A stretch of DNA of 64,000 nt. Origin: Mobula hypostoma (lineage: Eukaryota). Below the pieces are notes generated by a model, which saw nothing but the letters and a program-made list of their open reading frames with translations, was not told where the DNA came from and searched no databases. A program made the translations under genes and the position numbers. The stretch is from the NCBI RefSeq assembly GCF_963921235.1, contig NC_086107.1, positions 93,932,001-93,996,000 on the forward strand, given 5' to 3'. This document shows positions 1 through 64,000 of the stretch, in pieces (within the stretch, counting starts at the first letter, position 1; the number at the start of each line of letters is the position of its first letter).

Positions 1-379
1 GCAATAGAGGGGTCCACGGACAGACAAGTCAGAAAGGAAATAGGAATATAGCCTTCTATACCTAAGTGATTCAAGGGCTCGTCTGAACATTTCTTAACTG
101 CTGTCAATGGCTCTGCTACCACCAGTGTCTGATAATGTGTTCCAGATACTCATCTGTCTCTGGTGAAGGTTTGCCCCCTTATATCCACTCTGTATCACTT
201 CCCCCTTTCCCTGAATCCCCTTAACTCTCTCTGATATAAAGGAAGGTTTACTGCAGTCTACTTATCTATAGTCTTCAATCATGTCCCCTCTTAACCTCCT
301 CCGCTCCAGGGAAAGCAGACATAACATCTACAGTCTCTCCTCAGAACTGAAACCCCAGCAGACCACCTCTGTAAACTTG

Positions 380-1178
380 CAAGTGGAACAAGTGCTACAA
401 CTGTCCCTACACCTGCTCCCTCACTACCATTCAGGGCCTCAAACAGTCCTTCCAGATGAGGCGACACTTCACCTGAGCGTCTGTTGGGGTCATTAATTGC
501 ATCCGGTGCTTCCAATGTGGTCTCCTTTATATCAGTTAGACCCAACGTAGATTGGGAGATTACTACACCGAACACTTATGCTCCATCCGCCAGATAAAGC
601 AGGATCTCCCAGTGGCCACCCATTTTAATTCCACTTCCCATTCCCATTCTGACTATGTCAATCCATGGTCTCCTCTACTGTTGCAGTGAGGCCACACTCA
701 GGTTGAAGGAGCAACCCCTTACATTCTGTCTGGGTTGCCTCCAGCTTGATGGCATGAACATTGATTTCTCAAGCTTCCAGTAATGACCACCCCTTCCCAC
801 CACCCCCCCTCTCCATTCCCCATCCCCTTCTCCCTCTCCTACCTCATCTCCTTGTTTATACTCTCTGGTGCTCCTCCCCCTTTTCTTGCCTGCTCTCCTA
901 TTAGGTTCCCCCTTCTCCAGCCCTGTATCTCTTTCACCAACCTACTTCCCAGTTCTTTACTTCAGCCCTCCCCCATCTCGGCTTCACCCATCACGTGTTT
1001 CTTCCTCCCCTCCCCCCAGCTCCTACTCTGACTCATCTTTTTTCCTCCAGTCCTGAGGAAGGGTCTGGACCGGAAATGTCGACTGTACTCCTCTCCATAG
1101 ATGCTGCCTGGTCTGCTGAGTTCCTCCAGCATTTTGTGTGTGCTGCTTGGATTTCCAGCATCTGCAGATTTTCTCTTA
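380..1178 (+). mobile_element. Decayed Penelope 3' fragment (GIY-YIG region + 3' end, degenerate hammerhead 1048-1085)
   Basis: Colinear with the reverse complement of ~18950-19730 (SLTTIQG...HFT..., DLPVATHFN...DGMNIDFS). Core reads cagtc-CTGAGGA-...-GAAAtgtc-gactg. Confidence 0.85.
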
Positions 1179-1837
1179 TCTGTATTCTCCCTCACAACTT
1201 TCCTATAATTTGCAGCAACCAGAACTGCACACAATGCTCTAGTTGAGATCTGACTGATACCTGATGCATAAGACACTCCCATTATTCATTTCTGCACCTT
1301 CAACTCTTTTCCAGAATCCATCATGAGGCACAAATACAACTCTCCAGTGTCCCATCCAAGTTACTACTCCTGAAAGGAACTCAAACCGGTTGTCAGCAGT
1401 ATTCTCCAAAAGTGATTCCAACAGAGCAAAGATCCTACCAGCTGATGCCCACACAATTGCACTTTCCACAAGTGACCACTAGATAGCAATCACGAGTAGC
1501 AATGGAGACAGCTCAGGCAGAGATCTTTCTTCAGAGTGAAACATAAAGAAGCAACCTCTATTAGCTTTATTTGTCACATGTACATCAAAACATTTAGCCT
1601 AAAGCATCATTTGCATCAAATCAAACCAGCCAGGATTGTACTGGGCAGCTCTCAAATGTGGCCATGCTTCCAGCGCCAACAAAGCATGCTCACAACCCAA
1701 TGACCCTAATCCAGGAGTTCCTAGTTTTTGAAAGGTGGGAGGAAATGGGAACACCTAGAAGAATCCCACACAGTCACGGTTAGAACATTCAAACTCCTTA
1801 CTGACAGCAACAGGAACTGAACCCTAATCACTGATGT

Positions 1838-1974
1838 AAACACGAGGAAATCTGCAGACGCTGGAAATTCAAGCAAACCACACACAAAATGCTGACGTCC
1901 TGAAACGTCAACTGTACTTCTTCCTATAGATGCTGCCTGGCCTGCTGCGTTCCACCGGCATTTCGTGTGTGTTG
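1838..1974. mobile_element. Short inverted (minus + plus) Penelope terminal insertion
   Basis: 15-bp TSD CCTAATCACTGATGT (1823-1837, 1975-1989). A minus-strand tail piece is joined to a plus-strand piece that starts inside the hammerhead (cctgaaacgtcaact). Confidence 0.8.
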
Positions 1975-4034
1975 CCTAATCACTGATGTTGTTAATCACT
2001 GCACCAACAGCTACTGTACTGCTGTTTCTGAGGGAAAACACAAGCAATCTGACAAGCCCGATCTACAGATGGCACAATAATAGCGTTACCCTAACCCCTA
2101 TGCAACCGTGCCGCCATTGTTGAAACAAGAGATTTTCTATCTGGCACTACGCTGCTGGTTTATGCTGGGGGAATGGAAAGGAATCCAGGTTACAGATTCA
2201 GAGCATAAACTCTAAATGAAAAACTGCTGAATGGAATATTTGCAGAACTATGGCTATATACTTTAAAAGGAACTCAAAATGTATTTCAAGGGAAAAATAA
2301 AGCTATTAATTCATCTCCATTTTTGGTGTAAAGAATTTGCTCCATCACATAGATGTGCTCAATGGTGGGGAAGGCTTTACCCGTGATAGTCAGTCATAGT
2401 CATACTTTATTGATCCCGGGGGAAAGTGGTTTTCGTTACAGTTGCACCATAAATAATAAATAGTAATAGAACCATAAATAGATAAATAGTAATATGTATG
2501 GTCTAGGCTGTATCCACTACCTTTTGTAGGATTTTCCATTCAAGAGCATTGGAGTTTCCATACCAGGCTGTGATGCAGCCAGTCAATATTCTCTCCACCA
2601 CACATCTATAGAAGTTTGACAAAGTTCACAAGCAACAGAGAAGATTCACCATAGTCAGACACTACTCTTTAACTGCCTTCTCAGCCACCAACTGATTTAG
2701 TTAAGGTGGGGCCATGAATTCATACTGTTGTTTGTCCATTAATCACTCCTCCATCTATACGAGGGTATTTCATATAGTATTTTATTTAGTATCTTATCAA
2801 ATGTTTTTTGGGTATCCACACATAGTACAACCTGTCACGCAGTCATAAATCAAAGAATACCACAGTATAGAAACAGGCCCTTCAGCCCATCTAGGTCATG
2901 CTGAACTATTAATCTGTCTAGTCCCATTGACTTGCACCCATACAATAGCCCTCCATACCCTTCCCATCTATGTACCTCTCCGAGCTTCTTTTAAATGGTG
3001 CAATGAAAGCCACATCCACCAATTCCCCTGGCAGCTTGTTCCACACTCTTACCACCCTGTGAGTGAAGAAGCTCCCCCCTCATGTTACCCTTAAACATTT
3101 CACCTTTCACCCCTAACCCAAGGCCTCTAGTTCCAGTCTCACCCAACCTCAGTGGAAAGTAGCTGCTTGCATTTGCCTCATCTATACCCCTACTGATTTT
3201 GCATACCTCTATCTAATTTCATTTCATTCTCCTGTGCTCTGGGGAATAAAGTCTTAACCTATTTAAGCTTTCCCTCAAAGTACTAGAATGATTGTAGCTG
3301 CCTTGAAGTCTACAGGGACAGTGGATGGTTGTAAAGATATTAAAGATGACTGTTAAAATCTCTGTTACCTTGGTCCTCAAGTCCTGGCAACATTCTTGTA
3401 AATTTTCTTTGCACCCTTTCAATCTTATTGATATCTTTCCTGTAGGTATGTAACCAGAGCTGGACACAGTACTGCAAATTAAGCCTCACCAACTTATTAT
3501 ACAACTTCAACATAATATTCAAATATATCTTGTACAATTTATTAAACATGATGTTCTCTTAATAAAAATATTGCTGACTTCATCTAGTTACATATTTTCA
3601 GTGACCTGTCACTACAGCCTGTCGATATATCCACCAACATCTATACAGAGTTTGCCTCTCTCTCCTTCCTTAAATAGCAATGTGATATACACTTTCTAAT
3701 CTGCTGGAATTACTGCAGAATCCAAGGAATTTTCAAGATCACCAGTTACACATCCACTATCCCCTCAGCGACCTTTAACTGAATCATTTTAGGCCATTAT
3801 GTCCAGAGAATTCCTCAGGTTTCTTTACTGATACTAAGTAATTCTGCCCATTCTTGTTTTACCGTTTTACTGCACTGGTCCTCTACAGTGAAGATGGAAA
3901 ATACTTAATGCTTCTGTTTCAATAACGTCATCCATCTTGATCTCCATACAATGCAGAGTTATGTTTTTTATTTCTATCCTTTCTACAGAGCTGTACTAAC
4001 TCTTACTTTATTTAATATCACTTGTTACTTTACT

Positions 4035-4382
4035 GCTTGGGTGGCGGGGTGGAGATATATCTCTACCAAAGGCAGAGGTGTAGTACCTGCTTAGCCTCCC
4101 TGATCAGGGTCATGTGAAGCCATAGGAGCAGGTGCTGGGTGGTCGTATGAGCAGCTGGTGCATGTCATAAGTCCTGGTTATGCAACCACTGACACCAGGC
4201 AGACAATCTCTCAAGAGTATTGATAATGGCTGGGGTCACCCATCTTGTATAGACACTGTCCATAAGGCAACAATGGTAAACCACTTCTGTAGAAAACTCT
4301 GCCAAGAACAATCGTGGTCATAGACCATGACCACCCACATCATACAACGCGACATAGAATGATGATAATGATGGTGATGATG
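4035..4382 (+). mobile_element. RTE-related SINE with a (TGA)n tail
   Basis: 8-bp TSD ACTTTACT (4027-4034, 4383-4390). Contains ggggtcaccc and atggtaaaccacttctgta, resembling RTE/BovB UTR motifs. Tail gatgataatgatggtgatgatg. Confidence 0.55.
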
Positions 4383-4615
4383 ACTTTACTTCCATAATCA
4401 TTTTCTCCATTACTTTTTGTTGGTTAATCATTGTTATTTACCATACTCCCAATTCTTTAGCTTATGATTTGTTTTACTCCGCCATCAACATCACAAGAAT
4501 CAAAAACAGGTTTATCATCACTGACATATGTCATTAAATTTGTTATTTTGCGGCAGCAGTACAGTGCAACACATAAGAAAGGACCAAAAATCAGAATGCA
4601 TTAAAATACTATATA

Positions 4616-5850
4616 TATTGGATTCCAGTTAATTGGGACATTTTGGCCCAATTAAACAGCTACCCAAATTAGCCAAAATCTCATAGAAATAGTTGAAAAG
4701 GTATAAAAAAGACAAACTACCATTTAATTGAGTAACAAATTATGTATTTAAACTAAACATAGAACAAATTAGAACACTACCAATGTTACTACAGTACTAT
4801 AAAACTATGACGTAGCTCCTAATAGTTAAAAACGGAGGAATTCATCCAGTGTACGCTGCCATGAATAGGGTGCTCATTTACCAGACACTCAGCTCTCACC
4901 TGTGGCTCCAAGTAGTTGTTTGCAAGTGACAGCATCGGCAGCCCAAAACACCATCTTAAAAGAAGGGCTAAACCAGGTGAGGATAGTCGGCAGGCCTCAA
5001 ACCCGAGTAAGATAGGGACATGCCTGTCCTAGCATTTGAAGTCAGCTCTGGCGAACTGAGCCGCTAAGATCAACAGTGAGATCCAACAACCAGGAAAGAG
5101 ATTCTGTTGCTTCGTGAAGAACAAAGGGCATGATAAGGCACAAAAAAAAGGTCATGGCTATCCAATGCAACCAAGGAATGCCACAGTTTTGGACAACTAC
5201 TCATATCACTGGATCTGAACTTCCAAGGTCGAAAGAGCGGAATTGTCCCGGTACGACTTTTCCACTTCAAAATCTCTCCTGCACAGGTTTCACCTTCATG
5301 GCCGGATACGATGGACCAACAACACGTTGTCTTGTTCTTTTGATTCATTGTACAATGCTTCATACAGCGTTTTTGACGATTACATCCTCCAAATCTTCAT
5401 TTTCATTATAACATTCAAGGTGATTGTCAATATCTTCAAGTTCTTCGTAGTTCATAACTTGTTGAAGTAGTGAAATTGTTTCATTTTCACTCCAAGCCGT
5501 TTCTGGCATATCCAAGTCTGAATGCTTGAAACCACAGTGAGCAGAACAGTTCCAAAATGTCATACTACTTGTTTCTCACCAACTATCAGTAACAAAAGTC
5601 ACTGCTTTTTGAACAAACACATGGAACTGACCCTATTTGAAAAATGTTCGCTCTAAGCTCAACGCAGTGTTTAACAGCACACGAATGTACATGACTGACG
5701 CTAATTAGAAACTTCAACAACAGTCTCCTGTCCCAATTAAGTGACAGTCTCCCAAATAAAAGGGAATCTCAGCTATTTTCTCAATTAGATTGTGTTTTTT
5801 TTAAGGGTTGTCCCAAATAAGTGACTGCCCCAATTAAGTTGTACCGCTGT
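4616..5850 (-). mobile_element. Tigger/pogo-like transposon remnant with an internal insertion
   Basis: Inverted ends gttaattggg... / ...cccaattaa with repeated cccaa(a/t)t(t/a)aa subterminal motifs. ORF 5360-5563 (TFWNCSAHCGF plus an acidic tail) resembles the pogo/Tigger NCF..GF C-terminus. Confidence 0.55.
4864..5323 (+). mobile_element. Probable RTE-derived short non-autonomous retroelement
   Basis: Degenerate 11-bp flanking repeat ACGCTGCCATG / ACGTTGTCTTG and a CAACAAC tail. Interrupts the Tigger-like remnant. Confidence 0.45.
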
Positions 5851-6939
5851 TTAAAAAGAGTGCAAAAAGGGAGGTGGTGCTCATTGACCGTTAACAAATC
5901 TGATAGCAGAGGGGAAAAACCTGTTCCCAAAACACTGAGTCTGGTTTTAAGCTTCTATACCTCCTCCCTGATGGCAGCAATGAAAAGAGGGCATGTCCTG
6001 GATGGTAAGGGTCCTTAATGATGGATGCTGCCTACTTGAGGCATCACTCCTTGAAGATGTTCTCGATGATGAGGAGGCTAACATCTATGATGGAGCTGGC
6101 TAAATTTACAACTCTGCTGCATTTTCTGATCCTGTGCAGTGACAGGCCCCTCCATACCAGACAGTGATGCAACCAGTCAGAATGCTCTCCACAGTACATC
6201 TGTAGAAAATTTGCTGGAACCTTTGGTCACATATCAAATTTCCTCAAACTCCTAATGAAATACAGCCTCAGCTTTAAATTTAATATCCTTCTCAGCTAGT
6301 CTTGGAAGTATTACTTTTCTCATGGGGTTTCCATTTCTCAATGAAATATACTTCCTTTACTAAACTCTGGGGCATGGCAACCATCAATACCTGAGCTTGT
6401 GCCGCAGTCAAGAATGGCTAATTAGCAAAAAAAAAGCCAAGATTTTTGATTTCTGTTGCCTGACCCTCCACTTGAATTTACTCACAAAACCATATAGGAT
6501 GATACAGCAGGTGCAAGCAAAGCTGCTCATTAACATCTTGGCAATTCTCTTCATTTGTATTGCATTTTGTAAATTAGACCTTTATAAAATATAATTACAG
6601 TTGCCAATTTACAAAAGTCACCAATGTTTTCGTCTGATAATGATTCAAAAGGGTATTTGTCATAATCTATACTTCAGCAGGGACGAGAGGATAATAACAC
6701 ACACAAAATTCTGGGCAAATTCAGCAAGTCAGGCAGCATCTACGGAGAGGAATAAACAGTCAACATCTTGGGTCGATACACTGGAATGGAAGGGGACAGC
6801 AGCCAAAATAAGAAGGTAGGGAGGGTGTGGGGAGGAGTACAAGCTGGCGTGTGATAGGTGATACCAGGTGAGAAAGAAGGTGGATGGATGGGGGCGGGGG
6901 GGGGTGATATTAAGTAAGAAGCTAGCCGGTGGTAGGTGG

Positions 6940-9540
6940 AAAAGGTAAAGCACAGAAGGAGGAATCTGACTCGGCATGGGGATGGGAACCGAAGTGATTG
7001 GATTGAGAACGGGGCAGTTGGTATACAAATACGTGCAGTGCGTATTGTGACTGTGAAGAAGGACAGGCAGATGACAGGGCAAATTTGCAAACAGTGGGAT
7101 GAGATGGAATGCAATATGGAAGCAAAATTGAAAAAGGTGATGAAAACAGGACTGAAGGTGCTATATTTTAATGCAGGTAGTATACAGAATAAAGTAGATG
7201 ATCTTACAGTGCAGTTTGTGATTAACAAATTTGAAATCACTGAGTTGTGGTTGAAATAAGATCATCTTTTGGAGCTTAACATCCAAAGATACACAGTATC
7301 GAAAGGACAGGCAGGTAGGCAGAGGGACAGGCAGTTCTGCTGGTAAAAAATGAAATCAAATTCTTAAGAGAGAGAGGTGACATAGAGTTGAAAGATGTAA
7401 AATCCTTGTGGGTAGAGTTAAGAAACTGCAAGGGTAAAAAGACCCCGATGAGAGTTATATACAGGCCTCCAAACAATAGCCAGGATGCAGGGTACACATT
7501 ACAATGGGAAATAGAAAAGGCATCTAAAAAGAACAATGTTACAATAGTCATGGGGGATTCAAATAGGCCAGTAAATTGGGAAAATCAGGTTGGAGGTGGA
7601 TCCCGAGAGAGATTTTGTAGAATTCCAACTAAATGCTTTTTTAGACAACCTTGTGTTTGAGCCCACGAGGGAAAGGCAGTTCTGGATTGGGTATTGTGTA
7701 ATGAAACAGATTTGACTAAGAAGTCTAAGGTATAGGAACCCTTTGGAGGCAGTGATCATATGAAAGAATTCACCACATATTGAGATGGAGAAGCTAATGA
7801 CAGATGTATCAGTATTACAGTGGAGTAAAGGGAATTATAGAGGCATGTGAGAAAAGCTGGCCAAAGTTGATGGGAAGAAGACAAAAGCAAGGTAGTCCTT
7901 CCTTTCTTCATAAATTGATAAGAGGAGAATGAATTCCATTCTTTTTTCTTTCTGTATTATACATTCTATATCAAATTTATACTTTGTAGATCAACACCAT
8001 GTGAGATTCTGATATTGTTTATTTTACCTTCTTTATCTACTGTTACTGACATACATATCAGAGATATTCTCCTCGTGCTTGTATACCCACTTTTTTTTAA
8101 ATCAATAAAAAGATTGAAAAAAAGAAAGGAAGAAGACAAAAGCAGGGATGACAGCAGAACAGCATGGCTGGAGTTTCTGGAAGCAATTCGAACAGCACAC
8201 GATAGATACATCCCAAAGAAATATTCCAAAGGGAAGAAAAAGCAACCATGACTGGCACGAGAAGTCAAAAACAACAGAAAAGCAAAAGAGAGGGCATATC
8301 ATATAGCAAAAATTAATGGGAAATAAGAGAATTGGGAAGCTTTTAAAAACCAATAGAAGGCAATTAAAAAGCCATAAAGAGAGAAAAGATGAAATATCAA
8401 GGTAAGCTAGCCAATAAAATAAAAGAGGACACCAAAAGTGTTTTTCAAATATATGAAGAGTAAAAGAGAGACCTTAAACTTCTTAGACCACTAGAAAATG
8501 ATGGAGTGTTAGTAACGGTAGACGAACTTAATAAGCCTTTTATGTAAGTCTTCACTATGGAAGACATCAGCAGTATTACTAAGGATGAGATTTTGGGGTA
8601 CTTGGAGGGACGTGATAAAAACAGGCTAAAATCCTACTCTGAATGACAGAATTGATGATTTTCTAGTCAAGTTTGCGGACGATACAAAGATAACTGGAAG
8701 GGTAGGTAGTATTGAGGAAGCAGGTAGGCTGCAGAAGGACTTGGACACGTTAGAATGGGCAAAGAAGGGGCAGATGGAATATAGTGTAGGGAAGAATATG
8801 GTCATACACTTTTGTAGAAGGAATAAAGGCATAGAATATTTCCTAAACGGAGAAAATTCAAAAATCTGAGATGCAGAGTGATTTGGGAGTCCTTGTACAG
8901 GTTTCTCTAAAGGTTAATTTCCAGGAGGAGTTGGTGGTGAGGAAGGCAAATGTAATGTTGCCATTCATTTTGAAAGACTAGAATACAAAAGCAAGGATGT
9001 AATACTGAGGCTTTAAGGCATTGGTTAGACCACACATGCAGTATTGTGAAGAGTTTTGGGCCCCTAATCTAAGAAAAGATGTGCCATCATTAGAGAGGAA
9101 ATGATTCCAGGAATGAGTTAACATATGAGGAATGTTTAATTGCTCTGGGCCCCTGTACTTGCTGGGGGTATCTCACTGAAACCTACCAAATATTGAAAGA
9201 CCTAAATTGAGTTGATAGGCAGACAATGTTTATATAGTGGGGGAGTCTAGGACCAGAAGGCACAACCTCAGATTACAAGGGCACCCATTTAGAACAGTGA
9301 TGGGGAGGAATTCCTTTAGCCAGAGTGGTGAATCTGTGAAATTCACAATGGAGGCCAAGTCATTGGATATACTTAAAGTGAAGGTTGATAGGTTCTTGAT
9401 TAGTTGGGGCACAAAAGCTTATGGGGAGAAGGCATGAGAATGGGGTTAAGAGGGATAATAAATCAGCCACAATGGAATGGTAGAGCAGACTCAAATGGCT
9501 GAAGTACATACCTAGTTATGCTCCCACGTCTTGTAATCTA
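6940..9540 (+). mobile_element. Decayed CR1 LINE (EN and RT fragments, internally deleted)
   Basis: LKVLYFNAGSIQNKVDDL, ITELWL, SLWVELRN, VIYRPPN, IVMGD, KFADDTK and the SRTRRHNLRLQG 3' end. Confidence 0.85.
7890..8127 (+). mobile_element. Short L1 3'-UTR insertion inside a CR1
   Basis: 17-bp TSD GGAAGAAGACAAAAGCA (7873-7889, 8128-8144). Ends AATAAAAAGATTGAAAAAAAGAAA, like the L1s at 16120 and 45587. Confidence 0.75.
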
Positions 9541-11026
9541 GGATCTTATGGACCATGGGAGAAAGGGAAGGAGGGAAACCAGAGGCGAGTGATATGCAGG
9601 TGGGGATAAGGGGTAAGATGGGAGCCAGAATGGGGAACAAAAAAAAACAGAGAAAGGGAGAGGGAGATATTACCAGAAGCAAGAGAAATAGGTGAGATTA
9701 ATATTTGAGAGGGTAAAGGTTAAAAATTCCTTGCATAGTTCATAAGTGGTATTTTCGATATACCTGAATTTTGTAATCAGGTACACAGGGAAAGGTAAAG
9801 TTACACCTGGGCCAGAGAGAAAGGGAGAGAAAAATCAGCCTGGAAACCAGTGAAAACAGCTGCCCAGAAAACCCAACTGAAGACCTAAATACAGTATTTC
9901 GATACCATTCCTTCTCTACACTAAGAGTAACCTGTAATACCAGTTCACAATATTCACTGCCTGCTGTCGGTTGTTAACTCCCAATATAAAACAAAATAAT
10001 TATTCATATAATTAAACATTTTGGGCACTGTTCAGCCACCTTTAAATGTCTACAGCATGCGAATAACATGTTTACTTTATGTTTTTCTTGCGAATGCTGC
10101 TTATCTGATTCTGTGTGCCTGTGATGCTCCTCCAAGTTAGTTTTTCATTGCACTTGTGCATTTGACAATAAACTCGACTTTAACTTGTCTGTTTGATATA
10201 GTTGATATATATATGAAGATAACAATGAAATGACTAATGTGAAAACATATATAAAAGCTCATATATATGAGATTAAAATTTAAAAATAAAAGATTAACTT
10301 TTTTGGCATATGTACATAAACATTGAAACATACAGTGAAATGCAATGCCCACATCAACAAGTCTAGCCATGCTTCTGGTACCAACATAGCATGCCCACAA
10401 CTTACTAATCCTAACCCAAGAGTCTTTGGAATGTGGAAGAAAGCCCACATGGTGACAGGAAGTACGAACAAACTCCTTATAGACAGCCACAGGAACTGAA
10501 CTCCGATCACTGGCACTGTAAAGCGTTATGCTAACCACTAGCTTAAATATAGTAAGACATCCAATAAGCTGACTGATATATAACTGTACAAACATAATAA
10601 ACAAGCAAATTTCAAATGCAAAACCTACTGATGTTATATTGTGTCCACCTACTGCATCTCCACAGACTATTTGCATTGCATCTTTAGCCTTGCTATTATG
10701 TTCTTTAAATAACCACATTACCTATCAAATTCTGGACCAACTTGTCAGTCTTAATTATTTTCTCTTATGATTTTTCTCTCCTTTCAACTGTCCATGTAAC
10801 CTTTTAACTGTATATATGTGCCTTAACCTGGACTGAGATATGCTGTTAGTGATACTGTACATCGCCAGCAGTGCATAGGGATAAACAGTTTTTTAAAATA
10901 AGACCATTAGGGGGAGTCACGTGGGTGCCGGGCAAGATGGCTGCACGTTAGCAGATCTCCGACAACCCACCATGAAATTCTATTAATTAGAGCATATTTA
11001 TCCTGCTTTGTCTGGATACAGCTGTA

Positions 11027-11958
11027 TTGCAGTTAAAAACTGTTCATTTTTTTTCACTAAAAGGGCTAATAACAACTTTGAGAGATAATTCTGTACGATG
11101 CCGTAGACCTAAGAGCACTACAGCGAGCCACGTGGCTACAAGACAGAGGCCACAATCTGAAGTTCAAACCATGCTAACGACACAGACGGACCAAGGCTCC
11201 AACATGGAGAATTTACTGGCTGAAGTTAGTCGTATGAGTTCCACTCTACTCGTGGTAGCTGTTGATGTATCTATGATTAAGGAAATGACAACGGAGTTGA
11301 AGAACTCCGTCAATGCCATTCAGGAGAGGTTGACAGAAACCAAGGGCCACCTCTCTAGTGTGGAGGACACCACTGTGCAACTGGTGGGTGCCAGCGAGCA
11401 GAATAATAAATGCTTGCACCTGTTGTGGAACCACGTCAAGGAGCTTGAGAACTGGAGCGGACGTAACAACGTCAGGCTGATCAGTCTAAGGGAGGGTGCA
11501 GAAACAGGCAGTCTGATTTAATGTGTGTAAAGAATCATGTCCAAAGGATTTGGCATCGAACTGAACACAGAGTTTGAGATTGAGAGGGCGCATCTGGCCT
11601 CCGCTCCCAGGCCAGGCAAGGATCCCATTCCGCCCCCCCACCGCCACCCCAGGCTGGTCCTAATGTGATTCTCGCGCTCTTCGGCCAGAGAGGAAGTGCT
11701 ACAATTGGCCAAAGCAAAGAGAGGAGTTGAGTGGGAGGGATGCAAAGTTTCCTTCTTTCCAGATATGTCCAGAGAATTGGCTGAAAAATGGAGAGCATTT
11801 ACTATGGCTTGGAAAATGCTGCAAAAAGTCAACATGAGGTACACACTTGCTTATCCAGCAGTTCTACGCTTCACGTGAAAAGGAAAGAACAAGTTCTTTA
11901 CTACTGCTGCAGAAGCAGAGAAATTCATTCAGAAAAACTGTGGCACTGGCATTGACTG
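11027..11958 (+). pseudogene. L1 ORF1 (Transposase_22-type coiled-coil/RRM/CTD), with stops
   Basis: ORF fragments 11027-11521 and 11696-11878 carry L1 ORF1 motifs. Confidence 0.8.
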
Positions 11959-12382
11959 AAAGACAGGATTTGATCACAGTAATAGGTGGAGATAACTTTT
12001 TACGTATAACAGAGTGGGTGGGGAGCTGGATGAAGTGGTCTGATTAGGCTGAGGCTTGCTAGCTGGCACAGCACTTTGCGGACCATATCATGTGTCTTTT
12101 TCTTTTCTGTTTCTTTGTGGAGCTTATCCTGCCTGTTTGTTTTTATTTGTTAGTTAATCTGGCAGGAATATATTATTTATATGTTTTTGGGTTATGTTGG
12201 TTGTTTACTTGTTGTTTGAGAGCGCAGTATTTGCAGTGTTTTTTGGTAATAATTGAGCACGGGGATAGAGTACAGCAGGGTTTTTTTTTGGACTATTTTT
12301 TTGGAGTTATTGCATTCCAGAATCAGCCATCCGGGAAAATGTATATTTTTGCACATATGTACATGAAGTTTAGGACATGAAA

Positions 12383-15300
12383 ATGGTTAATTTCATATCA
12401 TAGAATATTAATGGGTGTGGAAACCCAATCAAGAGGAAAAAGATATTATCATACCTTAAAGGTAAACAAATTGATGTTGCATTTGTCCAGGAAACACATT
12501 TTAAAGATGTTGAAGCACTGAAATTTAGAAGAGATTGGGTGGGCCAGGTATTCTATTCATCACTTAATAGCAAACAAAATGGGACAACGATTTTAATTAA
12601 CCAAAAACTTAATTTTGTATTGCTTGAAGAATTTAAAGACAAGGCAGGCAGGATAATTTGTATAGATGCACTTATTAATGGGGTGAAAGTAGTACTTTGT
12701 AACATATATGCATCTAATAAGGAAGACCCAGACTTTCTTAGCAAGGTGAACGAAATTTTAGGCACCAAGGAAGAAAAATAATTTTAGCAGTAGACTTTAA
12801 CCAAGTAATGGACCCTGTTATTGATAAAAGCAAATTACAGACATCACCAGTACCCAGGGACAGGGCTGCCTTACCTCAATTTATTGAGGATATCGGTCTG
12901 GTGGACATATGGCGATTGGTGAATCCATCCAGAAAAGAATATACATTTTTCTCTCATCGACATAAATCCTACTCTAGAATATATTTTTTTCTAATATCCA
13001 ACTCCATTGTTGAACAGGTGATAGACTGTAAAATTGGCCGATAGCATTATCAGACCATGCACCCGTTGGAATTCAAATTGATTTAAATACTGAAAGAGGA
13101 AGGAGGGGAATGAATACTATGCTGTTAAAAGATGAGGATTTCAGTGATAAGCTGGCTGAGGATCTGACTTCGTTTTTTGAATTGAACGCAGGGACCACAG
13201 TAAAGCTGTCCTCGGTATGGGAGGCATCCAAGGTGTATATAAGAGGAAAATTAATAGCACAAACATCTAAAAGGGAGAAAGAAAGTATGGAGCAAATAAA
13301 AAATCTGGAGGCAGAAATAACCACATTGGAAAAGGTTTTAGCAAGACAATATACCAATGATTTTTACAAAGATCTGTGGAATTTGAAATTCCAGCTAAAT
13401 AACATATAACAAAGAAGCAGAATATGCATTATTTAGATTAAAAACAAGTTTCTACGAAGGTGGTGACAAAGCTGGTAAGCTGCTGTCACGATATTTAAGG
13501 CAGCAGAATATGAATAGTGTTATACCTGTAATTAAGAAAGGGGATACATTAGTGTCATCATCTAAAGAAATAAATGAAGTCTTTCGACAGTTCTATGAAC
13601 ATCTATATGCATCACCGTTTAACCATGACCAGGAGCTGAATCAGTTTTTTGCTAACATAAAATTGCCTACATTATCCCCACAACAAGCTGAGTCCTTGGA
13701 TGCCCCAGTCACTGAGGATGAGGTCAGACGAGCTATTGTGGCTATGAAAATGGGGAAATCTCCAGGTATGGGTGGCTTCCCAGTTGAATATTATAAGAAA
13801 TTTCTGGACATATTGGCTCCTATTCTAATAAAAATCTATTCAGAAGCACTTAATTTGGAATCTTTACCGAATACATTTAATGAAGCATTAATATCGTTGA
13901 TCCCAAAAAAAGGCAGGGAGGCAACAGATCCTTCCAATTATAGGCCTATAAGCTTAATTAATGTGGACTGTAAGATACTGACTAAAATACTGGCTTTGCG
14001 ATTAGAGAAAGTATTGCCATCTATAATTAATACTGACTAGGTTGGCTTCATTAAAGGCAGATCCTCAACTGACAATTTAAGGAGATTACTGCACTTAATA
14101 TGGCAGAACTCCCCAAGTAGTATCCCAGTTACTGCCATCTCCCTGGACGCCGAAAAGGCCTTTGACAGGGTTGAATGGAGATTTTTAACCACAGCCTTGT
14201 CATTCTTTGGGTTTCGCTCTATCTTTAAATAATGGATTAGAATTTTGTATAAAAAGCCTAAGGTTGCACTTATTACAAATGGTATCATATCCCCATTTTT
14301 CAACATCTCACGGGGTACACGCCAAGGCTGCCCCCTCCCCCCACTGTTATTTACGATTTTTTTGGAACCACTGGCAATCATGATTAGAGCAGATCCAAAT
14401 GTCAGAGTGAAGGGAGCATAAGCTGATGCTATAGGCTGACGATAGTTTATTACTGATTCGGGACCCTTCTAACTCCTTACCCCCACTAATGAAAACAATT
14501 CAATTATACTCTGAGGTATCTCATTATAAAATCAACTGCAATAAATCTGAGGCTATGCCAATGTCAAAATTGTGTTTTTCAAACTCAGTATCTAATTTCA
14601 GATGGGTGCCAGTTGGAATGAAGTATCAAGGGGTCAAACTTAGTCAGAATTTGGATGAAATAATTACTTTAAATTATGACCCATTATTGAGTAAGATAAG
14701 AAATAATCTGGATAAGTGGGGGGCACTGAGACTGTCACTCTGGGATAAAATCAATGTAGTTAAAATGGTCATTGCACCTAGTTTAACTATCTTTCTATGA
14801 TGCTTCCTTTAAATATATCAGATTTGATCTACAAGCAGTACAACAAAATTATCAGGGATTTTCTATGGGATAAGAAGAAGCCCAGAATTAATATGAGTAA
14901 GATGTGTATGTTCAGGGACATGGGTGGACTCAGTCTACCAGATGTCAGGGCATATAAATTATCCTTTGATCACTTTGGAAAAATAAAGGTATTAATTCTT
15001 TTTTGGATTTATTTAAAGATAGATTGATGTCTTTTGAACAATTAATTGATAAATATTCTCTTTCATACTCACACTTTCTGCAATACCTTCAAGTTAGATA
15101 TCTTTTACAAAAATATTTAAGTAATTTTCCTTAAATATTGGAGGCTGTCCTGTTAGATACTATTATGAGTACAAATCCTTCAATCAAGGGTTCTATTGGA
15201 AGAATTTATAATTTATTATTACAGTGGATAAGCGTCCTTTATCTACGATTAAACAGGATTGGGAAAAGGAACTCAATTTGACTTTTATGATGGAGGATTG

Positions 15301-17263
15301 GATGCGGATTTTGAAGTTGGTTAACTCTTCTTCAATTTGTGCTAGCCATTCATTGATTCAATTTAAAATTGTACATCGTTATCATTTGAAAAAGGAGAGA
15401 CTTTCTAAAATCTTTCCTAATGTTGATAGTCATTATGATAGATGTAAAACTGAGATAGCTACACTGACACATATGTTTTGGTCTTGTTCTATATTGGAAC
15501 AGTTCTGGAAGTCGGTTTTCTTAACAATTTCTAAAGCACTTAAAATTAATCTACAACCTAATAAATTAACTGTGCTTTTTGGAATAATTCCTCAAAATAT
15601 TCATGGTATTTCTGTGTCTGACCAACATGTTATTACATTTGTTACATTGATTGCTAGGAGGGTCATTTTGTTGAAGTGGAAGGATATATCAGCTCCCACT
15701 TTGTCACAATGGTTCTCCCAAGTGATGCTATGTCTTAGTTTGGAGAAAATTAGAAGTCGAACCTTTGAACCTATATTTGATTTTGAGAAAAGATGGGGCT
15801 CATTTGCTTGTTATTATCATTGGAGCTAATTGATAGATTTTTTCCACGATCTAATTGTAAATTTTTTGGTATATTTTCTTTTCTTGCTGGCGGTTTGATG
15901 TTTATTTTTAGAAGCTTTTTATATGACGCATGGCTCCGGGGTTGTACACCGAATGGGTTCTTTTTTTTCCCCTCACTATTCTGCTTAGTAGGTTTGTTCT
16001 GTTATCACCAATTTTTTTTTTCAATCTTTAAGATAATGTCTTTTTTGAGATATTGTAAGTGTTGTTACTTCAAAGTACGAGTGTTATTTCTTTTGTATAA
16101 CAATAAAAAGATTTGAAAAGAAATTATCCTTTGAAATGACCAAGTTAGCTAAACATTGGGACAGGGCTGATGTTGACTTAGATTGGGTAATTATAGAACA
16201 GAGCCTGGCTGCACCACATTCTCCCCTTAACATCCTCTCACAACATGTGGAAAACAAGACCAATCTAAATCCTATACTATTTCACTCAAGGAGTATGTGG
16301 AGTACAATTCATAAAGCTTGTAGAATGTCACATTTAAACCAGTTATACTCCTCGCTCTGGAATAACCCTGAGATACGCATTGGAAAAAGAATGGTGTATT
16401 GGAAAGAATGGAAGATTGAAGGTGTAAATACAATACGTGATCTCTATGAGAATGGGATTTTTATGTCATATGTGGATTTGCAGAGGAAATACAACCTTGT
16501 AGATAAAGGAAATTTTTGGAAGTATTTGCAAATAAGACATTGCGTTAGTAGCATACTCAAGAACGATGACCCACAAAGTAACTCTTTAACTGAATACTTT
16601 ACATTACCACAGGAAATTCATAAAGTATCAGCGTTTTATAAAATGTTCAAGCATTCTGTGGGTGAATCGTGTAACAATCTCAAAGCAGTATGGCAGAAGG
16701 ATCTTGAAAGTGATATTGAAGATAATGAGTAGTCTGATATTTTATCAAATGTGGGTAGACATATTAGGGAAGCGAGAGGGAAAATTATTCAATATAAGAT
16801 TATTCAATATACAGATATTATTGAACACCAACTAGACTCCACAAAATGGGGATTGTTGATAATAATTTATGCTGGAAATGTAAAAATGAGGTGGGCACAT
16901 ATTTTCACATGACTTGAGAGTGTTCCATGGTTCGTCCATTTTGGTGTAAAGTTCTTGATCTGTTGGGGAACTGGTCGGGTTCCACACTGCCCTTGTGCCC
17001 ACGGCTTTGTCTCCTGGGTGAAAGGACAATGATACCTAATGTAAACAATGACAAGTTCACTATTTTAAAGGTGGGTCTCATCACAGCTGAAAGAATTATA
17101 TTGCAAAACTGGAAAAAACCCAGATGTCCCACTGTGAAGGAATGGACTACGGAAATGATTAAGATTTCATTATAAGAACACATGTTGGGAAGAATTAACA
17201 GTGAGGGAAAAGTGCAAGATGCGTGGGATCAATTTTGGTTGTATGTTAATTTAAACAAATTAG
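12383..17263 (+). pseudogene. L1 ORF2 (EN/RT), multiple stops and frameshifts plus a nested insertion
   Basis: Fragments 12539-12781, 12808-13044, 13110-13409, 13510-14040, 14489-14969, 16136-16732 and 16927-17175 are colinear with L1 ORF2. Confidence 0.85.
14970..16120 (+). mobile_element. 5'-truncated L1 of a second family nested in L1 ORF2
   Basis: 14-bp TSD AAATTATCCTTTGA (14956-14969, 16121-16134). ORF 15224-15829 (VNSSSICASHSLIQFK...HMFWSC...LEKIRS) resembles the C-terminus of the L1 at 39732-45587. Confidence 0.88.
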
Positions 17264-19009
17264 AACTTCTTTATGTTTCTAAGTTGTACTTGTTTTCCTG
17301 TCATGGGATGGCTGTGTAAATATGCTGTACTCTATCTGCTCTATAACATGCTCTGCCACTTTGTAAAACAAGAATAAATAATAATAAAAATTTGAATTAC
17401 AAAAAAAAAAGACCATTAGACATGGGAACAAATTAGGCCATTCAGCCCTTCAAGTATGCTCCACCATCCATCATGGCTGATGTATAATCCCTCTCAACTC
17501 CATTCTCTTGCCTTCTCCCCATAACGTTGACACCTTTACTAAATCAAGAACTGAACAGCCTCTGCTTTAAATTTACCCCCTCCATTGCCATCTGTGGCAA
17601 TGAATTCCAGACTCACCAACCTCTAGCTAAAGAAACTATTTGTGTTGCCATAATTTCACGGATAAGAACTATGAACTACGTATGTTAGACGTGAGTGCTG
17701 GCCAAAGTCAAAGTCCCATCTTCAAATCACTCACCACTAAGGTTTAGTCCTATCTGTGAACCTTTTCAGTTCCTGCTCCAAATCTCCAAATTTGTGGCAT
17801 CAAAGCTGAAGAATTCATGATAATGGAACAATGATGTGTCCCACTGCAGATTAGTGTGGATAACTTCACTCACCTCAACTCTGAAATGATTCTGCAATCT
17901 ACAGACTCACTTTCAAGAACTCTTTAAGCTCATGTTCTCAGTATTATTTATGTTTTCCACACAATTTGTCTTCTTTTACACATTGGTTGCTTGTCAGTCT
18001 TTGTGCACATGTAGCGTTTCATTAATTCTATTCTATTTTTTTATTTTCCTGTAAATGCCTGCAAGAAAATGTATCTCAGGGTAGTATCTAGTGACACATA
18101 GCTTGATAATACATGTTCTTTGATTTTATTTCTCAAGTGCCAAACAAATTGACTTTGAAGCCACTGACTGTTTCCATCTTGCAAGCAGCAAATTCTTGCC
18201 CTTACCTATTTTAAGTTTTAAAAAAGGTTTCTGTCATATTTTAGCTGAAAATTTAAATCTATGCCCCCCTCCCCCTATCCTAAACTATCTGCTAATGGAA
18301 ACAACATCCTTGCATTTATACCACCAAAATTTTGAACACTTGTCAATTCTCCTATCAAGTCTCTTGCTCCAAGGAGAACACCAGCTAGCCCAAAGTAATC
18401 TTATAGCAGAACTGCCTCACTGCCCATCTAATAGACCCCCCTGCAGCGCCAGAGCATACACATCCTTCTTAAAGTGCAGTTACCAGAAATGGGCACTTTG
18501 CACATAACTGTTGTCTTGGTTGAACTTCGTGGCTTTTGCATTCCTGCCTCTACTCACCAATCCCAGGACCTCCTTTGCTTCACTAGATCAATAGAGGAAT
18601 ACAATTTCTAAGGAACAGCACCAATCTTCATTCACTCCCCACAGACATGATCAAGACAGAGATTAATAAATTATATGTTTGTGACAGACCATCAACAGAT
18701 TCTTAAGATACAATGGAAATCAAGGCATATAGTATTTGCATGTGAAAGTGGAATTGAGGTATCAGATCAGTCAAGGGGCTGAATGATTTACTCCCACTAA
18801 TTCCTATAGTCCCACTAATTTCAGCTCTGGTTGCCTCGTTATGATAATAATAACCTATATAGAGAGAACTTTTCATATAGAGGATCTACAATGGGATAAA
18901 GTACAAACATGAAAATAAAAGACAAAAAGAAGTTAGTTAAAATCAAGCAACACACATCAAAGTTGCTGGTGAACGCAGTAGGCCAAGCAGCATTTGTAGG
19001 AAGAGGTGC

Positions 19010-19045
19010 AGTCGACGTTTCAGGCCGAGACCCTTCGTCAGGACT
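19010..19045 (-). ncRNA. Minimal type I hammerhead ribozyme of the Penelope-like element (intact core)
   Basis: Minus strand reads AGUC-CUGACGA-AGG-gucucgg-CCU-GAAAC-GUC/GACU. Stem I is AGUC:GACU and stem II AGG:CCU. Stem III is a loopless ACGU palindrome, as in PLE minimal hammerheads. Predicted cleavage between 19014 and 19013. Confidence 0.85.
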
Positions 19046-19337
19046 AACTGAAGGAAGAGTGAGTAAGGGATTTGAAAGTTGGAGGGGGAGGGGGAGATCC
19101 AAAATGATAGAAGACAGAAGGGGGAGGGATAGAGCCAAGAGCTGGACAGGTGATAGGCAAAAGGGGATACGATGGGATCATGGGACAGGAAGTCCGGGAA
19201 GAAAGACAAGGGCGGGGGGAACCCAGAGGATGGGCAAGAGGTATATTCAGAGGGACAGAGGGAGAAAAAGGAGAGTGAGAGAAAGAATGTGTGCATAAAA
19301 ATAAGTAACAGATGGGGTACGAGGGGGAGGTGGGACA

Positions 19338-21856
19338 TTAGCGGAAGTTAGAGAAGTCAATGTTCATGCCATCAGGTTGGAGGCTACCCAGACGGAATAT
19401 AAGGTGTTGTTCCTCCAACCTGAGTGTGGCTTCATCTTTACAGTAGAGGAGGCCGTGGATAGACATGTCAGAATGGGAATGGGATGTGGAATTAAAATGT
19501 GTGGCCACTGGGAGATCCTGCTTTCTCTGGCGGACAGAGCGCAGATGTTCAGTAAAGCGGTCTCCCAGTCTGCGTCGGGTCTCGCCAATATATAAAAGGC
19601 CACATCGGGAGCACCGGACGCAGTATATCACCCCAGTCGACTCACAGGTGAAGTGTTGCCTCACCTGGAAGGACTGTCTGGGGCCCTGAATGGTAGTAAG
19701 GGAGGAAGTATAAGGGCATGTGTAGCACTTGTTCCGCTTACACGGATAAGTGCCGGGAGGGAGATCAGTGGGGAGGGATGGGGGGGACGAATGGACAAGG
19801 GAGTTGTGTAGGGAGCGATCCCTGCGGAATGCAGAGAGAGGGGGGGAGGGAAAGATGTGCTTAGTGGTGGGATCCCGTTGGAGGTGGCGGAAGTTACGGA
19901 GAATAATATGTTGGACCTGGAGGCTGGTGGGGTGGTAGGTGAGGACCAGGGGAACCCTATTCCTAGTGGGGTCGCGGGAGGATGGAGTGAGAGCAGATGT
20001 ACATGAAATGGGGGAGATGCGTTTAAGAGCAGAGTTGATAGTGGAGGAAGGGAAGCCCCTTTCTTTAAAAAAGGAAGATATCTCCCTCGTCCTAGAATGA
20101 AAAGCCTCATCCTGAGAGCAGATGCGGCGGAGACGGAGGAATTGCGAGAAGGGGATGGCGTTTTTGCAACAGACAGGGTGAGAAGAGGAATAGTCCAGAT
20201 AGCTGTGAGAGTCAGTAGGCTTATAGTAGACATCAGTGGATAAGCTGTCTCCAGAGACAGAGACAGAAACAGAAAGATCTAGAAAGGGGAGGGAGGGGTC
20301 GGAAATGGACCAGGTAAACTTGAGGGCAGGGTGAAAGTCGGAGGCAAAGTTAATAAAGTCAACGAGTTCTGCATGCGTGCAGGAAGCAGCGCCAATGCAG
20401 TCGTCGATGTAGCAAAGGAAAAGTGGGGGACAGATACCAGAATAGGCACGGAACATAGATTGTTCCACAAACCCAACAAAAAGGCAGGCATAGCTAGGAC
20501 CCATACGGGTGCCCATAGCTACACCTTTAGTTTGGAGGAAGTGGGAGGAGCCAAAGGAGAAATTATTAAGAGTAAGGACTAATTCCGCTAGACGGAGCAG
20601 AATGGTGGTAGAGGGGAACTGATTAGGTCTGGAATCCAAAAAGAAGCGTAGAGCTTTGAGACCTTCCTGATGGGGGATGGAAGTATATAAGGACTGGACA
20701 TCCATGGTGAAAATAAAGCGGTGGGGGCCAGGGAACTTAAAATCATTGAAAAGTTTAAGAGCGTGAGAAGTGTCACGAACATAGGTCGGAAAGAATTGAA
20801 CAAGAGGTGATAAAACAGTGTCGAGGTATGCAGAAATGAGTTCGGTGGGGCAGGAGCAAGCTGAGACAATAGGTTGGCCAGGACAGGCAAGGTTGTGGAT
20901 CTTGGGTAGGAGGTAGAAACGGGAAGTGCGGGGTGTGGGAACTATAAGGTTGGTAGCAGTGGATGGGAGATCCCCTGAGCGGATAAAGTCGGTGATGGTG
21001 TGGGAGACAATGGCCTGGTGCTCCTTAGTGGGGTCATGATCGAGGGGTAAATAAGAGGAGGTATCCGCGAGTTGTCGCTGTGCCTCAGCAAGGTAGAGGT
21101 CAGTACACCAGACTACAACAGCACCCCCCTTATCGGCGGGTTTAATAATAAGGTTAGGATTAGTGCGGAGGGAGTGGAGAGCAGAGCGTTCCAAAGGAGT
21201 GAGGTTGGAATGGGGACAAGGTGCGGTGAAGTCGAGACGGTTGATGTCCCATCGGCAGTTAGCGATTAAGAGATCCAGAGCAGGCAGAAGACTAGAGTGG
21301 GGTGTCCATGAAGAAGAGGAGGGTTGAAGACGGGAGAAGGGGTTATCGGTGGGGGTGGAAGAGTCCTTGCCGAAGAAGTAGGCTCGGAGACGGAGACGGC
21401 GGAAGAAAAGTTCCGCATCGTGGCGAACACGGAACTCGCTGAGGTGTGGGCGAAGGGGGACAAAGGTGAGGCCCTTACTGAGGACAGAGCGTTCTGCCTC
21501 CGACAGTTGAGGGTCGGAGGGGATGGTAAAGACCCGACACGGATGAGAGCTGGGATCAGAGGCGGGAGGAGGGAGGCTGAGGGTGTCAATGGAGAGGGGA
21601 GGGTTGGGGTGAGAGGAAGATGGAGCCTCTGAGGGCCCAGGAGTTGACGGTGGGATCTGAGGAAGAAGGGGCTGTGGAGTGGTGGTGGGGGAAGGGGAGA
21701 CGGAAGTCACAACAGCAGCACATAAAGACCCGGCCTGGAGTTCAAGGCTGGCGTCGCAGTTGGTGGTTGCGCAATCGCTGTGAAGGTGTCCATGGTCGTT
21801 GCTGGAGTCCGGGTTTTGAATATGTCCATGGTCGTTGCTGGAGTCCGGGTTTTGAA
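19338..21856 (-). CDS. Penelope-like RT + GIY-YIG endonuclease (uninterrupted frame; element-derived part of the 861-aa ORF)
   Basis: PLE motifs LSKGLTFVP, KPADKGGAVVV, FYLLPKIH, MDVQSLYTSIP, GVAMGTRMGP, YIDD, FLDL, VYYKPT. Cys-rich linker (CKRNKCYTC). GIY-YIG (VIYCVRCSRCGLLYIGETRR...EH...HF...EQHLI...GMN). Confidence 0.93.
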
Positions 21857-21858
21857 TA
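21787..21858. repeat. 36-bp perfect tandem duplication at the 5' junction of the Penelope copy
   Basis: TGTCCATGGTCGTTGCTGGAGTCCGGGTTTTGAATA x2 (21787-21822, 21823-21858). Encodes IQNPDSSNDHGH twice. Confidence 0.95.
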
Positions 21859-21924
21859 GTTAAAATCAAAATTAAATAAATAAGTTTTGAGCTGGCGTAT
21901 AAAAGTGCCAACTGAGTCTGCATC

Positions 21925-22260
21925 CCTTATTGTTTTAGGTACTGAAATCCACAGTTTAGTTCAAAAAAGCTGACTTGCCAATTATCTTTTGAGGGAGATT
22001 GCTTAGATTTAAGGCAGAAGTTGTTCTGAGTGCTCGGACAGTACTATAAAATGAAAGGGATTCTGTGATGTACTCTAGTCCCAGGCCATGGAGAGCTTTA
22101 AAAAAAACATGCAAGAGAATTTTAAAATTAATTCTAACAGATCTTAGAAGCCAATGCAAAGTAGCTAGTACTGGAGTAATATGCTCCCCCCATCCTAGTT
22201 TTAGTAGTCTAGCAACAGTATTCTTATAGGAACGATGTTGAGCTTTAGAGAGGACACAGA
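21925..22260 (-). mobile_element. L2-type LINE 3' fragment
   Basis: ARLL...EHITPVLATLHWL...RINFKILL...KALHGLG.EYITESL, a typical fish L2 C-terminus. Confidence 0.75.
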
Positions 22261-23735
22261 GGAGATTTACCAAGATGCTGCCTGTATTGGAGAGCATGTC
22301 TTACAAGGATGGGTTGAGTGAGCTAGGGCTTTTCTCTTTGCAATGGAGGATGACAGGTGATTTAACAGAGGAGTACAAAATGATAACAGGTATTGAGTGG
22401 ATAGCCAGAGACTTTTCCCCAGGGCGGGAATGGCTAATATGAGGCGATGTAATTTTAAGGTGGTTGGAGGAAAGCAAAGAGTGGATGTCAGAGGCAAATT
22501 TCTTTTTGTTACACAGAAAGTGGTGAGTGCGTAGAATGTTCTGCCAGAAGTGGTGGTACTGGCAGATACATTAAGTGCATTTAAGAAACTCATAGGTAGG
22601 CACATGGATGAAAAATGGAGGAGGGAAGGGTTAGATTGATCTTAGAGTAGGTTAAAAGGTTGGCACAACATTGTGAGCTAAAGTTACCTGTATTGCATTG
22701 TCATATTTTATGCTCTTATACACTGTCCATTAATTCTCCAATTAAAGGAGATGGACAGATTTACCAATATTCTCGCAGAATTGCAAGAGACACAAGAGAA
22801 GCAGATGCTATAATCGGGAGCAACAAACAATCCGCTGGAGGAATGCAACAGGTTGAGCAGCATCAGTACGGGGCAGAGGTTCAAGAAATTATGGAAGTTT
22901 CAGATCATAATTAGTAGATTTAAACCTAAAAGATAATTTTTTTTAAAAAAACAAATGGTTAGCTACTGAGCCTACTTTAGAATAGAGGTGCGGAGAAATT
23001 TCTTTAACCACTGGGTGGTGAATCAGTGGAATTCATTGCCACAGACGGCTGTCAAGGCCAACTCATTGGGTATATTCAAAGCAGAGGTTGATAGGTTCCT
23101 GATCAGTAAGGGTATCAAAGGTTATAGAGAGAAGGAAAGAGAATGGAGTTGAGAGGGATAATAAATCAGTCAAATACCTAATTCTGCTTCCATGTCTTAC
23201 TGATGTAGTGCAATAAAATTTCACCGTTGTTGAGTCAAGGGTACTAATACCGTAAACACAGCTAGAGGAATCCAACCAGAAACTCACCAAGTAAATCAGA
23301 GTTTTCTGTGACCACAGCCATCTTTCCACACTCAATGTTCTCCTTTTATGCTACCACTTCCCACCCTGACCCACACCAACTAAAATAATTTGTCAAGGAT
23401 TGACACAAAATGTGCTCAACATAATGACAGTTAGTCAAATTTCTCCTTGTATTACGGTGCTTAAAGCAAAGGGTGATGAGAGCTTCACTGAACTGAATGT
23501 TCACTGATTGTTAATGCAAATGACGCTATTCACTGTATGTTCCGATGTACACGTGATAAATAATCTTGAATATTGATCTTGAAACTACCATGTACAATGG
23601 AAGTTGCTTCTGAAATAAGTTTCAGATGCCAGGTCACAATACAACTAGACCAAAAGATTTATTACAATGTTCTGAAATATTCTGCAAACACTCTTTGGGT
23701 GAATTTGTAGCTCATGTAATTTTATTGATGCCTAC

Positions 23736-23834
23736 CACTCGAACAAAGGATGATACATAATCCAAGGTGGAGCTCTCACTGCCTGGCTTCCTTGGGATTC
23801 TAATTCGGTACAACCCGTCTGTACTAGCCATATC
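23736..23834 (-). CDS. EMC10: EMC10 coding exon 4 (DMASTDGLYRIRIPRKPGSESSTLDYVSSFVRV)
   Basis: Acceptor tttcattctgcag, donor GTG|gtaggc, 99 nt, phase 0. Matches human DVAALNGLYRVRIPRRPG...YVSSFV. Confidence 0.92.
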
Positions 23835-24429
23835 CTGCAGAATGAAAGACATACAAATGTTAAAAGATAAGAAGATTAGCTTTATTATCACATGTATATC
23901 GAAATATACTTTGTTTGTGTCAAAGACCAACACAGTCTGAGATGTGCTGAGAGTTGCCATGTTTCCTGCAACAGCATAGCAAACCTATAAGTTACTAACC
24001 CTAACCCATACGTCTTTGGAATATGGGAGAAAGTCAGAGCACCCAGAGGAAATGCACATGCCACAAGGAGAATGCACAAACCCCTGACAGATAACAGAAT
24101 GAACTGAACCCCAATTTTACAGCTGACACTACAAGGTGTTATGCTAACTGCTAAGCTACTGTGTAATCATTGGCAAATGATATCCAAGTTAAAAACTTGA
24201 TTAATGAAAACACTTTTGGAATTGTTAGGTGGTACTCCTTCCATTGTTCTTGTAGTATGTCCCAATGCAGAATTCCTGTTCTCAATGCATCCCAAGCGCT
24301 CCTCTTCCACTTTGGGCAGATTCTCAGGGGACAATAGAATCGTCTTCATAGAAGCTCCAAGCACATCTTTGAATCATTCTGCTTGCCCACTAATCTCCTC
24401 CCACTACAAGGTTCAGAATAGATGAGGCA

Positions 24430-25100
24430 CAAGAGACCACAGAAGCTGGAATCAGGAGCAACAATTAATCTCCTGGAGAAAGTCAGTGGGTTGAGCAGCA
24501 TCTGCAGAAGGAAATGTCAACGTTTCAGGATAAAGCCCTGCATCAGGACTGAGACTGGCAAGGGGTATAAAATGACAGAGAGGTAGTGTTAAAGTAGGTC
24601 TGTCCATGGCCTCCTCTAGTACTATGACGAGGCCAAACTCAAGGCAAAGGAGCAACACTCATATTCTGTCTGGGTAACCTCCAACCTGATGGCATGAGGA
24701 CCAATTTCTTTTATCTTCTGATAATTTCTCCCTGCTCCCTCCTTTTTTATTCCCTCTCACCTCTTCTCCTCAGCTCCCTCTAGTTCTGCTCCTCCTTCCC
24801 TTTCTTTCATAGTTCATTCTCCTGTCCTACCAGATTCCTTCTTCTTCAGCCTTTACCCCTTCCACCTATTCCCTCACAGCTTCTCACTTCATCACCCCCT
24901 CCACCAAACCACCTTCTCCCACACCTGGTCTCACCTATGGCCCTGTACTCCATCCCTTCTCCCCATCTTTTTAATCTGGCTTGTTCTCCCTTCCTTTCTG
25001 GTCTTGATGAAAAGTCATGGCCTGAAACGTTGTAAGTTTATTCCTCTCCAAGGATTCTGCCAGACTTGCTGAGTTCCTCCAGCATTTTGTACGCGGTGCT
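24430..25100. mobile_element. Older Penelope-derived inverted pair (minus terminal piece ~24430-24560, plus 3' fragment ~24600-25100)
   Basis: Hammerhead variants ctcagtc-CTGATGC...GAAACgtt-gac (minus, 24516-24550) and gtc-TTGATGA...cct-GAAACgtt (plus, ~25001-25032). GIY-YIG C-terminal remnant (EQHSYSVWVTSNLMA-like). Confidence 0.7.
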
Positions 25101-26027
25101 AAAACAGGTGATCTTTTCAGGAGGCTGGCTTTGGGCATGCAAATAACACGGCAAAGCCAATGAGTTTAACTAGGACCTCATCACTGGTAAATGCAAAACT
25201 ATAATATGCTTACCTTATTCACTTGATCATACCATCAATACCAACATCAAACCTACAAACATCTGTAACTTTGTGAACTTTAACTTGGAAGGCCAAATGT
25301 ATAATTACCGAAAAGCATAAAGCTTTGTAAATGTAAACAAAGATCACCTAGCCATTAAATAAAATTCTAGACTGAGTATACTGAGCAAACAATCAACATA
25401 ACAGTGTTTAACATATTCGTCACGTCCAGAAACTACCTTTTGCATAATATACCCACAAAATCATGACCAGATATAGAGAAGTTAACATGGATAACAAAAT
25501 TATTTTCCATGCATCTTTATTGCTCTTTAAGAAAACTATTATCAATGGAGTTCAATTCTGGCATCATCTGGTAGGAGCTTGTTATGTTTTCTTCATGACC
25601 AGTGTGGGTTTCCTCCCAGTGCTCCAGTTTCTTTTCACAGTCCAAAGGTATACCCATTAGTAAATTGTCCTGTGATTATTCTAGGGTTAAATGGGCAACA
25701 CAGCTTGTTGGTCTGGAAGAGCCTGTCCTAGATTGTATTTCCACATAAACAAAAAAAAAATAGGTACATATAGCTCGATGATAATTAGTCGCCTAGCAAT
25801 TTCTGGGCTCAGTTATACTACTTAATGTGCATAGTCACAACATGTTAACTTACTAACTAAAGGTTTTAGTAATGCTTGACACTATGATAGCAATAAAAAA
25901 AAATTTAAAAGCTAATCAATAACTTGTAGGGAAAATAAAGAAAAGTTAAGGCTAAAGAAAACAAAATGCATATTTGCTTATTTGAAGCTACTTCTCTTCA
26001 AGAATCCAAGGACTTGGTATTACTTAC

Positions 26028-26140
26028 TCTGAGTTTGATCCTTTCATCCTCTGTCAGTTGCATCTGGTTTAGAGTGAGGACATTTTCACGGCCTGGTCTC
26101 CATAGAAATGAACCTCTTTTTTTATATTGCACGCTATCAT
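26028..26140 (-). CDS. EMC10: EMC10 coding exon 3 (DDSVQYKKRGSFLWRPGRENVLTLNQMQLTEDERIKLR)
   Basis: Acceptor ttcattgtag, donor AGA|gtaagt, 113 nt, phase 1 to 0. Matches human DDSANFRKRGSLLW...QLSEEERGRLR. Confidence 0.93.
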
Positions 26141-26812
26141 CTACAATGAAAAGATAAATCTTTATTGCTCTGTGATGATCTATAAACAAAGGGTATCTGA
26201 ATTTATTGACTTCAAAATATTGCTCTTGGATTCTGAACAGCAACGATAAAAATGTTGGCTGAAACTTCCCCCATCCAATGACTGCTCTCACAACAGAGGA
26301 CAAAGCTCACTCATCATAAACCACTAATGCAATCACACAGTAATAAGAGGCCACTTCAAGTATTGAGTCCATACCAGCTCTTTCAAAGAGCAATTGTTAG
26401 CACCACTGTCTGTTCTTCCCACATTTTGGCAAATTATTTCCCATTCAAAGATAGAGATTAGCTTTATTTGTCACAAGTACATTGAAACATACAGTGAAGT
26501 ATGTCTTTTTGTCACTGACCTACACAGTCTGAGGGTGGCTGCAAAGTGCCGCCATGCTTCCAGCACTAATAGCATGCTCACAACTTACAAACCCGGACAA
26601 ACACGTGGGTCTTTCGAACGTGGGAGGAAACCCACTCGGGCACAGGGTTAACGTACAAACTTCTTACAGACAGCAGCAGGAATGGGACCCATGATCACAA
26701 TCACGATCACTCTCACTGTAAAGCATTGCGCTACCTGCTATATTACCCCTACTAATACACATATTAATGCAATTTCTTATCATGGCAACTACTGAATCAC
26801 GTCCATTAGATA

Positions 26813-28415
26813 CAGTGGTGTTAGAAAGTTTATGAACCCTGTAGAATTTTCTCTATTTCTGCATAAATATCATCTAAAATGTAATCAGATCTTCACATGT
26901 CTTAAACTAGATAAAGAGAACCCAATTAAATAAATAACACAAAAAACATTGTACTTGCTCATTTATTTATTGAGAAAAATGATCCAATATTATATGTATT
27001 TATTGGGAAAAGTATGTGAACCTTTGCTTTCAGTAACTGGAGTGACCCCTTGTACAGCAGTAACTTCAACCAAACGTTTCCATTGACTGTTGATCAGACC
27101 TGCACATCAGCTTGGAGGAATTTTAGGCCATTCCTCCTTACAAAACTGCTTCAACTCTGAGATGTTGGTGGGCTTCCTTGCATGAACTGCTTGCTTCAGG
27201 TCCTTCCACAACATTTCTATAGGATTAAGGTCAGGACTTTGACTTGGCCATTCCAAAACACAAATTTTTTTCTTTTTAAACCATTCCGTCCATTGTTGAT
27301 TTACTCTTGTCTTTCAGATCATTGTCTTGTTTCATTATCCAACTTTGATTAAGCTTCAGGTGACAGACTGCTATGCCTGGCGTTCTTGATATAATTTTGA
27401 ATTCATTGTTCCCTTAACGATTGCAAGCTGCCCAGGCCCTGAGGCAGCAAAGCAGCCCCAAACCATGATGCTCCTTCCACCATGCTTCACACTTGGGATG
27501 AGGTTTGGGTGTTGGTGTGCAGTGCCCTTTTTCCTCCAAACACAGGAATGTGCATTTCTACCAAAAGGTTCAACTCTTGTCTCATCTGTGTACAGAACAT
27601 TGTCCCAGAAGTGTTGTAAAACATCCAGGTGGTCTTTTGCAAACTTGAGACGTGCAGCAATTTTTTTTGGACAGCAGTGGTTTCCTCCGTGGTGTACTTC
27701 CATGAACACCACTCTTGTTCAGTGTTTTTCTTATAGTGGACACATGAACAGTCTTTAGCACGTTCTAGAGATTTCTGCGGGAGTTTTGCTGTTACCCTTG
27801 GGTTCTTTTTCACCTCATTAAGCTTTACACATTGAGCTCTTGGTGTGATCTTTGCAGGACGCCCACTCCTAGGGAGAGTAGAAACAGTACTGTTTCCTCC
27901 ATTTGTAGACAATTTCTCTTAATGTGGACTGATGAACACTCAGGTCTTTGGAAATCCTTTTGTAGCCTTTTTCAGCTTCATGCATCTCTGCAATTCTTCT
28001 TTTAAGGTCCTCTGAAAGTTGACTTGATCAAGGCATATTGTACATAAACAGATCTTTCTTGAGAAGAGCAGGCTCTGTCAGTAACCTGACTATGTGTGTC
28101 TTTTTTTAAGGACAGGACACCTCTACACCCCACACCTCCAATCTCATCTCATTGATTAGAACACCTGACTCCAAATAGCTTATGTAGAAGGCATTACGCC
28201 AGAGGTTCTCAAACTTTTTCTAACAAATACATGTAATATTAAATCATTTGTCTCAATAAAAAAAATGAACAGGTATAACTTTTTGTGTTACTTATTTAAT
28301 TGGGTTCACTTTATCTAGTTTTAGGACTTACATGAAGATCTGGTCACATTTTAGGTCATATTTAAGCAGAAATATAGAAAATTCTACAGCATTCACAAAC
28401 CTTCTAGCACCACTG
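26813..28415 (-). mobile_element. Tc1-family DNA transposon (1603 bp, long TIRs, decayed transposase)
   Basis: TA|CAGTGGTG...CACCACTG|TA with ~200-bp imperfect terminal inverted repeats. Transposase remnants LPRSGRPAKITPR, KNPRVT, ARLKFAKDH, WDNVLYTDETRVE, VKHGGRSIMVWGCF. Confidence 0.92.
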
Positions 28416-29199
28416 TAATACTGCCCAAACCTAACCAAATGCAGAATTATTTTTTAAATCCTTCAGGTTACGCCTTTCTTTCATCAATAACTTTAAGTTT
28501 GTGTTCCTTATGACATCTTCAGTCAAAGGAATGTTTGATACAGCAGTTTTTAGTGTATGAAGCTGCCAGAAGATGAGGATATTGATATTGGTTTGGTTTA
28601 TTGTTTTCAAATATACCAAGATACAGTGAAATCTTATCTTGCATACTGTTCACACAGATCAGAGCATTACACAGTGTGCTTCAGCTAGAATAAGGTAAAA
28701 CAGTAACAATGCAAAATGAAGTGTAAAAGCTATCAAAAAAGTGCAGTGTAGGTAAATGATAAGGTACAAGATCATAACGAGGTAGACTGTGAGGTCAAGG
28801 GTCCCTTGCATCATACAAGAAGTCCATTCAAGAGGCTGATGACAGTGGGATAGCAGCTGCTCTCGAGCATGGTGGTATGTGCATTCAGGGTTTTGTATCT
28901 TCTGCCCAATGGCAGAGGGGAGAAGAGAAAATATCTGCAGTGATTGGGGTATTTGATTATGCTGGCTGCTTTACTGAGGCAGCAAGAAGTTTAGATAGAG
29001 CCATAGAGGCGAGACGGGCGTCCGAGATGTGCTGACCTGTGTCTACAGTTTCTTGCAGACATGTGCAGTACAGTTGCCATACCAAGTTGTTATTGATCCA
29101 GACAGAACGCTTTCTATGATGTATTGATAAAAGCTGGTAAGAGTAAACAGGGACATGGCAAATTTCTTTAGCCTCCCAAGGTAGCAGACATGTTGGTGA

Positions 29200-29452
29200 C
29201 TAACACGAGAGAGTCTGCAGATGGTGGAAATCCAAAACAACACACACAAAAAGCTGGAGGAACTCAGCAGGTCAGGCAGCATCTATGGAAATAAACAATC
29301 GACATTTGGGGCTGAGACCCTTCTTTGTGACTGAGGAGGAAGGGGGAAGATGCCAGAATAAAAAGGTGGGGAGAGGGGAAAGGAGACTAGCTGGAAGGAG
29401 ATAGGTGAAGCCAGGTGGGTGGGAAAGGTCAAGGGCTGGAGAAGAAGGAATC
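29200..29452 (-). mobile_element. Penelope 3' fragment inserted in a Rex1/L2-like remnant
   Basis: 9-bp direct repeat TGTTGGTGA at 29191-29199 and 29453-29461. Carries the gatgctgcctgacctgctgagttcctccagc terminus and an eroded hammerhead. Confidence 0.7.
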
Positions 29453-29654
29453 TGTTGGTGAGCTTTCTTGGCTGCAAAATCAATACGGTTGGAGTAGGAA
29501 GGGCTATTGGAGGTGTTCACACCTAGGAACATGATGCTCTCAACCTCAATAGCATTCCATAGTATCCACTGTAATGACCTTAACCAAAAATTGTAACTAC
29601 CATTACCCCATATTCATTACTGAAGGTCAATTCTCACCTGTGTTATAAACTTAC

Positions 29655-29721
29655 CAAATTCAAATGAGTGCTCAAGCAGTATAGACACTCCTGCAATTTC
29701 AGAATCTACAACATCTCCAGG
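29655..29721 (-). CDS. EMC10: EMC10 coding exon 2 (PGDVVDSEIAGVSILLEHSFEF+G)
   Basis: Acceptor ttttccttctctttcag, donor TTTG|gtaagt, 67 nt, phase 0 to 1. LLEHSFE is the conserved EMC10 motif (human LLLEHSFEIDD). Confidence 0.93.
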
Positions 29722-30213
29722 CTGAAAGAGAAGGAAAATAAATTAGTATGTATGCACTGGTGCAATACTGTACAAGAGATCATTCCCCCACTGTCTGTTC
29801 GGACACACCACCAGGGGCCATCAGACAGGTCAGAACCAAAGTGGCCAAACAACTCTAGAGCACAGCTTCTCAAAATCGATGCATGATAAATTAAATCTGA
29901 GTGAAAGCAAGGTTCTAAAAAGCAATAGATAAGCACCAGCAGGCATCAAATGGGCATTAATCCTACATTTTAACATTATGGGTAAAAAAAAAGTCTGCTA
30001 AGCTCTGGTCTTCTTGAAATTGATTCATTCTGTTCCAGTTTTTCTTCAAGCACTGACAATAGATACGCAGTCAGACTTTTTTTATTGGAAAAGATTATAG
30101 AAAAATACATTCAATCCAAAATATTTCATGTATTAATTATTTATTTTTACTTGGAAGAAGCTGGAGACTATGAAACACTATGTTGAGATTATAAACACAA
30201 AAGATTTTGCAGA

Positions 30214-30391
30214 TTGGAAGTTTCGTTGATCACCGAGCTTGGGAAAATGTTTACAGACATTTCGGCTACAATCGAGAAGCCATTGTCAGTGCGGAGTTGG
30301 ACCATCAACCGCACACTAATAATGGCTTCTCGATTGGAGCTGAAACTTCTGCAAACATTTTGCCAAGCTCGGCGATAAACTAAACTTCCAA
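30214..30391. repeat. 178-nt imperfect inverted repeat (hairpin)
   Basis: Arms of ~77 nt (ttggaagttt...gagaagccattgtcagtg vs cactaataatggcttctc...aaacttccaa), ~11 scattered mismatches, short centre. Confidence 0.9.
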
Positions 30392-30413
30392 AGAGCCAAC
30401 CTGAGTTTTCCAG

Positions 30414-30603
30414 TTCTGCAGAAACTGGAAATTCAGAGCAACACACAAAATGTTGGAGGAACTCAACAGGTCGGGCAGCATCTACGTAGGGGAATAAACT
30501 GTTGAAGTTTCCGGCCAAGACCCATCATCGGGACTGGAATGGAAGGGAGAAGGAGCCTGCTGTCTGACCTGCTGAGTTCCTCCAGCATATTGTGTGTTTT
30601 GCA
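30414..30603. mobile_element. Old inverted Penelope terminal insertion
   Basis: A minus-strand terminus with a degenerate hammerhead (~30500-30537) is followed by a plus-strand terminus (tgctgtctgacctgctgagttcctccagcat). Similar remnants at ~6697-6935, 34450-34565 and 35113-35310. Confidence 0.65.
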
Positions 30604-32974
30604 TTAAGTTGAGTTCTTTGGAGTTAAGGAGAGAGAAAAAAAATGATTAACAAACAATGTCTTTACAGGTACTGGTTACCAGTTCCACTCAACACCCACA
30701 TTCAGTTACACTAACTCCAATACAATGATTTATAAATGTGATTCCAAAGGATTCACAGAATTACAGAAATTTATACAACAGTTGAGCATTTGGCCTATCT
30801 TACTGATGTCAGCTGTAAGTGGAGCTAAGTAGGCTATCTCAACTTCACAGTACATTACCATAAAGCTGTTCAAATACTTAAGTACAGTGAGGATTTTTGC
30901 TTCAACTATCCTTTCAGCCAGATGCAACCACAGATCAAGTAAAAAGCTTGTTTTCTTCATTCTAACCCTAAGCCTTCTACGAATTAAATTAAATCTTAAT
31001 TCCCTAGTTATTGATCGCTGTCATAGAGATTTACAGAACAGAAACAGGCCCCTCAGCCCATCTAGTCCACCACAAACTGTTATTCTATCTCGTCCCAGCG
31101 ACCTGCATCTGGACCATAGCCCTCCATACCCCTCTCCATCCATGTGCTTATCCAAACAACTCTTAAAAGCTGAAATCGCATCCATATCCATCATCTCCAC
31201 ACTTGCACCACCCTTTGAGAGAAAACATTTCTCCTCAGGTTCCCCTTAAATATTTCAACTTTCACCCTTAACCTATGACTTTTAGTGCTAGCACCCAATC
31301 TCAGAGGAAAAAGCATGCTTGTATTTACCTATTTATACCCTCATAAGGAAATAAATTCATAAAACCCCATCTCAACCTTTCACAGCTTTATGCAGCTCAA
31401 TGAAATTTACCCTCAATCTCCCTCATTCAAAAGAAACCCAAGTCTGTATCCTCAATTGTAATTCACCAGTCCTAGCACTATCACATCATTCTCACTGGTG
31501 TCCTGCATGGCTTTAACATTCAGCTGAGGGAGAGAACACAAAGGCTGCGATAAGGGTAAACGTTTCAGGAGCCTTTGCAAACACCTCTTCTATACGAACC
31601 ATCACCTTCAGGAATCAATGAGCTCGGACTCCCAAAGTTTGGCTGTTCATCCAGAGATCATTGAAGCAGCTTATAGCACTGAAGTGGGCCTTTCAGTCCA
31701 CCTTCACCATGCCAACCAAGATGTCCATCTGCAGCAATCCTATTGACAGCAATAGACTCAGGCCCTTCTACACCTTTCCTTATTTAAATACACAGGTCTC
31801 CTCTAAATTACTCCTCTCTCACCTTAAACCTGCGCCCTCTAGTCCTAGACTCTCTTACCCTGTATAAAGATTCTGACAATCTATCCCCTTCACAATCTTA
31901 TAACCCTTACCTCATATATCCCAGTAGAAATAAGATACCAGCCTATGCAATCTCTTATAAGCATAACCTTCCATTCCCAGTGAATCTCTTTTGCACTCTC
32001 CATATTACTACCTCAATGTGGCAACCAGAACTGCTTGCAACACTCCAAATGCATTCTGAACAATGTTGCAGTTGTACAAAGCACAAAGCCCTAACTCTGA
32101 TACTCAATTCCTCAGTTTATGACAGCATGCATACCACAAGCCTTCTTCACCATCCCATTCACCTGTTCAGTATTTTCAGGGAACTATCAATTTGTACTAC
32201 AAGATGTCTCTGTACATCAATGGCTCCCAAGCTCCTGCCATTCATTCTATTTGTCCTACCAGAATTTGTTTTCCAAAGTGAATTGCTTCACACTTGTCTG
32301 GAATAAATTCCACATTCCACCAGTCCACCCAACTTTCCAGCTGATCTGTGTCCCACTACATCCTTAAGCAACCTTCTTTATTATCTACAACTCCAGCAAT
32401 TTCCATGTCATCTGAAATTTACTCACCATATCCCCCATGTCTCACCCAAGTCACTTACAATAAAAGATCCCAGTACCAATCCCTGAGATGTATCATTTGT
32501 TAAAGATTGGCTGTCAGAAAAGCTGAATAAGTTAAGCCCATGTTCCAAAGTTATTGACCACTACCCATCCACCACTACCCTTTGCCTTCTATCAACCAAC
32601 CAACTTCAGATCCGTTTTGGCAATACGTCTCGGATCCCTTATACATTAACTTTCTGGACCCGTCTAAGATGCAGCTCCTAACCAAATGCCTTACCATGCA
32701 AACCACATTTACTGCTCTACCTTCAATCTTCTAAGTTAACTCCTCAAAAACTCGGATTTGTGAGACAAGATCTCCCCTACACAAAACCATGCCCGACTCC
32801 TCCCAATCAGTCCCTGCCATTGCAAGCCAACATGAATTCTGTTCTTAATATCCTATCATTAATATATATTCCTTGGCCTAGTTTGCTCTCCCTAGTTATC
32901 TCACACTCACAAGACCAAGTTATATTTGCCTTTTTAAAAACCTACCCCCTTTAATTCATTCATTATTTAAGGCT

Positions 32975-34120
32975 TCTTTTCATTGACTACAGCTCTGCCT
33001 TTAATACCATCATTCCAAATAAACTGATTCCTAAGCTCCGGAACCTGGGCCTTAGCACTCAGATCTGCAGCTGGATCTTCAACTTCCTCACAGACAGGAC
33101 CCAGGCTGTAAAAATAGGAGACAAGCTCTCCTCTACAATCACTCTGAGCACCAGTGCCCCACAAGGCTGTGTACTCAGCCCCCTGCTGTACTCACTGTAC
33201 ACTCATGCTTGTGTAGCCAAGTTTCTATCAAACTCAATATATAAGTTTGCTGATGACACCACAATTGTAGGCCGTATCTTGGGTAATGATGAGTTTGAGT
33301 AGAGAATGGAAATTAAGAACCTGGTGGCATGGTGCTAAGACAATAACCTATCCCTCAACTTCAGCAAGACGAAGGAATTGGTTGTTGACTTCAGAAGGAG
33401 TAGCGGACCGCACGTACATCAGTGGTGCGCAAGTGGAACAGGTCAAAAGCTTTAAGTTCCTCAGGGTCAATATCACAAATGACCTGACTTGGTCCAACCA
33501 AGCAGAGTCCACTGCCAAGAAGGCCCACCAGCACCTTTACTTCCTGAGAAAGCTAAAGAAATTTGGCCCGTCCCCTAAAACCCTCACTAATTTTTATAGA
33601 TGCACCGTAGAAAGCATCACAACCTGGTATGGAAGTTGTCCTGTCCAAGACCGGAAGAAGCTGCAGAAGATCATGAACACAGCCCAGCATATCACACAAA
33701 CTAATCTTCTGTCCTTGGACTCACTTTACACCGCACGCTGTCAGAGCAGTGCTGCCAGGATAATCAAGGACACGACCCACCCAGCCAACACACTTTTCGT
33801 CCCTCTTCCCTCCGGGAGAAGGCTCAGGAGCTTGAAGACTCGTACGGTCAGATTTGGGAACAGCTTCTTTCCAACTGTGATAAGACTGCTGAACGGATCC
33901 TGACCCAGACCTGGGCCGTACCCTCCAAATATCCGGACCCGCCTCTCGGTTTTTTTGGCACTACCTTACTTTCCCTTTTCTATTTTCTATTTATGATTTA
34001 TAATTTAAATTGTTATTATTTACTATTGATTTGTACTCCAGAGAGCGCGTAACGCAGAATCAAGTATCGCTGTGATGATTGTACGTTCTAGTATCAATTG
34101 TTTGGCGACAATGAAGTATA
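32975..34120 (+). mobile_element. Rex1/Babar-type LINE, 5'-truncated
   Basis: [74 protein letters not shown]...SFFPTVIRLLN. Confidence 0.88.
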
Positions 34121-34723
34121 TTTACAAGTTCGCTTTCTTCCCAATGATCAAGCACCATCAATTTTAATATAATCACCAAATATTTAATCTACACCTCAAA
34201 AAACGATACTAAGTCCAGCTCCACTGTATCTCCTTTTTAGTATTACACATTATTCTCTATAACAGAGCCAAATTTAATCCAGCTTGCCATTTTCTGCTAG
34301 TTTTCACTTTCCTGATCAATCTACCATTTGTCAAATTCATGGATCAAAGCTATTTCCCTCATCAATCACCCTTGCTACTTCACAAAAGTTCAATCAAGCT
34401 AGAATTTTCCTTTAATAGATCCATGTCAATTGTCTTTGGCCATTAACTTATCCTGATGAAGGATCTCAGACTGAAACATTGACTCTTTATTCCCTTCCAT
34501 AAATACTGCCTGACTTGCTGAGTTCCTCCAGTATTTTGTGTCTGTGTGCTCAATATCTACAGAATTTCATATATCTACAATGATACCTGGTTTTGATTTA
34601 TGCTAGTCTCCAGAATTATTCCAATAATTCACCTTTTGTGAATGTCAGCTTGTAGTTACTCAGTCTACCCTTTATTGAAACCACTTCAGTGTTGTAATCC
34701 CCTACCACCACACCACAGTCACT

Positions 34724-34748
34724 ACACACACACACACACACACACACA
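34724..34748. repeat. (AC)n microsatellite
   Basis: About 12 AC units. Confidence 0.95.
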
Positions 34749-37700
34749 GTAGTTCACAGTAACAAAGATGACTATCTCCCCCACTGTTTTAGTTCAAGTA
34801 GAGGATGCTCAAGGGCAGAATTGATAAAACTCTCTTTTCACTCTTGCACAGTAATAATAGACATACTTTTCTTCTTCGAACATGGAAACACATTGATTAA
34901 GAAATTAGGAGAGATGATCCACAGTACCATGGGAAAAGGGCAAAAAGCTTCAAACCCACTTCATATCTCATTGACAGAGCATGTTAAGTCCCAACTTCAG
35001 AACTGCCGTAAAAAAAAATTTACATCAATTACTTAGGAAATACAGTTATCATGCAGAAAATGTGACATTAAACCTAAGGACTGAATCCCACCAGTAGCAA
35101 TAACCAAGTAATAAACCACAAGAAATTTTGCCGATGCTGGAGATCCAGTACAACGCATGTAAAATGTTAGAGGAACTCAGCGAGTCAGGCAGCATCTATG
35201 GAGAGAAATAAACTGTTGATGTGTCAGGCTGAGATCCTTCATCATGACTGGAAAGGAAGACCCTTCATCTGTCTCGGCCTAAAATGTCAACAGTTCATTC
35301 CTCTCCATAGAATGACCAAGTTAGTTTTGTATAGTGCTACTGGTTGAAGGATAAACATTCCTAGGGCACTGAGAAAAATTCTCCAGCTGCTTCTCAAAAT
35401 AACATTAATGGATCTTGAAATCCATTCAATACAGCAAACCTTGCCACAAATAGTGGATCACTTTCATTCTGTCCTGAAGTATCCAACTAAACTTTACACT
35501 CAAGTCTATGGAGTTGAGCGTGAATCCATGATGTTCAGGCATAGATTGAAAGCAGCTGTCACCAAGATAAACCCAATGCTGAATAATAAGATTTAAAGAT
35601 GGATCTCTAGCCCGAAGACAAACTGTAATCATTAACCCAATCAGTGATGCAGGATGTTAAGCACAAATGCTGTAGATTAGCTTTATAAAGATAAGATTTG
35701 AAGATTAGCTTTATTTGTCATGTGTACATTGAAACATACAGCAAAATGTATCATTTTTTTTTGCGTCGACAGCCAATACAATCCGAGAATTGTGCTGGGA
35801 GCAGTCCACAAGCAACACCACACTTCAGACGCCATCACAGTATGCCCACAACTCAACAACTCTAACCTGTAGGTCTCCAGAATGTGGGAGGAGACCAGGG
35901 CGCCAGGATGAAACCCACACAGTCACAGGGAGTATGTACAAACTCCTTCCTAACAGCAGCGGGAATCAAACTTCAACTGGTGATCACTGGCATTGTAAGG
36001 CGATTACACTAACAGCTATGCTACCCCATGCAATAGTTTACAAGTATTCTTTCAATAAATGCATTTGAACTGCCAGTCAACCAATAAAGCCTGATGAGAA
36101 ACTTAGTGATCAATTAAAAAGATTATAGAGGATATATTTTCAGCACCAATATTAAAATATAAAGCCCATGAGCAATTACCCTTGTGGTGATTTACTGCCA
36201 TGTTAAAGTGGCCTTGTACCAGAAGTGATTACTCATTGTGAATCAAACAGTTTGCTCTTTATATTCACAGCTACATTTGTTTTGAGAAAAATGTTTTTGG
36301 AATGAAGCGAAATTGGAAAAATTCTGCCCATTTCAAGATAGGCCCAAATCTCAACAGGACAGAGCAGTACTCTCTCAAAGAGATTATATCTGTCACTAAT
36401 GCAGATTTATTGGATGAAAGTACGCAGTATATCACAGGATGACTGCACAAAGTATGCTAAGACAGAAATGTGCAGGTTTTCTGGAAGCAAATGTAATACT
36501 TAATTTTATTTATGCCTTATTCTTAAGCACTTTTTGTAATCTGTGACAAAATCATTTCAGATGGTTCTAATTATGTATTCTGCCTCAAAGATCACCATGC
36601 CTTGGATTACGGTAATGAGAAGATGAAAAACTGACATTCTCAAGGACTTATGAGGTTCACATACAGTTATCTTTAAGAGAAGAACCTTTAAGAGATGATC
36701 ATATTGAAAGGTCAAGCAATGATTTGGGCTGCCTCAGCTCAGTACAATTGTTTCAATTTATTCATTTATCACAACATGGAATTCACTGGCAAAGCTGGCG
36801 TGTATTTTTCATTTCTAATTACCCTGGGGAAACTAGCGGCAAGTTACTTTTTAAACCATTGTCATTTTTTCTTCTGAAGGCACTCTCACAATTTGACATT
36901 ACTTTTCATTTCCCCCCTATCCAAACAGCAGGAAGAGAAATAACTATAATGCACAACAGTGCATGCAGAGGCAATGGTCTTCTGAGGCTGAGGTTCAAGT
37001 GGCTGCCAGAAGAGATTTTAAAGAGTTTCTCCACACCTAACAACCAGCACATTAAGGAATCCAGCTTCCCCTCCAAAAAATTAAAGATTAGCTTAACTTG
37101 TCACATGCAGTGAAATGTATCATCTGTGTCAATGACCAACAGTCCAAGGATTGCTCTGAGGGCAACATACAAGGGAGTCAGTCTACGCCAGCTTAATCAA
37201 AGACCCTTCACAGCTCAGACCATCTCTCATTCCCCTCTACCCTTCAGGCAAAAGATACAACAACCTGAAAGCGTCTATCATTAGACTCCAGGATAGCTTC
37301 CATCCTGCTCTTCTAATCTCATTGAACAGTCCCCTAGTATGCCAAGATCGACTCTTGACCTCAGTTAACCTCGTCATGACCCTTGCACCTTATTACCTGC
37401 ACTGTTCTTTCTCTATAACTATAAAACTTAATTCTGCATTCTATTATTGCTTGTCTCTGTATTACCTCAATGAACTGTTGTAATGAAATGATCTGTATGG
37501 ATGGTATGCAAGACAAGTTTTTCACTGCACCTCAAAACATGTGAAAATAATAAAACAATCAGCTAATTCTATATATATACACCAAGAAGATAACATTCAG
37601 ACTTTGGGTGAATCATCTACAAGATGATTCAAGCTGTGCTGTGCCCTAAACCGCAAATTATTCCAACCCAATGCTAATTAATAAACCAGTTTTGATCATT

Positions 37701-38059
37701 TTCTAATACCTCTTGTAGATTAAAATGCTTGTGTGAATAAAATATTACTGGCAGAGATATAAAAATTAGAACATATCTATGAAGAAAATAGATAGCTTCG
37801 ATGTCAAACTATCAAATAGATACAAAATCCAGAAACAAATTGAGTAATGTCTAACACAGGCATTTCCTAAGCTTTCATGATATCCAAAAATTAGCACTCA
37901 TCTCTCCTCTTTGTACAGTCACAGAAGAACAGGCCCGACCAGTCCAAGCCAACCATGGCTGCCAGAAGCTATTTGAGGCACACACCATTGGGAGCATTTA
38001 ATAGGTAGTGGGAGCTTATCCCCCATTACCACTCCCAGCTACAACAATATATAACAATA

Positions 38060-39731
38060 AGGTATATGAGCATAATTAGGCTATTTGAACCCATCAAGTC
38101 TGCTCCATATTTCATGGCTGATCCATTTTCCCTCTCAGGCCCAATCTCCTACCTTCTTCCCATGTTCCTTCATGCCCTGATTAATCAAGAATTTATCAAC
38201 CTCTGCCTTAAATATACCTGATGACTTGGCTTCCACAGCTGCCTGTGGCAATGAATTCCACAGATTCACCACCCTCTGGCTGAAGAAATTCTTCCTCATC
38301 TCCATTCTAAAAAGATGACCCTCTATTCTGAGGCTGTGTCCTCTGGTCTTAAGATACCCCCACCATAGGTAACATCCTCCCCACTTCCACTCTATCAAGA
38401 CCTTTCGACATTTGATGGATTTCAATGAGATACTCATTCTTCTGAATTCCACTACACAGAGATTCAGAGCCATCAAATGCTCCTCATACAACAAGTCTTT
38501 CAATGCCAAAATCATTTTCATGAACCTGCTTTGAACCTTTCCAATGTCAGGACATCCTTCCCTGCATAAGGCACACAAAACAGCTCATAATACTCCAAAT
38601 GAGGCCTCCACCCGTGCTTTATAAATCTTCAACATTTCATCCTTGTTTTTATAATCTAGTCCTCTTAAAATGAACGCTAACATTGCATTTGCCTTCCTCA
38701 CCACAGACTCAACCTGCAAATTAACCTTTAGGGATTCCTGCACAATGACTCCCAAATCCCTTTGCAACTCAGATTTTTGAATTTTCTCTCCATTTAGAAA
38801 ATAGTCTATTCTTTTATTTCTTCTACCAAAGTGCATGACCATACACTTCCTGACACTGTATTCCATCTGCCATTTCTTTGCCCATTCTCCTAATCTGTCT
38901 AAGTCCTTCTGTAGCCTCTCTACTTCCTCAAAACTACTGCCCCGCCACTTAACTTTGTATTATCCGCAAACTTGGCCACAAAGCCACCAATTCCATCACC
39001 AAAATCATTGACATATAACATAAAAAGTAGTCCCAACAGATACTCTTGTGGAACACCACTAGTCACCAACAGCAAACCAGAAAAGGGTCCCTTTATTCCC
39101 ACTCTTTGCCTCCTGCCAATCAGCCAATGCTCTATTCATGCTAATATCTTTCCTGTAATATCATGGGCTCTTAACTTGTTAAGCAGCCTCATGTGTAGCA
39201 CCTTGTCAAAGGCCTTCAGAAAATCTAAGTACACAACATCCACCAATTCTCCTTTGTCTATCCTGCTTGTTATTTCTTCAAGGAATTCCAAAAGATTTGT
39301 CAGGCAAGATTTTCCCTTAAGGAAACCATGCTGACTAGGGCCTAATTTATCATGTGCCCCAAAACCACACTTTTAACAATTGACTCCAGCATCTTCCCAA
39401 CCACCGAGGTCAGAGTAACCATAATTTCCTCTCTTCTGCCTCTCTCCCTTCTTGAAGAGTGGAGTGACATTTGCAAATTTCCAGTCCCCGGAACCATGCC
39501 AGAATCAATTGATTCTTGAAAGATCATTACTAATGCCTCCACAATCTCTTCAGCCACCTCTTTCCAAACCCTAGGGTGTATATCATCTGATCCAGATGAC
39601 TTATCTACCTTCAGACCTTTCAGTTTCCCAAGCACCTTCACACACTTCTGCCCCTGACTCTCAAACTTCCAGCATACTGCCAGTGTCTTCCACTATGAAG
39701 ACTGATGCAAAATACTTATTCAGTTTGTCTG
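38060..39731 (-). mobile_element. CR1 LINE, 3' part (split by the L1)
   Basis: KLKGLKVDKSSG, SGVPQ, KFADNTKL, QRDLGVIV, KTRGHSLRIEG...FFSQRVVNLWNSLP. Confidence 0.88.
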
Positions 39732-39885
39732 GGGACTTCCGGTAGCGCTCATGGAGTGAAGTCGCGTTCTTGACTCGCTCCATTACCTCTGAGTTTTTTT
39801 TCTTATGATCAGCTATATTTTAATTAACCATTAAGGCATCAACTTTTACAATACTTTGAAATAAAGTGGGCTCTCCGATAACTGG

Positions 39886-40749
39886 ATGCGTTTAAGGTCT
39901 GCTATGTCTAAGAATGGGAAAAACGGGAAGGATGGCAAACCTCCGGTTAAACCGAAAGGTATTGATTTCCCTCCGACTGAACCACCGGTGACTTTGAAAG
40001 CTATATCGGAGTTAATTCAAAGGGAAATTTCAACCTCTGTTACGGAGCTGATTCGTGCGGAAATTTCAATTAATTTCCAGAAAATTGCCGATTCAATCGA
40101 TAAGATACAAACATCTATTACGGAACATCAGTCGGCTATACCTGATCTTCAAAAATCCACGCAACAAAGTGAGCTTAAGATGGGGAAAATCGAAGAAACA
40201 ATTAATGTAATGAAGAAGAAACTTGACTTTCTGACCTTTAAAAACTCTGACTTAGAATCTAGAATGCGACGGCAGAATCTACGAATGATTGGGGTGCGTG
40301 AAGCTGTTGAATCTGATAACCCTATGAAGTATTTTTCTCAACTTTTAAAAGATGCATTTCCTACTGTATTTCCTGACCAACCACCGTTATTGGATCGTGT
40401 TCACAGAGTTCCATCATACTAGCCTAGGTCAGATAAACCTAGACATGTCATTTTACGGTTTCATTACTTTCAAGACAAGGAGAAACTGTTTCGATTCGTT
40501 CGATCTAAAGGTTTCATTGATTTTTTGGATCTTAAGTTCCGATTCGTGGAAGATTTCAGTAAACCAATCCGGGATCAACGGGTTCGTTACAGATCTGTGA
40601 TGTCGGAACTCTACAAGATGGATTTAAGACCAGCGCTTCTTTACCCTGCACATTTAAGGATTCGTACGTTGGATGGAGCCCTCCGTTTTTTTGACTCTCT
40701 ATCGGATGCCCAGAGTTATCTGGATCAATTTTCACCTTCAACATCCTAA
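39886..40749 (+). pseudogene. L1 ORF1 with one in-frame stop (40420-40422)
   Basis: DLESRMRRQNLRMIGV, LLDRVHRV, RFVEDFS, LLYPAHLRI. ORFs 39886-40422 and 40525-40749 share one frame. Confidence 0.85.
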
Positions 40750-41470
40750 TTGTAATTTTTTAACTATCTCCGTTGATCGGAGGCTGTGAATTTGTCGGTC
40801 TTAATTTTTTTTTGCCCTATTTGGGCAGAAAAGTTTATTTTTGATTACTTAATATGGTTGCTAAACTTTCTTTTTAACTGCGTCATTTCTTTCTTTTTCC
40901 CAGGGGATTCTGGGTGGTTACTTCCTTATTGTCATTTTACATATTTCCTTTGTGGCCTTAAATTTTGTAGTTTTTTTTTAAATCTATTTTGTTTTGTAGG
41001 TTTTTATAACTAGTTTATGTTAATAATCTTATTTTTTTTTGTTGTTTTGTTTATTCATGGGTCTGGGGTTTATTGCGGTTTTTTTATATATTTTCTGGCT
41101 CTTATTCTGTTATGTGTTTATTTTAATTGAGTTATCTTTTTTTTATTCTTTTACTGTTTTATAATCAGCTGATCTTTTTTATATTTACACTCTTTTTTTA
41201 GGGAGCGTATACCGGAAGTCATGGGGGTAGTTTTAGTGCTTGCTTCTTTCGGGCTTGTCTGCGTTAGATTTAGCCTTGGGGTCATGGGGTGGGGGTGGTG
41301 GGAGGTGGAGGGAGGGAACGTTTTAGTTTTTTTCTTCTTGGGCTATATACATTATTGAAGTATTGGTTGCGTTCTTCTTCCCGGTATCTCTTGTATGTTC
41401 TGTTCCCTCTCCGGGTTCGTGGGTCGAGCCTATTGTCAATCCCCCTTGTTGTGGGTTGACTTTAGGGTTT

Positions 41471-44400
41471 ATGGAGTCTATTATTAATTTTGTCTCCTGG
41501 AATACTAATGGTCTTAATCATCCTATTAAAAGGAAAAAAGTTTTTAAAGTGTTCCGGAGACTTAAAGCACAAATTTTATTCTTACAAGAGACCTATGTGC
41601 GGAGGGGGGACAGACTATATTTTTTTAAATTCTGGAAGGGATAAAAGTTTCATTCGAACTCCAATACTAAGATTTGAGGCGTCTCTATTTTTATAGACTC
41701 CTCAGTTACTTTTATACAACATGATATTATTTCTGATCCGAATGGTAGATTTCTATTGGTTAGTGGTTTACTATTTAATAAAAAAGTAGTTTTGGTTAAT
41801 GTTTATGCTCCTAATATGGACTGTCCGGAATTTTATAAATCATTATTTAATCAGTTTCCGAATTTGAATGAGTTTTCATTGATCTGGGGCGGAGATCTTA
41901 ATACCTGTTTGTCTCCAGCTTGGGACCGTTCGGCTCCTTTACGGACCTTACCTAATAAATCTGCAACTTTGATTAATTCATTCCTTTCTGATTCTGGGTC
42001 GACGGACATTTGGCGCTTTTTGCATCCTCAGGAAAAAGATTTTTCTTTTTTTTCCACATGTTCATCATTCCTATTCAAGAATTGATTATTTCTTTATTGA
42101 TTCTCGTCTTATTTCCTCTGTGATTATGACTCTATAACCATTTCGGATCATGCTCCACTTAAGCTTTCTATTAAAATTCTGGCCAATATACAAAATAATA
42201 GACAATGGCGTTTTAATTCGCTGTTGCTTCAGGACTCAGACTTTGTTAACTTTATGAATGAACAGACTGATCTTTTTTTCACAATTAACCATACAGAGGA
42301 TATTTCTGTTAACACTCTTTGGGACACTTTCAAAGCTTATATTCGTGGTCAGATTATCTCGTATTCTGCTGCTTTGAGGAAGAAGCAGAAGCAGGAGGAG
42401 TTGGTAATTGTGGGCAAGATTAAGGAAATTGATAAGAAATATGTTATAGCTCCTTCTGAGGAGTTATATAAACAAAGAACTGAACTTCAAATGGAACACA
42501 GTTTATTACTCTCGTCCTCGATTGTAAACCAATTAAAGAAAACAAGAAGTGAATTTTATGTACACAGTGACAAAATTGGCAAACTGTTGGCTAATCAATT
42601 GAAGTCTAATTATGCTAAATCTCAAATTAATCAGATTTATAACCAAAATGATCGACTGATACTTGATCATGTGGGGATTAATCAAACCTTCTGTGAATTT
42701 TACTCTTCCTTATATCAATCAGAGTCTCCTCGAGATTCTAAATATATGAATGATTTTTTAGATAATTTAGACTTCCCTGAGATTTCACAGGATATGGCTT
42801 CTATGTTAGATACTCCCATTACCATGGATGAGATTAAGAATGTTATTTTCTCTATGAATTTGGGGAAAGCTCCTGGCCCTGATGGGTTTACCGTAGAATT
42901 TTATAAATGTTTTGCTCCTTCATTAATCCCTTGGCTCTGTAGGGTTTTTGAGGCTTCATTGAAACTTGGTAAACTTCCTGAATCTTTTAATAGAGCGTCA
43001 ATTTCTTTAATATTAAAGAAGGATAAAGATCCTGCTCAATGTGCATCTTATAGACCAATATCTTTATTAAATGTTGATTCTAAAGTTTTTTCTAAGTTAT
43101 TAGCAAATAGATTAGAAAAAGTACTTCCCTCTATTATTTCGGAAGACCAAACGGGTTTTATTAAAGGTCGTTACTCTTTTTATAATATTCGTACACTGTT
43201 AAATATCGTTTATACTCCCTCACAAAATGTTCCTGAGTGTGTTATCTCTTTAGATGCCGAGAAAGCTTTTGATAGAGTAGAATGGCCTTATTTATTTAAG
43301 GTGCTTGAAATGTTTAATTTTAGCTCGAAATTTATATCCTGGATTAAACTCTTATATTATTCTCCTGTGGCCTCGGTCCGTACTAACTCTTTAAGTTCAC
43401 CTTTTTTCCCTCTTTTTCGAGGTACTCGACAAGGTTGTCCTCTTAGTCCCTTATTATTTGATATTGCATTAGAACCTCTTGCAATTGCCATTCGAGAATC
43501 TCCAAATATTACTGGGATAACTCGGGGCTTAAAGTCCCATAAATTATCACTCTATGTTGATGATTTACTTTTATATATTTCTAATCCTCAAAAATCCATC
43601 CCGGCTGTTTTAGAGTTATTAGCACAATTTGGTCTTTTTTCAGGTTATAAATTAAATCTTAGTAAGAGTGAACTCTTTCCGATTAATAAACAACTTCCCT
43701 TATATTATAAATTTCCATTTAAATTGATTAATAATTATTTTTCATATCTTGGGATTAAAATTACTTGTAAATACAAAGATTTATTTAAGACTAACTTTTT
43801 ACCATTAATAGACCATATTACTCAACTTTCATCTAAATGGTTTCCTTTATATTTAACTTTGATTGGTCGTATTAATGCAGTTAAGATGTTTTTTTTGCCA
43901 AAATTTTTATATATGTTTCAGGCATTACCAATCTTTGTTCCAAAATCTTTTTTTGACAAAGTTGACTCTAAAATTTCTTCATTTATTTGGCAGAATAAAA
44001 ACCCGAGACTGGGTAAAATACATTTACAGAAAGCTAAGAGAGATGGAGGCTTAGCATTACCTAACTTTAGATTTTATTATTGGGCAATTAATATTCGACA
44101 TATGAAATTCTGGTTACTGGACCAGGATATACTATCCATTCCTAAATGGGTAGTATTGGAATTACAATCTGTTCAGGGTTTTACACTTGGCTCTATTTTA
44201 GGTTCCTCTCTTCCTTTTGATTGGAAACGCCTTAAACAGGTGTCTAACCCGATAGTTAAATATATCTTGCGTATTTGGTTTCAATTCAGAAAATTTTTTG
44301 ATCTTAATCAATTTGGGTTAGCGATTCCTATTTTAGGTAACATATTTTTTCCTCCCTCTTTTACGGATCGTGCTTTTCAAACTTGGAAGACTAAGGGTAT

Positions 44401-45237
44401 TTCACGGTTTTTGGATTTATTTTTAGATGGTTCCCTTATGTCTTTTGAACAATTATCTAATAAATATAACTTATCAAGAATACATTTTTTTAGATATCTA
44501 CAAGTTAGAAATTTCCTAAGTACTATACTTTCTTCCTTTCCAATGCTTCCTCCTACATACATTTTAGATACTATAATCAACCTTAATCCATGTCAGAAAG
44601 GTGCATCGGCTATGATTTATAATATTATTATGAAACTTAGGAAAGCTCCATTTGATAAGATTAGGGTCGATTGGGAACAGGAATTGGGGTTTACCATTTC
44701 CGTGGATGACTGGGGGCAGATTTTACAATTAGTCAATACTTCCTCTATCTGTGCTAAACATTCCCTAATTCAATTTAAAGTTGTTCCTAGAGCACATATG
44801 TCCAAAGATAAGTTAGCGCGCTTTTATTCTCATATTAATCCTTTTTGTGATATATGTCCGGGGCAGATAGCCTCTCTGACTCATATGTTTTGGTCTTGCC
44901 CTACTTTGGAAACTTTTTGGAGAGACATTTTAATATTATCTCCAAGGTATTGAATATAGATATCTCTCCTCACCATATTACTGCTATCTTTGGACTACCT
45001 AAAATTTCCAGTAATCTCTCCCCTTCAGCCCGTAGAATGATTGCATTTCTTACTTTAATGGCGAAAAGATGTATCTTACAACATTGGAAAGAGCTTAATG
45101 CTCCAACTACCTTTTTTTGGTTTTCTCAGACGATATTATGCTTGAATCTGGAGAAAATTAGAAGCAATCTTTATGACTCCTCATTTAAATTTGAACAGAC
45201 TTGGAGATATTTTATTCAATATTTTCATTTAATGTAA
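41471..45237 (+). pseudogene. L1 ORF2 (APE endonuclease, RT, C-terminal Cys/His), few disablements
   Basis: MESIINFVSWNTNGL, FLQET, NVYAPN, GGDLN. A 909-aa open segment (42224-44953) has YRPISLLNVD, SLDAEKAFDRV, GTRQGCPLSP, LYVDD, HMFWSC. Stops and frameshifts in EN and the C-terminus. Confidence 0.9.
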
Positions 45238-45587
45238 TATATACCCTTCTTGTTTTTTTTTACTGTTTTTAATGGAGGTCGGGATTGAGGACGTGATTTT
45301 AAGTTTAACTCTGTTTGGTTTCAAGTTAGCCCATTGCTTTGCTTTGCTTTTAGTTAGTTGCACGGTGGGTTTTTTTTTGGGGGGGGGGTTTCCTTTTCTC
45401 TATTGATATATATATAAAATTAGTATACTATTATGTTACCTTGGTATGTTATGTTTAAATTACATTGTTTGTAGTATCTTTTTTGTATTAATATCTTCTG
45501 TAATTTTATTATATTCTAACAGTGTATTAGTGTCTACATGGCTTACCTTTTTGTATACTTATTTAATATAAAGATTTAAAAAGAAAA

Positions 45588-46415
45588 AGTTTGTCTGCCA
45601 TTTCCTTGTTCCCCCATTACTACCTCTCCAGTATCGTTTTCCACTTTTCTGATGTCAACTCTCTTTTACACTTTATATATCTGAAGAAACTTTTAGTATC
45701 CTCTTTTCTATTATTGGCTAGCTTTCCTTCATATTCTATCTTTTCCTTCCTTATGACTTTTTTGTTGCCTTCTGTTGGCTTTTAAAAGTTTCCTAATCTT
45801 CTAACTTCCCACTAATTTTTGCTCTATTATATACTCACTCTTTGGCTTTTATGTTGGCTTTAACTTCTCTTGTCAGCCACAGTTGTGTCATCCTACCTTC
45901 AGAATACTACTTTGGGATGTATATATCCTATACCTTACGAATTACTCCCAGAAATTCCAGCCATTGTTGCTCTGCTGTCATCCATGCTAATGTTCCTTTC
46001 CAATCAATTTTGGCCAGCTCCTCTCTCATGCTTCTGTAATTCCTTTTGCTCCATTGTAATACTGATATATCTGGCTTTAGCTTCTCCTTCTCAAATTGCA
46101 GGGTTAACTCTATCATATAATGATTACTGGCCCCAAGGGTTCCTTTACCTTAAACTTTCTTATCAAGTTGGGTTCATTGCGCAACACCCAATCTAGAATA
46201 GCTGATCCCCTAGTGGGCTCAACCACTAGCTGCTCTAAAAAGCCATCTCATAGGCATTCTAGAAATCCAGCACCAACTCGATTTTCCCAGTATACCTGCA
46301 TATTGAAATCCCCCATGACTATCATAACATTGCCCTTTTGACATACATTTTCTATCTCCCATTGTAATTTGTAGACCACATCTTTACTACCATTTAGGGG
46401 GTCTGTATATAACAT
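45588..46415 (-). mobile_element. CR1 LINE, 5' continuation of the element split by the L1
   Basis: Continues the CR1 beyond the L1 TSD (MREELAKIDWKGTL, IVMGDFN). Confidence 0.85.
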
Positions 46416-48322
46416 TTCAATCTACTGGTAAGTTTAATAACTACTGTAATTTCAAAGTAGTGATGAGCGTACCGTAAACTGTATTTTGAGATATCTGTAA
46501 CAACTATAAGGTGATATGAAAATATTTGTGATTTATATTAGTGACTAAGTCACAGGTACCGTTAATATTACTATGGTTTGTTGCCTACATTCATAATTGA
46601 AGGAAATTATATTTTTTTCCCCATCCAAGATCATGGACCCCCGAAATCTATCCATGGACCTCCAAGGGGTCAATAACCTCAGATAAAGAAGCAGTCTTGA
46701 AGGATAGTGAACTGAGGAATTAGAAAGGAATCTGTATTTAAATTTAAATGAGTGTGGAATTAATACACTGTAGATAATCAAGATGGCAGTAAGTTGCAAT
46801 TCCTCTCAAAGTCATGGCTCAGACTTGGTTATTTTTAAGTTTGTAGGGATGGTTTTGGGAACAAGGCAGCAGATAGGAGTCAAGTTTAAGAGTTTCGGGA
46901 CAAGGATGTGAGGAGTCAAAGGTCAGATTACAGTTTTGTGATGTGGATGGGTGACAAAGGACATCCATAGATGACAGGTTGTCCCAGGTCAGTGGGTCCC
47001 AGGATAGGATTGGATGATTGTGTGAGCAGAAGGCATGAAAGCCTAGAGTTCGAGGTCCCGTCATCGGCTAGTCCAGGAGTTGATAACAAAGATTGGTCAA
47101 TCTGAAGTCCAGAAGTCAAAGCCCAATGGCTGAAGCCTGAAGAATGAAGACCTGTCCTGAGGTTGGAGGACTGTCCTCTCTCCCACACACTTGGAAAGGG
47201 TCTTTTTTGGCTTTTGTTTTGTTGCTTGTTGTATTCTATTTTGTGTTCTGAGTTGTTCTGCCAAGCGTTATAGACGTGCTAAGTTGGGACCAGAGTGTAT
47301 GGCAATACATGCAGGCTATCTCCAGCATATCCTTAAATTGTGTTGGTTGTTGACGCAAATGACGCATTTCACTGTATGTTTCGCTATACATCAGATAAAT
47401 AAATGAATTTGATGCATGATGGTTGGCATTAACATGGTGGGCCACAGGGCACACTTCTATGCTCTTTAACTCCATGACTAATAACATGACTCTCTAAAAT
47501 TAGTAAATGCTCTTAGACATGAGACTCCAGAATGAAGAGACAGTCGCCATCATACTGCAAATACAGAAAACCAAAGTCAATTCTCTGGTTTGAATTTTTA
47601 TTTCATTTCTGTTCAACCAAACTATTACTTCAATTCAACATTACACTCACGGTATGTCCCAATAGCATTAATGTTGTTTTTCAGCTTCTGACTAGCAAGT
47701 CAGTGATATTTCCAAAGATGAATGGGCTTGAAACTTGGCCTGAGATGAGAAAGTTTGAGATTGACTGCTTGACATTTACAACTTAAGCAATTAAACAGTC
47801 TTTTAATCAAACAGAGATACCACATCAGACGATTTTTAATGAAAGCAAATATAAAATAGATATAAAATATGACAAATGTGGTGGTTTCAAAGTTCCTGTT
47901 CCAGTGACATGAAAGCAATCTAGCAGCCACTTTAACCAATACTCAAATCTTCTTCCATTCCTATCTACTCCTGTCTGTTATTGACACGCAATTCACACTG
48001 AATAACCAAACAACTAAATCAAAAATCCAAAGATCAATGTTAAAAATAACATGTTGTGCTGATATATCATGTAAGTTATTAACTTTTGAACACCAGGAAG
48101 ACTGGAAGAGCTTTAGCTTTGTGAATAATTCAAGTGTACTTGAACTCCCAGTTCCACCTATTACAAAATCCAATACTATAAAGATTTAAAGATTTTTTTA
48201 AATTACCTTCAATTGACACAGGTACATCAAAACTTTGAAACAGTGAAATGCATCATTTTGCATCAATCGCCAACGAAATCCAAGGACGTGCTGGGGGCTG
48301 CCCTTAAGCATCACCATGTTTC

Positions 48323-49498
48323 TGATAAAGTATGTAAAACGGGTTAACACTTCGTTAAACAATAGCAGCCTGTTTTTCTGAGGCTACGTCCATACTAGGC
48401 CGGATAAATCTGTAACCGAAGCTTTTTCTCTTCGTTTTGACCCTCCGTCCACACTGAAATGGCATTTTCCTCCCTTGAAAACGGAGCTTTTCAGAAACGC
48501 TCTCCAGAGTGAATAAATCTGAAAAAGCCTAATACGGGGTAACCGGCTATTTTTAAAACGCTGTCATGACGTGCCGGAACAGATGGATGTGGCAGCGCGG
48601 CATTTCCTTGTTTTCTTGAACGCAACCTCCCAACACCACAACAACAATGGCGGACAGCTTCATGCATGTGTTGTTTACTTTACTGTCTATGTTAATAGCT
48701 TGTTTGGAGTTAAACATAGCCATCTACCACGTACAGGCAGCATATCTACGTACAAAAAGGCGTCCTTTGTGCTCACAGTTGCTGTGCAATGGATCTGCAC
48801 AACGTCAACGCCGTTATCAATCGTACAAAGACCGGCAGTTTTGGAGATGACCCGGCCGAACCAGTGTGTGGTGGGAACGGAAATAGAACACCACCTCCAT
48901 TTCGGTTGCTTTCTGTAGACGTGTCCTGTGCATGCCCAGTAGGAGAAGATTTGCCCAAATACCCGTTTTAATGTGGACAGAGGTATTTTCAAAAACGTCT
49001 AGTGTGAACGCCTATCGTTTTTACGCAAAACCAGTGTTTTCAAAATTATCCGGTCTAGTGTGGACATAGCCTGAGAGAAACCGCTGACAATCAACATGTG
49101 CTAATTTTGTTATTCAATGCTAAGCATTATTTCTTCTTGAAGGTAGCTAGCTAGCTACGGTTTCAGGATGCTTATCTCCATGTGCACTCATGCATAGAAA
49201 TAAGACAACTCCAGCCTGTTGGTGTATGTTCTGTCCATTATGCCTGTTCTGTAATTTGACCTTCGGTACTGTCAAGCAATAGATAAGTCCGACTCCAGCT
49301 GGGTATGTGTGGGAGGGTACCTGAATGACTATATCTCTTCTGTAAGGGGAATTGTGAGTTAGTTGGTAAATCGGGCAGGAACAGTCACAGACAGACTGTT
49401 CCCATTTGAGCGACTAACTGAGCAAGCCCCGGATGCTTTGAATAAAGAGTTTGTACTTATACGGTCTCTGAGTGACTTATCCAGATTCAACTTCCACA
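48323..49498 (+). mobile_element. Solo LTR (~483 bp without the nested MITE) inserted in a V-SINE
   Basis: TG...CA termini, 4-bp TSD TTTC (48319-48322, 49499-49502), AATAAA at 49441. Host SINE sequence rejoins across it. Confidence 0.75.
48382..49071. mobile_element. PIF/Harbinger-type MITE (690 bp)
   Basis: 26-bp TIR GGCTACGTCCATACTAGGCCGGATAA / TTATCCGGTCTAGTGTGGACATAGCC (3 mismatches). 3-bp TSD TGA. Confidence 0.85.
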
Positions 49499-52400
49499 TT
49501 TCCAGTACCAACATAGCATGCCCACAACTTACTAACCCTAACCTGTATGTCTTTGGAATGAGGGAGGAAATCGAAGCACCCAGAGGAAACCCATCTGGTC
49601 ACAGGGAGAACGCACAACCTCCTTACAGACAATGGCGGGAACTAAACACTGAATGGTGATGGTTAGTGTTAAAAAGCGTTGCATCAACTGCCACACTACC
49701 ATGCTGTACCCCCACCAGGCTTTATTTTATATTGCCCAAGTTTAATTTTAGTAACTTCCACTCAGTACAGTCCATAAGAGGTGACTTAGCCAACAAGTAT
49801 CCTTTGACTACAGATGGTATGTGCAGCACTTGCTGCTCATTGGTGTTGCGTAAAGATTCAGAAGACAGCAAATAGTTATGGTATTGCAATAAAAACAGAA
49901 AATGCTCAAAACACTAAGCAAATTAGGTACCATGCATGACAGTAAGCTCCAATAAAACATCAAGTCGAAGGTTAACTCTGATCCTCGCTACATTAATAGC
50001 ACCCCATTTACATAGTATTTCCAATGGTTTGTGTTTTCCTTTCACATTTCCAGGATCTACAATGTTCTATATGCACACATGCTGTTTCTACATGTAAACC
50101 ATAAGTCATGGTAGCAGAATTAGACCATTTGGCCTATTATGTCTGCCCTACCATTTGATCATGGGGATTTTTTTTTAATCCCTTAACCCATTCTCCTCCC
50201 TTCTCCCCATAACCCAGAGCCATCAAACACGCCTCACATGTTAACTCTTTCATTCCCGGAATCATTTGCATGGAACCTCCTCGGGATCCTTTCCAATGCC
50301 AGCACAGTTGCTCTGATAAGGGGTTCAAACCCTTCCTCTAATTCAGGCTACCCAAACAGGATAAGAAAGAGTGGAACTTGAAAACTTGAAAAAAATAACT
50401 ATTTTAGTTGAACTGAAAGATGTAATCCCCAACTATTTTAACTTAATGTCTCATTTTTCTTTTTTTTAAAAATGTCCCCATTAGAAAACAGATAAACTTA
50501 AATCAAGAGTATGATCTTGCTGCTGTGACATGCCAATAACATTTAATCACAATGTGAAAATCCCTGAATGACGAGATGCACTGAGCAAGGTCACTCCGAT
50601 AATCTACAATTCTGTTTTGCATATGAAAATCAATTGATTAAATAGAATCAAAGAACAAAGTGACATAGGGATATCCATTCCGTATAGCCTGTTCATGTCT
50701 ATTTTCTTTAAAATACCAGAATTCTTCTCTTAAAACAATCACATTTTGAAGGTTATTACTGAACATCCTTCCAGTTAACTCAAGGCAATGATGTGTAATA
50801 ACAAAGCCATAGATGGGAGTGTGAAGACAACTCATCTTGCCTCTAGTTCATTTTCCATTTACAATTACTTTTTATCAATGTCCACAGATCCTGATCCTTC
50901 TGCAAATGGAAATAATTTACACTTATTCACCCTCTCAAAATATTTCAGGCTTTGGAATGTGAAACTTTTTTATTTAAAAACAAGCCACACTGTTCTAATG
51001 TTGATCTGCATCTTTGATATAAAACCACAAGACATAGGAGCATAATTAGCCTGCTCAGCCATTCCATCACAGCTGGTTTATTATCCCTCTCACCTGCCTT
51101 CTTCCTGTAACCTTTGATGTCCTGAGTAAGAGAGAACCTATCAACCTTCACCTTAAATATACCCAATGACTTGGCCTCTGCAGCTGTCCGTGACAATGAA
51201 TTCCAAGATTCACCACCCTCTGACTAAAAAAATTCCTCATCTCTGTTCTAAATGGATGACCATTCTGAGGCTGTGCCCTCTAATCCTAGACTCCCCCACC
51301 ACAGGAAATATCCTCTTTACATACACTCAATCCAAGTCTTTCACTATTCAATAGGTTTTGATGAGATCCCCACTCATTCTTCTAAACTTGAACCAGCCCA
51401 GAGCCATCAAATGCTCCTCATCTATTAACCGTTTCATTCCCAGAATCATTCTTGTTAAACTCCTGTGCACCCTCTCCAATGCCACCACATCTTTTCTTAG
51501 GTAAGGACCCAAAACTGCTCACAATACTCCAAGTACAGTCTGACCAATGCCTTATACGCCTCATCCTTGTTCTTATAGTCTAAATTTCACACAGTGAATG
51601 CTACCATTGCATTTGCCTTCCTCACCACCGACTCAACCTGCAAGTTAATTATAGGGAATCCTGCAAAAAGACTTCCAAGACCCTTTGCACCTCTGATATT
51701 TGAATTTTCGCCCCGTTTACAAAATACTCTATGCCTTTATTCCTTCTACCAAAGTGCATAACCATTCCATTCCCTACTACACTATATTTCATCTGCTATT
51801 TTTTGCCCTTTCTCCCCAAGCCCTTCTGCAGACTCCCTGCTTCCTCAATACTGGCTGTCCCTCCACCTATCTTTATATTGTCAGCAAACCTGGTCATAAA
51901 ACCATCAATTCCTAGATCCAAATCATTGACATGTAATGTGAAAAGAAGCGGCCCCAACACCAATCCTGTGGAACACCACTAGTCACCAGCAGCCAACCAG
52001 GATAGGCCGCCCCATTATTCCCACTCTTTGCCTCCTACCAGTCAGCCAATCTTCTATCCACACTAATATCTTTCCTGCAATACCATGGATTCTTAACTTG
52101 TTAAGTAGTCTCCAAAGCAGCACCTTGCCATTCCAGAATCCAGTGATCCTTGAAAAATAATTACTAATGCGGGAACAATCTCTTCAGCTACCTCTTTCGT
52201 CCACCTGGTCCAGATGACTTACCTACTTTCAGACCTTTCAGCCTCCCAAGCACCTTCTCTGTAGTAATAGCAATTACACTCACTTCTGTCCCCTGACACT
52301 CTCGAATTTCTGGCATTCTGCTAGTGTCTTCCATAGTGAGGACTTATTAAGTCCATCGGCCATTTCTTTGTCTCCCATTACTACCTCTCCAGCATCACTT

Positions 52401-52918
52401 TCTAGTGATCCAATATTCACTCTCACCTCTCTTTTATTCTTTAGATAGCTGAAAAAAACTTCTGGTATGCTTTTTCATATTATTGGCTAGCTTACCTTTG
52501 TATTTAATCTTTTCTCTCATTATGGCTTCTTTACCTGCCTTCTGTTGTTTTTTTTTAAAAAAGCTTCCCAATCCTCTACCTTCCCACTAATTTTTCTGAT
52601 TTATATGCCCACTCTTTTGCTTCTTTGTCAGACATTGTTACCTTATCCTACTTCATCTTTGGGATGTGTTTGTCTTGAACCTTCCAAATTGCTCCCAGAA
52701 ACTCCAGCCATTGCTGTTCTGCCGTCATCCCGACTATTGTCCCTCCCAATCAACTGTGGGCAGATTCTTTCTCATGTCTCTGTATTTACATTTACTCCAC
52801 TGTAATACTGTTGCATCTAACTTTATCTTCTCCCTTTCAAACTGCAGGGTGAATTCTATTATATTATGATCACTGTCTTCTAAGTGTTCCTTTACCTTAA
52901 GCTCCCTAATCAAATCTA

Positions 52919-52978
52919 ACCAGCAACTTTGATGTGTGTTGCTTGAATTTCCAGCATCTGCAGAATTCCTGTTGTTTG
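52919..52978 (+). mobile_element. 60-bp Penelope terminal fragment insertion
   Basis: 13-bp TSD CTAATCAAATCTA (52906-52918, 52979-52991). Sequence equals the PLE 3' terminus plus tail. Inserted in a CR1. Confidence 0.85.
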
Positions 52979-53104
52979 CTAATCAAATCTAGTTCATTAC
53001 ACAACACCCAATCTAGAACTGCCTTTTTCATAGTGGGCTCAACCATTCTGTAGGCATTCTACAAATTCCCACTTGGGATCCAGCACCAACTTGATTTTCC
53101 CAAT

Positions 53105-53261
53105 TCTCTTACTAGCTCTTCTTTCAGTTAGTCCTGACGAATGGTCTCCGCCCGAAACATCGACTGTACCTTTTCCTAGAGATGCTGCCTGGCCTGCTGC
53201 GTTCACCAGCAACTTTTATGTGTGTTGCTTGAAATTCCAGCATCTGCAGAATTCCTCGTGT
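53105..53261 (+). mobile_element. Short Penelope 3'-end insertion with a degenerate hammerhead (53130-53165)
   Basis: 14-bp TSD TTGATTTTCCCAAT (53091-53104, 53262-53275). Core reads agtc-CTGACGA-atggtctccgccc-GAAAC-atc-gact. Inserted in a CR1. Confidence 0.85.
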
Positions 53262-53622
53262 TTGATTTTCCCAATCTACCTGTATATTGAAATCCCCCAT
53301 TACTATTGTAACATTGCTCTTTTCAAACATGCCTTTCTGTTGTGCAGATGTCTGTATATAATTCCAATTAGGCACACTTTACCTTGTAGTTTCTTAACTC
53401 TACCCACAAGGATTCTATATATTCCAATCCCATCTCACCTCTTTATAAGGATTTGATTTGTTTTTCAACTAATAGAGCCACCCTACCTCCTCTGCCTTTC
53501 CAGAAAATATGTATCCTTGGAGGTTGAGCTCCCAACTATAATCCAGTAAATAAATATCATTATCATTCTAGAAATTGCCCTCTCCCTTGATATCTTCACA
53601 AAGAATGGTACACTTCAATAGA

Positions 53623-53860
53623 AAAAAACGCAAACAACAGGAATTCTGCAGATGCTGGAAATTCAAGCAACACACATCAAAGTTGCTGGTGAACGCAGCA
53701 GGCCAGGCAGCATCTATAGGAAGAGGCGCAGTCGACGTTTCAGGCCGAGACCCTTCGTCAGGTCCTGACGAAGGGTCTCGGCCTGAAACGTCGACTGCGC
53801 CTCTTCCTATAGATGCTGCCTGGCCTGCTGCGTTCACCAGCAACTTTGATGTGTGTTGCT
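53623..53860. mobile_element. Palindromic non-autonomous Penelope-derived mini-element with two hammerhead cores
   Basis: 14-bp TSD TACACTTCAATAGA (53609-53622, 53861-53874). Perfect inverted repeat 53665-53762 / 53764-53861 with a 1-nt spacer. Nearly identical to 18947-19043. Confidence 0.9.
53761..53796 (+). ncRNA. Minimal hammerhead ribozyme (right arm of palindrome)
   Basis: GGUC-CUGACGA-AGG-gucucgg-CCU-GAAAC-GUC/GACU, predicted cleavage after 53792. The mirror core is on the minus strand at ~53730-53762 with a disrupted stem I. Confidence 0.8.
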
Positions 53861-54477
53861 TACACTTCAATAGAGTTTTTTTTTAAATTTAGAGACACAA
53901 TAAAATCACAGCCCCTTCTGGCCCAATGTATCCATGCTGCTCAATTACACCCAAGTGACAAATTAACATACTGACCCATACACCTTTGGAATGTGGGAGG
54001 GAACCCGAGCACCCGGAGGAAACATACATGGTCACAGTGAGAACATAGAAATGCCTTACAGACAGAGACAGCTGTGAACCCAGGGTGCTGGCGCTGTAGA
54101 AGTGTTACGCTAATCACTATACCACTGCGCTGCTCTGATCAGGGAAGAATACTACAGCGGCACTTAGAGAGGACATTGTAAAGGGCTCATCTGGTGATGC
54201 AACATGAGAGCTCAGGAACAAGGAGACACAATCACTACAACGGGACTATACTACAAGCCTCCCATAAGTCTGTATTGATAAGAGAGACAGAGATGCAAGC
54301 AAATTATGGAAAGACGTAAAAGCAATATGGCAGTCACCATTTTTTAACCTTAATATCCCCAATATTGACTAGGCCTCTCTCTCCAGACGTCAGAACTTTC
54401 TTTTAGAACACAGGGATTGGTAGTGCCTGAAGTGGTAAAAGCTGATACGTTAGGAGCATTTAAGGAAATCTTAAATA

Positions 54478-55039
54478 CACTCAGTGAATATTTCATTAGC
54501 TACCTCCTGTGTCAAATAAAATGGCCACAGTGCAAGTTTGTGATCTTCTGCTGCTGTAACCATCCACTTCAAGATTCGAAGTGTTGTGCATTCAGAGACT
54601 CTCATCTGCACACCACTGTTGTAACGCATGGTTATTTGAGTTACTGTCACCTTCTTGTTAACTTGAACCAGTCTGGTCATTAGCCTTCAACCCCTCTCAC
54701 TAACAAGATGTATTCACCCAAAGAATTACCACTCACTGAATGGTTTTTTTTTTTGTTTTTTTGCACCATTCTCTTTAATTTTTAGAGACTATTGTCGGTG
54801 AAAATCCCAGGAGGTCAGCATTTTCTGAGATACTCAATCACCCTGTCTCGCACCAACAATTATTCCACAAAGTCATTTAGGTCACTTTTCTTCCTCATTC
54901 TGATGTTTGGTCTGAACAACAACTGAATCTCTTGATCATGTCTGCATGCTTTTACGCATCGAGTAGCTGCCACGTGATTGGCTAATGAGATATTTGCATT
55001 GATGAGGTGTACAGGTGTAAATCAAGTGGCCACTGCGTG
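54478..55039. mobile_element. Degenerate non-autonomous Tc1-like element
   Basis: Ends tacactcagtg... and ...aggtgtacaggtgt...aagtggccactgcgtg resemble inverted CACTCAGTGGCCACTT termini. Internal sequence resembles Tc1 5' regions. Confidence 0.5.
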
Positions 55040-55689
55040 CAGGTACAAGGATAAAAGAAAAAAATGGAGGGTTGGGGGCTGTGTGGGAGGAAAGGGTTAG
55101 ATTGATTGTGGATAGGTTAAAAGGTTGGCACAATGTCATGGGCTCGGGATGTACTGTATTATTCTATGTTCTGTGTTATGCCTGATTAACTTGACCACCT
55201 TTTTTTTTAATGACAAAGATGACTGATTAGGTCAGGGCAGTGGAAGTCATACCCACAGACTTAAGACTTCAAAAACTTTCCTTCATCATGGGCTGATCCA
55301 AAAGATTAAGACATATGGGATTCACGGAGACTTGGCAGACGGGATTCACAACTGGCTTGGCTGGAGAAGACAATATAGGTAGTGGTGGAAGGGTGTTCTT
55401 CTAACTCAAGCTCCAAGACCAGTGATGTTCCTCAATGACCTGTGTTGTTTATGTAATGTTTTAAATAAAAATGTAAATGGCTGATTCGTAAGTTTGTAGA
55501 GAATACAGTAATTAACAGTGTTGTGAATGGTGCAAAGGGTTCGTAAAAGACTCTGCAAGATACAGACCAGCTGGGAAAGTGGGCAGAGAGAAAACGACAA
55601 ACGTAATTTAATCTGGACAGTGCGAGTTGTTTCTCTTTGGAAGGTCAATTGTGAAAGTAAGTTTGCCATTGTACATATGACAATAAACT

Positions 55690-56105
55690 TGTTTTGAGCC
55701 GCGTGTGGAGGGCACAGTACCCGGGACAGAGACAGCACCGCGCCTTTACCTGCAGCCTCTGCCTGTGTCAACTGCCTCACCTCCCGGCTGTCCCATTCCC
55801 CCCGGCCTCGGTCCCCGCGCCTCCGCTCTTCCTCCTCCCCACCCCGCCTCGGCGCCCCCAGGACCGGACTCTCCTCACTCACCCGCCGGGTGTTGCAGAG
55901 CCCGACGCCCAACAGCGCCAACAGCAAGAAGCCGCCCCGGACAACCATCCGTTCCATCACCGGGCAATTACAGCCCCGCGGCATCACGGGATTCTGGCTG
56001 ACTATGGCAGAGGGCATGACGGGACATAGGAGGACCTTCTCCCTGGGAAGGAGTGGTGTTGAACGATGTTGGGGGCCCTAAATCAGCATATTCCGTCCCC
56101 CGTGA
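55690..56105. promoter_or_regulatory. CpG island / probable EMC10 promoter and 5' end
   Basis: GC- and CpG-rich non-repeat segment spanning EMC10 exon 1 in an otherwise AT-rich, CpG-poor window. Confidence 0.7.
55883..55957 (-). CDS. EMC10: EMC10 coding exon 1 (signal peptide, MERMVVRGGFLLLALLGVGLCNTRR)
   Basis: ATG at 55957 in good context (gtgATGG), hydrophobic signal peptide, perfect donor CGG|gtgagt (GT at 55882-55881), phase 0 matching exon 2. Lies in a CpG-rich island. Other in-frame ATGs at 55948, 55984 and 56017 make the exact start uncertain. Confidence 0.85.
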
Positions 56106-57659
56106 TTGAAATATACACATCTCAGTTCTTCTTGTCACCCCCAACTCTTAAGTCATAGTCATGGTTATTGTCGTATGTACAGGTGCAATGAAAAACTTGC
56201 AGCAGCAGTCACAAAAAATATAAACATATTCATTTTTTTTCCAAGAAGGAACTATTAAAAGAAAAATAAATTTTAGTGCAGAGTGCAATTCCTCAGCACA
56301 GGTGCACCCATGAGGGAGGGAGGACGGGTGTGTGGGTGTATACCTATGATTGTGTGGCTAAGTACAACTCCAAAACCGTATGCCAGTTGACTGATGACAC
56401 CACTTGTCATGTATTGAATTGGTAAGGTCAGTTAACGCAGTTTGACACTTGTCAAGTACGGTGAAGTACTTTGACAAACTTCTAATGATGTACAGTGGAG
56501 AGTTTCCTAACTTGTTGCATCAGAACCCTAGGTACAGAAAAGTCTACAGATAGTGAGGGATACAGCCCAGACAATCACAGGAAAAGACCTTTCCACCACT
56601 GAGCACATTAACATGACACAAGAAAGCAGCATCTATTATCAAAGACCCCTCACATCTAGGCTATGCTCTCTTCTTTCTACTACCCTTATGTGAGTGTAAG
56701 ACTGAACCTTGCCACCGGGAATGAAAAAAGGATGGTTAGAATCAGGTATTTATAGTGTTTTAACAAATAAATAAAACAAAAAGGCATATAATTAGACAGA
56801 TTTTAAAAAGTATTTGTGGTGGATGTTCCAAACACTCATTTCCTTTGGAGATAATGAGCTCTAACACTTTTGATTTTTGATACACTGATTGGACACTTTT
56901 AGTGGCTGACACGGGGCGAGATAAGCAACTGCTACATACTTGTTCTTGTAGAAACGTGGCTCCAGAACAACATCCACGCTCTATCAATCTTCAGGCCACG
57001 CCATTCAGGGTCTTGTGCTAATAATTATTCTGCGACTGTATGTGCTATCGTAAGTACATGTGAGCGTGTGACCGTATGCACTGTGTTTTGCACCTTGGCC
57101 CCGGAGAAACATTGTTTTTTTAGCTGTATATGTGTGCAAGATTGAATGACAATTAAACTTGAACTTGAACCATAAAAATCAGTGTGTGTGTGGTATAAAG
57201 GAGATTCAGCTTGTCACTGAACATTCGTACAAACTTCTACAGATGTACTGCTGGTCTGGTATGGCAACTCAAAAGTAAGAAGCTGCAGAAAGCAGTGGAA
57301 TCAGCCCGGTACGTCACACCCACCATCATCAGTAGCATCTATGTGAGGCAGTGATTCAGGAAGACAGCATCTACCATTACCAAGCCAGAGACTTGGCTTC
57401 AATTCCCACCGCTGTCTGTAAGAAGTTCGTATGTACTCCCTGTGACTGCTTGGACTTCCTCCAGATGCTCCAGTTTCCTCCCACATTCCAAAGGCGTCTG
57501 GGTTAGTTGGTCATTTTGGGTGCAATTGGCAGGCACGGTCTTATTGGGCTGGAAAGACCTGTTACTGTGCTGCATTTCTAAATAAATAAGATGCCCATCA
57601 TCCCAGCCATGCCATCTTCCAACAATCAACTTAAAATTATGCCCCCTTATATTAGTCAT

Positions 57660-57957
57660 CATGTGTGGCGCGTAGCCAAGTGGTTAGGGCATTGGACTAG
57701 CGATCTGATGGTCGTGGGTTCAAGCCTCAGCCGGGGCAGCGTGTGTGTCCTTGAGCAAGGCACTTAACCACACAATGCTCCAGTCTACCCAACTGAGAAT
57801 GGGTACCGGCAAAAATGTGGGGGTTAACCTCGTGAAAGACTGGCGTCCTATCCGGGGGGGGGGAGTCTCGTACTCTCAGTCACTTCAAGCCACGGAAACC
57901 GAGATAAGCACCGGCCTGATGGGCCACAAGGCTCGGGACAGACTTTAATCTTTAATA
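57660..57957 (+). mobile_element. tRNA-derived SINE with a CORE-like domain
   Basis: A box (tagccaagtgg), B box (ggttcaagcc), CORE-like gtgtccttgagcaaggcacttaac. 11-bp TSD ATATTAGTCAT (57649-57659, 57958-57968). Confidence 0.85.
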
Positions 57958-58289
57958 ATATTAGTCATTCCCACCCAACTGAACAGTCAGATCATTCCAA
58001 CAAAAATAAGCAAATGGTTGAGACGGGTACAATAGTATCACTTAAAAGGATTTGGACAGGAAACCTGGAAGGGCAGAGCTTGAAGGGATATGGGCCAAAC
58101 GCAGGAAAATGGTATCCATGGTTGGCATGGACTACTCGGGCCGAAGGGCCTGCATCCATACTGTGCTGCTCTGTGATAAGATAAGAAGATGATAAGAGAT
58201 ATCGATCGAGTGGACAGCCAAAGACTCTTCCCAGAACGAAAATGGCTAACACCAGGGAGCAAAAATTTTAAGATGTCAGGATGAAAGTA

Positions 58290-58685
58290 TCCACTAAGAG
58301 GACCACAACCTTCTCGTGGTTTGGAGGTTTGCGTGCCTCAATGACCCAGAGACTTTAGGCTTTAGCTCTTGGCAGGGTCACCCATGCCAAACAGGTCAAA
58401 GGGTAGAGGACTAAGAGTGGTGTACTGGTCCTCCAGGTTTGGGGGTTCAGCTCAGGGCTAACAACCTTAACTGGGAAAACTAAATTGTTATGGAAACAGC
58501 AATGAAGAATCCTTCTCCATCTGAGTGTGATGGTATTCCTGAGTCTCCACCTGGGACTTGCATGACTGACAGTAGTGAAAACCGAGAGGAAGCTTCTGAC
58601 GTGATGAAGGAAGCCCTGAACACCGCCAGAGATGGAGGATCTTCATTGCTGCCCTAAACACCTGTGGCATAACAGTCAGTAAATA
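58290..58685 (+). mobile_element. Bipartite RTE-derived element (5' UTR fused to the 3' end)
   Basis: 12-bp TSD AGGAT(G/A)AAAGTA (58278-58289, 58686-58697). 5' part (ccttctcgtggtttggaggtttgcgtgcctcaatga...gcagggtcacccatgccaaacaggtc) resembles the RTE/Expander 5' UTR. 3' part encodes RWRIFIAAL, then a cagtaaat tail. Confidence 0.65.
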
Positions 58686-59984
58686 AGGATAAAAGTAAAG
58701 GGGGAATGTCACAGGCACTTTTTTTTATATATACAGGGAGTGGTGAGTGTGTGGAGGACTAGTGGTAGAGTCAGATACATTCAGAGCGTTTAAGAAACTC
58801 TTAGAAGATAGAAAAATGGAGAACTATGTGGGAGGGAAGGGATAGAATGATCTTGGAGTTGTAAAGTCGGCACAACATCGTGGGCTGAAAGGCCTGTACT
58901 GTGCTGTTTCTATGACACTGTGATGTCAATAGAATTGCCTTGCCACCAACCAGATAAGATACATGCTCAGAGACTGTATTTTCCAAAGATAGAATTAAAC
59001 AAAAATATCAGTGTGTAATTGTTTTATTTTCCCTGAAAATATATATGGGCGACATGAAACAGCATTGTACTTCTGTCGTTACACAGATGAGAGTCGGTGC
59101 ATCTGCTTCAGGGGGAAGGTTGCCGTTACTCCCACAATCCTTTGCTGCCACAAGAAGACCGTTGCCATGCATTGGAAAACTGAACTGAAGCTACCTGTGG
59201 GTCATAAGGCGAGAGGTCAGATCAGATCAGCTTGAGAGAACACACATATATTCCTTGTAATTGTTGAGAACTGGAGTGTAGGAGAATGAGGGAAAATTTG
59301 ATCGAGATATAGAAAATTATGAGGGGTATAGATAGGGTAAATGCAAGCAGACTTTTTCCACTGAGGTTGGATGAGACTAGAACTAGAGGTCATAGGTTAA
59401 GGGTGAAAAGTGAACTATCTAAGGGGAACATGAGGGGGAACTTCTTCACTCAGAGGGTGGTGAGATTGTAGAACAAGGTGCCTGTGGAAGTGGTGGATGC
59501 GGGTTAAATTTAAGAGAAGTTTGGAAAAGTACATGGATGGGAGGCGTATGGAGGGCTGTGGTCTAGGTGTGAGTCAATGGGACTAGGCAGAATAACAGTT
59601 CAGCATGGGCTAGATGGGCTGGGTGGAGGAATCTGATAGGAGAGGAGAGAGGACCATGGGAGAAAGGGAATGAGGAGGGGCACCAGAGAGAGGTAATGGG
59701 CAGGTCCGGAGAAGAAAAGAAGAAAGAAGGGAGCCAGGATAGGGAATAGAAAAATCAGTTATAGAGGACCCTTACCACTACCAAAATCCCAAAGTGCTTG
59801 ATAGACAGTTAATCAGATAAAAATAGCCATCGATTCAAAGACGGAGATATTAGGACTATCGGCAAGAAGGTGGATATTAAGGAATGCTTTGGAAGAAGAA
59901 ATGGAAGGCTGGAGGCATTTGAGGAGGGAATATCAGAACTTAGAGCTTGGATGGGTGAAGGGGTGGTGGGCAACAGTGAGACAC

Positions 59985-60185
59985 AGTGGGTCTGAGCATT
60001 AGCGTAACAATTAACAGCGCCAGCTTTAAGTCAGGGGTTCAATTCCCATCGCTGTCTGTAAGGGGTTTGTCTGCTCTCCCCATGACTGCGTGGGTTTTTT
60101 CCCGATGCTCCGGTTCGATCCCGCGTTCCAAAGACGTACGGGTTAGTTGTGGTCGTGCCACGTTGGCACCGGAAGCATGGCGACA
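59985..60185 (+). mobile_element. V-SINE (HE1-like), 5' part; the 3' part resumes at ~62158-62250
   Basis: ggggttcaattcc B box plus V-domain tctccccatgactgcgtgggttttttcccgatgctccggtt...ccaaagacgt. Related decayed copies at ~1555-2020, 10290-10540, 23865-24160, 25545-25750, 26450-26750, 35695-36025, 48225-49705, 53890-54130 and 57395-57590. Confidence 0.75.
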
Positions 60186-62157
60186 GAGAAAGTGGCTCAC
60201 CTGAGGACTGAGAGAAATTCAGAGTTCAGCAGAGGAGGACAAAGGGCTTAATTAGGAAGGGGAAAAAAGACTATGAGAGAAAACTGGCAGGGAACATAAA
60301 AACTGACTGTAAAAGCTTTTATAGATATGTAAAAAGGAAAAGACTAGTAAAGACAAATGTAGGTCCCCTACAGACAGAAACAGGTGAATTGATTATGGGG
60401 AGCAAGGACATGGCAGACCAATTGAATAATTACTTTGGTTCTGTCTTCACTAAGGAGGACATAAATAATCTTCCAGAAATAGTAGGGGACAGAGGGTCCA
60501 GTGAGATGGAGGAACTGAGCAAAATACATGTTAGTAGGGAAGTGGTGTTAGGTAAATTGAAGGGATTAAAGGCAGATAAATCCCCAGGGCCAGATGGTCT
60601 GCATCCCAGAGTGCTTAAGGAAGTAGCCCAAGAAATAGTGGATGCATTCGAGATAATTTTTCAAAACTCGTTAGATTCTTGACTAGTTCCTGAGGATTGG
60701 AGGGTGGCTAATGTAACCCCACTTTTTAAAAAAGGAGGGAGAGAGAAACCGGGGAATTATAGACCGGTTAGCCTAACGTCAGTGGTGGGGAAACTGCTGG
60801 AGTCAGTTATCAAAGATGTGATAACAGCACATTTGGAAAGCGGTGAAATGATCGGACAAAGTCAGCATGGATTGTGAAAGGAAAATCATGTCTGACGAAT
60901 CTCATAGAATTTTTTGAGGATGTAACTAGTAGAGTGGATAGGGGAGAATCAGTGGATGTGGTATATTTGGATTTTCAAAAGGCTTTTGACAAGGTCCCAC
61001 ACAGGAGATTAGTGTGCAAACTTAAAGCACACGGTATTGGGGGTAAGGTATTGATGTGGATAGAGAATTGGTTAGCAGACAGGAAGCAAAGAGTGCGAAT
61101 AAACGGGACCTTTTCAGAATGGCAGGCAGTGACTAGTGGGGTACCGCAAGGCTCAGTGCTGGGACCCCAGTTGTTTACAATATATATTAATGACTTGGAT
61201 GAGGGAATTAAATGCAGCATCTCCAAGTTTGCGGATGACACGAAGCTGGGCGGCAGTGTTAGCTGTGAGGAGGATGCTAAGAGGATGCAGGGTGACTTGG
61301 ATAGGTTGGGTGAGTGGGCAAGTTCATGGCAGATGCAATTTAATGTGGATAAATGTGAAGTTATCCACTTTGGTGGCAGAAATAGGAAAACAGATTATTA
61401 TCTGAATGGTGGCCAATTAGGAAAAGGGGAGGTGCAACGAGACCTGGGTGTCATTATACACCAGTCATTGAAAGTGGGCATGCAGGTACAGCAGGCGGTG
61501 AAAAAGGCGAATGGTATGCTGGCACTTATAGCGAGAGGATTCGAGTACAGGAGCAGGGAGGTACTACTGCAGTTGTACAAGGCCTTGGTGAGACCACACC
61601 TGGAGTATTGTGTGCAGTTTTGGTCCCCTAATCTGAGGAAAGACATCCTTGCCATAGAGGGAGTACAAAGGAGGTTCACCAGATTGCTTTCTGGGATGGC
61701 AGGACTTTCATATGAAGAAAGACTGGATGAACTAGGCTTGTACTCGTTGGAATTTAGAAGATTGAGGGGGGATCTGATTGAAACATATAAAATCCTAAAG
61801 GAATTGGACAGGCTAGATGCAGGAAGATTGTTCCCGATGTTGGGGAAGTCCAGAACGAGGGGTCACAGTTTGAGGATAAAGGGGAAGCCTTTTAGGACTG
61901 AGATTAGGAAAAACTTCTTCACACAGAGAGTGGTGAATCTGTGGAATTCTCTGCCACAGGAAACAGTTGAGGCCGGTTCATTGGCTATACTTAAGAGGTA
62001 GTTAGATATGGCCCTTGTGGCTACGGGGATCAGGGGGTATGGAGGGAAGGCTAGTGCAGGGTTCTGAGTTGGATGATCAGCCATGATCATAATAAATGGC
62101 GGTGCAGGCTTGAAGGGCTGAATGGCCTACTCCTGCACCTATTTTCTATGTTTCTAT
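60186..62157 (+). mobile_element. Young 5'-truncated CR1 LINE inserted in a V-SINE
   Basis: ORFs 60389-60682 and 60874-62001 (KSPGPDGLHPRVLKE, YLDFQKAFDKVPH, SGVPQGSVLGP, KFADDTKL). 3' tail ttctatgtttctatg. The SINE resumes (gacacttgcaggctg) after it. Confidence 0.92.
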
Positions 62158-62784
62158 GACACTTGCAGGCTGCCCCCAGCACATCCTCTACCCAAATGGC
62201 GCATTCCACTCTACGTTTTCATGTACATGTGATGAATAATGCTAATCGTTCTTTATATATGGGTGGGTAAATGGGACTGGTTCAGAGAGGCATCTTGGTC
62301 AACATGGATGAGTTGGGCCAAAGTGTTTGGTTCTGTTTGGCCCACAGCTCTACATCACAAAAAGAGTGAGGAAAATGTGATCGGGTGAACATGGGACGGT
62401 GCATAAAATCTTCACTTACCAAGCCGTTGCAATGCACAGAAAGCACCTTACTGGGGAACTGGAAGAGAATCAGAGACAGAAAACACAAATATTAGAAGTG
62501 TTTTTGGTCATTGTGAACTTCTTCTGTCCTATTCCAAGAGCACAGATCAAATTTAAGATCAGAGGCCGGAGTTTAAAAGAGGCAGCTTCTTCACCGCCAG
62601 AAGTAGTGGCTGAGGTGGGCATATCAGCAACATATAAGCACCGTCTAGTTAGACAGGAGAGGCTTAGAGGGCTCTGGGCCAAACGCGAGCACATGGGACA
62701 AGTTTAGATGGGAGCCGTTCAGTTCATTCAGCACGGAGAGGTTGGGCCAAAGTACTTATTTCCAAGTTGTATGCCTCTATGACT

Positions 62785-63662
62785 CTAAGTTCAAAGATTC
62801 AGAGGTTCAAGCTGCATTTATAATAGAAGCATGCATACAGAGTGCCACTGCGAGATTCACCCTTCGGCTGGCAGCCATAAAACAAGGAAATACCATGGAA
62901 CCCGTTCAGGAAAACATCAAGTATCCAATGCACGAAAAAAGAAGAAATTAATCGAATGGCAAAAAGTGAGCAAACATTAAATGTCAAACCAGGAGTCCAG
63001 GAGTATTCAGTTTACTTCAGTTCGGTGTTGTGCTGCTAGCCGGCTGCAGGACACGGGGCAAAGCATTCTTCGCTGAGGTGCCTCACACCATATCAATCAC
63101 CCTGATCAAACCCCTCAATAACAGCAGAGAAAAAACAGTAACCAGAATCCAGGAACACATGCGACATAGACCCCAAATTCCCCCCCCCCCAAAACAAGTA
63201 CACAGCCTCTCTGATCAATCCATGCAATATGGATCCCAAGACTCCTGCACTTTCCTCGGACAGCAGCTAACGAGAGTGAGAGGAAGGCAGGCAGGCAGCA
63301 GCGAACATCCTCCACTCTCGTCCTCATCGACTTCAACCTTGCCTGACGCCTCAACTGAAGAAAAGCAGTGGAGTCCATTATGGGCTCGCACCCTCGATGC
63401 CTCAGTCAGAGCGAAGCAATGGAGTTGATCGTGATCCCTGTTGCCAGGCCGCGCACTCCACTCCAAACCTCACCGTTTTCCCTCGGAGACAGAAAAGCGC
63501 CAGATCTCCCAATCAGCCCGAAAACACACCATCAAATTACAAATCACAGGTTCCAGTCACACGCAGCTTTGTCATAGAATCACAAAGAAGAAGAAGTGAA
63601 AGAGAAATTTTTTGAACTACCTGCAGGACATTGGTCGCTTTGTTCACGGGCGCCATCTTGAA
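62785..63662 (-). mobile_element. Unclassified non-autonomous retroelement (Rex1/L2-associated?)
   Basis: Minus strand begins CAAGATGGCGCC and ends in an A/T-rich stretch followed by a tgaac/tgaatc-type tail. No ORF. Confidence 0.35.
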
Positions 63663-64000
63663 CATGAATAGTTTACTTTGAAAGCTGAGTTTATTGTCAC
63701 TACATACTGTATGTATGGTACACTGAGGTACAGGCATCACAGACAGGAGCAAGGCCTTAATCCAAAAATAAAAACCACTATCAGAGGAAAGTCCATGGTC
63801 ATGCAAGAAGTGGTCCGTAATGTCCTGTTGCTGAGGTATCGTTAGGGTTGTGCAGGTCAGTTCAAGAATCTGATGGTTGAAGGGTAGTAGCTGTTCCTGA
63901 ACCTGGTGTGGTAGGACTTTGGGTTTCTGTACCTCCTGCCTGACAGTGGCAGTGAGAAGAAGGCATGAGCCAGACGAGTACAGGTGCCATATTCTTAATA

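What the first reader, a model, noticed from the sequence alone, without database searches (positions are those of the whole stretch)
53609..53874. Perfectly palindromic, recently inserted mini-retroelement made of two back-to-back hammerhead ribozyme cores
Seen: a 238-bp insert between exact 14-bp TSDs. It consists of a 42-bp tail plus a zero-mismatch 98-bp inverted repeat with a 1-nt spacer. The fold-back point (53763) falls in the 5' strand of hammerhead stem I, so each strand carries CUGACGA...GAAAC-GUC. Known: Penelope-like elements carry minimal hammerheads and can leave inverted terminal repeats. Inference: this is either a template-switch product whose inversion point is set by the ribozyme boundary, or a replicating non-coding, ambisense retrozyme-like unit mobilised by the Penelope RT. 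In EMC10 intron 1 it would also form ~98 bp of perfect dsRNA.
Basis: partly seen in the sequence, partly recalled or inferred. Interest (0 to 1): 0.8.

Follow-up and report, generated by a model that had tools for sequence, protein, structure and literature searches.

The report
Young head-to-head Penelope retroelement fragment
This perfect 197-bp palindrome is a recent but ordinary insertion made of two short tail-end pieces of a Penelope-like retrotransposon joined head to head, an insertion shape already described for this element class, not a new self-copying ribozyme element.

Summary
The sequence observation holds. There are exact 14-bp target-site duplications, a 238-bp insert, a 42-nt one-sided extension and perfect 98-nt inverted arms around base 53763. 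Each strand carries CUGACGA...GAAAC-GUC. The insert is the 3' end of a multi-copy Penelope-like element (PLE). [quoted passage not shown] A head-to-head inverted 5'-truncated copy, a 30-40-bp tail at one end only, a variable TSD and a minimal hammerhead in the repeat are the published PLE insertion architecture. Three other copies in the window have this architecture, with junctions at other positions. The fold-back point lies about 30 nt from the predicted hammerhead cut site. A contig from a related organism shows the empty site with one TSD copy, so the insertion is real and young. Rfam finds no hammerhead, and 10 copies give no covariation. As RNA the unit folds into one perfect hairpin (-216 kcal/mol), which leaves no room for a hammerhead fold. 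It has no direct tandem repeats, so it is not a retrozyme. Most likely both target strands primed cDNA on the same short PLE RNA and the two cDNAs were joined. Ordinary; low interest.

The parts
53609..53622 (.). Left copy of the 14-bp target-site duplication TACACTTCAATAGA
   Evidence: Exact direct repeat. The organism-B contig carries a single copy at the empty site (record 21).
53623..53630 (-). 8 extra nucleotides (AAAAAACG on plus) between the TSD and the family terminus. They are absent from the termini of the other copies and are probably untemplated or read-through addition.
   Evidence: The 100%-identical 61-nt copy starts at q8/q9, and the other tailed copies start at q9-q14.
53631..53664 (-). 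The PLE 'tail': about 34 nt of family 3' terminus present on this arm only
   Evidence: Tailed termini lie at q8-14 in six copies. Tail-less termini lie at q37-45 in the right arm, c18939, c1896 and c30414.
53665..53762 (-). Left arm: 98 nt of the PLE 3' end, element sense strand = window minus. With the tail it forms a 140-nt 5'-truncated copy.
   Evidence: 94% identical to the 3' end of the full-length copy at 18939-19042.
53763..53763 (.). Centre of the palindrome (T on plus); the head-to-head junction
   Evidence: The junction logic is given in the Full report section.
53764..53860 (+). Right arm: the same PLE 3' segment in the opposite orientation (sense = window plus), without tail, ending at the tail-less terminus
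53861..53874 (.). Right copy of the 14-bp TSD
53765..53792 (+). Minimal hammerhead motif of the right arm: CUGACGA, unpaired A, a 4-bp helix II (G.U, G-C, G-C, U.G; loop CUCG), then GAAA-C-GUC. The predicted cut is after 53792.
   Evidence: core string. Features were compared with the min-HHR description read. There is no Rfam hit.
53734..53761 (-). Mirror-image minimal hammerhead motif of the left arm; the predicted cut is after 53734 on the minus strand
18939..21926 (-). Reference full-length family member: open 862-aa ORF (19338-21926) with RT and C-terminal GIY-YIG, then a 3' UTR and a tail-less terminus (18939-19337)
53104..53261 (+). Neighbouring simple 5'-truncated copy of the same family, with tail and exact 13-bp TSD TTGATTTTCCCAA (53091 and 53262)
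52919..52978 (+). Copy of about 60 nt, 100% identical to the tail region of the finding, with exact 13-bp TSD CTAATCAAATCTA (52906 and 52979)
1838..1974 (.). Second head-to-head unit with a one-sided tail and exact 15-bp TSD CCTAATCACTGATGT (1823 and 1975). The arms end at q66 and q125 and are joined through ACGT.

Best explanation
The 238-bp insert is a by-product of ordinary retrotransposition of a canonical endonuclease-containing Penelope-like element that appears to have been active recently in this lineage. It consists of two 5'-truncated copies of the element's last ~100-140 nt lying head to head. One copy (140 nt) starts at the outer reverse-transcription start and so carries the ~35-nt tail plus 8 extra nt. 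The other (98 nt) starts at the inner start and lacks the tail. The inferred mechanism is as follows. The PLE nuclease cut both target strands 14 bp apart. Each 3'-OH primed cDNA synthesis on the 3' end of PLE RNA, probably on the same short RNA molecule, so both cDNAs ran off at almost the same 5' position (q140 and q142). The two antisense cDNA ends paired through a single terminal G:C and each was extended on the other. This reproduces both strands of the observed junction exactly. The minimal hammerhead motif is a passenger: it belongs to the copied segment and so appears on both strands, and it did not cut the template or set the junction. The unit has no coding capacity and no sign of autonomous or retrozyme-type replication. 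If transcribed it is a 98-bp perfect hairpin.
For: Shown:
- The family is a PLE. The terminal sequence lies directly 3' of an 862-aa open ORF with RVT_1 and C-terminal GIY-YIG hits. The ORF has DKG, YIDD, a CX4CX2C linker and GVIY...YIGE motifs. The nearest Atlas clusters carry HTH_animal/DUF8422/GIY-YIG/RVT_1. A second copy with the same order lies at 378-1154.
- Copies show the signature of target-primed insertion. TSDs are exact at 14, 13, 13 and 15 bp, the 3' end is always retained and 5' truncation is variable.
- There are two discrete termini about 35 nt apart, q8-14 versus q37-45.
- 4 of 13 family loci in the window are head-to-head units with a tail on one side. Their junctions are at q140/142, q66/125, about q161/90 and about q156/129.
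- The empty site with one TSD copy is present in a 465-nt contig of organism B, which has 5 differences (record 21).
- The arms have 0 mismatches in 98 pairs, and CpGs are retained at 53727/28 and 53798/99, where about two thirds of family depth reads TG/CA.

From papers:
- PLE insertions often carry an adjacent inverted 5'-truncated copy and a 30-40-bp tail at one end (PMC8557442 passages; PMC3846280 passages).
- A purified PLE protein cleaves and extends both DNA strands and starts reverse transcription at two adjacent internal sites whose spacing equals the tail. Hammerhead mutants do not affect insertion (PMC11167929 main text).

Inferred: the use of one RNA molecule for both cDNAs and the 1-nt pairing at the junction.
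Against: - The near-equality of the two arms (q140 vs q142) needs the extra assumption of a shared RNA 5' end or chance. Another old copy (34452-34565) also ends at q141-143, which hints at a preferred end next to the hammerhead core. I estimate about 0.26 for such a coincidence among the 9 other cDNA ends, so this is not significant.
- Arkhipova et al. 2013 favour self-priming for palindromic junctions, and I cannot exclude an intermolecular version of that.
- In vitro both start sites were used on both strands, so the one-sided tail is not explained by that work alone.
- The in-window full-length copy shows no upstream direct pLTR.
- Pfam scores for RVT_1 (24.0 vs 29.6) and GIY-YIG (20.0 vs 22.6) are below the curated cut-offs.
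- The empty site in organism B could in principle be a precise deletion between the TSDs.
- No whole genome was available, so the family-wide distribution of junctions is unknown.
Confidence: 0.82

Rival explanations
1. The junction is not arbitrary. PLE template RNAs have a preferred 5' end, or the RT has a preferred stop, immediately 5' of the hammerhead core (q140-143). A ~140-nt 'hammerhead-to-terminus' module is therefore copied from both target strands and regularly yields perfect palindromes.
For: Both arms end within 2 nt of each other. An unrelated old copy at 34452-34565 loses similarity at the same place, q141-143.
Against: The three other head-to-head units and the two simple truncated copies end elsewhere: q66, 125, 161, 90, 156, 129, 68 and 172. 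Contigs that become loose just before 53762 end in ...CAGTTA, the standard upstream sequence, in 275, 165, 42 and 36 contigs of the four runs, though the 30-letter consensus has low agreement of 0.39-0.54. The position is not the hammerhead cut site, which is q111/112. In vitro, hammerhead mutants do not change the insertion products, and no reads end at the cut site.
Confidence: 0.1
2. Self-priming (snap-back): one cDNA, or an antisense template, folded back on itself and was copied. This gives equal arms by construction, as proposed for palindromic PLE junctions by Arkhipova et al. 2013.
For: Equal arms follow naturally from this model. The model is in print for PLEs (passages).
Against: The observed junction would need a hairpin with a 1-nt loop and 1 nt of pairing. 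The pairing actually available at the cDNA end (GAC with GTC) predicts ...CAGGACGAAGG, which is not what is seen (sequence logic). A self-copy should continue through the tail. Instead the second arm stops at q44, the same place where tail-less termini of independent copies lie.
Confidence: 0.05
3. A replicating, non-coding, ambisense retrozyme-like unit: the palindrome itself is a master copy that is transcribed, processed by its hammerheads and re-inserted by PLE RT.
For: It retains an intact family 3' terminus that a PLE RT could recognise. Solo pLTR constructs can be mobilised in trans (passages). Animal retrozymes are argued to derive from PLE pLTRs (abstract only).
Against: There are no direct tandem repeats. 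Rfam recognises no canonical type I hammerhead. GC is 52.9%, against the below-45-50% described for animal retrozymes. The RNA folds as one perfect hairpin, -216.1 kcal/mol, z -27.7, which sequesters both cores. Single min-HHRs were inactive in vitro. The outer end of the tail-less arm coincides with the family's ordinary inner terminus, as expected for a fresh cDNA and not for a processed hairpin transcript. No other copy in the window has this centre.
Confidence: 0.02
4. Assembly artefact: the palindrome does not exist in the organism.
For: PLE inverted structures are known to trouble assemblies. No listed contig of the likely source sample spans the centre.
Against: The unit is bounded by exact TSDs whose single copy marks the empty site in a related organism. 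Contigs of run X1 with 0 differences run from each flank into the insert, 53399-53627 and 53842-54004, though with fewer than 31 letters inside, so they do not count as formal bridges. The tail/no-tail layout matches independent copies.
Confidence: 0.01

Closest known systems
Inverted pLTR plus 'tail' insertion architecture of endonuclease-containing Penelope-like elements (Arkhipova et al. 2013, PMC3846280; Craig et al. 2021, PMC8557442)
   Same: Head-to-head inverted 5'-truncated copy, a 30-40-bp tail at one end only, a short variable TSD, and a hammerhead motif inside the repeat. [quoted passage not shown]
   Different: This is a minimal case. There is no ORF and no direct pLTR, only two terminal fragments. 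The arms happen to be almost equal, so the unit is a near-perfect 197-bp palindrome.
Minimal hammerhead (min-HHR) of metazoan PLEs (Cervera & de la Pena 2014, PMC4209133)
   Same: CUGANGA and GAAA boxes, an unpaired base between positions 9 and 10.1, no helix III, palindromic 15.2-16.2 (C, G), GUC cut triplet, a 5-bp helix I in intact family copies. That paper also reports dual motifs on opposite strands 100-700 bp apart.
   Different: Helix II has only 4 pairs with two wobbles. Position 11.1 is U, so the pair is G.U instead of the conserved G10.1-C11.1. In the palindrome only 1-2 nt of the original helix I 5' strand remain. Activity was not tested.
Metazoan non-LTR retrozymes (Cervera & de la Pena 2020, PMC7229834; Li et al. 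2026 preprint, abstract only)
   Same: Short, non-coding, hammerhead-bearing, and probably dependent on PLE reverse transcriptase.
   Different: Retrozymes are direct tandem repeats of 150-450 bp with canonical type I hammerheads and low GC, and they are expressed as circRNAs. This unit is a single inverted pair with 53% GC and a minimal motif.
Twin-priming 5' inversions of LINE-1 (recalled from memory: Ostertag & Kazazian 2001; not read here)
   Same: Both target strands prime cDNA on one RNA, giving an inverted 5' part within one TSD-bounded insertion.
   Different: In L1 twin priming the inverted part comes from RNA upstream of the direct part. Here both arms copy the same terminal segment, starting from two PLE-specific internal start sites.

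Membership tests
Endonuclease-containing Penelope-like element (canonical, C-terminal EN) | Single ORF with RT followed by a C-terminal GIY-YIG nuclease in the family's full-length copy | tested here: met
   ORF 19338-21926 (minus): RVT_1 E 3.6e-5 at residues 399-512 and GIY-YIG E 8.3e-4 at residues 765-839, both below the curated cut-offs. YIDD at 506, GVIY at 765, YIGE at 779. Nearest Atlas clusters at 0.98 carry the same domain set.
Endonuclease-containing Penelope-like element (canonical, C-terminal EN) | DKG motif, and in the Neptune/Nematis clades a CX2-5CxxC linker before the EN (features as named in PMC8557442) | tested here: met
   DKG at residue 265. CKRNKCYTC at residue 729, 36 residues before GVIY. 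Clade assignment by phylogeny was not done.
Endonuclease-containing Penelope-like element (canonical, C-terminal EN) | Insertions 5'-truncated with short TSDs of variable length | tested here: met
   Exact TSDs of 14, 13, 13 and 15 bp. Copies end at q68, q140/142 and q172.
Endonuclease-containing Penelope-like element (canonical, C-terminal EN) | A 30-40-bp tail at only one end, and an adjacent inverted 5'-truncated copy | tested here: met
   Finding: 42 nt (34 family + 8 extra) on the left arm only. Same layout at 1838-1974 and 30414-30610.
Endonuclease-containing Penelope-like element (canonical, C-terminal EN) | Direct pseudo-LTRs flanking the ORF (partial tandem) | tested here: inconclusive
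   BLAST of 18900-25200 against the window found no copy of the 3' region upstream of the ORF start at 21926. With one full-length copy only, it may be 5'-truncated.
min-HHR of metazoan PLEs | CUGANGA and GAAA boxes with a short helix II between them | tested here: met
   7 matches in the window, 6 of them in family copies. Expected 2.73, and 4 of 100 shuffles reach 7.
min-HHR of metazoan PLEs | [quoted passage not shown] | tested here: met
   CUGACGA-A-GGGU...; GAAA-C-G-U-C.
min-HHR of metazoan PLEs | Conserved G10.1-C11.1 pair | tested here: not met
   This copy has G.U. Among 10 aligned copies the pair is G.U in 5, A-U in 1, G-C in 1 and unpaired in 3 (pair 26-37).
min-HHR of metazoan PLEs | Helices supported by compensatory changes | tested here: inconclusive
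   77.8% of 90 cells are paired, against 14-44% for slid partners. There are 0 pairs with changes on both sides, and 353 of 500 shuffles pair as well. Ten decaying copies are too few.
min-HHR of metazoan PLEs | Self-cleavage (as dimer or with protein) | not testable with these tools
   Needs in vitro transcription. The monomer sense RNA shows no hammerhead fold in its MFE, z 0.62 and -0.07.
Rfam hammerhead families (types I-III, HH9, HH10) | Match to a curated covariance model | tested here: not met
   No hammerhead row at E<=10 in 53300-54200. No match at all at gathering score in the window.
Metazoan non-LTR retrozyme | Direct tandem repeats of 150-450-bp monomers | tested here: not met
   Tandem Repeats Finder returned 0 rows for 52700-54300 at score 30. 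The repeat is inverted.
Metazoan non-LTR retrozyme | Canonical type I hammerhead; low GC (below 45-50%) | tested here: not met
   No Rfam match. GC is 0.529.
Metazoan non-LTR retrozyme | Expressed as circular RNA | not testable with these tools
   No run on record as RNA holds the stretch.
LINE-1-type twin-priming inversion | The inverted segment derives from RNA upstream of the direct segment (recalled, not read here) | tested here: not met
   Both arms cover the same family positions q44-q140.

The most novel reading that the evidence does not exclude
The coincidence of the two cDNA ends (q140 and q142), together with an independent old copy ending at q141-143, could mark a discrete 5' end or RT stop just upstream of the hammerhead core. 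That would define a ~140-nt 'hammerhead-to-terminus' RNA as a minimal PLE template. The dimeric PLE enzyme would copy it from both target strands, so perfect palindromes with this exact centre would recur across the genome. This would give the PLE hammerhead region a role in defining a template boundary, though not by cleavage at its own site.
Probability: 0.1. Interest if true: 0.45.

Novelty: already known. Interest (0 to 1): 0.2.

Why it matters
The main result is a correction: a striking perfect palindrome with 'ribozyme cores' on both strands is the expected debris of Penelope-like element insertion, not a new class of mobile RNA. It still has modest value as a clean, very young natural footprint. 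The TSDs are exact, the empty site is present in a relative, and one arm is tailed while the other is not. This fits the 2024 in vitro finding that a PLE enzyme primes on both DNA strands from two internal start sites. It also shows that this PLE family has been active recently in this lineage, since an open 862-aa ORF lies in the same window. A 197-bp perfect palindrome inside a probable intron may also be a local source of dsRNA or DNA instability, but that is untested.

Tried and rejected
- Public metagenome contigs were scanned for the palindrome centre and, as a control, for the ordinary hammerhead segment. Both were blank, so that collection does not hold the family and the blank says nothing.
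- Sequencing runs: no listed holder is on record as RNA, so nothing can be said on expression, editing or small RNAs.
- The read-laying output lists only the 15 best-supported joints, with 1906 more not shown, so a genome-wide distribution of inversion points could not be extracted. No listed contig spans the palindrome centre.
- Solved structures: no PDB sequence relative of the ORF at E<=0.01.
- EMC10: a six-frame translation was not accepted because of stop codons. Pfam on 147 stop-free ORFs from 45.4-57.9 kb gave no EMC10 hit, so gene identity is left open.
- Earlier notes of this scan: none for this genome or sequence.
- Considered and rejected, for the reasons under Rival explanations and Membership tests: DNA transposon or MITE (TSD length varies from 13 to 15 bp, copies are 3'-anchored with 5' truncation); L1-style twin priming; intramolecular snap-back; a microRNA gene. 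The Rfam mir-3926 and mir-H2 hits, at 51.7 and 36.9 bits, are far below gathering scores of 82 and 92 and only reflect the long hairpin.
Full report
**1. Observation**

The window shows exactly what was described.
- TACACTTCAATAGA occurs twice and only twice, at 53609 and 53861.
- Between the two copies lie 238 bp.
- Around base 53763 the sequence is a perfect palindrome with 98-nt arms, 53665-53762 and 53764-53861. The last pair uses the first T of the right repeat, so 97 nt of the right arm lie inside the insert.
- The 42 nt at 53623-53664 have no partner.
- A whole-window scan for close inverted repeats of 40 nt or more found only this one and a diverged, unrelated one at 30214-30391. Chance is not an issue.
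- Both strands carry CTGACGA-N13-GAAA followed by C-GTC.

**2. What the repeated sequence is**

The insert is not unique. BLAST of the insert and of its left half against the window finds 13 family loci.

One locus, 18939-19042, is 94% identical to the left arm. It continues past the fold-back point into a purine-rich stretch and then into an 862-aa open frame on the minus strand, 19338-21926. That protein has:
- DKG at residue 265 and YIDD at 506;
- a CX4CX2C motif at 729, just before GVIY...YIGE at 765-779.

The protein atlas places it beside clusters carrying HTH_animal, DUF8422, GIY-YIG and RVT_1, at score 0.98, with 23 hits to that domain set. RT followed by GIY-YIG is the defining architecture of endonuclease-containing Penelope-like elements (PLEs), and the linker motif is the one named for the Neptune/Nematis clades (PMC8557442 passages). 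A second, older copy at 378-1154 shows the same order of ORF end, UTR and terminus.

The finding is therefore built from the last 98-140 nt of a PLE. The element's sense strand is the window's minus strand for the left arm and the plus strand for the right arm.

**3. How the family inserts**

I number positions q1-q140 from 53623 along the left arm.

Two neighbouring copies are simple 5'-truncated insertions with exact 13-bp duplications:
- 53104-53261, TSD at 53091 and 53262;
- 52919-52978, TSD at 52906 and 52979, about 60 nt long and 100% identical to the finding.

All copies keep the 3' end and lose variable amounts of the 5' side. This is the signature of target-primed reverse transcription.

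The outer ends fall in two groups.
- Tailed ends lie at q8-14: the finding's left end, 52919, 53133, 1052, 1838 and 35113.
- Tail-less ends lie at q37-45: the finding's right end, the full-length copy 18939, and the second arms at 1896-1980 and 30558-30610.

The roughly 35-nt difference is the PLE tail. In the finding it is preceded by 8 nt (AAAAAACG) that no other copy has.

**4. The architecture is the published one**

Three papers describe it.
- Craig et al. 2021 (passages read) state that PLE insertions often carry an inverted 5'-truncated copy immediately adjacent, and a 30-40-bp tail present at only one end.
- Arkhipova et al. 2013 (passages) describe inverted pLTRs with a 31-bp tail and a TSD as the typical structure. 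They note palindromes at the inverted junctions and units consisting of pLTRs alone.
- Cervera and de la Pena 2014 (parts 1-2 read) describe minimal hammerheads in PLE repeats. They note pairs of such motifs 100-700 bp apart on opposite strands.

In this window, 4 of the 13 loci are such head-to-head units with a one-sided tail:

| Unit | Arm ends | TSD |
|---|---|---|
| The finding | q140 / q142 | exact 14 bp |
| 1838-1974 | q66 / q125 | exact 15 bp |
| 30414-30610 | about q161 / q90 | not clear (old copy) |
| 35113-35312 | about q156 / q129 | 7-9 bp (ACCAAGT) |

. The second arm of 35113-35312 starts at q91, not at the usual tail-less terminus. An older adjacent pair at 24440-25084 may be a fifth unit.

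The finding differs only in that its two arms stop at almost the same nucleotide. That turns a short inverted overlap into a long perfect palindrome.

**5. Age and reality**

Contigs of four coded public runs were laid on 52700-54300.
- A 465-nt contig of organism B (run X4, record 21) aligns to 53287-53608 and continues without any extra letter at 53861-54003, with 5 differences in all. This is the empty site with a single copy of the 14-bp repeat.
- In run X1 (organism A, possibly the assembly's own sample) error-free contigs run from each flank into the insert, 53399-53627 and 53842-54004. Fewer than 31 letters lie inside the insert, so they do not count as formal bridges.

Several facts together support a real and young insertion:
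- the identical arms and the identical TSDs;
- the retained CpGs at 53727/28 and 53798/99, where about two thirds of the family's summed depth reads T or A (table 3);
- the empty site in organism B.

A precise deletion between the TSDs in organism B is a formal alternative.

**6. The hammerhead**

In family copies that extend past the junction, the sense strand reads CAGUUAGUC-CUGACGA-A-GGGUCUCGGCCU-GAAAC-GUC-GACUG.

Set against the min-HHR description, these features fit:
- the two core boxes;
- the unpaired base after position 9;
- the absent helix III, with a palindromic C-G at 15.2/16.2;
- the GUC cut triplet;
- a 5-bp helix I.

These features do not fit well:
- helix II has only four pairs, two of them wobbles;
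- the conserved G10.1-C11.1 pair is G.U here.

Further tests gave little support.
- Rfam reports no hammerhead at E<=10 or at gathering score.
- On an alignment of 10 in-window copies, 77.8% of the cells pair, against 14-44% when partners are slid. There is no compensatory change, and 353 of 500 shuffles pair as well.
- The monomeric sense RNA folds no better than shuffles and its MFE is not a hammerhead.

So it is a motif-level minimal hammerhead of the PLE kind with unknown activity. The literature reports single motifs inactive and dimers weak, and protein-assisted cleavage that is dispensable for insertion in vitro.

In the palindrome only one or two bases of the original helix I 5' strand survive. 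A transcript of the unit folds into one continuous hairpin of -216.1 kcal/mol, against a shuffle mean of -75.3, z -27.7. That hairpin would sequester both cores.

**7. The junction**

The predicted cut site is after 53792 on the plus strand and after 53734 on the minus strand, which is q111/112. The fold-back is at q140-142, so the template had not been cut by its own ribozyme.

On the minus strand, the standard antisense sequence of the family runs through ...CAGGAC (q142) and then continues as the complement of the other arm from q139. On the plus strand the antisense sequence stops at ...CAGG (q140).

This is what results if two antisense cDNAs, ending at q140 and q142, pair by their terminal G and C and each is extended on the other. 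Working this through reproduces both strands (reading; inference). An intramolecular snap-back would need a one-base loop. The pairing actually available at the end (GAC with GTC) predicts a different sequence.

Frangieh et al. 2024 (main text parts 1-2) showed three relevant things for a purified PLE protein:
- it cleaves and extends both DNA strands;
- it starts reverse transcription at two adjacent internal sites, whose spacing equals the tail;
- its products shorten with 5'-truncated templates.

The simplest account of equal arms is therefore that both strands primed on the same short RNA and both cDNAs ran off its 5' end. This step is inferred, not shown.

**8. Is the junction position special?**

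Other ends in the window lie at q66, 68, 90, 125, 129, 156, 161 and 172.

One old copy (34452-34565) loses similarity at q141-143. With nine other ends and a 5-nt window in roughly 150 nt, I estimate a chance of about 0.26 for such a coincidence. It is a hint, not evidence.

In one search, contigs that become loose just before 53762 end in ...CAGTTA, the standard upstream sequence of the family. There were 275, 165, 42 and 36 such contigs in the four runs, although agreement over the 30-letter consensus is low (0.39-0.54). This fits many genomic copies reading through this point.

The genome-wide test could not be run because no genome is held and the metagenome scans were blank.

**9. Other claims**

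- Retrozyme-like unit: animal retrozymes are direct tandem repeats of 150-450 bp with canonical type I hammerheads and low GC. This unit has no tandem repeat, no canonical motif and 52.9% GC.
- EMC10 intron 1: not verified. A CpG island at about 55.8-56.0 kb, with an ORF that begins like a signal peptide on the minus strand, makes a first-intron location plausible for some gene.
- dsRNA: the hairpin is certain on paper, but whether the locus is transcribed is unknown.

**10. Verdict**

This is a real, young and entirely explicable PLE insertion fragment of a published architecture. The only open point is whether the near-coincidence of the two cDNA ends beside the hammerhead core is chance, a shared template end, or a preferred stop.

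Noticed in passing
window 19338-21926 (minus): An 862-aa PLE ORF (RT plus GIY-YIG) without any stop codon, with a methionine at residue 2. Together with the 100%-identical fragments at 52919 and 53623, it suggests the family is or was very recently active in this lineage.
   Followed up: partly
window 52906-53874: Three young fragments of the same PLE family, each with its own exact TSD, lie within 1 kb. Two of them are inserted into a stretch reading ...MGDFN..., which I recall from memory as a LINE AP-endonuclease motif. This may be a local insertion hot spot or AT-rich target preference.
   Followed up: partly
window 34452-34565 (minus): An old family copy (about 70% identity) loses similarity to the family at q141-143, the same position as the palindrome centre of the finding.
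   Followed up: partly
window 53733/53767 (table 5): Two contigs of run X1 join 53733 to 53767, with a 4-nt ambiguity. If these come from other genomic copies, they are inverted junctions whose antisense arm ends within 4 nt of the predicted hammerhead cut site. That could mean cDNA run-off on a cleaved RNA, but support is very thin.
   Followed up: no
window 30214-30391: A second close inverted repeat (86-nt arms, 84% complementary, 6-nt spacer) lies directly upstream of the head-to-head PLE unit at 30414-30610. It has no hammerhead core string and no similarity to the finding's family.
   Followed up: no
window 24440-25084: An older head-to-head pair of the same superfamily: a tailed short arm (24440 to about 24570) faces a longer inverted arm (24661-25084) that reaches into the ORF's C-terminal coding region. 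It is unclear whether this is one event or two.
   Followed up: partly
window 55800-56000: A CpG island (GC 0.70, 21 CpG in 200 bp) with a minus-strand ORF that contains a signal-peptide-like start (M..VVRGGFLLLALLGVGLC). It is possibly the first exon of the host gene; its identity was not established.
   Followed up: partly
window 42101-44953 (+), 60847-62001 (+), 13399-16732 (+): Other retroelement ORFs: RVT_1 at E 3e-39 with zf-RVT (LINE-like), plus further RVT_1 fragments. The window is dense in retrotransposons.
   Followed up: no
window 53623-53630: Eight nucleotides (AAAAAACG on plus, CGUUUUUU at the sense 3' end) sit between the family terminus and the TSD and are not seen in other copies. 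Their origin is unknown: untemplated addition, or read-through from the source locus.
   Followed up: no
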